Shown here piece by piece: positions 1 through 64,000 of a stretch of 64,000 nt of DNA. A model generated the notes under the pieces. The model had not been told where the DNA came from. It searched no databases and was given only the letters and a program-made list of their open reading frames with translations. The stretch lies in NCBI RefSeq assembly GCF_003334355.1, contig NZ_QOWP01000013.1; one strand, written 5' to 3'. The stretch is from Escherichia coli (GTDB taxonomy: Bacteria > Pseudomonadota > Gammaproteobacteria > Enterobacterales > Enterobacteriaceae). Position numbers and translations under genes: made by a program. Numbering within the stretch: position 1 is the stretch's first letter; every line of letters starts with the position of its first letter.

Positions 1-77
1 TGTTTTTGTCATGTGAGTCACCTCTGACTGAGAGTTTACTCACTTAGCCGCGTGTCCACTATTGCTGGGTAAGATCA
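1..77 (-). mobile_element. IS3 left terminal inverted repeat plus first 4 codons of orfA (insE); element body lies upstream of the window
   Basis: Reverse complement of 1-77 reads TGATCTTACCCAGCAATAGTGGACACGCGGCTAAGTGAGTAAACTCTCAGTCAGAGGTGACTCACATGACAAAAACA, matching the IS3 end and orfA start (ATG ACA AAA ACA = MTKT) as I recall them. All three plus-strand frames hit stops within nt 1-47. Confidence 0.85.
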
Positions 78-695
78 GATAGCCCATCAGCCATAGCGGT
101 TGGGCAGCGTAAAGACGGGGAAATCTACACAGCGGATCTCAAAAGTAAGGCGCTTGCATTCACGATGGCACACGCACTTGAGCTCGGTGATAAAATGATT
201 TCAATCAATCTATTACCTATGACCCTGGTTAACGAACCTGACGCAGTCTCTTTTTTACTTAATGAAATAAAGGCCAATGCTCTGGTGCCTGAACAAATCA
301 TCGTTGAATTTACTGAAAGTGAAGTCATATCTCGGTTTGATGAGTTTGCCGAAGCGATTAAATCGCTAAAGGCTGCTGGTATCAGTGTAGCAATTGATCA
401 TTTTGGCGCAGGTTTTGCTGGTTTGTTACTCCTGTCACGCTTCCAGCCTGACAGAATTAAAATCAGTCAGGAATTGATTACCAATGTTCATAAAAGTGGG
501 CCACGGCAGGCAATTATTCAGGCGATCATAAAATGCTGTACATCACTTGAAATTCAAGTCAGTGCTATGGGCGTGGCAACACCAGAAGAGTGGATGTGGC
601 TTGAATCCGCAGGAATTGAGATGTTTCAGGGAGATCTGTTTGCTAAAGCTAAATTGAATGGTATCCCTTCCATAGCGTGGCCAGAGAAAAAATAA
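78..695 (+). pseudogene. bluF: bluF (ycgF) 3-prime fragment encoding the EAL-domain portion; 5-prime BLUF-domain part separated by the IS3 insertion
   Basis: Open frame from 78 (DSPSAIAVGQRKDGEIYTADLKSKALAFTMAHALELGDK...) to stop at 695; EAL-like C-terminus; synteny immediately upstream of bluR. Preceded directly by the IS3 end; no in-frame continuation upstream. Confidence 0.7.
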
Positions 696-814
696 TTTTC
701 AGCACATTCTTTCACATGATTTCAGTAAATCATCGTGAAAATGAATACGTTACGTTTAAATTTAATCCACATTAAAAATAATGTTTCATCCAATTTAGCT
801 GAAATCTTATTTAT

Positions 815-848
815 ACTTTGTACAATTTTAGCGTATATTGTACAAAGT
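815..848. promoter_or_regulatory. Perfect 12-bp inverted repeat ACTTTGTACAAT-N10-ATTGTACAAAGT upstream of bluR; candidate MerR-type operator
   Basis: Seen directly in sequence about 50-85 bp upstream of the bluR GTG start; the factor that binds it is inferred, not known. Confidence 0.4.
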
Positions 849-899
849 ATTATTGGGTCGTGTACAGGCGACGGAGATTTGTGACCGCAAGGAGGAATT

Positions 900-1631
900 G
901 TGGCTTATTACAGCATTGGTGATGTTGCTGAACGTTGCGGGATTAATCCTGTCACTCTCCGGGCCTGGCAACGCCGCTACGGTTTGTTAAAACCACAGCG
1001 CAGTGAAGGCGGACACCGACTCTTTGATGAAGAAGACATACAACGCATCGAAGAGATCAAGCGTTGGATAAGTAATGGCGTCCCTGTAGGCAAAGTTAAA
1101 GCATTACTGGAAACCACCAGCCAGGATACGGAAGATGACTGGAGCCGCCTGCAAGAAGAGATGATGTCAATTCTTCGCATGGCTAATCCTGCCAAACTAC
1201 GCGCGAGAATTATTTCACTGGGTCGAGAGTACCCAGTAGATCAATTGATTAATCATGTTTACCTTCCTGTTCGCCAGCGTCTCGTGCTTGATCACAACAC
1301 CTCCCGCATTATGAGCAGTATGTTTGACGGCGCATTAATTGAATACGCAGCAACCTCGCTTTTCGAAATGCGCCGTAAGCCCGGTAAAGAAGCCATTCTG
1401 ATGGCGTGGAATGTTGAAGAGAGAGCACGATTGTGGCTGGAAGCATGGCGTTTATCATTGTCAGGATGGCACATTTCTGTTCTTGCTGATCCCATTGAAT
1501 CGCCGCGCCCGGAACTGTTCCCGACGCAAACATTGATTGTCTGGACAGGCATGGCACCAACGAGAAGGCAAAACGAACTTTTACAACACTGGGGTGAGCA
1601 AGGTTATAAAGTCATCTTTCATGCCCCCTAA
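900..1631 (+). CDS. bluR: MerR-family transcriptional repressor BluR (YcgE)
   Basis: 243-aa ORF with GTG start preceded by AAGGAGG; N-terminal MerR HTH ([30 protein letters not shown]); synteny bluF-bluR-ycgX. Confidence 0.85.
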
Positions 1632-1851
1632 TTTCACCTTTATCCCGCCCCTTAGACAGAATGTTATAATCTGAACCCACAACAGCGTTTGTACCGGAGC
1701 TGGTCCGTTGCAAAATGCTCACCGGGAGAATTCAGATATTCCCTCTATCACACTCTGTACATATCACAGCCAAAGGACAGACCAGATTGAAGTGGTAAAA
1801 CCGATCGTGCACACTACGCAGTCTCACAACTAACAAGAGGTTATTATCCTG

Positions 1852-2256
1852 ATGGATCAGGTCGTTGTTTTTCAAAAGATGTTTGAGCAAGTGAGAAAAG
1901 AGCAAAACTTCTCCTGGTTTTATTCAGAATTAAAACATCACCGTATTGCACATTACATTTATTATCTGGCTACGGATAACATCAGAATTATTACTCACGA
2001 TGATACGGTTTTGTTATTAAGAGGAACCAGGAACCTGTTAAAAGTTAGTACGACCAAGAACCCTGCTAAAATAAAAGAGGCCGCATTGCTTCATATTTGC
2101 GGAAAATCTACATTTCGGGAATACTGTTCAACACTGGCAGGCGCGGGCGTTTTCCGGTGGGTTACTGATGTTAATCATAACAAACGCAGTTACTACGCCA
2201 TTGATAATACGCTTTTATATATTGAAGATGTAGAAAATAATAAACCATTAATCTAG
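1852..2256 (+). CDS. ycgX: DUF1398-family protein YcgX
   Basis: 134-aa ORF; length and position between bluR and iraM match the K-12 ycgX. Confidence 0.75.
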   Translation: MDQVVVFQKMFEQVRKEQNFSWFYSELKHHRIAHYIYYLATDNIRIITHDDTVLLLRGTRNLLKVSTTKNPAKIKEAALLHICGKSTFREYCSTLAGAGVFRWVTDVNHNKRSYYAIDNTLLYIEDVENNKPLI

Positions 2257-2465
2257 CTAAAGTTGGATACTTAAGAAATGCTTCATAATTCAGTAAGGCA
2301 TTAGCATAATGGAAATAAAAGTGCAGAGACTATCTCTATGGATGATTAATACTGTCTTTTTATTGTCACCCATAAATAATCACCAGACTAATACTATCAA
2401 CTTGATATTTGAAATGTGATCACTTGACTTTTGATACGTTATTTTATAACGGTTAACATATTTAT

Positions 2466-2512
2466 AAAAACAACGGCCGTGCCACACGTCCGTTTCAATA
2501 CTTAACGCACAT
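2466..2512 (-). terminator. Terminator-like hairpin (ACGGCCGTG..CACGTCCGT) with T-run on the minus strand; imperfect copy of the icd terminator
   Basis: Hairpin plus TGTTTTT on the minus strand; about 80 percent identical over 45 bp to 3333-3380. Confidence 0.45.
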
Positions 2513-2955
2513 GTATTTTGGTTTAGTCATCATCCGGTTATATGTATTTTAGCCAGGAACAGGTTAAATCATTCCTATATAACTCAAAAATTGAAACCTT
2601 ATTCTCATGTCATGCTTATATTCATTATTATCGTTATATAAAAAGGCAACCATAATGTTTAGCAAATTGGCACAAAGTAGCATAAAGGCTATGTTTTAAT
2701 TACAGGATGTTCAGTCATTTGAATGTATAACATTATAGCTAAACAAATCTAAAACGAAGTCAATAATTTATTGCTTTCACAAAATCTCATTTTGTTTAAC
2801 ATCCATTGAGATTCCTTGCTTTAAATTTTATTTTATATAAGCCATCATTTTAATTAATTTATTTTTTTGAGGGGGGGGTAATATACTCATATGCAAAATC
2901 AAGAAATAAACATCCTAATGAACCATATTAAATACCGTGGGATAAGACATAACAA

Positions 2956-3279
2956 ATGAAGTGGATAGTAATTGACACGGTAATTCAACCTACATGTGGT
3001 ATATCTTTTTCAGCCATATGGGGTAATATGAAAATGATCATCTGGTATCAATCTACTATATTTCTCCCTCCTGGCAGTATATTTACACCGGTTAAGTCTG
3101 GTATTATCCTTAAGGATAAAGAATATCCTATTACTATTTATCACATCGCACCATTCAACAAGGATTTATGGAGTTTACTCAAAAGCAGTCAAGAGTGTCC
3201 TCCAGGAGAAAGCAAAATAACAAATAAATGTTTACATAATAGTTGCATTATAAAAATATGCCCATATGGGCTCAAGTAA
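2956..3279 (+). CDS. iraM: Anti-adaptor protein IraM (YcgW), RssB inhibitor that stabilises RpoS
   Basis: 107-aa ORF ([18 protein letters not shown]...) in an AT-rich segment between ycgX and icd; matches my recollection of IraM in length and sequence. Confidence 0.75.
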
Positions 3280-3321
3280 TGGGCTTCATATAAATATGCT
3301 CGATATGCTATTAATAATATC

Positions 3322-3357
3322 CACATAAATAAAACAACGGGCGTGTTATACGCCCGT
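3322..3357 (-). terminator. icd rho-independent terminator
   Basis: Perfect 7-bp stem ACGGGCG/CGCCCGT with 7-nt loop immediately after the icd stop, followed on the minus strand by TGTTTTATTT. Confidence 0.75.
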
Positions 3358-3381
3358 TTCAATATTTAACACATGGAGAGA

Positions 3382-4632
3382 TTACATGTTTTCGATGATC
3401 GCTTCACCAAACTCTGAACATTTCAGCAGCTTAGCGCCTTCCATCAGACGTTCGAAGTCATAAGTTACGGTCTTGGCATTGATTGCGCCTTCCATACCTT
3501 TAACAATCAGGTCAGCCGCTTCAGTCCAACCCATATGGCGCAGCATCATCTCAGCGGAGAGAATAATAGAGCCAGGATTTACTTTGTCCTGACCGGCATA
3601 TTTCGGCGCAGTACCGTGGGTGGCTTCAAACAGGGCGCATTCGTCACCGATGTTTGCACCAGGGGCGATACCGATACCGCCAACCTGCGCTGCCAGGGCG
3701 TCAGAAATGTAGTCACCGTTCAGGTTCATACAGGCGATAACATCATATTCAGCCGGACGCAGCAGGATCTGTTGCAGGAATGCATCAGCAATCACGTCTT
3801 TAATGACGATCTCTTTGCCAGTGTTCGGGTTTTTAACTTTCAGCCACGGGCCACCGTCGATCAGTTCACCGCCAAACTCTTCACGCGCCAGCTGGTAGCC
3901 CCAGTCTTTAAACGCTCCTTCGGTGAACTTCATGATGTTGCCTTTGTGCACCAGAGTCACAGAGTCACGATCGTTAGCAATTGCGTATTCGATCGCTGCA
4001 CGAACCAGACGTTTGGTGCCTTCTTCCGAACACGGCTTAATACCGATACCACAATGTTCCGGGAAGCGAATTTTCTTCACCCCCATCTCTTCACGCAGGA
4101 ATTTAATCACTTTCTCGGCGTCGGCAGAGTCTGCTTTCCATTCGATACCCGCATAAATGTCTTCCGAGTTTTCACGGAAGATAACCATATCGGTCAGTTC
4201 AGGGTGTTTAACCGGGCTTGGAGTGCCCTGATAGTAACGTACCGGACGCAGGCAGATGTAGAGATCCAGTTCCTGGCGCAGGGCAACGTTCAGAGAGCGA
4301 ATACCGCCACCAACCGGAGTGGTCAGCGGACCTTTAATGGCAACGCGATATTCACGAATCAGATCAAGAGTTTCAGCAGGCAGCCAGACGTCCTGACCAT
4401 AAACCTGTGTGGATTTTTCACCGGTGTAAATTTCCATCCAGGAGATTTTACGCTCGCCTTTATAGGCTTTCTCGACTGCAGCGTCGACCACTTTCAGCAT
4501 GGCTGGGGTTACATCTACACCGATTCCATCACCTTCAATGTAAGGGATAATCGGATTTTCAGGAACGTTGAGTTTGCCGTTTTGCAGGGTGATCTTCTTG
4601 CCTTGTGCCGGAACAACTACTTTACTTTCCAT
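3382..4632 (-). CDS. icd: Isocitrate dehydrogenase (NADP), ancestral-type 3-prime end with no e14 prophage
   Basis: 416-aa [41 protein letters not shown]...; C-terminus ...[21 protein letters not shown]. Confidence 0.95.
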
Positions 4633-4803
4633 TCACCTCTCCTTCGAGCGCTACTGGTTTGCTCGTCTGCCACCACGTTGCATATGCGTTTGCGTCCTGC
4701 GATACGGATGCTTTAGAGCAATTTTTTGTTAATGATTTGTAATTGGCTTGTCAATACTACCCTATTGTTTGCCGTCATGAAAGATGCGCGTTATTAGGCT
4801 ATA

Positions 4804-5457
4804 ATGCGGCAATTCATAATCTCTGAAAATACCATGCAAAAAACTTCTTTTAGAAATCACCAGGTTAAGCGATTCAGCTCGCAACGTTCTACCAGGCGTA
4901 AACCTGAAAACCAGCCCACGCGTGTGATCCTGTTCAATAAACCCTACGATGTTCTTCCGCAGTTCACCGATGAAGCCGGACGCAAAACATTAAAAGAATT
5001 CATCCCGGTTCAGGGCGTTTATGCAGCAGGTCGCCTTGACCGCGATAGCGAAGGGTTGCTGGTGCTGACCAATAACGGCGCGTTGCAGGCGCGTTTAACC
5101 CAGCCGGGTAAACGCACCGGAAAAATCTATTATGTGCAGGTGGAAGGTATTCCCACACAAGACGCACTTGAAGCCTTGCGCAATGGCGTAACCTTAAATG
5201 ATGGCCCTACCCTGCCCGCCGGCGCGGAGCTGGTTGACGAACCCGCGTGGTTATGGCCGCGGAATCCATCAATTCGTGAACGCAAAAGTATTCCCACCAG
5301 CTGGCTGAAGATCACCTTATATGAAGGACGTAATCGCCAGGTGCGCCGCATGACCGCCCATGTTGGCTTCCCCACGCTGCGACTGATTCGCTATGCGATG
5401 GGTGATTACTCTTTGGATAATCTTGCCAATGGCGAATGGCGAGAAGTGACAGATTAA
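4804..5457 (+). CDS. rluE: 23S rRNA pseudouridine(2457) synthase RluE
   Basis: 217-aa ORF with RsuA/RluE-family motifs ([19 protein letters not shown]); synteny. Confidence 0.9.
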
Positions 5458-5466
5458 GGATGCAAA

Positions 5467-7088
<1,622 letters not shown>

Positions 7089-7123
7089 TTATTATCTTTA
7101 CTTAAAACAAGGAAGCAGTGAAC

Positions 7124-7765
7124 GTGGCAAAGAATTACTATGACATCACCCTCGCCCTGGCCGGTATTTGTCAGTCGGCACGCCTGGTGCAACAACTCGC
7201 TCACCAGGGGCATTGTGATGCCGATGCGCTACACGTCTCACTCAACAGTATTATTGATATGAACCCCAGCTCGACGCTGGCGGTTTTTGGCGGTAGCGAA
7301 GCCAACCTGCGCGTCGGGCTGGAAACCCTGCTCGGCGTGCTCAATGCCAGCAGTCGCCAGGGCTTAAACGCCGAATTAACCCGCTACACACTCAGCTTGA
7401 TGGTGCTTGAGCGCAAACTCTCCTCAGCGAAAGGCGCGCTCGACACTCTGGGCAACCGGATCAACGGCCTGCAACGCCAGCTCGAACACTTCGATTTACA
7501 GTCCGAAACGCTGATGAGCGCGATGGCTGCTATCTATGTTGATGTGATTAGCCCGCTTGGCCCGCGCATTCAGGTCACCGGTTCCCCTGCTGTACTGCAA
7601 AGCCCACAAGTGCAGGCGAAAGTTCGCGCAACCCTGCTGGCAGGCATTCGCGCCGCCGTGCTCTGGCACCAGGTCGGCGGCGGACGTCTGCAACTGATGT
7701 TTTCTCGTAATCGCCTGACCACTCAGGCAAAACAAATTCTTGCTCATTTAACCCCGGAGTTGTGA
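7124..7765 (+). CDS. hflD: Lysogenization regulator HflD
   Basis: ORF 7118-7765; GTG at 7124 gives the 213-aa product ([14 protein letters not shown]...). Start codon choice is uncertain. Confidence 0.85.
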
Positions 7766-9139
<1,374 letters not shown>

Positions 9140-9230
9140 ACCTCGTATCAGTGCCGGATGGCGATGCTGTCCGGCCTGCTTATTAAGATTATCCGCTTTT
9201 TATTTTTTCACTTTACCTCCCCTCCCCGCT

Positions 9231-9247
9231 GGTTTATTTAATGTTTA
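9231..9247 (+). promoter_or_regulatory. PhoP box (GGTTTA-N5-TGTTTA) of the autoregulated phoPQ promoter
   Basis: Perfect direct repeat GGTTTATTTAATGTTTA about 65 bp upstream of the phoP ATG. Confidence 0.8.
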
Positions 9248-9307
9248 CCCCCATAACCACATAATCGCGTTACACTATTTTAATAATTAAGACAGGGAGA
9301 AATAAAA

Positions 9308-9979
9308 ATGCGCGTACTGGTTGTTGAAGACAATGCGTTGTTACGTCACCACCTTAAAGTTCAGATTCAGGATGCTGGTCATCAGGTCGATGACGCAGAA
9401 GATGCCAAAGAAGCCGATTATTATCTCAATGAACATATACCGGATATTGCGATTGTCGATCTCGGATTGCCAGACGAGGACGGTCTGTCACTGATTCGCC
9501 GCTGGCGTAGCAACGATGTTTCACTGCCGATTCTGGTATTAACCGCCCGTGAAAGCTGGCAGGACAAAGTCGAAGTATTAAGTGCCGGTGCTGATGATTA
9601 TGTGACTAAACCGTTTCATATTGAAGAGGTGATGGCGCGAATGCAGGCATTAATGCGGCGTAATAGCGGTCTGGCTTCACAGGTCATTTCGCTCCCCCCG
9701 TTTCAGGTTGATCTCTCTCGCCGTGAATTATCTATTAATGACGAAGTGATCAAACTGACCGCGTTCGAATACACCATTATGGAAACGTTGATACGCAATA
9801 ATGGCAAAGTGGTGAGCAAAGATTCGTTAATGCTACAACTCTATCCGGATGCGGAGCTGCGGGAAAGCCATACCATTGATGTACTGATGGGACGTCTGCG
9901 CAAAAAAATTCAGGCACAATATCCGCAAGAAGTGATTACCACCGTTCGCGGCCAGGGCTATCTGTTCGAATTGCGCTGA
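9308..9979 (+). CDS. phoP: Two-component response regulator PhoP
   Basis: 223-aa [43 protein letters not shown]... Confidence 0.95.
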
Positions 9980-11439
9980 TGAAAAAATTACTGCGTCTTT
10001 TTTTCCCGCTCTCGCTGCGGGTACGTTTTCTGTTGGCAACGGCAGCGGTAGTACTGGTGCTTTCGCTTGCCTACGGAATGGTCGCGCTGATCGGTTATAG
10101 CGTCAGTTTCGATAAAACTACGTTTCGGCTGTTACGTGGCGAAAGCAATCTGTTCTATACCCTTGCGAAGTGGGAAAACAATAAGTTGCATGTCGAGTTA
10201 CCAGAAAATATCGACAAGCAAAGCCCCACCATGACGCTAATTTATGATGAGAACGGGCAGCTTTTATGGGCGCAACGTGACGTGCCCTGGCTGATGAAGA
10301 TGATCCAGCCTGACTGGCTGAAATCGAATGGTTTTCATGAAATTGAAGCGGATGTTAACGATACCAGCCTCTTGCTGAGTGGAGATCATTCGATACAGCA
10401 ACAGTTGCAGGAAGTGCGGGAAGATGATGACGACGCGGAGATGACCCACTCGGTGGCAGTAAACGTCTACCCGGCAACATCGCGGATGCCAAAATTAACC
10501 ATTGTGGTGGTGGATACCATTCCGGTGGAGCTAAAAAGTTCCTATATGGTCTGGAGCTGGTTTATCTATGTGCTCTCAGCCAATCTGCTGTTAGTGATCC
10601 CGCTGCTGTGGGTCGCCGCCTGGTGGAGTTTACGCCCCATCGAAGCCCTGGCAAAAGAAGTCCGCGAACTGGAAGAACATAACCGCGAATTGCTCAATCC
10701 AGCCACAACGCGAGAACTGACCAGTCTGGTACGAAACCTGAACCGATTGTTAAAAAGTGAACGCGAACGTTACGACAAATACCGTACGACGCTCACCGAC
10801 CTGACCCATAGTCTGAAAACGCCACTGGCGGTGCTGCAAAGTACGCTGCGTTCTCTGCGTAGTGAAAAGATGAGCGTCAGTGATGCTGAGCCGGTAATGC
10901 TGGAGCAAATCAGCCGCATTTCACAGCAAATTGGCTACTACCTGCATCGTGCCAGTATGCGCGGCGGGACATTGCTCAGCCGCGAGCTGCATCCGGTCGC
11001 CCCACTGCTGGACAATCTCACCTCAGCGCTGAACAAAGTGTATCAACGCAAAGGGGTCAATATCTCTCTCGATATTTCGCCAGAGATCAGCTTTGTCGGT
11101 GAGCAGAACGATTTTGTCGAGGTGATGGGCAATCTGCTGGATAATGCCTGTAAATATTGCCTCGAGTTTGTCGAAATTTCTGCAAGGCAAACCGACGAGC
11201 ATCTCTATATTGTGGTCGAGGATGATGGACCCGGTATTCCATTAAGCAAGCGAGAGGTCATTTTCGACCGTGGTCAACGGGTTGATACTTTACGCCCTGG
11301 GCAAGGTGTAGGGCTGGCGGTAGCCCGCGAAATCACCGAGCAATATGAGGGTAAAATCGTCGCCGGAGAGAGCATGCTGGGCGGTGCGCGGATGGAGGTG
11401 ATTTTTGGTCGCCAGCATTCTGCGCCGAAAGATGAATAA
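9979..11439 (+). CDS. phoQ: Sensor histidine kinase PhoQ
   Basis: 486-aa ORF overlapping the phoP stop; two TM segments, H-box and ATPase motifs. Confidence 0.95.
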
Positions 11440-11514
11440 ATATGTCCATACTTCACGCATTACGTTAAGCATCCGTTATAATCGGTTGCAGATACCAGCC
11501 TGTGGATGCTTAAC

Positions 11515-12636
11515 ATGGAATACCAACTCACTCTTAACTGGCCCGATTTTCTTGAACGTCACTGGCAGAAACGCCCGGTGGTGTTAAAACGCGGCTTTAA
11601 TAATTTTATTGACCCGATCTCTCCAGACGAGTTGGCGGGTCTGGCGATGGAAAGCGAAGTCGACAGTCGACTGGTCAGTCACCAGGATGGCAAATGGCAG
11701 GTCAGCCACGGTCCGTTCGAAAGCTACGATCATCTCGGTGAAACTAACTGGTCATTGTTAGTGCAAGCAGTAAATCACTGGCATGAGCCGACCGCCGCGC
11801 TGATGCGACCGTTCCGTGAACTACCGGACTGGCGTATTGATGATCTGATGATCTCTTTTTCTGTACCTGGCGGCGGCGTCGGCCCGCATCTCGATCAGTA
11901 CGACGTGTTTATCATTCAGGGTACCGGACGTCGTCGCTGGCGAGTGGGCGAAAAGCTGCAAATGAAACAGCACTGCCCACACCCGGATCTGTTACAGGTC
12001 GATCCGTTCGAAGCCATCATCGATGAAGAGCTGGAGCCTGGCGATATTCTTTATATTCCGCCAGGATTCCCGCATGAAGGCTACGCGCTGGAAAATGCGA
12101 TGAACTATTCCGTGGGTTTTCGCGCGCCAAATACGCGGGAATTAATTAGCGGATTTGCCGATTATGTGCTGCAACGTGAACTGGGCGGCAACTACTACAG
12201 CGATCCTGATGTTCCACCTCGCGCTCATCCTGCGGACGTTCTGCCGCAAGAGATGGATAAACTGCGTGAGATGATGCTCGAATTGATCAACCAGCCGGAA
12301 CACTTTAAGCAATGGTTTGGCGAGTTTATATCCCAGTCACGTCATGAACTGGATATCGCGCCGCCAGAGCCGCCTTATCAGCCGGATGAAATCTACGATG
12401 CGCTGAAACAAGGTGATGTGCTGGTGCGCCTGGGTGGTCTGCGCGTATTGCGCATTGGCGACGACGTGTATGCCAATGGTGAGAAGATCGATTCCCCGCA
12501 CCGTCCGGCACTGGATGCACTCGCCAGCAACATTGCGCTGACCGCGGAGAATTTTGGCGATGCGCTGGAAGATCCGTCATTCCTCGCGATGCTCGCGGCG
12601 CTGGTCAATAGCGGATACTGGTTCTTCGAAGGGTAA
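11515..12636 (+). CDS. roxA: Ribosomal protein uL16 arginine hydroxylase RoxA (YcfD), JmjC/cupin
   Basis: Start set at MEYQLTLNW for 373 aa; synteny after phoQ. Confidence 0.85.
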   Translation: MEYQLTLNWPDFLERHWQKRPVVLKRGFNNFIDPISPDELAGLAMESEVDSRLVSHQDGKWQVSHGPFESYDHLGETNWSLLVQAVNHWHEPTAALMRPFRELPDWRIDDLMISFSVPGGGVGPHLDQYDVFIIQGTGRRRWRVGEKLQMKQHCPHPDLLQVDPFEAIIDEELEPGDILYIPPGFPHEGYALENAMNYSVGFRAPNTRELISGFADYVLQRELGGNYYSDPDVPPRAHPADVLPQEMDKLREMMLELINQPEHFKQWFGEFISQSRHELDIAPPEPPYQPDEIYDALKQGDVLVRLGGLRVLRIGDDVYANGEKIDSPHRPALDALASNIALTAENFGDALEDPSFLAMLAALVNSGYWFFEG

Positions 12637-12651
12637 GTTTGGATTTAAGCC

Positions 12652-12683
12652 GGATGCGGCATCACATGCCGCATCCCTTTTCG
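12652..12683. terminator. Bidirectional terminator between convergent roxA and pepT
   Basis: Perfect 11-bp stem GGATGCGGCAT/ATGCCGCATCC with 3-nt loop, then CTTTTCGC. Confidence 0.6.
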
Positions 12684-12684
12684 C

Positions 12685-13911
12685 TTACTTCCGTTGCGCC
12701 GTTAACTCGGCAATACGGACGATCACCTGCACCGCTTTTTCCATACCTTCCAGAGTCACAAACTCATGCTTACCATGATAGTTGTAACCGCCAGTGAACA
12801 AGTTCGGGCACGGTAATCCCATAAACGACAACTGCGCGCCGTCGGTACCGCCGCGGATCGGTTTCAGTTCCGGTTCAATATCGCAGTCACGCATCGCCTG
12901 CTGGGCGATATCGAGAATATGCGGATGCTCAACCACTTTCTCGCGCATATTGTAGTAACTGTCTTCAATCACCAATTCAATGTAGCAATCAGGATGTAAC
13001 CCTTTGCCCACTTTTTTGGCGATCTCCATCATTTTACGTTTACGCGCTTCAAACTGTTTACGGTCGAAATCACGGATGATGTAGTGCATATCGGCTCGGT
13101 CAACGGTGCCTTTCATGCTCGCCAGGTGATAGAAACCTTCATAGCCTTCTGTCATTTCCGGGCTTTCATCCGCCGGAACTTCCGCATGAATACGTGCCGC
13201 CAGCGACAGCGCATTTACCATCACTCCTTTCGCCGTGCCCGGATGAACATTGTTACCGACAATTTTGATATTGACCGACGCGGCGTTGAAGTTTTCAAAC
13301 TCCAGTTCGCCTACGCCACCACCATCAACGGTGTAAGCCCAGCGGGCATCGAAGGCATCAACATCAAAATGTTTCGCCCCTTTGCCCACTTCTTCATCCG
13401 GGGTAAAGGCGACGCGAATATCACCATGCGGAATGTTTTTCTGTTGCAATACCGCCAGCGCGGTCATGATTTCTGCAATACCGGCTTTGTCATCGGCACC
13501 TAACAAGGTTTTACCATCGGTAGTAATCAACGTCTGACCCAGTAGCTGATGCAGCACCGGGAACATAACCGGTGATAAAACTTCATCGCCGATACCCAGC
13601 GCAATATCGCCACCGCGATAGTTTTCAACAATTTGCGGATTAACATTTTTGCCGCTGCAATCCGGTGAGGTATCCACATGAGAAATAAAGCCAATCGCCG
13701 GGATATCGCCAGGGACGTTAGCCGGTAACGTCGCCATCAAAGTGCCCTTCTCACTTAAGGTCACATTGATAAGCCCCATTTCTTCGAGCTGCTCTTTCAG
13801 CAGATGCAATAACTTCCATTGGCCTTCCGTGCTGGGAACCTGTCTCACCCCTGCTTTTGATTGGGTATCCAGAGACACGTAGTTCAAAAATCGCTCAAGT
13901 AGTTTATCCAT
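12685..13911 (-). CDS. pepT: Peptidase T (tripeptide aminopeptidase)
   Basis: Start set at [14 protein letters not shown] for 408 aa; M20 peptidase motifs. Confidence 0.9.
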
Positions 13912-14160
13912 GTAGTCACCCTCACTTTTTGTGACAACATTATTAAGAAGCAAGAAAAGACAAATATTGCGTCAGGTCACTTTTACCCCTGCAAGCGGGA
14001 ATATTTATCAGCATTACCTTAATGAATATAAAGCTAAGCCAGTAATTCACAACAAAGATTGGCGATTCAAGCGGTTTGCCGTAGAATTACCGCCCTCATT
14101 AAGAGTCACCAAGGTGGTTAACCACAAACCCCGCATCGGTAAGCCATCCGTTGCGTTTAC

Positions 14161-15297
14161 ATGGGACAGAGTAAAAAATTGAATAAACAACCGAGTTCGC
14201 TTTCACCGCTGGTGCAATTGGCGGGAATTCGCAAATGCTTTGATGGTAAAGAGGTCATTCCCCAGCTGGATCTGACTATCAACAATGGCGAGTTCCTCAC
14301 GCTGCTTGGCCCTTCTGGCTGCGGTAAAACAACCGTTCTTCGCCTGATTGCAGGTCTGGAAACTGTTGATTCCGGACGCATCATGCTGGATAACGAGGAC
14401 ATCACCCACGTTCCGGCGGAAAACCGCTATGTGAACACTGTTTTCCAAAGCTACGCACTTTTCCCCCACATGACCGTGTTCGAAAATGTGGCCTTTGGGT
14501 TGCGCATGCAAAAAACCCCCGCTGCTGAAATTACGCCCCGCGTGATGGAAGCCCTGCGGATGGTGCAACTGGAAACCTTCGCTCAACGTAAACCGCATCA
14601 GCTCTCTGGTGGTCAACAGCAACGCGTCGCCATTGCTCGCGCGGTGGTTAACAAGCCTCGTCTGTTGTTGCTGGATGAGTCGCTCTCAGCGCTGGATTAC
14701 AAACTGCGTAAGCAAATGCAGAACGAGCTGAAAGCGTTACAGCGTAAGCTTGGTATTACCTTCGTCTTTGTCACTCACGATCAGGAAGAAGCGCTCACCA
14801 TGTCAGACAGGATTGTGGTGATGCGCGAGGGTCGTATTGAGCAAGATGGTACACCGCGCGAAATTTACGAAGAGCCGAAAAACCTGTTTGTTGCCGGCTT
14901 CATTGGCGAAATCAATATGTTTAACGCCACTGTCATCGAACGTCTAGACGAGCAGCGCGTACGCGCCAACGTTGAAGGCCGCGAATGTAATATCTACGTT
15001 AACTTCGCCGTTGAACCGGGGCAAAAACTGCATGTTCTGCTGCGCCCGGAAGACTTACGTGTTGAAGAGATTAACGACGACAACCACGCTGAAGGGCTGA
15101 TTGGTTACGTTCGTGAGCGTAACTACAAAGGCATGACGCTGGAGTCGGTTGTTGAACTGGAAAATGGCAAGATGGTGATGGTCAGCGAATTCTTCAATGA
15201 AGACGACCCTGACTTTGACCACTCTCTCGACCAAAAAATGGCCATTAATTGGGTAGAAAGCTGGGAGGTCGTACTGGCTGATGAAGAACACAAGTAA
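14161..15297 (+). CDS. potA: Spermidine/putrescine ABC transporter ATPase PotA
   Basis: 378-aa ORF; Walker [13 protein letters not shown] signature [14 protein letters not shown]. Confidence 0.95.
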
Positions 15298-15310
15298 GTT
15301 CCAGAATGTA

Positions 15311-16138
15311 GTGATTGTCACTATTGTCGGTTGGCTTGTGTTGTTTGTCTTTCTGCCCAACCTGATGATCATTGGCACCAGCTTTTTGACCCGCGACGAC
15401 GCCAGTTTCGTCAAAATGGTCTTTACGCTGGATAACTACACGCGTCTGCTCGATCCGCTCTATTTTGAAGTGCTATTGCACTCGCTGAATATGGCGCTGA
15501 TCGCCACCCTCGCCTGCCTGGTGCTGGGCTACCCGTTTGCCTGGTTTCTGGCGAAGCTACCACACAAGGTGCGTCCGCTGCTGCTGTTTCTGCTGATTGT
15601 TCCCTTCTGGACCAACTCACTGATTCGCATCTACGGGCTGAAAATTTTCCTCAGCACCAAAGGCTATCTCAACGAGTTTTTGCTCTGGCTGGGCGTTATC
15701 GACACACCAATTCGTATCATGTTCACGCCCAGTGCGGTGATTATCGGTCTGGTTTACATTCTGCTACCGTTTATGGTGATGCCGCTGTACTCCAGTATCG
15801 AAAAACTGGATAAGCCGTTGCTTGAGGCGGCGCGCGATCTCGGTGCCAGCAAGTTACAGACTTTTATCCGTATCATTATTCCACTGACGATGCCGGGAAT
15901 TATTGCCGGATGTCTGCTGGTGATGCTGCCAGCGATGGGCCTGTTCTATGTGTCCGACCTGATGGGCGGTGCGAAAAACCTGCTGATCGGTAACGTCATC
16001 AAGGTACAGTTCCTCAATATTCGTGACTGGCCGTTTGGTGCAGCCACCAGCATTACGCTGACTATCGTAATGGGCCTGATGTTGCTGGTTTACTGGCGCG
16101 CTTCTCGTCTGCTGAATAAAAAGGTGGAACTCGAATGA
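15311..16138 (+). CDS. potB: Spermidine/putrescine ABC transporter permease PotB
   Basis: GTG at 15311 gives the 275-aa product I recall; the ORF track also allows an in-frame ATG at 15281 (285 aa). Start uncertain. Confidence 0.85.
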   Translation: MIVTIVGWLVLFVFLPNLMIIGTSFLTRDDASFVKMVFTLDNYTRLLDPLYFEVLLHSLNMALIATLACLVLGYPFAWFLAKLPHKVRPLLLFLLIVPFWTNSLIRIYGLKIFLSTKGYLNEFLLWLGVIDTPIRIMFTPSAVIIGLVYILLPFMVMPLYSSIEKLDKPLLEAARDLGASKLQTFIRIIIPLTMPGIIAGCLLVMLPAMGLFYVSDLMGGAKNLLIGNVIKVQFLNIRDWPFGAATSITLTIVMGLMLLVYWRASRLLNKKVELE

Positions 16139-16929
16139 TCGGTCGACTGCTTCGCGGCGGTTTTATGACCGCTATCTACGCGTACCTGTATATCCCAATC
16201 ATTATTTTGATTGTGAACTCCTTTAACAGCTCGCGCTTTGGCATCAACTGGCAGGGTTTTACCACCAAATGGTATAGCCTGCTGATGAACAACGACAGCC
16301 TGTTACAGGCAGCGCAGCATTCACTAACAATGGCGGTGTTTTCGGCGACGTTTGCTACGCTTATCGGTTCACTGACGGCAGTTGCGCTGTACCGTTATCG
16401 CTTTCGCGGTAAGCCGTTCGTTAGCGGAATGCTGTTTGTGGTAATGATGTCACCAGATATCGTGATGGCAATTTCGCTGCTGGTGCTGTTTATGCTGCTG
16501 GGTATTCAGCTTGGCTTCTGGTCGCTGCTGTTCTCGCATATCACCTTCTGCCTGCCATTTGTGGTGGTGACGGTGTATTCGCGCCTGAAAGGTTTTGACG
16601 TGCGGATGCTGGAAGCGGCGAAAGATCTCGGTGCCAGCGAATTTACCATTCTGCGAAAAATCATTCTGCCACTGGCAATGCCAGCGGTGGCGGCGGGCTG
16701 GGTGTTAAGCTTTACCCTGTCGATGGACGATGTGGTAGTTTCTTCGTTCGTCACCGGACCAAGTTATGAAATTCTGCCGTTAAAAATTTATTCGATGGTC
16801 AAAGTCGGCGTATCGCCGGAAGTTAACGCGCTGGCAACCATATTACTGGTGCTGTCGCTGGTGATGGTTATTGCCAGCCAGCTTATTGCTCGTGATAAAA
16901 CGAAAGGTAACACAGGGGACGTTAAATGA
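16135..16929 (+). CDS. potC: Spermidine/putrescine ABC transporter permease PotC
   Basis: 264-aa membrane ORF overlapping the potB stop. Confidence 0.95.
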   Translation: MIGRLLRGGFMTAIYAYLYIPIIILIVNSFNSSRFGINWQGFTTKWYSLLMNNDSLLQAAQHSLTMAVFSATFATLIGSLTAVALYRYRFRGKPFVSGMLFVVMMSPDIVMAISLLVLFMLLGIQLGFWSLLFSHITFCLPFVVVTVYSRLKGFDVRMLEAAKDLGASEFTILRKIILPLAMPAVAAGWVLSFTLSMDDVVVSSFVTGPSYEILPLKIYSMVKVGVSPEVNALATILLVLSLVMVIASQLIARDKTKGNTGDVK

Positions 16930-17972
16930 AAAAATGGTCACGCCACCTGCTCGCGGCGGGTGCTCTGGCACTGGGCATGAGCGCCGCTCACGCCGATGAC
17001 AACAACACGCTGTATTTCTACAACTGGACCGAGTACGTGCCGCCAGGACTGCTTGAACAGTTCACCAAAGAAACCGGTATTAAGGTTATCTATTCGACTT
17101 ACGAGTCGAACGAAACCATGTATGCCAAGCTGAAAACGTACAAAGACGGTGCCTATGACCTGGTGGTTCCTTCAACCTATTACGTCGATAAAATGCGTAA
17201 AGAAGGGATGATCCAGAAGATCGACAAGTCGAAGTTAACGAACTTCAGCAATCTCGATCCAGACATGCTCAATAAGCCGTTTGACCCGAATAACGATTAC
17301 TCCATTCCGTATATCTGGGGTGCGACGGCGATTGGTGTTAACGGTGATGCGGTGGATCCGAAATCTGTCACCAGCTGGGCCGATCTGTGGAAGCCTGAGT
17401 ACAAAGGCAGCCTGCTGTTGACCGACGATGCCCGTGAAGTGTTCCAGATGGCGCTGCGTAAGCTGGGCTACTCCGGTAACACCACCGATCCGAAAGAGAT
17501 TGAAGCTGCATATAACGAGCTGAAAAAACTGATGCCAAACGTGGCAGCCTTTAACTCCGATAACCCGGCTAACCCGTACATGGAAGGCGAAGTTAACCTC
17601 GGCATGATCTGGAACGGTTCTGCTTTCGTTGCACGCCAGGCGGGTACGCCAATTGACGTGGTATGGCCGAAAGAAGGCGGCATTTTCTGGATGGACAGCC
17701 TGGCGATCCCGGCAAATGCCAAAAACAAAGAAGGCGCGCTGAAATTGATCAACTTCCTGCTGCGCCCGGATGTGGCAAAACAGGTTGCCGAAACTATCGG
17801 TTATCCAACGCCAAACCTTGCGGCGCGTAAGCTGTTAAGCCCGGAAGTGGCGAACGATAAAACGCTCTACCCGGATGCTGAAACCATTAAAAATGGCGAA
17901 TGGCAGAATGACGTTGGCGCAGCCAGCAGCATTTATGAAGAGTATTATCAGAAGCTGAAAGCAGGACGTTAA
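16926..17972 (+). CDS. potD: Spermidine/putrescine periplasmic binding protein PotD
   Basis: 348-aa ORF with signal peptide. Confidence 0.95.
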   Translation: MKKWSRHLLAAGALALGMSAAHADDNNTLYFYNWTEYVPPGLLEQFTKETGIKVIYSTYESNETMYAKLKTYKDGAYDLVVPSTYYVDKMRKEGMIQKIDKSKLTNFSNLDPDMLNKPFDPNNDYSIPYIWGATAIGVNGDAVDPKSVTSWADLWKPEYKGSLLLTDDAREVFQMALRKLGYSGNTTDPKEIEAAYNELKKLMPNVAAFNSDNPANPYMEGEVNLGMIWNGSAFVARQAGTPIDVVWPKEGGIFWMDSLAIPANAKNKEGALKLINFLLRPDVAKQVAETIGYPTPNLAARKLLSPEVANDKTLYPDAETIKNGEWQNDVGAASSIYEEYYQKLKAGR

Positions 17973-17980
17973 TTCAGCAA

Positions 17981-18009
17981 GCGGGCGGTGGTATTACCGC
18001 CCGTTTTTT
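17981..18009 (+). terminator. potABCD operon terminator
   Basis: Hairpin GCGGGCGGTGGTATTACCGCCCG followed by TTTTTT. Confidence 0.7.
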
Positions 18010-18029
18010 AGTTAGCAAGGATGTGGCTA

Positions 18030-18491
18030 ATGAGTCAGGACAGTAAAGTTTTCTTTCGTATATTCCTCGGTATCGGTCTGGTACTGATCCTCATTTCTGT
18101 TGTTGTCTTTTATAACCAGTTCACCTATAGCAAAGACGCGATTCATACCGAAGGCGTCATTGTTGATACCGTCTGGCACTCCAGTCATTCTCATCGCACG
18201 GGTAAAGATGGTTCGTGGTATCCCGTCGTTGCCTTTCGACCGACGCCAGATTACACGCTAATTTTCAATTCGAGTATCGGCAGCGATTTTTATGAAGACA
18301 GCGAAGGCGATAAAGTTAATGTTTATTATTCTCCCGGGCATCCTGAAAAGGCTGAGATAAATAACCCGTGGGTTAATTTTTTTAAATGGGGGTTTATCGG
18401 CATTATGGGCGTTATTTTTATCGCCGTCGGTTTATTAATAAGTATGCCCTCCTCTAAAAAATCACGCAGGAAACGGAAGTCCCGCCCATGA
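18030..18491 (+). CDS. ymfA: Inner membrane protein YmfA (DUF3592)
   Basis: Start set at MSQDSK for 153 aa; two hydrophobic segments. Confidence 0.8.
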
Positions 18492-19276
18492 AAAAATTCA
18501 TTATACTGCTCAGTTTACTGATACTCCTGCCTCTGACAGCAGCCAGCAAGCCATTAATTCCAATAATGAAGACACTTTTTACGGACGTTACCGGTACTGT
18601 ACCAGATGCTGAAGAGATCGCGCATAAAGCCGAGCTTTTTCGCCAACAAACGGGAATTGCACCGTTTATTGTGGTTTTACCCGACATTAATAATGAAGCC
18701 AGTCTCAGACAAAATGGTAAAGCGATGCTGGCGCATGCGTCATCTTCATTGAGTGATGTAAAAGGAAGTGTTCTGTTACTATTTACTACCCGCGAACCAC
18801 GGTTAATTATGATCACCAACGGCCAGGTTGAAAGCGGTCTGGACGATAAACATCTCGGCCTTCTGATAGAAAATCACACACTGGCTTATTTACATGCTGG
18901 CCTCTGGTATCAGGGAATCAATAATGCATTGGCTGTTCTACAAGCACAGATATTAAAACAACCGACGCCTCCACTAACATATTATCCGCATCCAGGACAA
19001 CAGCATGAAAATGATCCCCCCGGCAGCACCAACACATTAGGTTTTATCGCCTGGGCTGCAACGTTTGTCTTATTTTCCTCGGTCTTTTACTACACGACTC
19101 GTTTTATTTATGCGTTAAAATTTGCAGTAGCGATGACTATTGCCAATATGGGCTATCAGGCTTTATGCCTGTATATCGATAATAGCTTTGCGATTACCAG
19201 AATATCGCCACTCTGGGCAGGGCTGATTGGTGTCTGTACGTTTATTGCCGTGTTGTTATTGACGAGTAAACGGTAA
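18488..19276 (+). CDS. ycfZ: Inner membrane protein YcfZ
   Basis: 262-aa ORF overlapping the ymfA stop (ATGA); synteny. Confidence 0.8.
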
Positions 19277-19303
19277 AAGAGACAGTAAAATGCGTGTGTA
19301 TTA

Positions 19304-19405
19304 TGCCGGTTGCGGCGCGAACGCCTTATCCGGCCCACAAAACCCGCAAATTCAATTAATTGCGTCCCCTTGCAGGCCTGATAAGCGTAGTGCATCAGGC
19401 AATGC
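19304..19405. repeat. REP/BIME element between ycfZ and cobB
   Basis: Two REP-type palindromes: GCCGGTTGCGGCG..CGCCTTATCCGGCC and GCCTGATAAGCGTAGTGCATCAGGC. Confidence 0.75.
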
Positions 19406-20234
19406 TTCCCGCTTTTAATCCCTTCAGCAACTTTTCAACAAACTCAGGCACCACCTGGCTTGCCGGGCCGTAATATTTCTCGGCAAATTCATTACCAACC
19501 TGACTCGGTTCAAGATTCAGTTCCACGGTGTGCGCGCCATGCAGTTTCGCTTCGTGAACAAACCCAGCCGCCGGATAAACATGCCCGGATGTGCCAATGG
19601 CAATGAAAATATCGGCCATCGACAACGCCATATAAATTTCATCCATGCCGAGTGGCATTTCGCCAAACCACACTACATGCGGGCGCAAGGGTGCCGGAAA
19701 CTGGCAACAATGGCATTTATCTTCTGGGGTAACGTCTCCTGTCCAGTCGAGAACCTGACCACTTTGTGAACAACGCACTTTCAGCAGTTCCCCATGCATA
19801 TGAATCACATTGGTATTACCTGCGCGTTCATGCAGGTTGTCGATATTCTGCGTCACCAGCAAAAAGCGATCGCCGAGGGCGTCTTGCAGTTTAGCCAGCG
19901 CAAGATGCGCGGCGTTAGGCTGAATTTCTGGCTGCTGCAGCTGTCGACGACGGGCGTTATAAAACGCTTGCACCAGTTCAGGATCGCGATCGAAACCTTC
20001 CGGCGTTGCCACATCTTCAACCCGATGTTCTTCCCACAGGCCATCTGCGGCGCGAAAGGTACGAATACCTGATTCCGCAGAAATTCCTGCCCCTGTCAGT
20101 ACGAGTACTCTTGGTTTTTCCATTGCTTCCGGCACCACTTTATCTCTGAAAAAAATACGCTGACGCAAACGCTCGCGCAGGCGGCGTTTATTTTTACGAA
20201 AACGACTTAACCGATGACCCCGACGCGACAGCAT
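19395..20234 (-). CDS. cobB: NAD-dependent protein deacylase CobB (sirtuin), long isoform
   Basis: 279-aa ORF; internal Met ([19 protein letters not shown]) corresponds to the short isoform start. Confidence 0.9.
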
Positions 20235-20249
20235 AGCAACCTCTGTTGT

Positions 20250-21161
20250 TTAATCGGTTAGATGTAGGAAGGCCGCACCACGCATTCCTCCCGCATCACC
20301 GTGGCGCGCGCGTTCAATGCGCGGAACACGAGCTACAGGTAAGAGATGACGAGGCAGCCTGTCCGCCAGTTGCGTTGTGATTGCCGGGAAATTCGATAAG
20401 CCACCACCAATGACGACCAGGTCAGGGTCAACAATGGTCAGGATATTTCCCAGACAAACCGCTAATAAATCCAGATAACGCTCAACGTGCGCCCTTGCCT
20501 GCTCATCGCCTTGATCATAAAGCGCAATAATTTCGGGAGCCTGCAACGGTTGATGATAATAGTGTTGATACAGCCACGCAAAACCGCGACCAGACAGATA
20601 ATTTTCAATGCAGCCATGCTGACCACAGCCGCAGCGGCGTAACGGGAAATCCAACCCCATCATGGTTAACGCATCAACCGGCAGACGCATATGGCCAAAC
20701 TCGCCGGTAATGTAGCTTTTACCGGTAATCGGTTTGCCGTTGAAAATCAGCCCGCCGCCAACGCCGGTGCCGAGAATCAACCCCATCACCAGTGGATATT
20801 GAGTAAATTCATCATCCCAGGCTTCTGAAAGGGCAAAACAGTTGGCATCGTTATCAAGGCGTACATCGCGATCAAGACGTGCGCTCAGGTCGGCACGCAG
20901 CGGTTTACCGCTGGCAGCGGGGACATTGGCGGCATACAGCGTACCATCTTCTGTTTCCGGCATTCCCGGAATACCGATGCCGACAGAACCTTTACAGCCA
21001 AAACGTTGGTCAGCTTCAGCTACCAGCTCACACACTGCATCTAAAAATGCGTCATAGCTGTCACGCGGTGTCGGCACCCGCTTTTCCCACTGCAACTGCC
21101 GACCGCTATCAAACACGCCAAGCGCAATTTTTGTTCCACCAATATCAAACCCGTAATACAT
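20250..21161 (-). CDS. nagK: N-acetyl-D-glucosamine kinase NagK
   Basis: Start set at [15 protein letters not shown] for 303 aa; ROK family. Confidence 0.9.
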
Positions 21162-21189
21162 TGCCGCTCCTTGTTTTAATGTACTGCCT

Positions 21190-24438
<3,249 letters not shown>

Positions 24439-24588
24439 TCAATCGGCTAAATTGCCATGTTTTATCATCAATCTTGCCGCCTGATCTTAATCTGAAAAAT
24501 CATCCAATACAGACAGATACCCATTACACCTCGGGTCATAACCCGCAGGATCAACCGCATGTAAATTAAAAAAGAGCGTGTTGTCCTG

Positions 24589-25662
24589 ATGAAACAAAAA
24601 GAGCTATGGATTAACCAGATCAAAGGGTTATGTATTTGTCTGGTGGTGATTTATCACTCGGTCATTACCTTTTATCCGCATCTGACCACTTTTCAGCATC
24701 CGTTATCGGAAGTCCTGAGCAAATGCTGGATCTATTTCAATCTTTACCTTGCCCCCTTTCGTATGCCGGTTTTTTTCTTTATATCCGGCTATTTGATTCG
24801 CCGCTATATCGACAGCGTACCGTGGGGAAATTGTCTCGATAAACGGATCTGGAACATCTTCTGGGTGCTGGCGCTTTGGGGCGTGGTGCAGTGGCTGGCG
24901 TTAAGTGCGCTGAACCAGTGGCTGGCACCTGAGCGCGATTTAAGCAATGCCTCCAATGCCGCTTATGCCGATTCTACCGGTGAGTTCCTGCACGGGATGA
25001 TCACCGCCAGCACCAGCTTGTGGTATCTGTATGCGTTAATTGTCTATTTCGTGGTATGTAAAATTTTTAGCCGTCTGGCGCTGCCACTATTCGCCTTGTT
25101 TGTACTGCTGAGTGTGGCGGTTAATTTCGTTCCCACGCCGTGGTGGGGAATGAACAGTGTGATCCGCAATTTGCCTTATTACAGCCTTGGCGCATGGTTT
25201 GGCGCAACAATAATGACCTGTGTTAAAGAGGTGCCGTTGCGCCGCCATCTGCTAATGGCTTCTTTGCTTACCGTTCTGGCGGTCGGTGCCTGGTTGTTTA
25301 CTATCTCGCTGCTGTTGTCGCTGGTATCGATTGTGGTGATCATGAAGCTGTTTTATCAATACGAGCAACGATTCGGTATGCGCTCCACCAGCCTGCTGAA
25401 TGTGATTGGCTCCAACACCATTGCTATCTACACCACCCATCGCATTCTGGTTGAAATATTCAGCTTAACTCTGCTTGCGCAAATGAACGCAGCACGCTGG
25501 TCGCCGCAAGTCGAACTGACACTCCTGCTGGTTTATCCCTTTGTCAGTTTGTTCATCTGTACTGTTGCGGGCTTGCTGGTAAGAAAACTTTCACAGCGTG
25601 CATTCAGCGATCTGTTGTTCTCCCCGCCTTCACTGCCCGCTGCCGTCAGTTACTCCCGCTAA
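24589..25662 (+). CDS. ycfT: Inner membrane acyltransferase-family protein YcfT
   Basis: 357-aa polytopic membrane ORF; synteny between lolC and mfd. Confidence 0.8.
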   Translation: MKQKELWINQIKGLCICLVVIYHSVITFYPHLTTFQHPLSEVLSKCWIYFNLYLAPFRMPVFFFISGYLIRRYIDSVPWGNCLDKRIWNIFWVLALWGVVQWLALSALNQWLAPERDLSNASNAAYADSTGEFLHGMITASTSLWYLYALIVYFVVCKIFSRLALPLFALFVLLSVAVNFVPTPWWGMNSVIRNLPYYSLGAWFGATIMTCVKEVPLRRHLLMASLLTVLAVGAWLFTISLLLSLVSIVVIMKLFYQYEQRFGMRSTSLLNVIGSNTIAIYTTHRILVEIFSLTLLAQMNAARWSPQVELTLLLVYPFVSLFICTVAGLLVRKLSQRAFSDLLFSPPSLPAAVSYSR

Positions 25663-25789
25663 GCCATCGCCCCAGCCGGGGCGATTCAATTTGCTAAACC
25701 ATGTCGATTACGGATAATGAACAGCATTGCTTATCAGAGATATGCCCCCATATGTTGAGGCATATCCTAACGAGAATCTGACAACCGTT

Positions 25790-28700
25790 ATGCCTGAACA
25801 ATATCGTTATACGCTGCCCGTCAAAGCGGGTGAGCAGCGTCTGCTGGGCGAGTTAACCGGCGCAGCCTGTGCAACGCTGGTAGCGGAAATTGCCGAACGT
25901 CACGCCGGTCCGGTGGTACTCATTGCACCAGATATGCAAAATGCTCTGCGTTTGCATGATGAAATCAGCCAGTTCACCGATCAGATGGTGATGAATCTGG
26001 CGGACTGGGAAACTCTTCCCTACGACAGTTTTTCGCCTCATCAGGACATTATCTCCTCGCGCCTTTCCACCCTTTACCAGCTACCGACGATGCAGCGTGG
26101 CGTACTGATTGTTCCGGTGAATACGCTTATGCAGCGCGTTTGCCCACACAGTTTTCTCCACGGTCATGCGCTGGTGATGAAAAAAGGTCAGCGCCTGTCA
26201 CGAGATGCATTACGAACCCAACTGGACAGCGCCGGTTATCGCCATGTTGACCAGGTGATGGAGCACGGCGAATACGCCACGCGCGGCGCGTTGCTGGATC
26301 TCTTCCCGATGGGGAGTGAGCTGCCTTATCGTCTTGATTTCTTTGATGATGAAATCGACAGCCTGCGGGTGTTTGACGTCGACAGCCAGCGCACGCTGGA
26401 GGAAGTAGAAGCGATCAATCTGCTGCCCGCGCACGAATTTCCGACCGATAAAGCGGCAATTGAACTGTTCCGCAGCCAGTGGCGCGATACCTTCGAAGTG
26501 AAGCGCGATCCGGAACATATTTACCAGCAAGTGAGTAAAGGCACATTACCTGCCGGGATCGAGTACTGGCAGCCATTGTTCTTCAGCGAACCACTGCCGC
26601 CGCTGTTCAGTTATTTCCCTGCCAATACCTTGCTGGTGAATACTGGCGATCTGGAAACCAGTGCCGAACGTTTCCAGGCTGACACGCTGGCGCGTTTTGA
26701 GAATCGCGGCGTCGATCCGATGCGCCCGCTGTTGCCACCACAATCGCTCTGGCTGCGGGTGGACGAGCTCTTCTCAGAGCTGAAAAACTGGCCCCGGGTG
26801 CAGCTAAAAACTGAACATTTACCGACAAAAGCAGCGAATGCCAATTTAGGCTTCGAGAAGCTGCCAGACCTGGCCGTTCAGGCACAACAAAAAGCGCCGC
26901 TGGATGCGCTGCGTAAGTTCCTCGAGTCTTTCGACGGTCCGGTGGTGTTCTCGGTAGAAAGTGAAGGTCGCCGTGAAGCGCTGGGTGAACTGCTCGCACG
27001 AATTAAAATTGCTCCGCAACGCATTATGCGTCTTGATGAAGCCAGCGACCGTGGGCGTTATCTGATGATTGGCGCTGCCGAACATGGTTTTGTCGATAAG
27101 GTGCGTAACCTAGCGCTGATTTGCGAAAGCGATCTGCTCGGTGAACGTGTTGCCCGCCGTCGTCAGGATTCTCGCCGCACCATCAACCCCGATACACTGA
27201 TCCGTAACCTTGCGGAGCTGCATATTGGCCAGCCGGTGGTCCATCTGGAGCACGGCGTCGGTCGCTATGCCGGAATGACCACGCTGGAAGCGGGCGGCAT
27301 TACCGGCGAGTACCTGATGCTCACCTATGCCAACGACGCCAAACTGTATGTTCCGGTGTCGTCACTGCATCTGATTAGCCGTTACGCAGGTGGCGCGGAA
27401 GAAAACGCCCCGCTGCATAAACTTGGCGGTGATGCGTGGTCACGCGCGCGGCAGAAAGCGGCGGAAAAAGTGCGTGATGTGGCGGCGGAATTGCTGGATA
27501 TCTACGCGCAACGCGCCGCCAAAGAGGGCTTCGCGTTTAAACACGATCGTGAGCAGTATCAGTTGTTCTGCGACAGCTTCCCGTTTGAAACCACGCCGGA
27601 TCAGGCTCAAGCCATTAATGCGGTGCTTAGCGACATGTGTCAGCCACTGGCAATGGATCGTCTGGTGTGCGGCGATGTTGGCTTTGGTAAAACAGAAGTG
27701 GCAATGCGCGCCGCTTTCCTGGCAGTAGATAACCACAAGCAGGTAGCGGTGCTGGTGCCTACCACCCTTCTCGCGCAGCAGCATTACGACAACTTCCGCG
27801 ACCGTTTCGCCAACTGGCCGGTCCGTATCGAAATGATCTCCCGTTTCCGCAGCGCCAAAGAGCAGACGCAAATCCTTGCGGAAGTGGCGGAAGGGAAAAT
27901 CGATATTCTGATCGGTACGCACAAACTGCTGCAAAGTGACGTCAAGTTTAAAGATTTAGGCCTGCTGATTGTCGATGAAGAACACCGCTTCGGGGTGCGT
28001 CATAAAGAGCGCATTAAAGCGATGCGCGCGAACGTGGATATTCTGACGCTTACTGCAACGCCGATCCCACGTACGCTGAATATGGCAATGAGCGGAATGC
28101 GTGACCTGTCGATTATCGCCACGCCGCCCGCCCGTCGTCTGGCAGTTAAAACCTTTGTCCGTGAGTATGACAGCCTGGTGGTCCGGGAGGCGATCCTGCG
28201 TGAAATTTTGCGCGGAGGACAGGTTTATTATCTCTACAATGATGTGGAAAACATTCAGAAAGCCGCCGAACGGCTGGCAGAACTGGTGCCAGAAGCGCGG
28301 ATCGCCATCGGTCACGGGCAGATGCGCGAGCGCGAACTGGAACGGGTGATGAATGATTTCCATCATCAACGTTTCAACGTGCTGGTTTGTACCACCATTA
28401 TCGAAACCGGGATCGACATCCCGACAGCCAACACCATTATCATTGAACGGGCGGATCACTTCGGTCTGGCGCAGCTGCACCAGTTACGCGGTCGCGTCGG
28501 ACGTTCGCATCATCAGGCATATGCATGGTTGCTGACACCGCATCCAAAAGCGATGACTACCGATGCACAAAAACGTCTTGAAGCGATTGCCTCGCTGGAA
28601 GATCTCGGGGCAGGTTTTGCGCTGGCAACGCACGATCTGGAGATTCGCGGCGCGGGTGAACTGCTTGGCGAAGAACAAAGCGGCTCAATGGAAACCATCG

Positions 28701-29236
28701 GTTTCTCGCTGTATATGGAGTTGCTGGAAAACGCCGTCGATGCACTGAAAGCCGGACGCGAGCCGTCGCTGGAAGATCTCACCAGCCAGCAAACAGAAGT
28801 CGAGCTGCGGATGCCGTCGCTATTGCCAGATGATTTCATCCCTGACGTGAACACGCGTCTGTCGTTCTACAAACGTATTGCCAGCGCCAAAACGGAAAAC
28901 GAACTGGAAGAGATCAAAGTCGAGCTTATCGATCGCTTCGGCCTGCTGCCGGATCCGGCGCGTACCCTGCTGGATATTGCCCGTCTGCGCCAGCAAGCGC
29001 AGAAACTGGGGATCAGGAAGCTGGAAGGTAATGAGAAAGGCGGGGTGATCGAATTTGCCGAGAAGAATCACGTTAATCCGGCCTGGTTGATTGGTTTGCT
29101 GCAAAAACAGCCGCAGCATTACCGCCTTGATGGTCCGACGCGCCTGAAATTTATTCAGGATTTGAGTGAGCGGAAAACGCGTATCGAATGGGTACGCCAG
29201 TTTATGCGTGAACTGGAAGAGAACGCGATCGCTTAA
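25790..29236 (+). CDS. mfd: Transcription-repair coupling factor Mfd
   Basis: Start set at MPEQYRYTLPVKAG for 1148 aa; helicase motifs (GDVGFGKTEVAMRAA, DEEHRFG). Confidence 0.95.
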   Translation: MPEQYRYTLPVKAGEQRLLGELTGAACATLVAEIAERHAGPVVLIAPDMQNALRLHDEISQFTDQMVMNLADWETLPYDSFSPHQDIISSRLSTLYQLPTMQRGVLIVPVNTLMQRVCPHSFLHGHALVMKKGQRLSRDALRTQLDSAGYRHVDQVMEHGEYATRGALLDLFPMGSELPYRLDFFDDEIDSLRVFDVDSQRTLEEVEAINLLPAHEFPTDKAAIELFRSQWRDTFEVKRDPEHIYQQVSKGTLPAGIEYWQPLFFSEPLPPLFSYFPANTLLVNTGDLETSAERFQADTLARFENRGVDPMRPLLPPQSLWLRVDELFSELKNWPRVQLKTEHLPTKAANANLGFEKLPDLAVQAQQKAPLDALRKFLESFDGPVVFSVESEGRREALGELLARIKIAPQRIMRLDEASDRGRYLMIGAAEHGFVDKVRNLALICESDLLGERVARRRQDSRRTINPDTLIRNLAELHIGQPVVHLEHGVGRYAGMTTLEAGGITGEYLMLTYANDAKLYVPVSSLHLISRYAGGAEENAPLHKLGGDAWSRARQKAAEKVRDVAAELLDIYAQRAAKEGFAFKHDREQYQLFCDSFPFETTPDQAQAINAVLSDMCQPLAMDRLVCGDVGFGKTEVAMRAAFLAVDNHKQVAVLVPTTLLAQQHYDNFRDRFANWPVRIEMISRFRSAKEQTQILAEVAEGKIDILIGTHKLLQSDVKFKDLGLLIVDEEHRFGVRHKERIKAMRANVDILTLTATPIPRTLNMAMSGMRDLSIIATPPARRLAVKTFVREYDSLVVREAILREILRGGQVYYLYNDVENIQKAAERLAELVPEARIAIGHGQMRERELERVMNDFHHQRFNVLVCTTIIETGIDIPTANTIIIERADHFGLAQLHQLRGRVGRSHHQAYAWLLTPHPKAMTTDAQKRLEAIASLEDLGAGFALATHDLEIRGAGELLGEEQSGSMETIGFSLYMELLENAVDALKAGREPSLEDLTSQQTEVELRMPSLLPDDFIPDVNTRLSFYKRIASAKTENELEEIKVELIDRFGLLPDPARTLLDIARLRQQAQKLGIRKLEGNEKGGVIEFAEKNHVNPAWLIGLLQKQPQHYRLDGPTRLKFIQDLSERKTRIEWVRQFMRELEENAIA

Positions 29237-29245
29237 TGGTAAATC

Positions 29246-29265
29246 GGGGGCGTTTCTGCGCCCCC
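29246..29265 (+). terminator. Possible mfd terminator hairpin (GGGGGCG..GCGCCCCC)
   Basis: Strong GC stem directly after the mfd stop, but no clear downstream U-run. Confidence 0.4.
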
Positions 29266-29376
29266 ATCTGCAACATTTACAAATTCTTTGCACTTCCCTG
29301 CACTATCCGACACTGTCACCATCCATAATTCAGGCTTATCTGTTTATTACAATAACCTTATATTTATTATGGATTT

Positions 29377-30342
29377 TTGGTGATGATCAAAACGCGTTTT
29401 TCTCGCTGGCTAACGTTTTTTACGTTCGCCGCTGCCGTGGCGCTGGCGCTACCGGCAAAAGCCAACACCTGGCCGCTGCCGCCAGCGGGCAGTCGTCTGG
29501 TTGGCGAAAACAAATTTCATGTGGTGGAAAATGACGGTGGTTCTCTGGAAGCCATCGCCAAAAAATATAACGTCGGCTTTCTCGCTCTGTTACAGGCTAA
29601 CCCCGGCGTTGATCCTTACGTACCGCGCGCGGGCAGCGTGTTAACGATCCCGTTGCAAACCCTACTTCCAGACGCGCCGCGCGAAGGCATTGTGATCAAC
29701 ATTGCGGAGCTGCGTCTCTATTACTACCCGCCGGGTAAAAATTCGGTAACCGTGTATCCAATAGGTATTGGTCAGTTAGGTGGTGACACGCTGACACCGA
29801 CAATGGTGACCACCGTTTCAGACAAACGTGCAAACCCAACCTGGACGCCAACGGCAAACATCCGCGCCCGTTATAAAGCACAGGGAATTGAGTTGCCTGC
29901 GGTAGTGCCGGCTGGACCGGATAACCCAATGGGCCATCATGCGATTCGTCTGGCGGCCTATGGCGGCGTTTATTTGCTTCATGGTACGAACGCCGATTTT
30001 GGCATTGGCATGCGGGTAAGTTCTGGCTGTATTCGTCTGCGGGATGACGATATCAAAACACTCTTTAGCCAGGTCACCCCAGGCACCAAAGTGAATATCA
30101 TCAACACTCCGATAAAAGTCTCTGCCGAACCAAACGGTGCGCGTCTGGTTGAAGTACATCAGCCGCTGTCAGAGAAGATTGATGACGATCCGCAGCTGCT
30201 GCCAATTACGCTGAATAGCGCAATGCAATCATTTAAAGATGCAGCACAAACTGACGCTGAAGTGATGCAACATGTGATGGATGTCCGTTCCGGGATGCCG
30301 GTGGATGTCCGCCGTCATCAAGTGAGCCCACAAACTCTGTAA
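29377..30342 (+). CDS. ldtC: L,D-transpeptidase LdtC (YcfS)
   Basis: 321-aa ORF with signal peptide, LysM and YkuD-type domain (HGTN..SSGCIRL); the true start may be the GTG at 29380. Confidence 0.9.
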   Translation: MVMIKTRFSRWLTFFTFAAAVALALPAKANTWPLPPAGSRLVGENKFHVVENDGGSLEAIAKKYNVGFLALLQANPGVDPYVPRAGSVLTIPLQTLLPDAPREGIVINIAELRLYYYPPGKNSVTVYPIGIGQLGGDTLTPTMVTTVSDKRANPTWTPTANIRARYKAQGIELPAVVPAGPDNPMGHHAIRLAAYGGVYLLHGTNADFGIGMRVSSGCIRLRDDDIKTLFSQVTPGTKVNIINTPIKVSAEPNGARLVEVHQPLSEKIDDDPQLLPITLNSAMQSFKDAAQTDAEVMQHVMDVRSGMPVDVRRHQVSPQTL

Positions 30343-30351
30343 ATCCTGGAT

Positions 30352-30391
30352 AAAAAAAATCCCCGCGACACGGCATGTCGCGGGGAAAAAA
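30352..30391 (-). terminator. bhsA terminator (also lies just after ldtC)
   Basis: Hairpin CCCCGCGACACGGCATGTCGCGGGG flanked by A8 and A6; reads as hairpin plus U-run on the minus strand. Confidence 0.7.
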
Positions 30392-30424
30392 TCAGCAGTA
30401 GCAGGCATTAATGAGGGTTAATGC

Positions 30425-30682
30425 TTATTTATAAATTACTGCTGTTCCATGGAGGGTATTCGGACCGGTTACAGAAGTAATACGGAAAGATTTTGCGCCC
30501 ATCTCATCCGCTTTTTGCGCCAGCTGCTCTTCCAGCGATCCCAGATTTGTCCCCGCGTTAGCACTGATTGTACCGACTTTTTGTTGGCCTTCTGGCGTTG
30601 ACTGAACTTCGACAGCCGCAAAGCTGGCAAATGACATGGAGCTTAAAATCGCCGCAGCGATGAGGGCTTTTACGTTTTTCAT
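30425..30682 (-). CDS. bhsA: Multiple stress resistance protein BhsA (YcfR), YdgH/BhsA family
   Basis: 85-aa ORF with signal peptide (MKNVKALIAAAILSSMSFASFA). Confidence 0.9.
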   Translation of the reverse strand: MKNVKALIAAAILSSMSFASFAAVEVQSTPEGQQKVGTISANAGTNLGSLEEQLAQKADEMGAKSFRITSVTGPNTLHGTAVIYK

Positions 30683-30922
30683 AATAGTGGCCTTATGCAG
30701 ATGAATGACGTCGCAAGCAATTACTTAACGATCGATAACTAAATGATAGATGTGATCTGGATCACATACAAGATATTTTTTATAACAATCATTAATTAAT
30801 TTAAAAATCTTTAAATTTCAGTTAAATAGAAAGCAATTATTTTTATGGGATCTGGACTGGTGAACGGAGGTGATTATTTTTATAATAACCTTTCATTCAC
30901 AGTCACCAGGTACAACGGCATC

Positions 30923-31555
30923 ATGGCAACTGACTCAACACAATGTGTAAAAAAAAGCCGTGGCCGCCCAAAAGTGTTCGACAGGGATGCCGCGCTTGAT
31001 AAGGCCATGAAATTGTTCTGGCAACACGGTTATGAAGCGACTTCTCTTGCGGACCTCGTCGAAGCGACCGGAGCCAAAGCGCCCACGCTATACGCGGAAT
31101 TTACCAACAAAGAGGGGTTATTTCGTGCCGTTCTCGACCGCTATATCGATCGTTTTGCCGCTAAGCATGAAGCACAGCTGTTTTGTGAAGAGAAAAGCGT
31201 GGAGTCTGCGCTGGCTGACTATTTTGCTGCCATCGCCAACTGCTTTACCAGCAAAGACACCCCGGCAGGCTGCTTCATGATCAACAACTGCACCACCCTC
31301 TCCCCAGATTCAGGAGATATCGCCAATACGTTGAAATCACGCCATGCGATGCAAGAGCGCACTTTGCAGCAGTTTTTATGTCAACGACAAGCGCGCGGGG
31401 AAATCCCGACCCACTGTGACGTGACACATCTGGCAGAATTCCTTAATTGTATTATTCAGGGGATGTCGATCAGCGCACGCGAAGGTGCATCGCTGGAAAA
31501 ACTAATGCAGATTGCCGGAACGACTTTGCGTTTATGGCCCGAACTGGTGAAATAA
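30923..31555 (+). CDS. comR: TetR-family repressor ComR (YcfQ)
   Basis: Start set at MATDSTQCVKKSRGRPK for 210 aa; TetR HTH; divergent from bhsA. Confidence 0.85.
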   Translation: MATDSTQCVKKSRGRPKVFDRDAALDKAMKLFWQHGYEATSLADLVEATGAKAPTLYAEFTNKEGLFRAVLDRYIDRFAAKHEAQLFCEEKSVESALADYFAAIANCFTSKDTPAGCFMINNCTTLSPDSGDIANTLKSRHAMQERTLQQFLCQRQARGEIPTHCDVTHLAEFLNCIIQGMSISAREGASLEKLMQIAGTTLRLWPELVK

Positions 31556-31561
31556 GTCGCA

Positions 31562-31595
31562 AAAAAAGCCCCTCAGCCTGAGCGAATGAGGGGCC
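31562..31595 (-). terminator. ycfJ terminator (shared intergenic hairpin with comR)
   Basis: 8-bp stem GCCCCTCA/TGAGGGGC; U-run on the minus strand. Confidence 0.6.
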
Positions 31596-31616
31596 AAATT
31601 GCAGAGTACAGCCTTG

Positions 31617-32156
31617 TTATACTTTGTTATTCAAAATCAGTTGCCCATTACTATCTAGCGGGATCTGCGTACCCGGATCGCGGTCCATGCGGATTTTGCC
31701 CTGCTGATCGCCAATCTTATAGGTCACATCATAACCGAGCATTTTTTCTGACTTGTCATACACCGTTTTACAACGCTGTTGCGTAGTCGTGTAAGTATCG
31801 CTTTCCTGGAGAGAGCCCTGGATCTGGTTACCGGCATATCCACCACCCAGCGCCCCCACAACAGTGGCGACATCTTTACCGCGACCACCGCCAAACTGAT
31901 GCCCTATCACGCCGCCAGCAACAGCGCCGAGCACCGACCCGGTAATGCGATTTTCATCCTGCACCGGTCGACGATGGGTCACTGTGACGTTGCGACACTC
32001 CTGACGCGGTGTTTTAACCGTTTCCTTGATTGGGGTTGCAGAAACAACCTGAGCGTATTGCGGGCCACGTTCAAACACGTTCAGACTGGCCACTGCCGCT
32101 ACGCCCAGCGCAGCTGCGACACCAATCCCGATACCCGCCAACATTGATTTATTCAC
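31617..32156 (-). CDS. ycfJ: Glycine-zipper membrane protein YcfJ
   Basis: GTG start gives the 179-aa product (MNKSMLAGIGIGVAAALG); Gly-rich repeats. Confidence 0.8.
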   Translation of the reverse strand: MNKSMLAGIGIGVAAALGVAAVASLNVFERGPQYAQVVSATPIKETVKTPRQECRNVTVTHRRPVQDENRITGSVLGAVAGGVIGHQFGGGRGKDVATVVGALGGGYAGNQIQGSLQESDTYTTTQQRCKTVYDKSEKMLGYDVTYKIGDQQGKIRMDRDPGTQIPLDSNGQLILNNKV

Positions 32157-32283
32157 GGGAACACCTCCTTCTTTGCAGTTATGCCAATCATGCAAGCGAA
32201 GGAGAAAAGCAGCTATCAGACAGAAGATGAAAAGCGCGGGAATGGCTGGAAATACTTAATGATTCGGAGGAGTCTGAAGGAAT

Positions 32284-32370
32284 GCCTGATGCGACGCTTA
32301 ACGCGTCTTATCAGGCCTACCGCTCGTACCATTTGTCCAGGGCGGATGAGGCGTTTATGCCACATCCGCC
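32284..32370. repeat. REP/BIME element between ycfJ and ndh
   Basis: GCCTGATGCGACGCTTAACGCGTCTTATCAGGCCTAC and GGCGGATGAGGCGTTTATGCCACATCCGCC palindromes. Confidence 0.75.
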
Positions 32371-32382
32371 AGTGTACGTCGA

Positions 32383-33687
32383 TTAATGCAACTTCAAACG
32401 CGGACGGATAACGCGGTTAATACTCCCCACCAGCATCATTAATCCGGTTTTAAAGTAACCATGCAGCGCAATCTGATGCATTCGGTATAGCGAGATATAT
32501 ACAAAGCGCGCAATTCGTCCTTCAATCATCATTGAGCCGCGCGTCAGGTTACCCATCAGGCTACCAACGGTGGAGAAGTTCGACAGCGATACCAGTGAAC
32601 CATGATCTTTATACTGATAATTTTTCAGCGGCTTACCGTTTATCTGCGCCAGAATATTGTTCATTGCGCAGGTCGCCATCTGGTGTGCAGCCTGAGCACG
32701 CGGCGGAACAAAGCCCCCTTCCGGACGCGGGCATGACGCGCAGTCGCCAATAGCGTAAATGTCTGGATCGCGGGTGGTTTGCAGCGTCGGTTCCACCACC
32801 AGCTGGTTGATACGGTTAGTTTCAAGACCACCGATATCTTTCAGGAAGTCTGGCGCTTTGATCCCGGCTGCCCATACCATCAGATCCGCCTCAATATATT
32901 CGCCATCTTTAGTGTGCAGGCCGCCTTCATCAGCACTGGTGACCATGGTTTGCGTCAGCACGCGAACGCCAAGTTTCGTTAGCTCGTTGTGGGCCGCAGC
33001 AGAGATACGTGGCGGTAACGCAGGCAAAATACGTTCTCCCGCTTCTACCAGCGTTACGTTCAGGGCTTCGTTGGTCAGGCCTTTGTAACCGTAGCTGTGC
33101 AGTTGCTTGACCGCGTTGTGCAATTCAGCGGAGAGTTCTACACCCGTCGCGCCGCCGCCGACAATCGCAATGTTCACTTTGCCATTCGCGCCCAGGTTGG
33201 CGGAGTATTTCAGGAACAGATTCAGCATCTCCTGGTGGAAGCGACGCGCCTGGTGCGGGTTATCGAGGAAAATGCAGTTCTCTTTGACACCTGGTGTATT
33301 GAAATCGTTAGAGGTGCTACCCAGCGCCATTACCAGTGTGTCATAGGCGATTTTACGTTCCGGAACCAGCAGTTCACCTTTCTCGTCGCGCAGTTCTGCA
33401 ATAGTGATTGTTTTCGCTTCACGATCAATATCAATGACGGAACCCAGCTGGAACTGGAAACCATGATTGCGCGCATGGGCCAGATAGCTCAACGCATCGA
33501 CGCCTTCATCAAGCGAGCCAGTCGCCACTTCGTGCAGCAGCGGTTTCCACAGGTGGCTGTGGTTACGATCGACCAGCGTAATTTTGGCTTTTTTCTTGCG
33601 TCCCAGCTTATGCCCCAGCTGTGTTGCCATTTCCAGCCCACCAGCACCGCCGCCGACAATCACAATTTTTTTCAATGGCGTAGTCAA
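32383..33687 (-). CDS. ndh: NADH:quinone oxidoreductase II (NDH-2)
   Basis: TTG start preceded by AAGGGGG gives the 434-aa product ([17 protein letters not shown]); the ORF track shows an upstream in-frame ATG at 33714. Confidence 0.9.
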
Positions 33688-33957
33688 CGTGACCCCCTTA
33701 AATTTATTAACCAATTGTTAATTAATGGTTATTAACATAGCTCTTAATTAACAACAGGTTACAGCAATGAAAATGTTCTTCGCTATTGAGAATAACATGA
33801 ATGGTGCATTGGTCATACCAAAATTGATGTTAATCAAGTTTTGTTGCTGAAAAGATAGGCGACTTTACCGGGTGAGATCAAAAAACAGAGTTTATTGTTT
33901 ATTATTTGAGCGAATTTGTGAGAGTGATATAGAGTGAGGGGTGTATGCAGGGCGTTC

Positions 33958-34079
33958 GGTAGGCCTGATAAGAGGCGCATCAGGCATTGATGCTCGACTG
34001 TCGGATGCGGCGTAAACGCCTTATCCGACTTACAGAATTCGGAGCGCATCAGGTACCGGCAAGGTTACCTGATGCGACG
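33958..34079. repeat. REP/BIME cluster (three REP units) between ndh and ycfP
   Basis: AGGCCTGATAAGAGGCGCATCAGGC; TCGGATGCGGCGTAAACGCCTTATCCGAC; GCGCATCAGGTACCGGCAAGGTTACCTGATGCGACG. Confidence 0.75.
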
Positions 34080-34086
34080 AGGGCAT

Positions 34087-34629
34087 TTACCCGAGGGTTT
34101 TGAACGCTTTAATGCGCTGCAAATGCGGGGAGATATTCTTGAATTTGTGCGTCTGCTCTTCGTCCCAGACAATCTCGTAATAATGATGCAACTCTTCAGA
34201 TGTCCGCTGGCTGTTAAGCGCTTCATCATTACGCGACAAAATCACCAGGCAACGATCGCGATTCTTCTCGCGGAAGTTGGTCACACACTTAGTGGCAATA
34301 TCGGCATACTCTTCCGGGCGATCAATCTTGCCTTCCATGTTCTCATAAGGGAACAAATTAGGGTTGAAGATCACCTGGCGGATATCGCAAAGAAAACCAA
34401 TCCGTTCCGCCCAGTATCCGCCCAGACCAACGCCGCAAATCAGCGGACGCTCGTCGACGTTCAGTTGCAACATTTTGTCCACTTCTTTGAGCAGATGCTG
34501 CATATCATGTTTCGGATGCCGCGTACTGTAGCTTATCAAGCGTACATCCGGGTCAATAAACTGCAATTGTAAGACTTTCTCGTGGTTACCCGGACTGTTA
34601 GAGTCAAAACCGTGTAAATAGATAATCAT
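34087..34629 (-). CDS. ycfP: Esterase/alpha-beta hydrolase YcfP (UPF0227)
   Basis: Start set at [18 protein letters not shown] for 180 aa. Confidence 0.85.
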
Positions 34630-34651
34630 CGCTTCCTCACATAAGCCAGGG

Positions 34652-36492
<1,841 letters not shown>

Positions 36493-36512
<20 letters not shown>

Positions 36513-37137
36513 CTTTACCTGACCAGATAATTTCGCCCGTCTGCACCAGCATCAGCTGCATTTGTAGGGTCGGAGCGTTAACGTTGCCAGAGGCGCTGGA
36601 GTACAGCACGTAATGAGCGCCGACATTGCGGGCAATGCCTATGGCTTTACTACGGGTGCCTAAACTGTCCTGCGGCGACAAACCTAACTGTTGCTTAGCC
36701 ATCGACAGCTGCTGGGCGGAAACCAGGGTAAATTTCCCGTTATTAGCCAGCGCATTTCGCAGCGTTTCGGTCGCTTCTGCGGCATTCAGCGAACCGTTAG
36801 TACGGTTGTTAACGCTATCAACCAGAAGGACGCTACCCGCAGTCACCCCGTCAGCCCCAAGCATCTTACTGACCATCGGCTGCATTGCGCCATTCCAGTC
36901 ATAATGGCGAATATGCGGTGCAGGCGGTGCAGTTTGATCTTCGTGCTCAATTGGGCCTGGCTGCTGCGGGATCGTCGGCACCGAGGGCACTGTGGGGACA
37001 GGCTGTTGTGGCTCGGCTGGTTGTTCCGGCGCTGGTTTCACTTCTTCTACCGGTGCAGGTTCACGTTGCCCCACACACCCGGCGAGAAACATCGCCAGCG
37101 CGGTAATCAAGGCGTAGCGACTCATTTTTGTCATCAA
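36493..37137 (-). CDS. lpoB: Outer-membrane lipoprotein LpoB, activator of PBP1B
   Basis: 214-aa ORF with lipobox (LAGC) and Pro-rich linker. Confidence 0.9.
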
Positions 37138-37147
37138 GATTCACCCC

Positions 37148-37525
37148 TTACAAATATAGATAAAGTCTGACTTTGTGCGCCCCCAGAAAATTGGCGCTGC
37201 CGTACAGCGTTACCGCCGAATGTGCGGGAATGGTAACGCTGCGTGGCCTTTCCAGAGGATGCATCTCCAGCCCTCTGGCGTCATACCAGTAAAAACGATA
37301 ATGAACGGTAATGGGTTCTTGCCTTTCGTTATAAAGCGTTGAGGATGCTGAAGGTTGAATATCAGACGTCGAAAGGACGGGCTTTTCTGCACTGATGCCC
37401 GCAGCCAATAAAGATGACTCCATCACCAGCGATTGCTCATCATTCACCGGAATTTCCGGATGTGAACGACAGCCCACCAGCAGTAACAACGCCAGAGACA
37501 CCAGCCCAAAGCATCCTTTTCTCAT
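37148..37525 (-). CDS. ycfL: Lipoprotein YcfL
   Basis: 125-aa ORF with lipobox (LLVGC). Confidence 0.85.
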   Translation of the reverse strand: MRKGCFGLVSLALLLLVGCRSHPEIPVNDEQSLVMESSLLAAGISAEKPVLSTSDIQPSASSTLYNERQEPITVHYRFYWYDARGLEMHPLERPRSVTIPAHSAVTLYGSANFLGAHKVRLYLYL

Positions 37526-37527
37526 CG

Positions 37528-37887
37528 TTACAGACCTTTATGCGCCAGCATTGGTCCCAGCGGACGGCCACCCAACAAGTGCATATGGATGTGGTAAACC
37601 TCTTGTCCGCCATGGCGGTTGGTGTTCATGATCAGACGATAGCCATCTTCGGCAATACCTTCTTGCTCAGCAATTTTTGCCGCTACGGTGATCATGCGTC
37701 CCAGCGCCTGCTCATGCTCAGCTGACACGTCGTTCACAGTCGGTATGAGGATATTCGGAATGATCAGAATATGCGTTGGCGCTTGCGGCGAAATATCGCG
37801 AAACGCCGTTACCAGATCATCCTGGTAGACGATATCGGAGGGGATCTCACGACGAATAATTTTGCTGAATATAGTTTCTTCTGCCAC
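37528..37887 (-). CDS. hinT: Purine nucleoside phosphoramidase HinT (HIT family)
   Basis: GTG start gives the 119-aa product ([16 protein letters not shown]); HIT motif HIHMHLLGG. Confidence 0.9.
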
Positions 37888-38104
37888 GACATTTTCCTTT
37901 TTCAAATAGCCATGCGTTGCGCCATGCTACGCCGCGCCACACTGCGAGTATAGAGTATGGTCGAGTTAAACCTGCTCTTTCAACCTTAACTCACGATTTC
38001 TTAAGCAAAAAATCGTTTTGCTGCCGTATATATCGCCATTATTCCCATTTCTGCCTGCGAATGCGCTGAAAAGACATTCTCTGTTTGGTTTACACGACAA
38101 ATAT

Positions 38105-38125
38105 GAATGCGTATATTTCTCATTT
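38105..38125. promoter_or_regulatory. Candidate Fur box upstream of fhuE
   Basis: Imperfect palindrome GAATGCGTATATTTCTCATTT about 100 bp upstream of fhuE; match to the Fur consensus is only partial. Confidence 0.3.
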
Positions 38126-38220
38126 GCATTTACAAACAAAATTATTCGCACACTAAATATAACCGCTCATCACCCTCCTCCGGCATGAGCCTGACGACAA
38201 CATAAACCAAGAGATTTCAA

Positions 38221-40410
38221 ATGCTTTCAACACAATTTAACAGGGATAATCAATATCAAGCCATCACCAAACCGTCACTACTTGCCGGTTGCATAGCACT
38301 GGCACTATTACCTTCTGCCGCTTTTGCTGCACCAGCCACTGAAGAAACGGTGATTGTTGAGGGTTCAGCCACAGCTCCAGATGATGGCGAAAATGATTAC
38401 AGCGTAACGTCTACCTCTGCGGGTACCAAAATGCAGATGACTCAACGTGATATTCCTCAGTCGGTCACTATTGTTAGCCAGCAGCGGATGGAAGATCAGC
38501 AGTTACAAACGCTGGGCGAAGTGATGGAAAACACGCTGGGGATCAGCAAAAGTCAGGCGGATTCCGATCGTGCTCTTTATTATTCCCGCGGATTCCAGAT
38601 CGATAACTATATGGTTGATGGTATCCCCACCTATTTTGAATCGCGCTGGAATCTGGGCGACGCACTTTCTGATATGGCACTCTTTGAACGCGTAGAAGTA
38701 GTGCGTGGCGCGACAGGACTCATGACCGGGACGGGTAATCCATCTGCGGCAATTAATATGGTTCGAAAACACGCGACCAGTCGTGAATTTAAAGGCGATG
38801 TCTCGGCGGAATACGGTAGCTGGAACAAAGAACGGTATGTGGCGGATTTACAAAGCCCACTCACCGAAGACGGTAAAATCCGCGCGCGAATTGTCGGCGG
38901 CTACCAGAATAACGACTCATGGCTGGACCGCTACAACAGTGAAAAGACCTTCTTCTCGGGCATTGTCGATGCTGATTTAGGCGATCTTACGACGCTTTCA
39001 GCCGGTTACGAATATCAGCGCATTGATGTTAATAGCCCTACCTGGGGCGGTTTACCGCGCTGGAATACTGATGGCAGCAGCAACAGTTACGATCGTGCAC
39101 GCAGTACCGCACCTGACTGGGCGTACAACGATAAAGAGATCAACAAGGTCTTTATGACCCTGAAGCAGCGGTTTGCTGATACCTGGCAAGCGACACTGAA
39201 TGCCACCCACTCTGAAGTCGAATTTGACAGCAAAATGATGTATGTCGATGCCTATGTAAACAAAGCGGATGGTATGCTGGTTGGGCCATACAGTAATTAT
39301 GGACCTGGCTTTGATTATGTCGGCGGCACCGGTTGGAACAGTGGCAAACGTAAAGTTGATGCGCTGGATTTGTTCGCTGACGGTATTTATGAATTGTTTG
39401 GTCGTCAGCACAATCTAATGTTTGGTGGCAGTTACAGCAAACAAAACAATCGTTACTTCAGTTCATGGGCCAACATCTTCCCGGATGAAATTGGCAGTTT
39501 CTACAACTTTAATGGCAATTTCCCACAAACCGACTGGTCACCACAGAGCCTGGCACAGGACGATACCACACATATGAAATCGTTATATGCTGCCACTCGA
39601 GTCACCCTTGCCGATCCGCTGCATCTGATCCTCGGCGCACGTTATACCAACTGGCGGGTTGATACGCTGACTTACAGCATGGAGAAAAACCACACCACGC
39701 CTTACGCTGGTCTGGTGTTTGACATCAATGACAACTGGTCGACCTACGCCAGCTATACCTCTATTTTCCAGCCGCAAAATGATCGTGACAGTTCAGGCAA
39801 ATATCTGGCTCCAATCACCGGTAACAACTACGAGCTGGGTCTGAAATCGGACTGGATGAATAGCCGTCTGACCACCACGTTAGCCATCTTCCGTATTGAG
39901 CAGGATAATGTCGCTCAGTCCACCGGTACACCTATCCCCGGCAGCAACGGCGAAACCGCCTATAAAGCGGTGGATGGGACAGTCAGTAAAGGGGTGGAAT
40001 TTGAACTCAACGGCGCAATTACCGACAACTGGCAGCTGACATTTGGCGCAACGCGCTATATTGCAGAGGATAACGAAGGAAACGCCGTTAATCCTAATCT
40101 GCCACGCACCACGGTTAAAATGTTCACCAGCTATCGGTTGCCTGTCATGCCAGAGTTGACAGTCGGCGGTGGTGTTAACTGGCAAAATCGCGTGTATACC
40201 GACACCGTGACACCGTATGGCACCTTCCGCGCCGAGCAAGGTAGCTACGCGCTGGTGGATCTCTTCACCCGCTACCAGGTGACGAAAAACTTCTCGTTAC
40301 AGGGGAACGTCAATAACCTGTTCGACAAAACCTACGATACCAACGTGGAAGGTTCTATCGTCTACGGCGCACCGCGTAATTTCAGCATTACCGGCACGTA
40401 TCAATTCTGA
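38221..40410 (+). CDS. fhuE: TonB-dependent ferric coprogen/rhodotorulic acid receptor FhuE
   Basis: 729-aa ORF with signal peptide, TonB box and C-terminal F. Confidence 0.95.
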   Translation: MLSTQFNRDNQYQAITKPSLLAGCIALALLPSAAFAAPATEETVIVEGSATAPDDGENDYSVTSTSAGTKMQMTQRDIPQSVTIVSQQRMEDQQLQTLGEVMENTLGISKSQADSDRALYYSRGFQIDNYMVDGIPTYFESRWNLGDALSDMALFERVEVVRGATGLMTGTGNPSAAINMVRKHATSREFKGDVSAEYGSWNKERYVADLQSPLTEDGKIRARIVGGYQNNDSWLDRYNSEKTFFSGIVDADLGDLTTLSAGYEYQRIDVNSPTWGGLPRWNTDGSSNSYDRARSTAPDWAYNDKEINKVFMTLKQRFADTWQATLNATHSEVEFDSKMMYVDAYVNKADGMLVGPYSNYGPGFDYVGGTGWNSGKRKVDALDLFADGIYELFGRQHNLMFGGSYSKQNNRYFSSWANIFPDEIGSFYNFNGNFPQTDWSPQSLAQDDTTHMKSLYAATRVTLADPLHLILGARYTNWRVDTLTYSMEKNHTTPYAGLVFDINDNWSTYASYTSIFQPQNDRDSSGKYLAPITGNNYELGLKSDWMNSRLTTTLAIFRIEQDNVAQSTGTPIPGSNGETAYKAVDGTVSKGVEFELNGAITDNWQLTFGATRYIAEDNEGNAVNPNLPRTTVKMFTSYRLPVMPELTVGGGVNWQNRVYTDTVTPYGTFRAEQGSYALVDLFTRYQVTKNFSLQGNVNNLFDKTYDTNVEGSIVYGAPRNFSITGTYQF

Positions 40411-40421
40411 ATAACACCTGT

Positions 40422-40450
40422 AAAAAAGGCAGCCATCTGGCTGCCTTAGT
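40422..40450. terminator. Bidirectional terminator between convergent fhuE and ptsG
   Basis: AAAAAA-GGCAGCC-ATCT-GGCTGCC-TT hairpin. Confidence 0.7.
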
Positions 40451-40469
40451 CTCCCCAACGTCTTACAGA

Positions 40470-55007: not shown

Positions 55008-55044
55008 TTGCTATAACAAGGCTTGCAGTGGAATAATGAGGCCG
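55008..55044 (+). promoter_or_regulatory. rne P1 promoter (-35 TTGCTA, -10 AATAAT, start near 55044)
   Basis: Hexamers with 18-bp spacing placed so the leader is the 361 nt I recall for rne. Confidence 0.5.
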
Positions 55045-55404
55045 TTTCCGTGTCCATCCTTGTTAAAACAAGAAATTTTACGGAATAACCCATTTTGCCC
55101 GACCGATCATCCACGCAGCAATGGCGTAAGACGTATTGATCTTTCAGGCAGTTAGCGGGCTGCGGGTTGCAGTCCTTACCGGTAGATGGAAATATTTCTG
55201 GAGAGTAATACCCAGTCTGTTTCTTTGATAATTGCGCTGTTTTTCCGCATGAAAAACGGGCAACCGACACTCTGCGCCTCTTTGAGCTGACGATAACCGT
55301 GAGGTTGGCGACGCGACTAGACACGAGGCCATCGGTTCACACCCGGAAAGGCGTTACTTTGCCCGCAGCTTAGTCGTCAATGTAAGAATAATGAGTAAGT
55401 TACG
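55044..55404 (+). promoter_or_regulatory. rne 5-prime untranslated leader (RNase E autoregulatory element)
   Basis: Long non-coding stretch directly upstream of rne; sequence (GUUUCCGUGUCCAUCCUUGUUAAAACAAG...) matches the rne leader as I recall it. Confidence 0.7.
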
Positions 55405-58400
55405 ATGAAAAGAATGTTAATCAACGCAACTCAGCAGGAAGAGTTGCGCGTTGCCCTTGTAGATGGGCAGCGTCTGTATGACCTGGATATCGAAAGTCCA
55501 GGGCACGAGCAGAAAAAGGCAAACATCTACAAAGGTAAAATCACCCGCATTGAACCGAGTCTGGAAGCTGCTTTTGTTGATTACGGCGCTGAACGTCACG
55601 GTTTCCTCCCACTAAAAGAAATTGCCCGCGAATATTTCCCTGCTAACTACAGTGCTCATGGTCGTCCCAACATTAAAGATGTGTTGCGTGAAGGTCAGGA
55701 AGTCATTGTTCAGATCGATAAAGAAGAGCGCGGCAACAAAGGCGCGGCATTAACCACCTTTATCAGTCTGGCGGGTAGCTATCTGGTTCTGATGCCGAAC
55801 AACCCGCGCGCGGGTGGCATTTCTCGCCGTATCGAAGGCGACGACCGTACCGAATTAAAAGAAGCACTGGCAAGCCTTGAACTGCCGGAAGGCATGGGGC
55901 TTATCGTGCGCACCGCTGGCGTCGGCAAATCTGCTGAGGCGCTGCAATGGGATTTAAGCTTCCGTCTGAAACACTGGGAAGCCATCAAAAAAGCCGCTGA
56001 AAGCCGCCCGGCCCCGTTCCTGATTCATCAGGAGAGCAACGTAATCGTTCGCGCATTCCGCGATTACTTACGTCAGGACATCGGCGAAATCCTTATCGAT
56101 AACCCGAAAGTGCTCGAACTGGCACGTCAGCATATCGCTGCATTAGGTCGCCCGGATTTCAGCAGCAAAATCAAACTGTACACCGGCGAGATCCCGCTGT
56201 TCAGCCACTACCAGATCGAGTCACAGATCGAGTCCGCCTTCCAGCGTGAAGTTCGTCTGCCGTCTGGTGGTTCCATTGTTATCGACAGCACCGAAGCGTT
56301 AACGGCCATCGACATCAACTCCGCACGCGCGACCCGCGGCGGCGATATCGAAGAAACCGCGTTTAACACTAACCTCGAAGCTGCCGATGAGATTGCTCGT
56401 CAGCTGCGCCTGCGTGACCTCGGCGGCCTGATTGTTATCGACTTCATCGACATGACGCCAGTACGCCACCAGCGTGCGGTAGAAAACCGTCTGCGTGAAG
56501 CGGTGCGTCAGGACCGTGCGCGTATTCAAATCAGCCATATTTCTCGCTTTGGCCTGCTGGAAATGTCCCGTCAGCGCCTGAGCCCATCACTGGGTGAATC
56601 CAGCCATCACGTCTGCCCGCGCTGCTCCGGTACCGGTACCGTGCGTGACAACGAATCGCTGTCGCTCTCTATTCTGCGTCTGATCGAAGAAGAAGCGCTG
56701 AAAGAGAACACCCAGGAAGTTCACGCCATTGTTCCTGTGCCAATCGCTTCTTATCTGCTGAATGAAAAACGTTCTGCGGTGAATGCCATTGAAACGCGTC
56801 AGGACGGTGTTCGCTGCGTGATTGTGCCAAACGATCAGATGGAAACCCCGCACTACCACGTGCTGCGCGTGCGTAAAGGGGAAGAAACGCCGACCTTAAG
56901 CTACATGCTGCCGAAGCTGCATGAAGAAGCGATGGCGCTGCCGTCTGAAGAAGAGTTCGCTGAACGTAAGCGTCCGGAACAACCTGCGCTGGCAACCTTT
57001 GCCATGCCGGATGTGCCGCCAGCGCCAACCCCAGCTGAACCTGCCGCGCCTGTCGTAGCCCCAGCACCTAAATCTGCACCGGCAACACCAGCCGCTCCTG
57101 CCCAACCTGGGCTGTTGAGCCGCTTCTTCGGCGCACTGAAAGCGCTGTTCAGCGGTGGTGAAGAAACCAAACCGTCCGAGCAACCAACACCGAAAGCAGA
57201 AGCGAAACCGGAACGTCAACAGGATCGTCGCAAGCCTCGTCAGAACAACCGCCGTGACCGTAATGAGCGCCGCGACACCCGTAGTGAACGTACTGAAGGC
57301 AGCGATAATCGCGAAGAAAACCGTCGTAATCGCCGCCAGGCACAGCAGCAGACTGCCGAGACGCGTGAGAGCCGTCAGCAGGCTGAGGTAACGGAAAAAG
57401 CGCGTACCACCGACGAGCAGCAAGCGCCGCGTCGTGAACGTAGCCGCCGCCGTAATGATGATAAACGTCAGGCGCAACAAGAAGCGAAGGCGCTGAATGT
57501 TGAAGAGCAATCTGTTCAGGAAACCGAACAGGAAGAACGTGTACGTCCGGTTCAGCCGCGTCGTAAACAGCGTCAGCTCAATCAGAAAGTGCGTTACGAG
57601 CAAAGCGTAGCCGAAGAAGCGGTAGTCGCACCGGTGGTTGAAGAAACTGTCGCTGCCGAACCAATTGTTCAGGAAGCGCCAGCTCCACGCACAGAACTGG
57701 TGAAAGTCCCGCTGCCAGTCGTAGCGCAAACTGCACCAGAACAGCAAGAAGAGAACAATGCTGATAACCGTGACAACGGTGGCATGCCGCGTCGTTCTCG
57801 CCGCTCGCCTCGTCACCTGCGCGTAAGTGGTCAGCGTCGTCGTCGCTATCGTGACGAGCGTTATCCAACCCAGTCGCCAATGCCGTTGACCGTAGCGTGC
57901 GCGTCTCCGGAACTGGCCTCTGGCAAAGTCTGGATCCGCTATCCAATTGTACGTCCGCAAGATGTACAGGTTGAAGAGCAGCGCGAACAGGAAGAAGTAC
58001 ATGTGCAGCCGATGGTGACTGAGGTCCCTGTCGCCGCCGCTATCGAACCGGTTGTTAGCGCGCCAGTTGTTGAAGAAGTGGCCGGTGTCGTAGAAGCCCC
58101 CGTTCAGGTTGCCGAACCGCAACCGGAAGTGGTTGAAACGACGCATCCTGAAGTGATTGCTGCCGCGGTAACTGAACAGCCGCAGGTGATTACCGAGTCT
58201 GATATTGCCGTAGCCCAGGAAGTTGCAGAACAAGCAGAACCGGTGGTTGAACCGCAGGAAGAGACGGCAGATATTGAAGAAGTTGTCGAAACTGCTGAGG
58301 TTGTAGTTGCTGAACCTGAAATTGTTGCTCAACCTGCCGCGCCAGTAGTCGCTGAAGTCGCAGCAGAAGTTGAAACGGTAGCTGCGGTCGAACCTGAGGT

Positions 58401-58590
58401 CACCGTTGAGCATAACCACGCTACCGCGCCAATGACGCGCGCTCCAGCACCGGAATATGTTCCGGAGGCACCGCGTCACAGTGACTGGCAGCGCCCTACT
58501 TTTGCCTTCGAAGGTAAAGGTGCCGCAGGTGGTCATACGGCAACACATCATGCCTCTGCCGCTCCTGCGCGTCCGCAACCTGTTGAGTAA
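55405..58590 (+). CDS. rne: Ribonuclease E
   Basis: 1061-aa [33 protein letters not shown]...; S1 domain; Arg-rich and acidic C-terminal scaffold. Confidence 0.97.
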
Positions 58591-58610
58591 TAATTAGCTC
58601 AAAGTAATCA

Positions 58611-58641
58611 AGCCCTGGTAACTGCCAGGGCTTTTTTATTT
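58611..58641 (+). terminator. rne terminator
   Basis: Hairpin AGCCCTGG-TAACT-GCCAGGGCT followed by TTTTTTATTT. Confidence 0.8.
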
Positions 58642-58785
58642 CATCTTTGAATCAACATATTAAAATTCATCGAATGGCATCCTTGCTAACCAACAATGCA
58701 AAATAGGCAAAAAAATGCCCGCCCCAGCGATCCCAGAGCAGGCAGACAAAACATACCCAGTTTCATGATATGTTTTAAAGCGAAA

Positions 58786-59739
58786 TTATTTGTTGAGCTG
58801 GAAGAGCGACAATCCCTGCATATCGGTAAATGCTTTATACGATGCCTGCAATGCCGTTTGCTGCATGATGTAAGATGAAATAGTTGCATTCCAATCCACA
58901 TCAACCAGATCGCTCATCTGCTGCGTTTGCCCTAAAGCGCGATCGCTACCTAATGAATCCAGCGACTCCAGTTCGTTCAGCTGCGTGCCTAATTCCGCGC
59001 GAACAGTCAGCACATTGTTCAGCGAGTTTTTCAGTCCGCGGTTGGTTTTATCTAACGCCGCAGCGGCGGTTTCTTTATCCGCTTCGCTATCCGCGACCGG
59101 CGTTTTCAGGGCTGCGATGGCACTATCCAGCATGGCAAAAAGATTGGTTTCAGAAGCGCTACCGTCTGGTTCCGCTACCGCGTTGCTGGTAATACTGTCG
59201 AAAATTTTGTCACCCGTGTGCCCTATCACCATCGAACGCGAAGCATCGACCTGTTGCTTAATACTTTCTGTTCCGCCGACATAATCACCGTTAGCCTCAC
59301 TAAACGGCGCAGTTTCTGTTTTATAACCGGCAAAAATGTAACGCCCGTTACCGTCAGTGGTGTTCGCCAGATTCAGCAACTGGTCACGAAGCCCCTGAAT
59401 ATCCGTAGCCAGCGAGGCCCGGTCATCGTCACTCAAGGTGCCATTGCTGGCGTAGACAATTTTTTCCTGAGCATTCTGGATAGCAGTGGTGACCTGGCTA
59501 AGTACACTCTCTTCCAGTGACACTTTTTGAGTGGCGAAAGTACGTGCCAGCGTGTACTGGCTGTTTTGCGCCTGTGCCTGGGAGAGAACTACGGCTTGTG
59601 ATGCTGCAATGGGATCGTCAGAAGGGTTAACGACTCGCTTACCTGTCGACATCTGCTCGCCGTACTTCATCCATTCTGCCTGAGAATTGGTGATGCCACG
59701 CATGTTTTGCTGGTACATCATCTGGGTACTGAAACGCAT
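58786..59739 (-). CDS. flgL: Flagellar hook-associated protein 3 FlgL
   Basis: 317-aa ORF; flagellin-like N and C termini. Confidence 0.95.
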   Translation of the reverse strand: MRFSTQMMYQQNMRGITNSQAEWMKYGEQMSTGKRVVNPSDDPIAASQAVVLSQAQAQNSQYTLARTFATQKVSLEESVLSQVTTAIQNAQEKIVYASNGTLSDDDRASLATDIQGLRDQLLNLANTTDGNGRYIFAGYKTETAPFSEANGDYVGGTESIKQQVDASRSMVIGHTGDKIFDSITSNAVAEPDGSASETNLFAMLDSAIAALKTPVADSEADKETAAAALDKTNRGLKNSLNNVLTVRAELGTQLNELESLDSLGSDRALGQTQQMSDLVDVDWNATISSYIMQQTALQASYKAFTDMQGLSLFQLNK

Positions 59740-59750
59740 CTTATCTCCCC

Positions 59751-61394
59751 TTAGCGAATGTTAATCAGCGCATCAAAAATCGCGTTTGCCGTCTGCAGAA
59801 CCTGCGCATTCGCCAGGTAATACTGCTGAAAACGTTGCAGATTTCCGTACTCCTCATCGAGATTGACACCGGAAATCGACTGCTGCTGATTGGAAAGCTG
59901 CGTCACCACATTACCTTGCGTGGTGCTACTGGTTTTCAACGTCGCGGTTTTATTACCGATATCACTCACTAACGAGGCATAAGCGTCGTTAAAGGATTTC
60001 GCACCGCCCACCGTTTTACTGTTGCTTTGCAGATCCAGCAGGGCCTGACCGTTGCGGTTGTCGCTATCACCCGCATCTTCTTCGCTCGCCATCGCGATTT
60101 TCGCTTCGTCGGTGATTAATACATCCATGTTGACGATGGCGTCACTTACTGGTTTCAGCGTGAAGCTGTCGTTAACGGCAGGCGTTCCTGTAAACGTCAA
60201 CTCCAGACCATCAAATGCCACTTTACCGTTGGCATCCAGCGTCACCGTAAAAGTGGTATTGCTGGCAAGGCGGGTGACCTGCCACTGATTATTATCGAAC
60301 GAGATTTTGTAATCTGTCGCCAGTACCGCGGAGGCATCAGTTACCGTGGCACCGATCGCAACGTCACCTTTGTTTTTCGTGTTTTGCAGAACCGCGGGCT
60401 TACCGATAGCAAAGAAATCTTCACCGGCATCGCCGTTAGCATCAAATCCGGCTTTGTGTTGGGTGTTGAAAGCCTCGGCAAATGCCAGCGCCAGTTGTCC
60501 AAGCGTATTACGCGTCTGGTCCAGATCCTGAGAACGGAATGTCAGAATGCCGCCCAGCGACCCGGTATTCAGTAATTTCTCCGGGATCTCAATATTGCCT
60601 GCCGTCCCATCAACATAAGCGACAGTCGTACGAGAAGGGTCAGCGCTGGAAGGAACTGCCGCCAGTTGCCGCGCCGTACTTCCCTGAACCAGTGAGTAAC
60701 CATTGGCCATCGTGATGTTATAAGTGCCGCCATCCTGAACGCTGACTTCTACACCAACAATCTGGTTTAATTCGCTCACCAGTTGATCGCGTTGATCCAG
60801 CAGATTGTTAGGTGACGCCCCTGCCCCCACGCCTGTCAGGCGCGAGATTTGATCGTTCAGGCTGGCAATTTGTTTAGCGTAGTTGTTGATCTGATCAACG
60901 CTGGCACCTATCGCGATATTGACCTGTTTGTCCTGGTCGCGCAGATATTGATCGGTGGTTTTAAACTGATTCACCAATCCTTCTGATTTCCCAATCAGCG
61001 CCTGGCGCGCTGCCGGGTCTTCCGCGTTACTCACCAGCGTTTGCAGGCTGGTGAAGAAATCCTGCATCTGTGTTGCCAGCGAAGAGGTACTGGTGGAGAG
61101 CATATTGTCGATTTTCGACATCTGCTCATAGCGGGCAGTCAGACCGCTACTTTGCGTCTGCGCCGCACGTAACTGGTTGGTAATAAACGCATCATACTCA
61201 CGCTGCACACCAGAATCGTAGACACCATTGCCAACCCAGCCGCCAGCGCCCAACGTGCTATTGGCCTGCGCCATAATAGTGGTTTGGCGGGTATATCCGG
61301 CAACGTTATAGCTGGAGATATTATTACTTGCCGTATTTAACGCCGCCTGGGCCGCGTTCAGTCCGCTCATGGCGTTATTAATCAAGCTGGACAT
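59751..61394 (-). CDS. flgK: Flagellar hook-associated protein 1 FlgK
   Basis: 547-aa ORF MSSLINNAMSGLNAAQAALNTASNNISSYNVAGYTRQ... Confidence 0.95.
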   Translation of the reverse strand: MSSLINNAMSGLNAAQAALNTASNNISSYNVAGYTRQTTIMAQANSTLGAGGWVGNGVYDSGVQREYDAFITNQLRAAQTQSSGLTARYEQMSKIDNMLSTSTSSLATQMQDFFTSLQTLVSNAEDPAARQALIGKSEGLVNQFKTTDQYLRDQDKQVNIAIGASVDQINNYAKQIASLNDQISRLTGVGAGASPNNLLDQRDQLVSELNQIVGVEVSVQDGGTYNITMANGYSLVQGSTARQLAAVPSSADPSRTTVAYVDGTAGNIEIPEKLLNTGSLGGILTFRSQDLDQTRNTLGQLALAFAEAFNTQHKAGFDANGDAGEDFFAIGKPAVLQNTKNKGDVAIGATVTDASAVLATDYKISFDNNQWQVTRLASNTTFTVTLDANGKVAFDGLELTFTGTPAVNDSFTLKPVSDAIVNMDVLITDEAKIAMASEEDAGDSDNRNGQALLDLQSNSKTVGGAKSFNDAYASLVSDIGNKTATLKTSSTTQGNVVTQLSNQQQSISGVNLDEEYGNLQRFQQYYLANAQVLQTANAIFDALINIR

Positions 61395-61427
61395 GGAGGT
61401 TCCTTATAAGCCTTCAATTACAGAGTA

Positions 61428-61454
61428 TTATCGGCAGCGACCCGCCGGACTTGA
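61428..61454 (-). promoter_or_regulatory. Sigma-28 (FliA) class 3 promoter of flgKL
   Basis: Minus strand reads TCAAGTCC-N11-GCCGATAA in the flgJ-flgK intergenic region (consensus TAAAGTTT-N11-GCCGATAA). Confidence 0.65.
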
Positions 61455-61459
61455 GTTAT

Positions 61460-62401
61460 TCAGAACAGATTATCAATGTTCATACTGTAGGTTTTGCTCA
61501 CCTTGTCGCTTATCGATTTCATCTGCTGAATCATGTTGGTGAGTTTGCGGGCATAGTGAGGATCGGTGGCATAGCCCGCGTCCTGTAGGGCCTGCGCCCC
61601 CTGTTCCGCACTCGCGGCGGTCGTCACGGCGGCGTAGCGCGGGTTACGCGTTAACAGCCCAACGTAATCCGACAAGGCTTCCAGATACGAGCTGTAGACG
61701 CGAAACTTCGCTTTTACTTTCTTCGCTTCGCCGTTTTCATATTCAGTCGTGGTGATTTCAGTAACTGGCCCTTTCCAGTTGCCAGAGGCTTTGACACCAA
61801 ACAGGTTATAGCTCGGCTCGCCGTTTTCGCGGCGGATTTGCCGTTGCCCCCAACCAGATTCCAGTGCCGCCTGAGCGAGGATCAAATGATGTGGCACACC
61901 GCTTTGCTGGCTTGCCAGTTGGGCGGGCAGCGAGAGTTGCGCGAGGAATGCTTTACTGTCACCCGGCAGCGAATCATCGTAGTTACGTGGCACGGCCTTT
62001 TGCACCAGCTGCGAAAGCGCCTGATTTTGATAACGCACCACAGTTTCGAGCGGGAATTTCATCGGTGCTGCTGGCGTGGACTCCTCTGGCAATGGTTGTT
62101 CTGGCGTCATCTGTTTAACCATCATCTCTGCAAGCCCCAGACCTTTGCCCGCCGTCATCTGTTGGGCAATCTGCTGGTCATACATACTGGTATACAGGCG
62201 AGTGTGCTCGCTGCTGAACAGGCCATCTTTTGGTAAAGCGTCGCGCATGCTTTTCAACATCATCTGCACGAACATCCCTTCCACCTGACGGGCCACCGGA
62301 CGGATATTTGCCGCCGGATCTTCGCCCGCTTTCGCCTTTAGTTCGTTGAGTGATTGCGCATCCCAGGCCGCACTTGCCAGTAGTTTGCTGTCGCTGATCA
62401 T
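61460..62401 (-). CDS. flgJ: Flagellar rod-assembly protein / peptidoglycan hydrolase FlgJ
   Basis: Start set at [22 protein letters not shown] for 313 aa. Confidence 0.9.
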   Translation of the reverse strand: MISDSKLLASAAWDAQSLNELKAKAGEDPAANIRPVARQVEGMFVQMMLKSMRDALPKDGLFSSEHTRLYTSMYDQQIAQQMTAGKGLGLAEMMVKQMTPEQPLPEESTPAAPMKFPLETVVRYQNQALSQLVQKAVPRNYDDSLPGDSKAFLAQLSLPAQLASQQSGVPHHLILAQAALESGWGQRQIRRENGEPSYNLFGVKASGNWKGPVTEITTTEYENGEAKKVKAKFRVYSSYLEALSDYVGLLTRNPRYAAVTTAASAEQGAQALQDAGYATDPHYARKLTNMIQQMKSISDKVSKTYSMNIDNLF

Positions 62402-63498
62402 CAGATGATTTCCAGTTTTGCCCGCAGACATCCCGCACTTTGCATTGATTGCAGTATGGACATCAGATCCATCGGCGTAGCGCCCAGCGCATTGAGCGCG
62501 CGCACCACGTTATTGAGGCTGGCGCTGGAACGTACGCTTTGCAGCGAACCGCCGCTCTGGCGTAAATCGATCTGCGTTTGTGGAGTAACCACAGTCTGTC
62601 CACCACCAAACGGTGTATCTGGCTGGCTGACATTGGCCTGACGATTAACTGTTACTGAGAGATTCCCCTGCGCTACCGCGCAGCTGTCGAGGGTCACTTC
62701 GCGATTCATCACCACCGAACCGGTGCGCGAGTTAATCACTACTTTAGCGTCCTGCGGGGTGACATTAACCTGCATATTCTGAATATCGGCAAGGAAGCGG
62801 ACCTGGGAACTGTTGCCACTCGGTACGCGCACCTGAATAGTCCGCGCATCTAACGCGGTGGCGCTGCCATATCCACGCACGCGGTTGATGGTGTCAGCGA
62901 TTTGCTGCGCCATGCTGAAATCTTCGTCGTTAAGTTGCAAATTAAGGGTATTCCCGACGCCAAACTGGCTGGGCAATTCACGTTCAATAACCGCACCATT
63001 GGTGATCCGTCCACCGTTCAGTTGGTTAACCTGAACACTGCTACCGCCAGCGGAGGCTCCTGCGCCGCCAACCAGAATATTGCCCTGCGCCAGCGCATAC
63101 ACCTGACTGTCAACGCCCTTAAGCGGTGTCATCAACAACGTACCTCCACGCAAGCTTTTGGCATTTCCCATGGAAGAAACCACCACATCGATGGTTTGCC
63201 CCTGACGTCCAAACGGAGGAAGTGACGCTGTCACCATTACCGCAGCGACGTTTTTTAGCTGCATATTGGTGCCCGTCGGAACGGTAATTCCCAGCTGTGA
63301 GAGCATGTTATTAAGCGTTTGTGTGGTAAACGGCGTCTGTGTTGTCTGGTCACCGGTGCCATCCAGCCCCACCACCAGACCATAGCCAATCAGTGAGTTT
63401 TGCCTTACCCCCTGAACACTGGTGAGATCGCGAATACGCTCAGCCTGAGCCGCCGTCGTGACCAGTAGAAGAATTAATGCAGAGAGAAATTTAATCAC
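62401..63498 (-). CDS. flgI: Flagellar P-ring protein FlgI
   Basis: GTG start gives the 365-aa product ([19 protein letters not shown]). Confidence 0.9.
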
Positions 63499-63509
63499 CA
63501 CAGCCTCAC

Positions 63510-64000
63510 TTACATTGGCGACAGGTTAAGGAAGAAACGCTGCAACCAGCCCATATTTTGCGCTTCGTTAATGTAGCCATTGCCTACGTATTCAATGCGC
63601 GCATCCGCCACCTGAGTAGACGGTACGGTATTGCTGCCGCTGATAGTGCGTGGATTAACCACGCCAGAGAAGCGAATAAATTCGGTACCCTGATTAATGG
63701 CAATCTGTTTTTCACCCACCACATGCAGGTTGCCGTTGACCAGTACCTGGTCAACCGTCACCGTCAACGTGCCGCTAAAGGTATTGCTGGCATTGGCCCC
63801 GCCCTTTCCGTTGAACGTGTTACCACCGGAGGCTTCGACATCGGCACGAGCGTTACCAAACAGCCCCTGCAAATAGCGCGGCACAGTATCAAAGCCAAAA
63901 TTAGTTTTACCGTCACGGCTGGCATTCGCAGAGGAGCTTTTGCTGGCGCTGACGTTCTCCTGCAACACGATGGTCAGCGTATCGCCAATATTGCGTGGTC
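63510..64000 (-). CDS. flgH: Flagellar L-ring protein FlgH (5-prime end lies beyond the window)
   Basis: Frame is open to the window edge; C-terminal sequence ...[27 protein letters not shown]. Confidence 0.9.

Follow-up and report, generated by a model that had tools for sequence, protein, structure and literature searches.

An IS3 element within the blue-light sensor gene bluF of an Escherichia coli strain, probably a simple insertion that leaves BluR without its antagonist

Light sensing through BluF (YcgF) in E. coli has been described by Tschowri, Lindenberg and Hengge (2012), who showed that BluF binds the MerR-like repressor BluR and in blue light frees the ycgZ promoter of it (PMC3509220). 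In the same work bluR, bluF and ycgZ were each found to have a transcription start of their own, and both domains of BluF were found to contribute to BluR binding; its numbering of BluF residues (I193/Q195, and the E191-A192-I193 motif) is followed here. The bluF (ycgF) knockouts of K-12 made by Tschowri, Hengge and colleagues are the closest described counterparts of the allele reported below, as they likewise lose the BLUF-EAL anti-repressor and keep bluR and the ycgZ promoter intact. The window allele differs from them in being carried by a natural isolate, and the phenotype expected of it is borrowed from the K-12 work (PMC3509220). The element concerned is IS3 of E. coli, a member of the IS3 family present in K-12 as copies IS3A–E with the genes insE/insF (orfA/orfB), whose insertions into dispensable E. 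coli genes are routine. Further natural alleles with the same element in the same gene are found in other strains, where RefSeq calls bluF interrupted or shortened, and further alleles owe their disruption to IS1 or to frameshifts in an A7 run; these differ from the present allele in mutational mechanism and have in common with it that the same gene is inactivated and an identical 176-aa ORF (M229–K403) is left behind.

The stretch analysed, a 64-kb piece of E. coli DNA referred to as the window, begins within an IS3 end that is followed directly by the 3′ part of bluF (Table 1). In K-12 MG1655 bluF is intact, with 1212 nt, and IS3 is absent from the locus, as the preliminary description had stated. 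The IS3 insertion in the bluF of the window is real, an ordinary strain-specific knockout, and its broader importance is small.

Table 1. Features of the bluF–bluR locus in the window (window coordinates) and IS3 insertions in bluF of other complete-genome records (bluF nt; orientation relative to the window).
Feature	Position	Strand or orientation	Basis or remark
IS3 left (IRL) end, nt 1–77 of the 1258-bp element	1..77	−	77/77 to full IS3 copy
IS3 terminal inverted repeat	about 77–39	−	end sequence
bluF (ycgF) 3′ fragment, codons 199–403 + stop, partial degenerate EAL	78..695	+	MG1655 identity, Pfam
GAT, bluF codon 199; presumed 3-bp target duplication, downstream copy	78..80	+	junction position
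Residual ORF, 176 aa, BluF M229–K403	165..695	+	ORF list; first in-frame start (ATG 165) after TAG 45–47
bluR promoter region, intact	810..846	+	promoter scan; primer extension in PMC3509220
bluR (ycgE), intact MerR-like repressor antagonised by BluF, 243 aa	900..1631	+	ORF; identical to K-12; annotation in PSS-12 and others
bluF::IS3, GmM062	nt 99–101	same	GTC duplication
bluF::IS3, A30	nt 193–195	same	ATA duplication
bluF::IS3, Res13-Lact-PEB20-37-A	nt 519–521	same	CTT duplication, junctions read
bluF::IS3, PEB21-38-A, sister of PEB20-37-A	nt 519–521	same	inferred from identical coordinates
bluF::IS3, A29	nt 432	same	pdeG-side other flank
bluF::IS3, XJ6.2	nt 99–101	opposite	upstream flank read
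bluF::IS3, 2017-02-1CC	nt 99–101	opposite	site inferred from identical match span
bluF::IS3, ABWA45	nt 116–118	opposite	TCT duplication
bluF::IS3, TUM14664	nt 325	opposite	IS3 truncated by IS903B
bluF::IS3, 102651	nt 325	opposite	site inferred from identical match span

The first 77 nt of the window read tgtttttgtcat...ctattgctgggtaagatca, or TGATCTTACCCAGCAATAGTGGACACGCGGCTAAGTGAG...ATGACAAAAACA as the reverse complement, and in BLAST this reverse complement matched nt 1–77 of IS3 at every position (E 5.7e-36). The reference was a complete 1258-bp copy from strain Res13-Lact-PEB20-37-A, given in RefSeq as ‘IS3-like element IS3 family transposase’ with a programmed frameshift; the curated K-12 ‘insertion sequence:IS3A’ agreed with the window in 74/77 positions, the mismatches being the outermost 3 nt only. 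Window 77–1 thus carries the IS3-specific end sequence (TGATC...) exactly, and a comparison of the two IS3 ends, TGATCTTACCCA... and TGATCCTACCCA..., showed the expected imperfect inverted repeat. The ATG of insE (orfA) lies about 65 nt inside the left end, at IS3 nt 66–68 (window 12–10, minus strand), and the gene reads leftwards out of the window, so that four of its codons (M-T-K-T) are visible; K-12 insE1 begins ATGACAAAAACAGTA at IS3 nt 66, to which window 12–1 (ATGACAAAAACA) is identical. The visible segment amounts to only 6% of the element and within it shows no difference from full-length IS3 copies, with which it shares the inverted-repeat end TGATCTTACCCAGCAATAGTGGACAC and the MTKT start of orfA. 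Judged by sequence, the segment is IS3 in every character that 77 nt can display. With the full IS3 as query it was also the sole match in the 64-kb window. Both the BLAST match and the position of the insE start bear out the preliminary description, which had recognised nt 1–77 as the reverse complement of the IS3 end with the first orfA codons.

The sequence beyond the IS3 end is bluF. Codon 199 of bluF opens at window 78 (bluF nt 595), and the fragment is 100% identical to nt 595–1212 of MG1655 bluF, encoding D199–K403 and the stop. The identity extends further, window 77–3546 matching MG1655 1214882–1211413 at 100% and without gaps; base 77 (A) fits IS3 and bluF nt 594 alike, which places the junction within 1 nt. 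The fragment sits in its native setting, directly upstream of bluR and followed by ycgX, iraM and then an intact icd, with 100% identity to K-12 through bluR-ycgX-iraM. Pfam analysis of the 205-aa translation found positions 66–235 of the 236-position EAL model and no BLUF domain, which leaves an incomplete EAL domain with roughly 65 of its 236 positions missing at the start. The break falls six codons past the degenerate E191-A192-I193 motif, and the BLUF domain, the linker and the motif itself are all missing from the fragment. Nor was a copy of bluF nt 1–594, ycgZ, ymgA or ariR detected by BLAST anywhere in the 64-kb window. All three plus-strand frames are closed by stops within nt 1–47 (TGA 25–27, TGA 14–16 and TAG 45–47). 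Two further claims of the preliminary description hold in consequence of these data, namely that the segment is the EAL-domain 3′ part of bluF and that it has no in-frame connection to anything upstream.

What remains of the reading frame is a 176-aa ORF for which a promoter scan gave no promoter-like site on the plus strand before nt 755. The nearest Shine-Dalgarno-like sequence, AAGG, is located about 15 nt upstream of its ATG, so there is no convincing ribosome-binding site, and judging from these features the ORF is probably not expressed. By descent, as seen in identity and synteny, the locus is bluF; in sequence it lacks the protein features that define BluF and is a pseudogene. The 176-aa ‘EAL domain protein’ ORF present at this locus in many assemblies should accordingly be annotated with caution, as it is a remnant of bluF and not a gene.

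The arrangement is most readily explained by transposition of IS3 into bluF behind codon 198 (nt 594/595), the transposase genes being antisense to bluF. Its host would have been an E. coli lineage that resembles phylogroup A and is very closely related to strain PSS-12. We consider it highly probable that IS3 at this site, likely as a simple insertion, makes bluF a null allele and deprives the cell of relief from BluR. In a simple insertion the remainder of IS3 would adjoin the window on its left, and beyond it would come a GAT duplication and bluF nt 1–597. The far junction is then predicted to read ...GCAAAAAAATGAAGAT (...ATTGTGCAAAAAAATGAAGAT) followed by the right IS3 end TGATCCTACCCACG (TGATCCTACCCACGTAATATGGACA), and the upstream frame would run ...E198-D199 and stop at the TGA with which the right IS3 end opens. 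The resulting N-terminal fragment would comprise 199 aa, made up of the BLUF domain, the linker and some 45 EAL residues. The proposed 3-bp GAT duplication is plausible by analogy, as other bluF::IS3 alleles carry 3-bp duplications.

A single junction is visible, the IS3 body, its far end and the second copy of the target duplication lying outside the window. Of this multicopy repeat exactly 77 nt are included, as is typical of a de Bruijn assembler with k=77 on reaching the edge of a repeat; probably the window begins at the end of a short-read contig, with the other bluF::IS3 junction on a different contig, and this presumed contig end would be the reason why no more of IS3 is included. If the start position is indeed an assembler signature, it could also be taken to indicate that a contig end was misjoined to a collapsed IS3 repeat and that bluF is really intact, and it fits this reading that the junction was found in no other genome. 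Against it, a de Bruijn contig that runs from the last k-mer of a repeat into unique sequence needs reads spanning the junction, the break coincides exactly with the IS3 terminus (...GATCA) as it does in true transposition, and IS3 in bluF is demonstrably common among finished genomes. An assembly artefact is on these grounds extremely unlikely.

The IS3 end might instead mark a deletion or rearrangement, arising through IS3-to-IS3 recombination or adjacent deletion, in which the 5′ part of bluF and possibly ycgZ-ymgABC were lost or moved. Since the rest of IS3 and the 5′ part of bluF lie outside the window, an IS3-flanked deletion and a simple insertion look the same from within it, and the flanks of other bluF::IS3 records were therefore used as a prior for the unseen side. 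Eight such records had flanks counted as read, including PEB21-38-A, which was taken to be like PEB20-37-A by its identical coordinates; six are simple insertions with both bluF halves present and two are rearranged. In one of the latter, A29, the IS3 copy has its other flank on the pdeG side and both 5′ bluF and ycgZ-ymgABC are gone, while in the other, TUM14664, the truncated IS3 copy is adjoined by ycgH. The near-identical strain PSS-12, on the other hand, has the whole ycgZ-ymgAB-bluF region. A deletion or rearrangement is for these reasons an unlikely origin of the junction; were it true, BluR would be without its local target operon as well as without its antagonist.

For the simple insertion, the expected effect on signalling follows from the pathway outlined in PMC3509220. 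Neither bluF fragment would be a working anti-repressor, and a null allele is expected, given that no promoter-like site or convincing ribosome-binding site precedes the remnant, that its first start codon is M229 and that a quarter of the EAL fold is gone from it. BluR would stay on the ycgZ promoter under blue light and at low temperature, and the BluF-dependent induction of ycgZ-ymgABC would be lost, together with the Rcs activation, the increase in colanic acid and the decrease in curli that depend on it, while the RpoS and MarA inputs to ycgZ-ymgABC would be unaffected. As far as can be deduced from the DNA, bluF is thus most likely null and BluR repression of ycgZ-ymgABC is left without relief by light or cold, in agreement with that pathway. 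It could be argued that the split gene still signals, with the BLUF-containing N-terminal fragment or the 176-aa remnant binding BluR or MlrA and giving partial or constitutive anti-repression, as an interaction of BluR with isolated BluF domains persisted in two-hybrid assays (PMC3509220). The remnant, however, is not an isolated EAL domain, as the model positions that it lacks include the strand with the EAI motif, and the defects in expression listed above apply to it as well. The purified N-terminal domain of BluF, moreover, is reported not to have bound BluR in vitro, and even point-mutant variants of full-length BluF lost anti-repressor strength. We regard residual signalling by either fragment as very unlikely. 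The null allele predicts for this strain the loss of the only dedicated blue-light input to the BluR / YcgZ-YmgAB / Rcs biofilm circuit, a phenotype expected to be visible solely away from the host, under cold and illuminated conditions.

The repressor gene itself is intact. Its promoter comprises, according to the promoter scan, a −35-like TTTATA (810–815) and a −10-like TATATT (834–839) separated by an 18-nt spacer, and primer extension has placed the bluR transcription start 54 nt upstream of the start codon (PMC3509220), which corresponds to about window 846. This promoter is more than 700 nt away from the IS3 end, and IS3 transcription is directed away from it. As bluR has its own promoter and IS3 reads away, a polar effect on bluR is not expected. 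An outward promoter at the left end of IS3, driving the EAL remnant or bluR, was also considered and rejected, on account of the empty promoter scan upstream of nt 755 and, for bluR, of its own mapped promoter (PMC3509220).

A separate observation concerns the same promoter region. Two 14-nt arms that are perfect inverted repeats of each other (ATACTTTGTACAAT / ATTGTACAAAGTAT) lie 10 nt apart in window 813–850, overlapping the predicted −35/−10 elements and the mapped start of bluR. The core TGTACA of the published sites for BluR and MlrA is present in both arms, and the spacing of the GTACA motifs is 21 nt, compared to 13 nt in the footprinted ycgZ site. From its sequence the repeat may be a candidate site for BluR autoregulation or for MlrA; the 2012 paper makes no mention of BluR autoregulation (PMC3509220).

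The age of the insertion was addressed by comparison with other genomes. As one continuous match the junction was absent from 5,426 complete RefSeq genomes of E. coli, and two scans of metagenomes gave no match to the observed junction or to the far junction predicted with the GAT duplication. Ten contigs that encode the same 176-aa ORF were likewise without the junction. The closest complete genome was that of PSS-12, from human faeces in Ecuador, which differs from window 77–64000 by seven substitutions and one indel over 63,925 nt and whose bluF is intact and identical to that of K-12. Because a near-identical strain has an intact bluF, the insertion is recent and specific to the source lineage. 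Natural bluF-null isolates paired with near-isogenic intact relatives such as PSS-12 could be used to probe whether blue-light sensing is dispensable in the wild. A full-text literature search, the coverage of which excludes the comparative study by Povolotsky and Hengge (2016), returned nothing relevant on IS elements in bluF/ycgF.

The seven substitutions relative to PSS-12 are located at 24975, 30667, 36550, 47846, 60238, 60315 and 61442, and the only indel is in a G run upstream of iraM (window 2871–2878), which has eight G as in K-12 and nine in PSS-12. K-12 carries the e14 prophage adjoining the locus and the window strain lacks it: identity to K-12 ends at 3546, the outer end of the K-12 icdC pseudogene, icd is intact at 3382–4632, and iraM directly adjoins icd, as in PSS-12 and most matches.

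IS3 was found in bluF in ten other complete-genome records, at no fewer than seven sites and in both orientations (Table 1). Full IS3 copies at these other sites measure 1258 bp and are annotated with a programmed frameshift, and clean 3-bp duplications (CTT, GTC, ATA and TCT) flank four complete alleles of other strains. The insertion sites differ and do not include the nt 594/595 site of the window; these are independent events and not a shared allele. The window site is a previously unrecorded one of a well-known insertion sequence in an often-broken gene, with no new element or mechanism. The first five genomes recovered all had IS3 in the orientation of the window, and a bias caused by selection or by an outward promoter had been suggested; this was rejected as an ascertainment artefact, the apparent bias arising from a query that held the IS3 end in a single orientation. 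When the right IS3 end was substituted in a chimeric query, five more records were returned, all in the opposite orientation, so that no orientation preference is seen.

Within bluF, nt 99–101 was entered by IS3 in opposite orientations in the unrelated strains GmM062 and XJ6.2, and the ABWA45 site is 17 nt away; the stretch of nt 99–118 looks like a local IS3 hot spot. The upstream flank in XJ6.2 is GCAGCT rather than GCAGTC, making the duplication there imperfect.

The number of IS3 copies in bluF was compared with a rough expectation. About 15,000 IS3 left ends lie outside bluF in the collection (20,418 places minus about one bluF place per genome), and a uniform spread over about 4.9 Mb predicts at most about two in 594 nt, compared to the ten seen in the first 594 nt of bluF, an estimate that ignores clonal relatedness. 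Searches of the same chimeric design gave no IS3-bearing record for the control gene fhuE, purifying selection on control genes being ignored, and four for the adjoining AT-rich ycgX/ymgL region, with only one falling within 594 nt. The bluF stretch has a GC content of 0.44, against 0.51 for the window.

Other lesions in the gene add to these. The tally of broken bluF genes covers IS-based disruptions only, and these roughly, since the search output carries no pseudogene status. Many complete genomes have IS1 in the 3′ half of the gene, among them a group of human and bovine isolates of about 5.4 Mb and several environmental and animal isolates; the match spans of 1598 and 1600–1601 nt suggest at least two insertion events, and in one sampled locus IS1 lies at 3256–3953. 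In the assembly index 1,551 blocks have the 176-aa M229–K403 ORF, and in the places sampled it mostly results from ±1 changes in an A7 run (bluF nt 578–584), 11 nt upstream of the IS3 site. Indels of ±1, once +2, occur in this run in many assemblies (at about 3897–3903 in the sampled loci) and split bluF into a BLUF piece of about 203 aa and the 176-aa EAL ORF; they may be real slippage alleles or, for some, homopolymer errors of long reads. We put forward only tentatively that the AT-rich island from bluF to iraM, and bluF especially, is a recurrent target of IS elements and frameshifts throughout E. coli in which BluF-BluR light and cold signalling is lost convergently, through relaxed selection or through positive selection in host-restricted lineages; this is possible, if rather doubtful, and the window allele would then be one more independent event.

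Insertions are also found next to bluF. In PSS-12 a different member of the IS3 family (5240–6468 of the PSS-12 locus) sits within ymgC, which lies two genes beyond bluF, and IS3 is present in the bluR-ycgX spacer and in ycgX in four other genomes. The whole AT-rich stretch from ymgC to iraM appears prone to IS insertion.

Follow-up and report, generated by a model that had tools for sequence, protein, structure and literature searches.

Background

The question raised by this locus is whether a long inverted repeat lying between bluF and bluR is an operator and, if so, which protein binds it and with what effect. The repeat lies in a 64-kb stretch of Escherichia coli DNA (contig NZ_QOWP01000013.1; hereafter the window, to which all positions refer unless a comparison locus is named), in which the bluF-bluR spacer carries no RefSeq annotation. 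An earlier, sequence-only reading of the window had described a repeat with 12-bp arms and had proposed that it forms a MerR-type operator, possibly serving autoregulation by BluR. Here we suggest, based on its position over a mapped promoter, its half-sites, which are identical to boxes already proven for BluR and MlrA, and its conservation across genera, that the palindrome is most likely a previously undocumented self-repression site of a well-known regulator.

BluR has so far been credited with essentially one physiological target, the ycgZ-ymgABC operon. It acts only as a repressor, and its DNase I footprint on the ycgZ promoter contains a GTACA...GTACA motif overlapping a TGTAC...GTACA motif, point mutations in which abolish both BluR binding and repression (Tschowri, Lindenberg & Hengge 2012, PMC3509220). 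At ycgZ, BluF has been shown to strip BluR off the DNA when activated. BluR and its paralogue MlrA, which differ at four residues of the helix-turn-helix (HTH), display cross-binding (PMC3509220). Accordingly, the MlrA box of csgD, AAAGTTGTACA-N12-TGCACAATTTT (Ogasawara et al. 2010, as quoted in PMC3509220 and PMC9662190), is also bound by BluR, albeit weakly (PMC3509220). For the bluR site itself, the searchable literature yielded no EMSA, footprint, ChIP, SELEX or reporter result, no report of autoregulation by BluR or MlrA, and no literal copy of the sequence. A 2009 Genes & Development study by Tschowri reportedly used ycgE::lacZ fusions.

Methods

BluR relatives from other species were compared over 80 loci (517 kb in total; individual loci are cited by L numbers), which were divided into three groups. 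Group A comprises bluF-linked bluR genes with a divergent ycgZ-ymgA-ariR operon, found in many Enterobacteriaceae. Group B comprises Erwiniaceae genes (Pantoea, Erwinia, Mixta) that lack a neighbouring bluF and are followed by yohO and yehW, which is the mlrA position. Group C comprises true enterobacterial MlrA genes (70-80% identical to MlrA; neighbours btsS, yohO and yehW). Both the window and the collected loci were scanned for pairs of TGTACA separated by about N8-16, with at most one mismatch.

Results and discussion

The bluR locus and its interrupted neighbour bluF

The plus strand of the window corresponds to the minus strand of K-12. The bluR gene (ycgE; 900..1631, plus strand) starts with GTG, encodes 243 amino acids, and is preceded by a Shine-Dalgarno sequence, AAGGAGG, that can be read directly off the sequence (889..895, plus strand). 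Upstream lies a 3' fragment of bluF, identified by homology and extending from about codon 198 to the stop codon (77..695, plus strand), so that the gene encoding the BluR antirepressor is severed from its promoter and from its BLUF domain. The interruption had been ascribed to IS3 by the sequence-only reading, and rightly so: positions 1..76 (minus strand) are the terminal 76 nt of the element, matches to this segment carry the annotation "IS3-like element", and K-12 homology starts at 77. From 77 to 3400 the window is 100% identical to MG1655, and the repeat itself is thus the same in K-12, where it lies at about 1,214,109-1,214,146. Downstream of bluR follow ycgX, iraM and an intact icd (3382-4632), which directly adjoins iraM with no e14 prophage between them. 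As the flanking 3.3 kb is nonetheless 100% identical to MG1655, the arrangement points to an e14-cured K-12-like strain or a close relative.

IS3 also interrupts bluF in at least five RefSeq E. coli genomes, though at other positions, as indicated by differing match spans (the 3' fragment, for example, is 699 nt long in L087 compared with 619 nt in the window). None of the complete RefSeq genomes shares the IS3-bluF junction of the window as one unbroken match. In light of these differing positions, bluF looks like a recurrent IS3 target, with blue-light-blind strains arising repeatedly.

A perfect inverted repeat built on two TGTACA hexamers

Positions 813-850 (no strand assigned) form a perfect inverted repeat of 38 bp, consisting of a 14-nt left arm (813-826, ATACTTTGTACAAT), a 10-nt centre (827-836) and a 14-nt right arm (837-850, ATTGTACAAAGTAT). 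The sequence-only reading had reported ACTTTGTACAAT-N10-ATTGTACAAAGT at 815-848, some 50-85 bp upstream of the bluR GTG; both statements hold, the repeat so delimited lying 52-85 nt before the GTG at 900, while complementarity continues for two bases further outward on each side. Among perfect inverted repeats with loops of up to 20 nt, this is the longest in the 64-kb window, the runners-up having 11-nt arms; in 30 first-order Markov shuffles of the window, arms never exceeded 12 nt. Divergent E. coli alleles of the spacer (95-98% identity) leave both arms unchanged, with one SNP in the centre and the others in the flanks.

The core of the repeat consists of two perfect TGTACA hexamers (819-824 and 839-844, neither assigned to a strand) separated by N14, i.e. 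20 bp from centre to centre. The extended pair TTGTACA-N8-20-TGTACAA occurs once in the window and in none of 100 dinucleotide shuffles. TGTACA as such is found 11 times in the 64 kb, and three of these copies fall within 819-866, starting at 819, 839 and 861. The third copy (861..866, no strand assigned), which follows the right hexamer after N16, is not constant within E. coli (strain EC13 has TGTAGA) and is missing from Citrobacter; it could serve as an accessory site or be a product of chance.

Elsewhere in the window, at 33715-33754, there is a second notable A/T-rich perfect inverted repeat, TTGTTAATTAA-N18-TTAATTAACAA, with 11-nt arms, which may be another operator.

The repeat overlaps the mapped bluR promoter

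bluR has its own sigma70 promoter, separate from that of bluF, and primer extension put the 5' end of its transcript 54 nt before the start codon (PMC3509220). In the window this corresponds to a transcription start at 846 (plus strand; 900-54), a position accurate to about 1 nt and taken from one primer-extension result. The hexamer pair that best fits this start in a consensus scan is TTTATA-18 bp-TATATT, giving a candidate -35 at 810..815 (plus strand), proposed from the scan, and a candidate -10 at 834..839 (plus strand), which agrees with both the scan and the mapped start, ends 6 nt before that start, and lies between, and partly over, the TGTACA hexamers. With the start at about 846 and TATATT at 834-839, the repeat covers about -33 to +5 of the sigma70 promoter. 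The left hexamer (about -27 to -22) sits in the promoter spacer, the right hexamer (about -7 to -2) between the -10 and +1, and the third hexamer at about +16 to +21. The repeat therefore shows the core-promoter overlap expected of an operator built from BluR/MlrA boxes.

These positions agree with the proposal of the sequence-only reading that the repeat overlaps a likely -10 element, TATATT. That reading had also held that a bluR start upstream of the palindrome would speak against an operator; the mapped start is not upstream of the palindrome but within its right arm. Shimada et al. 2014 (PMC3946193) predicted another sigma70 promoter, TTTAAA-16-AATAAT (755-782), upstream of the repeat, choosing this pair from an RNAP-sigma70 SELEX peak, not from a mapped start. 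The region is also flagged as H-NS-bound. bluR could thus have a second, upstream promoter at 755-782, and in transcripts starting there the palindrome would fall in the 5' UTR.

The half-sites match proven BluR and MlrA boxes

The sequence-only reading had pointed to the ycgZ promoter as the place to look for the half-site TTGTACA. The half-site matches both the BluR-footprinted ycgZ promoter, which in K-12 reads TCTGTACACATATTTCGTACAAGT, and the csgD MlrA box. Given the two perfect TGTACA copies at 819 and 839, the arms of the bluR repeat can be regarded as two copies of the family box, and the site has the paired GTACA/TGTACA motifs (819-824, 839-844) that an operator of this type should possess. 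The spacing of the hexamers is less uniform, being N14 at bluR as opposed to N7 at ycgZ, the proven BluR site, and N12 at csgD, the MlrA site.

The box pair is conserved upstream of BluR-type genes

A TGTACA pair is present between -130 and -40 of the start codon in 55 of the 68 BluR-type loci (groups A and B), the conserved pairs sitting 55-90 nt upstream of the BluR-like genes, and in none of the 12 Enterobacteriaceae mlrA loci of group C; it is likewise absent upstream of E. coli mlrA. By sequence comparison, then, the box pair upstream of bluR-like genes is conserved in dozens of genera, at an orthologous position whose surroundings have diverged. When the loci are aligned on the right hexamer, information is high only in the two hexamers, in an A-rich centre, and in a TAnnnT motif 16 nt downstream, whereas the flanks and the rest of the sequence between the boxes differ from genus to genus. 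The spacing is N13 in 41 cases and N14, N12 or N11 in four each (range N10-N14), which suggests that some variation in spacing is tolerated.

The pairs are also concentrated in a few places. Among the 105 pairs found in the 517 kb, 57 are at the BluR-type position and about 42 in the ycgZ-bluF control region, leaving about six elsewhere, as compared with roughly ten expected by chance. Some loci depart from the pattern: nine from the Enterobacter cloacae complex have a variant, TATACA-N7-TGTACA, instead of the pair, and two (L011 and L015), which have almost no bluF-bluR spacer and no intergenic bluR promoter, have a pair in front of bluF. The BluR-type gene itself is the one feature that all box-pair loci share, and this is the main argument for self-regulation. 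Of the possible BluR autoregulation put forward by the sequence-only reading, the autoregulatory idea is thus strengthened by a cross-genus conservation specific to BluR-like genes, while the N14 spacing, unlike the N7 of the proven BluR site, counts against it.

The relationship of the boxes to the promoter seems not to have remained constant. In most genera (L002-L076), though not in E. coli or Citrobacter, TAnnnT follows 16 nt after the right hexamer, which would make that hexamer a -35 element there and would not place it over the -10. The operator-promoter geometry of E. coli would therefore not be general, and the absence of TAnnnT from E. coli and Citrobacter implies that, in the lineage of Escherichia and Citrobacter, promoter and operator have moved with respect to each other.

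Two further conserved features were seen in the comparison loci. The ycgZ operator (TGTACA-N7/8-TGTACA) is itself conserved across genera (L008-L063, at about 1250-1450), and in many of them TGTATAAC, which resembles a -10 element, occurs exactly N13 downstream of it, so that the N13 spacing recurs there. In most Pantoea and Erwinia loci (e.g. L028, about 2858-2895), a conserved inverted repeat, TCTCATATTTGGGA...TCTCTTAAATGAGA, lies approximately 30 nt upstream of the TGTACA pair and may mark a site for a second regulator or else a divergent promoter.

Architecture and family history of BluR

BluR contains a MerR-type HTH (PF13411) followed by MlrA_helical and MlrA_C domains (Pfam). By sequence, the closest PDB relatives of its DNA-binding domain are CarH/LitR and CarA. 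The AlphaFold model of BluR (pLDDT 83, with a disordered linker at residues 73-76) matches DNA-bound CarH over its full length (TM 0.72 to 5c8e_B; winged HTH, helical bundle and Rossmann-like domain of the B12-binding type), while coiled-coil MerR proteins match it over the DNA-binding domain only (TMq about 0.28). As far as a predicted structure can indicate, this difference suggests that BluR is not a canonical MerR protein, and that BluR and MlrA may be related to CarH-type photoregulators but independent of B12. CarH forms oligomers by way of its C-terminal module and binds ACA-containing tandem repeats rather than a compact MerR dyad, and this class of repressor tolerates unusual half-site arrangements. 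Were BluR to bind as a CarH-like oligomer on tandem repeats, variable box spacing (13 bp at ycgZ, 17-20 bp at bluR) would be plausible.

For these reasons the label "MerR-type operator", used in the sequence-only reading, is apt only in that the site would serve a protein of the MerR family. The promoter spacer is 18 bp, not the 19-20 bp of MerR-type promoters; the dyad is centred at 831.5 instead of at the spacer centre (824.5), with half-site centres 20 bp apart rather than in a compact arrangement; and in place of a dimerising coiled coil BluR has the MlrA_helical and MlrA_C domains and a CarH-like predicted fold.

The group B genes of the Erwiniaceae are informative with respect to the origin of the operator. 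Although they occupy the mlrA position, these genes (L012-L017, L020-L028, L030, L032, L036-L037, L048 and L051, at about 3001-4700) are BluR-like: their products share 62-67% identity with BluR, compared with 53-57% with E. coli MlrA. The HTH reads GDVAERCG in groups A and B and GEVALLCD in group C, and a neighbour-joining tree places B as sister to A, with C on a long branch. These comparisons suggest that enterobacterial MlrA is a diverged copy and that the BluR-type protein and its operator look ancestral. A broader scenario can be drawn from this, although we consider it doubtful as a whole. In it, BluR and MlrA would descend from CarH-type photoregulators, would have no need of B12, and would act as higher-order oligomers on variably spaced TGTACA arrays. 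The ancestral gene at the mlrA locus, still present in Erwiniaceae, would have regulated itself via TGTACA-N13-TGTACA; after duplication BluR would have kept the operator, and enterobacterial MlrA would have lost both the operator and the ancestral HTH. In that case the E. coli boxes at 819, 839 and 861 would together amount to a multi-site operator of the CarH type, through which the response to blue light and cold limits itself.

Alternative explanations

The boxes could instead be bound by MlrA, either in place of BluR or besides it, in which case the curli activator controlled by sigmaS and c-di-GMP would cross-regulate bluR. The csgD box (TGTACA-N12-TGCACA, with AAAGTT/AATTTT flanks) is nearer in spacing to N13-14 than is the ycgZ BluR site, and the HTHs of the two proteins are similar enough, differing in only four residues, for cross-binding to occur (PMC3509220). 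Nevertheless, we regard such a role as unlikely, since the pair is conserved upstream of genes with the BluR-type HTH and absent upstream of MlrA-type genes, and since the Erwiniaceae genes that carry the pair at the mlrA locus appear to be the only family members found in their genomes; binding of each protein to its own promoter is the one explanation common to all box-pair loci. Genomic SELEX with MlrA, moreover, reportedly defined the csgD site only (literature cited in PMC3509220). A reading that dispenses with a dedicated regulator altogether, and takes the hexamers to be promoter elements only (a duplicated, -35-like TTGTACA), can appeal to the -35 geometry of the right hexamer in most genera, 16 nt before the conserved TAnnnT, and to the agreement of TGTACA with TTGACA at four of six positions. 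It leaves without a role, however, a second hexamer that is just as conserved, keeps a fixed distance of 17-20 bp upstream, and is not needed in a plain promoter; relative to the E. coli start at about 846, the hexamers lie at -27 and -7, away from -35; and the same hexamers compose the BluR-footprinted ycgZ operator. This reading therefore seems highly improbable.

Even less can be said for regulators from outside the family. RcdA, SrsR and H-NS have been reported at or near the blu/ycgZ region, the RcdA box (TTGTnnACA), which often occurs in pairs, resembles TTGTACA, and MarA might be added as a further candidate, yet none of them accounts for the co-occurrence of the boxes with BluR-type genes across genera, and we give such a regulator very little chance of being the one served by the repeat. 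The RcdA box needs two bases more than TTGTACA provides, and SELEX and footprinting place the RcdA sites in the ycgF-ycgZ spacer instead of the one separating bluF from bluR. Nor does the SrsR box (gCAGgTTTTGC) fall on the repeat: it is inside bluF at 403-419, where TTGGCGCAGGTTTTGCT was assigned to bluR as an "SrsR box" by genomic SELEX (PMC9181523). TTGGCGCAGGTTTTGCT at 403-419 has also been mapped by ChIP as an intragenic sigma54 site in bluF, 483 nt upstream of bluR (PMC4591121), and is as such equally off the repeat; the sigma54 and SrsR reports appear to describe the same sequence. Finally, the repeat might act as RNA, either as a hairpin that terminates or protects bluF mRNA or as a 5'-UTR structure in a longer bluR transcript from the promoter predicted at 755-782 (PMC3946193). 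Its predicted fold is stable (-16.9 kcal/mol; z = -5.75 against shuffles, a z-score that merely restates the palindrome), but the stem is A/U-rich, the loop measures 10 nt, and no U tract follows (the next bases are ATTATTGGG). A scan of 600-1000 for intrinsic terminators found none, and the only Rfam hit was a chance match to bantam (E = 0.21), i.e. no RNA family matched. With transcription of bluR mapped to begin within the right arm, bluR mRNA from that start would not contain the hairpin; other genera keep only boxes of 6-8 nt, not the extended complementarity; and the boxes are also present where there is no upstream bluF gene. We find a function as RNA scarcely credible.

A proposed model of BluR autoregulation

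Taken together, these observations make it probable, in our estimation, that BluR represses its own promoter via the palindrome and that BluF relieves this repression. Two TGTACA boxes bracket the -10 and the start site of the bluR sigma70 promoter, and at a centre-to-centre distance of 20 bp they would face the same side of the helix. By occupying both boxes, BluR would block RNA polymerase at -10/+1, resulting in negative autoregulation, to which a protein acting only as a repressor is well suited. If the structural model is correct, a flexible linker would connect its DNA-binding domains to a C-terminal module that oligomerises, as in CarH. Under blue light or low temperature, the activated BLUF-EAL antirepressor BluF would pull BluR off the DNA, thereby derepressing ycgZ-ymgABC and, transiently, bluR. 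Because BluF would thus also derepress bluR, more repressor would be made, and the response would be damped and reset.

The sequence-only reading had held that, with bluF disrupted, any such control would be locked in the repressed state, which is an overstatement: negative autoregulation deprived of its antirepressor settles at a low steady state, not at zero. With bluF split by IS3, the loop would lack its input, and bluR would remain at a self-repressed steady state without being fully silent. Such a permanently light-blind, self-repressed state would characterise the strain represented by the window and several others with IS3 in bluF. More generally, BluR autoregulation would add a negative feedback loop to the BluF/BluR pathway through which blue light and cold feed into Rcs, curli and biofilm control, and would help to explain the induction of bluR under the same low-temperature conditions that activate BluF. 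The consensus TTGTACA-N11-14-TGTACAA can be used for finding further BluR/MlrA-type sites, widely spaced boxes being, on the cross-genus data, the norm for the family.

Comparison with known systems

The closest counterpart of the bluR site is the BluR operator of ycgZ-ymgABC, which has the same TGTACA/GTACA boxes, belongs to the same gene cluster, overlaps a core promoter, is conserved across genera in the same manner, and follows the repressor-only logic, relieved by BluF, that is proposed here for bluR. The two sites differ in arrangement: at ycgZ the boxes are 13 bp apart (N7) and lie over the -35 and spacer of a sigmaS promoter, whereas at bluR their distance is 20 bp (N14) and they flank the -10 and start of a sigma70 promoter. 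The ycgZ site has been footprinted and proven by mutation; that of bluR is predicted. The csgD MlrA box resembles the bluR site in being an inverted, widely spaced pair of TGTACA-type hexamers with A/T-rich flanks, and the Pantoea counterpart of the bluR site (AAGTTGTACA-N13-TGTACAACTT) has nearly the same sequence as the csgD box. The latter, however, lies far upstream (about -113 to -146 according to the literature), serves activation, is bound by MlrA, and has N12 in place of N14.

Canonical MerR, CueR and SoxR share with BluR the MerR-type winged HTH (PF13411) and a site that overlaps the promoter spacer. Their half-sites, however, are about 10-12 bp apart compared with about 20 bp at bluR, where, unlike at canonical MerR operators, activation by DNA distortion is not expected. 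CarH, LitR and CarA (PDB 5C8D-F, 3WHP, 2JML) offer a better parallel: the sequence and predicted fold of BluR match CarH over its full length, and these proteins, like BluR, are repressors of a light pathway, occupying promoters until a light signal removes them. They differ from it in that BluR has no known B12 binding, light is sensed by the separate protein BluF, and the operator sequences are not the same. Given that autoregulation of transcription factors is common, self-repression by BluR would be unsurprising in kind. The kind of element is known; what would be new is a further, conserved example of it and a feedback edge in a small and well-studied network.

Follow-up and report, generated by a model that had tools for sequence, protein, structure and literature searches.

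The iraM interval beside icd in Escherichia coli as a probable trimmed remnant of an icd-integrated element

The small regulatory gene iraM of Escherichia coli, whose product connects Mg2+/acid sensing by PhoPQ to the stability of RpoS in K-12 (reviewed in PMC11825808), lies directly beside icd, between two similar terminator-like sequences. The question raised by this locus is how such a gene came to be enclosed by what look like two versions of its neighbor's terminator. The first-pass annotation of the stretch analyzed here (the window: 64,000 nucleotides of one strand, NZ_QOWP01000013.1) offered two possibilities, a small insertion that duplicated the icd terminator region or recombination at a prophage-integration hotspot. 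On the basis of the sequence comparisons described below, we consider it probable, at about 0.7, that the interval is the trimmed remnant of an element that had integrated at icd, bounded by duplicates of the attachment site.

The first 7 kb of the window carry, on the + strand and in this order, bluF (partial, 165-695), bluR (900-1631), ycgX (1852-2256) and iraM (2956-3279), followed by icd on the - strand (3382-4632) and then by rluE, nudJ and mnmA. The features of the iraM region are the following, with the annotation of ymgL and ymgK taken from the RefSeq record of an identical sequence (L002; for ymgL also via L001):

1852-2256, + strand: ycgX, open reading frame with annotation; DUF1398 protein of the prophage-moron type, outside the repeat-bounded interval
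2309-2419, + strand: ymgL, annotated small open reading frame between ycgX and copy 1
2421-2466, no strand assigned: left flank of copy 1, common to the empty site (see below); resembles decayed e14-type integrase arm repeats (TTTTGATAA...TTTTGATAACCGTTAGCA)
2467-2511, no strand assigned: copy 1 (T1), putative displaced, degenerating copy of the icd terminator, with a weak fold
2655-2699, + strand: ymgK, annotated 14-codon open reading frame in the interval; 74% homologous region in the R32-type island
2891-2925, + strand: relic of a ymgB/ariR-family gene, 5' end only, from alignment with strain XJ5.2
2956-3279, + strand: iraM, RssB anti-adaptor; PmrD-like family PF11183, prophage-moron type
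3331-3375, no strand assigned: copy 2 (T2), predicted working rho-independent terminator of icd (- strand) and sole terminator downstream of iraM (+ strand)
3382-3546, - strand: last 165 nt of icd, the stretch carried and replaced by icd-integrating phages

The repeat and the interval it bounds

The direct repeat pairs 2467-2509 with 3331-3373, 43 nt without gaps at 84% identity (36/43) and with a start-to-start spacing of 864; if a 2-nt indel is allowed, it extends through ACATG to 2513 in copy 1 and 3375 in copy 2. The repeat reported in the first-pass annotation is thus real, but its second copy, given there as 3333-3380, was started 2 nt too late. A 34-nt degenerate pattern covering both copies has just these two matches in the 64-kb window and none in 100 shuffles.

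Copy 2 begins 7 nt past the icd stop codon and has the properties of an intrinsic terminator: six of the 9 bp of its stem are G-C pairs, and on the - strand the stem is followed by a GTTTTATTTA tail, the stem-loop with its tail being located 23 nt after the icd stop codon. Its predicted folding energies are -22.6/-19.8 kcal/mol (z about -4.8, and -4.9 on the icd strand), the iraM strand being nearly as good, and it is predicted to terminate both of the convergent genes, icd and iraM. In this window copy 1 is no more stably folded than shuffled sequences (-13.4/-10.5 kcal/mol, z -0.2/-1.2; -9.7/-11.7 kcal/mol in a second calculation made alongside other alleles) and, with its mismatched stem, does not qualify as an intrinsic terminator. 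Both bases of one stem pair are changed in it, the G-C becoming C.T (read from the opposite strand, A.G), and the pair is thereby broken; the first-pass annotation is therefore wrong in describing the stem changes as compensatory. In most other E. coli lineages copy 1 does have the properties of a terminator, with a perfect stem and -15.3/-16.8 kcal/mol. Its alleles can be arranged by loop and stem from GTTAT (R32 type) through GCTAT (XJ5.2) and GCCAT with a perfect stem (most lineages) to a G.T pair (L101) and finally GCCAC with the C.T mismatch (K-12), a series that reads as stepwise decay away from the copy-2 sequence, with no compensation. An Rfam scan of positions 1-8000 at E <= 1 gave no family match, the three sub-threshold hits, all of snoRNA type, being attributable to chance.

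The GC content of the interval is low (30.2% for 2512-3330, where icd has 50% and the window as a whole 50.9%), and iraM itself has 34% GC and 31% GC3. The AT-rich segment described there is real, but it is not bounded on the left by the repeat: low GC continues beyond copy 1 (28.6% for 2257-2466, 36.8% for ycgX), and the right boundary alone fits the repeat. Nor is iraM the only content of the interval, as had been stated. The open reading frames in 2512-3330 are iraM and the annotated ymgK, which are accompanied by the ymgB/ariR-family gene relic, with no integrase and no phage structural gene. Precomputed hits to PF11183 exist for the IraM homologues that are 94-96% identical and for almost all of the others. 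No gene for an integrase or for another recombination function is present in the 864-bp interval; a remnant can be without one, but the assignment of the interval as a remnant consequently rests on its comparison with other alleles.

A few further observations concern the interval itself. A T run that passes into eight G (TTTTTTTGAGGGGGGGG) immediately precedes the ymgB-like relic and the iraM leader, at 2862-2878; such a run of G is missing from the aligned position in XJ5.2, and the tract could be prone to slippage. An insertion sequence or transposon, considered as the identity of the interval, is excluded by the absence of terminal inverted repeats, the absence of a transposase and the 43-45 bp length of the repeat.

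Empty sites and larger alleles

In strain CFT073, ycgX-ymgL is followed by a single terminator copy and the icd 3' end, with exactly 864 bp absent; the junction combines the left flank of copy 1 with the right flank of copy 2. The same iraM-less, one-copy junction, which is the empty site expected of an integrated-element remnant, is present in 1037 of 5426 complete E. coli genomes, and its single copy agrees with copy 2 at all diagnostic positions. The first-pass annotation had predicted that iraM-less genomes would keep one copy of the repeat, and the clean junction agrees with that prediction. The small gene ymgL is found in iraM-plus and iraM-less genomes alike.

A second, separate empty-site background is represented by strain 14EC020, which has an IS200C at the junction. 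The insertion point of this IS200C coincides with the outer edge of the single terminator (L003, 2125-2820), and in strain 167 an ISEc20 is located within the interval, upstream of iraM (L006, 5026-6474); these insertion sequences target the same small region.

The K-12-type interval, recognizable by the junction with the ymgB relic, is present in 3884 of the 5426 genomes. Two rarer alleles are larger, the XJ5.2 type (11 genomes), with an intact extra ymgB-like gene, and the R32 type (19 genomes), which extends to 6.3 kb. Most of the remaining genomes are without the whole bluF-iraM block, as in strain 2010C-3347, where a complete lambdoid prophage ends in the order int-terminator-icd. In this EHEC-type strain (L140) the entire bluF-bluR-ycgX-iraM block is absent, and the region between minE and icd contains an autotransporter fragment, ompT, an IS66-family element, stress genes and the prophage, which is DLP12-like.

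The XJ5.2 type has the order copy 1, intact 79-codon ymgB-like gene, iraM, copy 2. The R32 type, as found in R32_14_1F, begins with copy 1, a remnant of the stop codon and last codons of icd, a ymgK-like region, an intact ymgB/ariR-family gene and iraM with its own terminator, and continues with trkG, which in K-12 is a Rac-prophage gene, then with the remains of an IS5, a hypothetical gene and a set of intact e14-type arm repeats, ending in copy 2 and icd. The icd stop and last codons follow copy 1 in register, with 20/33 matches (P about 2e-5), and a weaker colinear trace of icd extends over ~190 nt (gapped extension, p about 0.017). A displaced icd 3' end is not detectable beside copy 1 in the window, where local alignments of the sequence to the right of copy 1 with the icd 3' end were unremarkable (equaled by 373 and 496 of 500 shuffles). 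R32 and K-12 have in common the sequence beyond the icd remnant, which indicates a single origin for the decayed structure.

K-12 keeps the first ~35 nt of the ymgB-like gene (2891-2925), after which a ~430-nt deletion reaches to the iraM leader. Downstream of iraM, homology between K-12 and R32 ends ~13 nt before copy 2, at which point R32 has the iraM terminator and 4.8 kb more. As judged from these alignments, the K-12 interval appears to be the most reduced of the iraM-containing forms. The identity between XJ5.2 and K-12 is 94.5% in the left flank, ~76% in the center and 95% over iraM-icd; because the alleles are such mosaics, descent of one from another is not strictly demonstrated.

Phages at icd and iraM as prophage cargo

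Matches to the repeat pattern occur at a median of two places per E. coli genome, all of them linked to icd, so that the repeat is not a dispersed element of the REP or ERIC kind. The same holds beyond this species: all 23 matches in viral contigs are in icd-linked contexts or in the iraM interval itself, and some 70 species of Enterobacteriaceae, recovered via RluE, have a terminator of the same architecture behind icd. The repeat being a generic dispersed element had been named in the first-pass annotation as a reason to abandon its reading, and the two places in 64 kb, together with this linkage to icd across E. coli genomes, viral contigs and other species, speak against it. Escherichia species have the copy-2 sequence in common, at the same position behind icd, and both copies in the window are versions of the icd terminator, as expected of a direct repeat of an integration target.

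In many of the ~70 species, three tandem TTTTGGGGAA-like or TTTTGATAA-like motifs abut the distal edge of the terminator, beside an integrase gene; these motifs are the arm sites used by integrases of the lambdoid and e14 types. Prophages with int and xis adjoin the terminator and icd (L004/L140, L005, L016), which places the repeat at the target of characterized integrases, and a complete lambdoid prophage ends in int-terminator-icd in both L004 and L140. Phage-borne copies of the icd 3' end with its terminator were found in L004, L005 and L016. Homology between phage and chromosome stops at the outer edge of the terminator, and since the arm sites are located there as well, the terminator evidently travels with the icd 3' end in icd-integrating phages. 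Prophages at icd that extend beyond the 8.5-kb loci compared are present in E. albertii, E. whittamii and two further Escherichia species.

A comparable island is present in Citrobacter gillenii (L022, 2047-8747), where 6.3 kb without an integrase lie between two 220-nt copies, in each of which the last 165 nt of icd are joined to its terminator. Besides genes for a PerC-like protein, a heptosyltransferase and an autotransporter of the AIDA type, its cargo includes a ycgX-like gene that is fused to arm repeats of the lambdoid kind, and from its structure the island appears to be a half-decayed parallel to the iraM interval. In E. coli, autotransporter genes or their remnants are found at the minE end of the minE-icd block.

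The elements e14 and phage 21 reportedly integrate into icd of K-12, in work by Hill et al. in 1989 and by Wang, Whittam and Selander in 1997. They bring in their own replacement for the icd 3' end, leaving the original one (icdC) displaced on the far side; e14 is a 15-kb element with an integrase and an excisionase. The iraM interval has the same icd target, and the crossover of e14 is visible in our comparison: the stretch described here is 100% identical to K-12 strains, and in e14-carrying K-12 the match to the window runs through iraM and stops at 3546, 165 nt inside icd. Unlike e14, the iraM interval measures 864 bp and has neither integrase nor excisionase, and of the duplicate the terminator part alone survives in K-12. 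The window is a K-12-like chromosome without e14, and since iraM is retained in it, the gene lies outside e14, beside it. A passage in PMC4045071 puts iraM "on the e14 prophage", a published location that the e14-free window contradicts and that is corrected here.

Homologues of IraM that are 54-73% identical are encoded in lambdoid prophages, between Q and the lysis/holin genes or beside stx, and a homologue is encoded in 46 sequenced phages, mostly Stx2-converting, although most of the phage records leave the gene unannotated. In some Stx phages (L013-L015) the IraM-like gene comes immediately after stxB, is encoded on the opposite strand and has the nanS-p esterase gene on its other side. 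YcgX homologues are located between the terminase and lysis genes of lambdoid prophages (L133 and L138; ybcV in L140) and inside the icd-bounded island of C. gillenii. In E. albertii and in Escherichia sp. E10V10 the closest relatives of YcgX are found within a prophage and at yedF-fliE, respectively, neither of them beside icd. One prophage (L138) has the arrangement DUF1398(+), lysis genes(-), IraM-like(+), Q(-), which is the order and orientation of ycgX...iraM relative to icd; the orientation is also that of the complete icd-integrated prophage in L140. No terminator-like repeat was found around the gene at the IraM-like prophage loci, where homology with the window is confined to the open reading frames, and no copy-1-type sequence follows the phage ycgX-like genes in L133 or L138.

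On the strength of these homologies, iraM appears to be a prophage cargo gene, or "moron". Known genes of this kind include bor, ybcV in DLP12, trkG in Rac and stx in Stx phages. The IraM- and YcgX-like phage genes resemble lambdoid morons in occupying the slots on either side of the lysis cassette and in being transcribed against the late genes; the window differs from such prophages in that nothing surrounds the gene, the moron, its promoter region and the duplicated terminators being what remains. A paralogue of IraM that is likewise an RssB anti-adaptor, IraL, is regarded as horizontally acquired and is placed on the potB genomic island of uropathogenic CFT073 (PMC4045071). CFT073 is without iraM, as was seen here, and the passages on IraL in that paper contain no description of the boundaries of the iraM interval or of an empty site.

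Origin of the interval and direction of change

If the interval is the remnant of an icd-integrated element, the following course of events would account for it. Temperate elements, of the e14/IntE type or lambdoid, would enter the icd 3' end carrying its last ~165 nt and the terminator, and each integration would result in two terminator copies: one brought in by the element and joined to icd, and the resident one, displaced to the other side of the element. Successive deletions would then have cut the element to 864 bp, sparing iraM and its upstream region. Copy 2 would be the incoming terminator, now serving icd and iraM, and copy 1 the displaced older terminator, no longer behind icd and decaying in the K-12 lineage. 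We infer both the descent of the K-12 interval from a full-size element and the order in which the deletions occurred. The gene order of the R32 type, with iraM to the left of trkG, is unlike a single colinear lambdoid map, so that more than one element or a rearrangement is needed to explain it.

The process envisaged is already known from e14 and phage 21 at icd and from islands at the 3' ends of tRNA genes, and no novel mechanism or type of element is involved. As in the tRNA islands, the element carries the 3' end of its target, generating direct repeats, and the empty site has one copy. The differences are that the target here is a protein-coding gene with its terminator and that the repeat surviving in K-12 is the non-coding terminator part only.

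With regard to the iraM-less genomes, we lean toward the view that they lost the interval by recombination between its two copies, rather than never having had it. According to the opposite scenario, which we consider unlikely although it deserves to be taken seriously, the B2-type arrangement ycgX-ymgL-terminator-icd is ancestral and an element added the iraM layer later, in the ancestor of the other lineages, with no loss. A single-layer state is predicted by repeated integration, the empty site retains the arm-like left flank of copy 1, and B2 is frequently placed near the base of E. coli. The haplotypes themselves point the other way. In a tree of 615 nt of the left flank, which like the nudJ-mnmA tree is a single-locus tree from a recombining mosaic region, the empty-site sequences are 2-4% from the K-12 type, whereas the iraM-plus sequences of XJ5.2 and R32 lie at distances of 7% and 23%. 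The nudJ-mnmA tree places R32_14_1F among the cryptic-clade representatives and not in the main cluster of E. coli, a position that suggests an island older than E. coli proper, and the 14EC020 junction provides a separate background for the empty site. Taken together with the single origin of the decayed structure, the two trees favor an old island that was later lost in B2-like genomes.

It is improbable that the interval arose when an iraM segment of ~0.86 kb was inserted at the icd terminator, duplicating ~45 bp of target, with the iraM-less genomes representing the ancestral, never-occupied site. Such an event would account for the one-copy empty site with its clean flanks, and agreement of the single copy with copy 2 at the diagnostic positions would be expected if copy 1 diverged after the duplication. 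However, the larger alleles have both of the K-12 junction regions along with extra genes, and the ymgB-like gene is truncated in K-12, which makes the K-12 form a probable reduced derivative. In addition, no inverted repeats pair the ends of the interval and no transposase open reading frame or recombinase is present; in R32-type genomes the duplicate reaches beyond the stop codon of icd; and iraM-less genomes have a left flank that is nested among iraM-plus haplotypes. To our knowledge, a target duplication of 45 bp far exceeds what insertion sequences make. Of the two origins considered in the first-pass annotation, then, the small insertion is probably not correct, the larger alleles indicating a big icd-integrating element later trimmed to 864 bp, and a footprint at the prophage hotspot of icd is borne out by the empty site, the icd-linked repeat and the same larger alleles.

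That copy 1 is merely the terminator of ycgX-ymgL, resembling that of icd by convergence or through a dispersed repeat family, is largely refuted and highly improbable, since, even though its hairpin is intact in most E. coli lineages and could terminate either strand, the similarity includes the flanks besides the stem, the pattern has two copies in 64 kb and none in shuffles, every copy in E. coli, viral contigs and other species adjoins icd or an icd 3' end carried by a phage, nothing of the kind follows the phage ycgX-like genes, and Rfam gives no match.

Returning to integration at icd as the origin of the interval, the left flank of copy 1 raises the possibility of still earlier events. 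In an anchored global alignment, positions 2421-2466 score 20 against e14-type arm repeats, compared to a mean of 4.1 (sd 2.1, maximum 14) for 2898 AT-rich windows, and none of 2000 shuffles reaches 20; an unanchored nhmmer search of the same flank with an e14-type arm-repeat profile did not report it. The likeness had been spotted by eye before the test, which is in this sense post hoc, and the identification of the flank as decayed arm repeats is suggestive. If the resemblance is real, copy 1 would itself once have been phage-borne and ycgX-ymgL would be an earlier layer, to which ycgX may belong. A profile of the terminator and icd 3' end from the ~70 species, searched against the window, L006, L128 and L129, found the known copies only and no older ones further to the left.

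A more general, tentative and in our view rather doubtful extension is that the icd flank grows by accretion, with terminator copies comparable to growth rings and each integration pushing the older remains outward. The older ring would comprise ycgX-ymgL, the decayed e14-type arm repeats and copy 1, the younger one ymgK, the ymgB relic, iraM and copy 2, and the newest would be e14 in K-12. Should this be true, the small regulators between minE and icd (bluF/bluR, ycgZ-ymgA-ariR and iraM) could stem from decayed icd-targeting elements, and copy 1 may persist in most lineages as an insulating terminator before the PhoP-controlled promoter of iraM.

The comparisons fix the boundaries of the iraM interval and, with the probability given above, its origin. 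About one fifth of complete E. coli genomes are without iraM, and rarer, fuller versions of the interval exist; because the gene is cleanly absent from some strains and part of fuller versions in others, the link it provides between PhoPQ and RpoS should vary between strains. The presence of one or two terminator copies and the ymgB relic can serve as markers for typing the locus, which would be a compact example of how repeated integration at one gene end can leave stranded terminators and domesticated cargo.

Two minor observations concern icd and its other flank. A 28-nt inverted repeat (82% complementary) pairs 3068-3095, inside iraM, with 4417-4444, inside icd, and is probably due to chance. 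Between icd and rluE, where the window has a spacer of 171 bp (4633-4803), XJ5.2 (L128, 8671-9455) and R32_14_1F (L129, 17665-18449) carry two additional genes, one of the STM2901 family and one of the DUF1493 family.

Follow-up and report, generated by a model that had tools for sequence, protein, structure and literature searches.

The region upstream of iraM in Escherichia coli carries, in its K-12-type allele only, a hypervariable poly-G tract that is previously undescribed in the literature searched. This tract is a hypermutable mononucleotide repeat, judged by its long run, its one-unit steps, its length-dependent instability and a de novo change of its length. We favor the interpretation, to which we give a probability of about 0.7, that the tract is a lineage-specific slippage hotspot in the iraM 5' leader, which is tolerated and near-neutral and does not act as a switch.

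The tract was studied in a 64-kb stretch of E. coli DNA, referred to as the window. In this window, iraM (2956-3279, + strand) encodes an anti-adaptor of 107 aa that stabilizes RpoS and is identical to the K-12 IraM (WP_001295666.1). The gene of the 14-aa small protein YmgK (2655-2699, + strand; annotated in MG1655 at 1,212,260-1,212,304) is located upstream in the same intergenic island. Read from the sequence, a T7 run (2862-2868) is followed by GA (2869-2870) and by the G8 homopolymer that constitutes the hypervariable unit (2871-2878), with a T next to it at 2879, all on the + strand. These coordinates match exactly the T7-GA-G8 arrangement described in the sequence-only reading of this DNA, and the 80 bp that it gave as the distance to iraM is a fair approximation, the last G of the run being 78 nt upstream of the iraM ATG (2956). 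GA and the G's that follow form GAGG, the start of a Shine-Dalgarno (SD)-like element. The tract belongs neither to iraM nor to the candidate leader ORF described below, and the neighboring T7 run varies only slightly, from T5 to T8 among alleles.

G8 is the sole G8 or C8 of the window and its sole G/C run longer than 6, the shorter runs being 28 of length 5, four of length 6 and none of length 7. Over the whole window, this single occurrence is not above chance (1.14 expected from dinucleotide shuffles). In the AT-rich island around iraM (2200-3400, ~31% G+C), a G8 or C8 is expected 7e-4 times by composition, and 128 of 200,000 shuffles of this island contained one. Such a low probability in this composition is consistent with a shorter G run having expanded. 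The 301 bp at 2700-3000 are 100% identical to K-12 MG1655, in which the counterpart of the tract is a C8 on the reference strand (1,212,081-1,212,088).

With these 301 bp as a query, the region was found in 3,918 of 5,426 complete E. coli genomes under several allele classes, ~1,340 of the 5,426 carrying the K-12-type allele. In this allele, run lengths extend from G6 to G13 by one-base steps with otherwise identical flanks, and the alignment shows that the length classes differ in the G run alone. The classes were counted with exact queries of 88-94 nt differing solely in the number of G's. Since each band at ≥99% identity takes in ~15-20 partial alignments at 100% identity, true counts are lower by that amount than the band counts, which are 20 for G6 (3 full-length exact rows), 153 for G7 (roughly 135 genomes), 615 for G8, 281 for G9 (roughly 265 genomes), 143 for G10 (roughly 125 genomes), 76 for G11 (roughly 60 genomes, with at least 60 full-length exact rows) and 47 for G12 (roughly 25 genomes, with 25 full-length exact rows). 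G13 was found in strain L73. G8, the K-12 length, accounts for ~45% of the ~1,340 genomes, a share that is too high owing to the abundance of K-12 laboratory derivatives in RefSeq. The comparison of tract length between strains, run here on 5,426 genomes, thus establishes that the tract is clearly not invariant.

A change of length within a clonal lineage has also been reported, in a single paper of the literature. In a silver-adapted evolved population of MG1655, the mutation '+C, 1.000, intergenic (-77/+623) iraM/ycgX' was called at 1,212,080 by Illumina/breseq (PMC11510482). This position abuts the MG1655 C8 at 1,212,081-1,212,088, meaning that the reported +C is a G8 to G9 change at the tract. 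The suggestion of the sequence-only reading that the run is prone to slippage and differs in length between isolates is therefore strongly supported, both by G6 to G13 on identical flanks and by this de novo +1.

Homopolymers are miscalled in long-read assemblies, and the real tract could in principle be invariant. Several observations go in this direction: many of the G7 records come from long-read assembly of K-12 laboratory strains (NEB strains, DH5alpha), in several cases with parents that read G8, the neighboring T run differs too in assemblies cM8a and VL40, and an implausible G13...C13 inverted duplication is present in one nanopore-era assembly. Some G7 calls may thus be PacBio or other long-read under-calls. 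However, Sanger-era genomes already disagree in length, with G8 in W3110, G10 in ETEC H10407 and G11 in HS, and for HS the G11 is present in 4/4 independent assemblies. Likewise, G11 is found in all 7 assemblies of the Ec-050 series and in all 4 MRSN isolates, and clonal pairs are concordant in the G7 and G10 lists. Metagenome assemblies also display G7 to G10: among 38 metagenome contigs retrieved with a gapped pattern, those of K-12 type carry G7 (2), G8 (6), G9 (6) or G10 (1), plus one interrupted run. The +1 of the MG1655 line was called from Illumina reads at a frequency of 1.000. Finally, almost no length change was seen in the same genome collection for the G4 and G5 alleles or for an A8 run in comR, the 8-mer control for assembly errors being an A run and not a G run. 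Variation of the tract length is a real polymorphism and not assembly noise, and we hold a sequencing or assembly artefact to be extremely improbable as its explanation. The clonal sets of HS (4), Ec-050 (7) and MRSN (4) are all G11, which speaks indirectly against very fast switching between lengths.

In assembly L055 (NZ_CM148374.1, 2825092-2825331), positions 101-141 read G13-TAATATACTCAT-C13-AAATATACTCAT, so that the tract is the centre of an inverted duplication. A faulty long-read assembly of the homopolymer is the probable cause, a real palindromic rearrangement being the less likely alternative.

Alignment of 13 representative genome alleles around the tract shows that the flanks are well conserved and that the G-rich motif is the most variable spot. 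The K-12-type allele reads T7-GA-G8, while the other ones read T6-GAAGGGG (BL21/O103 type), T7-GAGGGGG (FDAARGOS_1279 type), T6-GGGGAG (PK8261) and T7-GGGAG (1532WA). In the metagenome contigs, the B1-type allele appears as T6-GAAGGGG (11 contigs, plus one with T5) and as T7-GAAGGG (3 contigs). The shorter G runs of related alleles such as GAGGGGG and GAAGGGG indicate that the long run expanded secondarily in a single allele lineage, the ancestral state being taken from divergent E. coli alleles alone. A contig scan for an outgroup of another species that would polarize this change returned a single 558-bp contig, from an Oceanospirillum assembly, with K-12-type E. coli sequence.

Length change depends on the length of the run. 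The G4 allele is exact in 1,502 of 1,923 genomes, and none of 60 evenly sampled rows showed a length change. For the G5 allele, 212 of 264 genomes are exact and an indel was seen in 1 of 9 full-length sampled rows. The A8 run of the comR coding sequence is exact in 4,871 of 5,424 genomes, with no length change in 60 sampled rows. The long run thus grew out of a short G-rich stretch, which other alleles show as GAGGGGG or GAAGGGG, and became unstable on reaching at least 7 G's, its length then changing by replication slippage. This instability explains why strains with the K-12-type region carry G6 to G13 on identical flanks.

Three minor observations concern these alleles. The Oceanospirillum contig (L014, NZ_MTSD02000045.1, O. 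linum ATCC 11336, 558 bp, coverage ~1) contains the K-12-type sequence upstream of iraM with G8, identical to K-12 over the stretch read around the tract, and is probably an E. coli contamination of that assembly. In metagenome contigs L040, L046 and L051, the B1-type sub-haplotype T7-GAAGGG goes together with an A-to-G substitution in codon 4 of iraM (ATGAAGTGGGTA, Ile4Val), so that small differences in the T and G runs can be lineage markers and need not result from recurrent slippage. Contig L047 (UMGT01008340.1) carries an intermediate allele, T7-GAA-G7, on a leader haplotype in which some sites are of K-12 type and others of B1 type; recombination could have produced this allele, as could a G-to-A mutation of the leading G in a long run.

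In PhoP-activated promoters, a direct repeat (T/G)GTTTA-N5-(T/G)GTTTA is located ~12 bp upstream of the -10 hexamer. A pattern search identified a PhoP-box-like direct repeat, TGTTTA-ACATC-CATTGA, at 2793-2809 (+ strand), with 3 mismatches that all fall in the second half-site. Its first half-site is perfect and, according to the alignment, invariant in all alleles, and the block that comes after this half-site, TTGCTTTAAATTTT(A/G)TTTTATATAA, is conserved in all alleles as well. A predicted -10 hexamer, TAAATT (2822-2827, + strand), belongs to the conserved block and lies 12 bp after the PhoP-box-like site. Together, the site and the hexamer at this distance predict a start near 2835 (2834-2837) and a leader of ~120 nt, in which the tract would probably occupy about +28 to +44 and not a promoter spacer; the PhoP-box-like element, the only conserved one with canonical geometry, lies 53-85 bp upstream of the tract. 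Bougdour and colleagues reportedly mapped the iraM promoter experimentally in 2008. Dependence of the gene on this system is documented, as iraM undergoes a ~20-fold PhoQ-dependent induction (PMC5740661) and ycgW (iraM) is expressed at 0.09 of the wild-type level in S. flexneri lacking phoPQ (PMC5775216).

Given this placement, the idea advanced in the sequence-only reading that tract length modulates the spacing or strength of the iraM promoter is not supported. T7-GA-G8 would have to separate the -35 from the -10 element, each G gained or lost then altering promoter strength in a phase-variable manner. The candidate elements for this are TTAATT (2854-2859) combined with TAATAT (2879-2884) or TATACT (2882-2887). 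These two -10-like hexamers (TATACT with 5/6 matches) begin right after the run, the short-run B1-type allele has a workable spacing (TTAATT-N18-TATACT), and phase variation by homopolymers placed in promoter spacers is well known from Neisseria, Haemophilus and Bordetella. However, no good -35/-10 pair straddles the tract, and the best straddling candidate at G8, TTAATT-N19-TAATAT, is absent from the output of the promoter scan and has a -35 that matches 3/6 positions. Spacers of 19 nt (TAATAT) or 22 nt (TATACT) at G8 become 24-27 nt at G13 and would be non-functional for most of the observed lengths, those of G10 to G13 being impossible, and a start site directed by TATACT would land within the conserved ATG at 2891. 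Moreover, the conserved PhoP-box-like site with the canonical 12-bp geometry to its -10 sits upstream of the tract. Phase variation through promoter spacing thus appears quite improbable.

A different role would be translational. An unannotated candidate leader ORF of 22 codons (2891-2959, + strand), read from the sequence, ends on the iraM start codon, its TGA overlapping the iraM ATG in an ATGA at 2956-2959. Its ATG comes 12 nt after the G run, with an SD spacing of 10-12 nt. The ORF is open and its ATG conserved in 13/13 genome alleles and in 39 contigs (38 from metagenomes and one contaminant), a comparison of low power since it covers only ~6 haplotypes. The iraM ribosome-binding site (RBS) is weak, its predicted anti-SD duplex reaching -4.0 kcal/mol, compared with -6.8 to -13.2 kcal/mol for the G-rich motif across alleles and -13.6 kcal/mol for a consensus SD. 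The G run could thus be the SD or standby site of the 2891-2959 ORF, feeding ribosomes to the weak iraM start via the ATGA, and its length would alter ribosome loading and hence the levels of IraM and RpoS, as a graded expression dial. This possibility gains from the G-rich SD-like core that is kept in every allele at a fixed 12 nt before the conserved ATG, in DNA that is otherwise >85% A+T, and from the established use of leader ORFs by other PhoP-regulated genes such as mgtA. These features hint that the leader ORF may feed ribosomes to iraM. Against tuning by length, the 3' edge of the run is fixed and the predicted pairing levels off: runs of at least G5 all give -12 to -13 kcal/mol, with no change between G7 and G13, and only the short-run alleles give -6.8 to -8.1 kcal/mol. 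The SD-ATG spacing is longer than optimal. Variable sites of the ORF are nonsynonymous in 7 cases and synonymous in 1, and 7 nonsynonymous out of 8 variable codons give no sign of selection on the leader peptide. By an estimate from composition, DNA this rich in A+T would contain an open stretch of 25 codons in roughly 10% of cases. The MG1655 annotation does not include this ORF, although the nearby ymgK and ymgL are annotated, and the literature searched yielded no paper that connects iraM with a leader ORF. Translational tuning by run length is consequently doubtful. More generally, a dial of stress-response expression in which the lengths set IraM levels, be it through ribosome loading of the leader ORF, mRNA stability or a promoter element, seems unlikely to us.

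The interpretation of the tract as a tolerated slippage hotspot accommodates these data in the following way. The tract would lie downstream of the PhoP-dependent start site, outside the coding frame and outside the promoter spacer. The ancestral G-rich motif, present in every allele, may serve as the SD-like element of the 22-codon ORF whose stop overlaps the iraM start. As the run lengthens at its 5' side, the distance to the ATG at 2891 and the predicted anti-SD pairing would not change, this pairing being predicted to saturate at about 5-7 G's. With both of them unaffected, the length variation is most likely neutral or nearly so.

Other mechanisms were considered for the tract and its surroundings. 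A mechanism based on RNA structure was rejected, the predicted folding of the leader, with weak A-U pairing only, and the accessibility of the iraM RBS (0.27) being unchanged from G4 to G12. An intrinsic terminator was discarded as no GC-rich hairpin precedes the T run, and so was a G-quadruplex given the presence of one G run only. An Rfam search of 2200-3400 returned nothing meaningful. The 'constitutive promoter' of iraM reported by Shimada 2014 (TTCATA-17-CATAAT) maps to 2282-2310, directly upstream of ymgL, ~650 bp from iraM, and is therefore irrelevant to the tract.

Two other PhoP-box-like matches were noticed. One, at 2896-2912 on the - strand (TGTTTATTTCTTGATTT, 2 mismatches), is inside the candidate leader ORF and is less conserved among alleles than the 2793-2809 site. 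The other one, at 9231-9247 (+ strand, GGTTTATTTAATGTTTA, 1 mismatch), is the best PhoP-box match of the window. By K-12 gene order, it presumably corresponds to the phoPQ promoter, in which case it constitutes a positive control for the pattern search.

The iraM tract can be compared with several known systems. With the homopolymer indel hotspots of E. coli seen in mutation-accumulation and laboratory evolution studies, it shares an uninterrupted G:C run of at least 8, single-base steps and a steep rise of instability with run length, as well as the +1 in an evolved MG1655 line. It differs from them in being documented at population scale (G6-G13 in ~1,340 genomes) and in its location, in one allele lineage, within the regulatory leader of a named stress regulator. 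A poly-G of 8-13 units, polymorphic between isolates and directly upstream of a gene, is also typical of the poly-G/C contingency loci (porA, opc and fetA of Neisseria, fim of Bordetella, intergenic poly-G of Campylobacter jejuni). However, unlike these loci, at which length switches expression, the iraM tract is predicted to be in a leader instead of a promoter spacer, precedes a gene for a cytoplasmic anti-adaptor and not for a surface structure, and is length-stable in the HS, Ec-050 and MRSN clonal series. E. coli is not known for phase variation of the poly-G contingency type. As for the candidate ORF, it resembles PhoP-regulated leader ORFs such as mgtL upstream of mgtA, and ATGA-coupled genes, in that the gene is induced by PhoP, its leader is long and AT-rich, and the short ORF in it has an SD-like element and a stop overlapping the downstream start. 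Unlike mgtL-type leader ORFs, its peptide is not conserved, it has no evident sensing codons and its SD-ATG spacing is long.

What the tract means depends on whether its length has an effect. If IraM output depended on length, E. coli would offer here one of its rare examples of a global regulator (RpoS) tuned by a simple-sequence repeat, and the tract would be a hidden source of differences in stress phenotype between strains and stocks of K-12 derivatives. An expression dial would imply that RpoS stability differs by tract length under low Mg2+, acid or osmotic stress, with heritable and rapidly mutable variation of the stress set-point in phylogroup-A-like E. coli, including common K-12 stocks. 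Even if neutral, the tract has practical value: indels are called there repeatedly when K-12 strains are resequenced and should not be over-read as adaptive, and its length offers a handy natural readout of slippage rate. The candidate leader ORF constitutes a separate lead on the translation of the weakly initiated iraM.

The locus itself shows the gene order bluF', bluR, ycgX, (ymgL, ymgK), iraM, icd (opposite strand), rluE, nudJ and mnmA, which is the K-12 arrangement minus the e14 prophage. At 3280-3381, icd adjoins iraM directly, without e14 or the icdC fragment, unlike in MG1655 and W3110, and the sequence upstream of iraM is still identical to that of K-12. A 43-nt direct repeat of the icd terminator region (2467-2509 and 3331-3373, + strand, 84% identity) brackets the AT-rich ymgK-iraM segment, suggesting that an element inserted at the 3' end of icd, where e14 also integrates, brought iraM to this locus.

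Follow-up and report, generated by a model that had tools for sequence, protein, structure and literature searches.

An empty e14/phage-21-type attachment site in the icd gene of a K-12-related Escherichia coli strain

The gene for NADP-dependent isocitrate dehydrogenase, icd, is interrupted by no prophage in the Escherichia coli DNA described here. We analyzed a stretch of 64,000 nucleotides (referred to below as the window), which almost certainly derives from a phylogroup-A-like strain that is related to K-12, but is not K-12, and whose e14/phage-21-type site in icd is empty. In the window, icd ends in the DNA that MG1655 carries as the pseudogene icdC, the surrounding genes are collinear with those of MG1655 once the e14 prophage is taken out, and e14 itself is absent.

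The existence of an empty e14 site at icd is already known and dates back to Hill, Gray and Brody (1989, J Bacteriol 171:4083). In two later sources, e14 is described as providing an alternative 3' end of icd, and icd is said to be restored, with conservative substitutions of Glu for Asp, when e14 is excised (Hill et al. 1989, via PMC6379469; bioRxiv 10.64898/2026.06.14.732165). The two substitutions that distinguish the window from MG1655, D398E and D410E, are the differences already reported for e14 excision in these sources.

In this study, we compared the icd locus of the window with MG1655, with complete E. coli genomes, with deposited Escherichia phages and with related species. These comparisons addressed the state of the attachment site, the origin of the 3' allele of icd, and the small gene cassette that contains the neighboring gene iraM.

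Results

Organization of the icd-iraM locus

The features of the locus are listed in Table 1. The DNA sequence of icd is that of the icd genes of E. coli PSS-12 and ST167, two complete genomes in which the locus is arranged as in the window and whose icd is annotated as WP_000444488.1, and its nucleotides 1-1086 show 0 differences from MG1655 icd. The gene is one unbroken ORF with the 11-bp core ATGCTGCGCCA intact, and the encoded protein terminates in GEAIIENM, with glutamate at residues 398 and 410 (E398 and E410). The region that had drawn attention originally, positions 3382-3560, consists of the 165-nt replaceable segment, including the core, and 14 nt upstream of it.

Table 1. Coordinates of features in and around the icd-iraM locus of the window
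Feature	Position	Strand	Basis or description
IS3, terminal 76 nt	1-76		Identical (100%) to the end of IS3 in NZ_CP062853.1
bluF, truncated, 3' part	77-695		MG1655 homology starts at 77
43-nt direct repeat, distal copy	2467-2509		Repeat search; beyond iraM and ymgK
iraM, RssB anti-adaptor	2956-3279	plus	ORF; 100% DNA identity to MG1655 iraM
Substitute stretch carried by icd-integrating phages	3329-3546	minus	165 nt coding plus ~52 nt terminator
43-nt direct repeat, icd-proximal copy	3331-3373		Repeat search; icd terminator region
icd rho-independent terminator hairpin	3336-3358	minus	Terminator scan; T-run then reaches ~3326
icd, intact, 416-aa NADP-dependent isocitrate dehydrogenase	3382-4632	minus	ORF list and DNA identity to annotated icd
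icd 3' segment replaceable by e14 and phage-21-type phages	3382-3546	minus	165 nt; chromosomal icdC-type allele, E398 and E410
11-bp core ATGCTGCGCCA	3536-3546	minus	Common to the empty site, MG1655 attL and MG1655 attR

A terminator scan identified a hairpin downstream of icd with a 9-pair stem containing 6 G-C pairs, a 5-nt loop and the tail GTTTTATTTA; this terminator is identical to the one that follows icdC in MG1655. The icd stop codon and the end of the convergent iraM are 102 nt apart, and these two genes are directly adjacent, with no integrase, excisionase or other prophage DNA in the gap. The sequence-only reading, in which icd ran without e14 into its terminator and iraM, was therefore borne out. 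In the wider neighborhood, the gene order bluF'-bluR-ycgX-(ymgL, ymgK)-iraM-icd-rluE-nudJ-mnmA-hflD-purB is the MG1655 order reversed, minus e14.

Comparison with MG1655, icdC and e14

A three-way alignment showed 100% identity between MG1655 icdC with its terminator and the terminal 165 nt of the window's icd plus the next 52 nt. From the corresponding end of MG1655 icd, which e14 supplies, the same 165 nt differ at 12 positions (92.7% identity). Only 2 of these 12 differences are non-synonymous, and the resulting D398E and D410E are the sole differences from the MG1655 Icd protein; the MG1655 icdC pseudogene (b4519), when translated, gives the E398/E410 version. The C-terminus of MG1655 Icd from which the initial reading had argued agrees with the MG1655 Icd sequence, and its view that two D-to-E differences fit an e14-free allele is upheld by the complete match to icdC.

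When e14 (MG1655 1196209-1211412) was deleted in silico, the resulting sequence was 100% identical to window positions 77-5015, and the e14-deleted chromosome formed a single collinear alignment with window positions 77-64000 at 99.3% identity, with no large indel. Searches of the 64-kb window by blastn with e14 interior DNA, and by tblastn with 15 e14 proteins including Lit, IntE, XisE, PinE and McrA, returned no match. The attL junction of e14 lysogens, with its D398/D410 3' end, is absent from the window, and icdC-type DNA occupies its place. The attachment site had been proposed to be unoccupied, and both the exact agreement with the in silico excision product and the absence of e14 matches in the window speak for this.

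The site in the window and the e14 site of K-12 lie in the same gene and share the same 11-bp core and the same 165-nt replaceable segment. However, a K-12 e14 lysogen has an attL/attR pair and e14 genes, whereas the window has neither, and its host is not K-12.

Attachment core and proposed mechanism

The core ATGCTGCGCCA is the only stretch present in all three of the empty site, attL and attR at which homology switches, and the e14 crossover would thus be placed in this region. We infer this position of the crossover, like the integration history of the locus, from the alignments. In the proposed scheme, the attachment site used by e14 and phage-21-type lambdoid phages, located inside the 3' end of icd, is empty in the window, and icd is therefore one continuous gene that closes with the chromosomal version of the 165-nt segment, followed by the chromosomal terminator. 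Integration of e14 would proceed by recombination in or beside ATGCTGCGCCA. The incoming e14 brings its own version of the last 165 nt, 92.7% identical, together with a terminator, such that icd remains functional, with D398 and D410 replacing E398 and E410. In K-12, the displaced chromosomal DNA is still found, as pseudogene icdC, at the end of e14 away from icd. For the window, e14 integration would either never have occurred or have been precisely reversed; both would leave identical DNA.

Strain background and the possibility of secondary loss of e14

Outside the icd neighborhood, the window differs from MG1655 in patchy blocks, with 416 differences in total (99.3% identity). These blocks are found at 9000-20000, 27000-28000, 32000-36000, 43000-47000 and 56000-60000, reach up to 35 differences per kb and are separated by difference-free stretches. 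The 5 kb around icd are identical to K-12. Phylogroup A strains usually differ from one another in such a recombination mosaic. An e14-cured K-12 was considered as the identity of the strain and was rejected on account of these differences outside the icd neighborhood.

The closest complete genome found was that of PSS-12 (NZ_AP027697.1), a human faecal isolate that is essentially identical to the window (100.0%) over 24.9 kb. Its icd is identical and its icd-iraM locus is empty as in the window, but its bluF is intact. In the window, IS3 joins bluF at nucleotide 593 of the coding sequence (codon 198 of 403), and bluF is disrupted; the insertion leaves most of the EAL-like domain cut off from the BLUF domain at the N-terminus. 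Other genomes carry IS3, IS1 or IS5 in bluF, at positions other than that in the window.

A secondarily empty site would be expected if the strain were derived from K-12, or recently descended from an e14 lysogen, and e14 had been precisely excised, e.g., after SOS induction. Window positions 77-5015 are base for base the precise excision product of MG1655, e14-cured laboratory strains of K-12 such as MC1061 carry the same allele, in icd and in a single place, and parallel e14 excisions have been described in evolution experiments (bioRxiv 10.64898/2026.06.14.732165). Since precise excision leaves no scar, secondary loss and a site that was never occupied result in the same DNA. The 416 differences nevertheless indicate that the strain is not K-12, and the nearest complete genome is a human faecal isolate, and we regard recent loss of e14 as quite improbable.

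Occurrence in E. coli genomes

Among 5426 complete E. coli genomes, 3014 had a contiguous icd-iraM junction, defined as at least 80% of window positions 2900-3800 in one place. The e14-type attL junction was detected in 281 of the 5426 (279 records at an identity of at least 99%). The window's 165-nt allele, as either icd or icdC, was present in 1421 of 5420 records at an identity of at least 99%. The empty icd site is therefore the textbook and majority state in E. coli, and an ordinary one. BL21(DE3) (Icd WP_000444487.1) and other unoccupied loci have the order ycgX-ymgL-ymgK-iraM-icd-rluE with no prophage, as does the window; they differ from it in the 3' allele, at 13-18 of 165 nt, and in a C-terminus that reads GDAIIKNM.

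These counts also bear on whether the icd-iraM junction could be an assembly artefact, in which collapse across the attL/attR repeat dropped a prophage. A repeat of ~217 bp is indeed common to attL and attR, and the first letters of the window belong to an IS element, a typical context for a contig break. However, between the repeat copies of a lysogen, 12 of the 165 coding positions are different, as are 17 of the 53 positions downstream; a collapse would for this reason usually yield a hybrid, and the segment in the window is purely icdC-type. In addition, the identical layout is found in thousands of complete genomes, closest relatives included. A genuine junction is strongly favored, and we consider an artefact extremely unlikely.

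Phages that integrate in icd

Twenty-eight deposited Escherichia phages, including phage 21, the lambda-like phages ev, 4C10 and 2E9, D2 and others, match the substitute stretch of the window (Table 1) at 90-96% identity. Their icd mimics start at window position 3546, 3545 or 3540. In phage 21 and the lambda-like phages, the icd 3' mimic and terminator lie beside int and xis and span exactly the same stretch. Occupied loci were represented by O157:H7 ECP19-798 and by MS20655, in which lambdoid prophages have int and xis immediately after icd. The copies of the phage 21 type encode GDAIIKNM, whereas the allele in the window encodes GEAIIENM and neither an integrase nor phage DNA comes after icd there.

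Origin of the 3' allele

The residues that distinguish the window from MG1655 were examined in an outgroup sample of 15 species among the matches listed. This sample consists of E. albertii and species of 14 other genera (Citrobacter, Enterobacter, Serratia, Yersinia and others), with no E. fergusonii or Salmonella. Residue 398 is Glu in most of these outgroups. At residue 410, 13 of the 15 species among the matches listed, including E. albertii, have Asp, two have Gln, and none has Glu.

Every other E. coli allele in the sample likewise has D410. The codon reads GAC or GAT in the other alleles sampled, E. albertii included, versus GAA in the window. One C-terminal sequence is shared by unoccupied, iraM-positive strains (BL21(DE3), 2014C-3075, AST215 and isolate 3702594), by the iraM-less E2348/69, and by the phage-supplied ends of O157 and MS20655; unoccupied strains such as BL21 share the C-terminus GDAIIKNM with phage-21-type prophage copies. 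The allele in the window also stands apart at two synonymous sites: no other allele sampled agrees with it at 1170, and just one does at 1203. The e14 copy of icd is no further from Citrobacter (10 differences) than from any of the E. coli alleles (11-14).

On these comparisons, E410 is a derived residue specific to the K-12 clade, not a phylogenetically ancestral one. The 3' end in the window had initially been called ancestral. This description stands for the K-12 lineage, as the state before e14 integration, and is valid only in that meaning; it fails phylogenetically, as E410 is absent from the sampled outgroups and from the other sampled E. coli alleles.

The E. albertii type strain, NBRC 107761, was tried as a clean outgroup and rejected, as its icd is followed by phage-like ORFs. 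Specifically, a truncated integrase-like ORF and phage-like ORFs follow the gene (3840-4466 of its locus). These ORFs suggest that the 3' end of E. albertii icd may itself be phage-supplied, and they show an icd integration hotspot that reaches beyond E. coli.

Divergence between E. coli strains amounts to 4-11% in the 165-nt 3' segment of icd, as compared to 0.7-2.3% in the first 1086 nt. This disparity fits repeated phage-mediated replacement of the 3' segment. Wang, Whittam and Selander reportedly described such replacement in 1997.

The iraM-ymgK cassette

The terminator region of icd is duplicated. The two copies of the 43-nt direct repeat (Table 1) are 84% identical, and their starts are 864 nt apart. 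The 864-bp cassette between them comprises ymgK (~2655-2699) and iraM and has a G+C content of 30%, versus 51% for the whole window. In E2348/69, the cassette is absent, a single copy of the terminator is present, and ymgL runs straight into icd. The cassette was undetectable in 1482 of 5426 genomes (27%). This number of iraM-less loci was obtained by scoring presence or absence of the cassette, as a query built on the E2348/69 junction joined pieces across the 864-bp cassette.

Homologues of IraM were found in phages. Full-length proteins with 65% identity are encoded between stx2B and a nanS-like gene in 45 records of Stx2-type phages, e.g., in Stx2a phage Stx2_EH2201 (3001-3324 of the retrieved record). 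A search of the literature on a horizontal origin of iraM at icd found no relevant paper.

These observations raise the possibility that the apparently native 3' end of icd is the legacy of an older, decayed icd-integrating element, which left the iraM-ymgK cassette between terminator copies. Such an origin would agree with the excess divergence of the last 165 nt (4-11% against 0.7-2.3% for the first 1086 nt), with the outlier position of the window allele at codon 410 and synonymous sites 1170 and 1203 in a comparison that included E. albertii, and with the duplicated 43-nt terminator that brackets an 864-bp cassette of 30% G+C. The absence of the cassette from E2348/69 and 1482 of 5426 genomes and the occurrence of 65%-identity IraM homologues beside stx2AB in Stx2 phages point the same way. 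On the other hand, none of the deposited Escherichia phages matched carries an identical copy of the window's 3' allele (best 95.9%). Window positions 2510-2960, from the distal terminator copy to iraM, were searched for a decayed remnant resembling icdC; nothing exceeded the shuffled controls, with a local alignment score of 20 versus a shuffle mean of 17.5 and 56 of 300 shuffles scoring equally high or higher. BL21, which is unoccupied and iraM-positive, carries a different 3' allele, and the cassette and the allele are therefore not strictly linked. Taken together, an origin of the 3' end from an older element seems rather unlikely to us, and we continue to read the locus as an empty e14/phage-21-type site.

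Two related suggestions are likewise tentative. First, the iraM-ymgK cassette could have arrived through the icd hotspot, although this is doubtful, and we offer it as a hypothesis because no decayed copy of icdC lies beside the distal terminator. Second, with a similarly low likelihood, the cassette might be all that is left of an earlier phage integration in icd; the 3' end with E410 of the K-12 clade would then itself have been phage-supplied, and IraM would be a phage gene domesticated via icd.

Discussion

At the canonical site, the strain from which the window derives has no e14 prophage, and the Icd that it encodes has glutamate at residues 398 and 410. Since this site is empty, and as far as the 64-kb window searched can tell, the strain probably lacks the e14-borne functions, i.e., McrA restriction, Lit exclusion and the Pin invertase. 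The initial reading stated this lack for the genome as a whole, which is wider than the 64 kb searched. Beyond annotation, the empty icd site matters little.

The comparisons have two consequences for the use of this locus. First, the last 165 nt of icd are hypervariable and churned by phages, and they should not be used for naive MLST or phylogeny. Second, iraM is not part of e14. In K-12, iraM has been described as being located on the e14 prophage (PMC4045071), but the gene lies outside attR and is present here without e14, and this placement is inaccurate. If the tentative phage origin of the cassette were true, IraM, an anti-adaptor that stabilizes RpoS, would have been delivered through icd by a phage.
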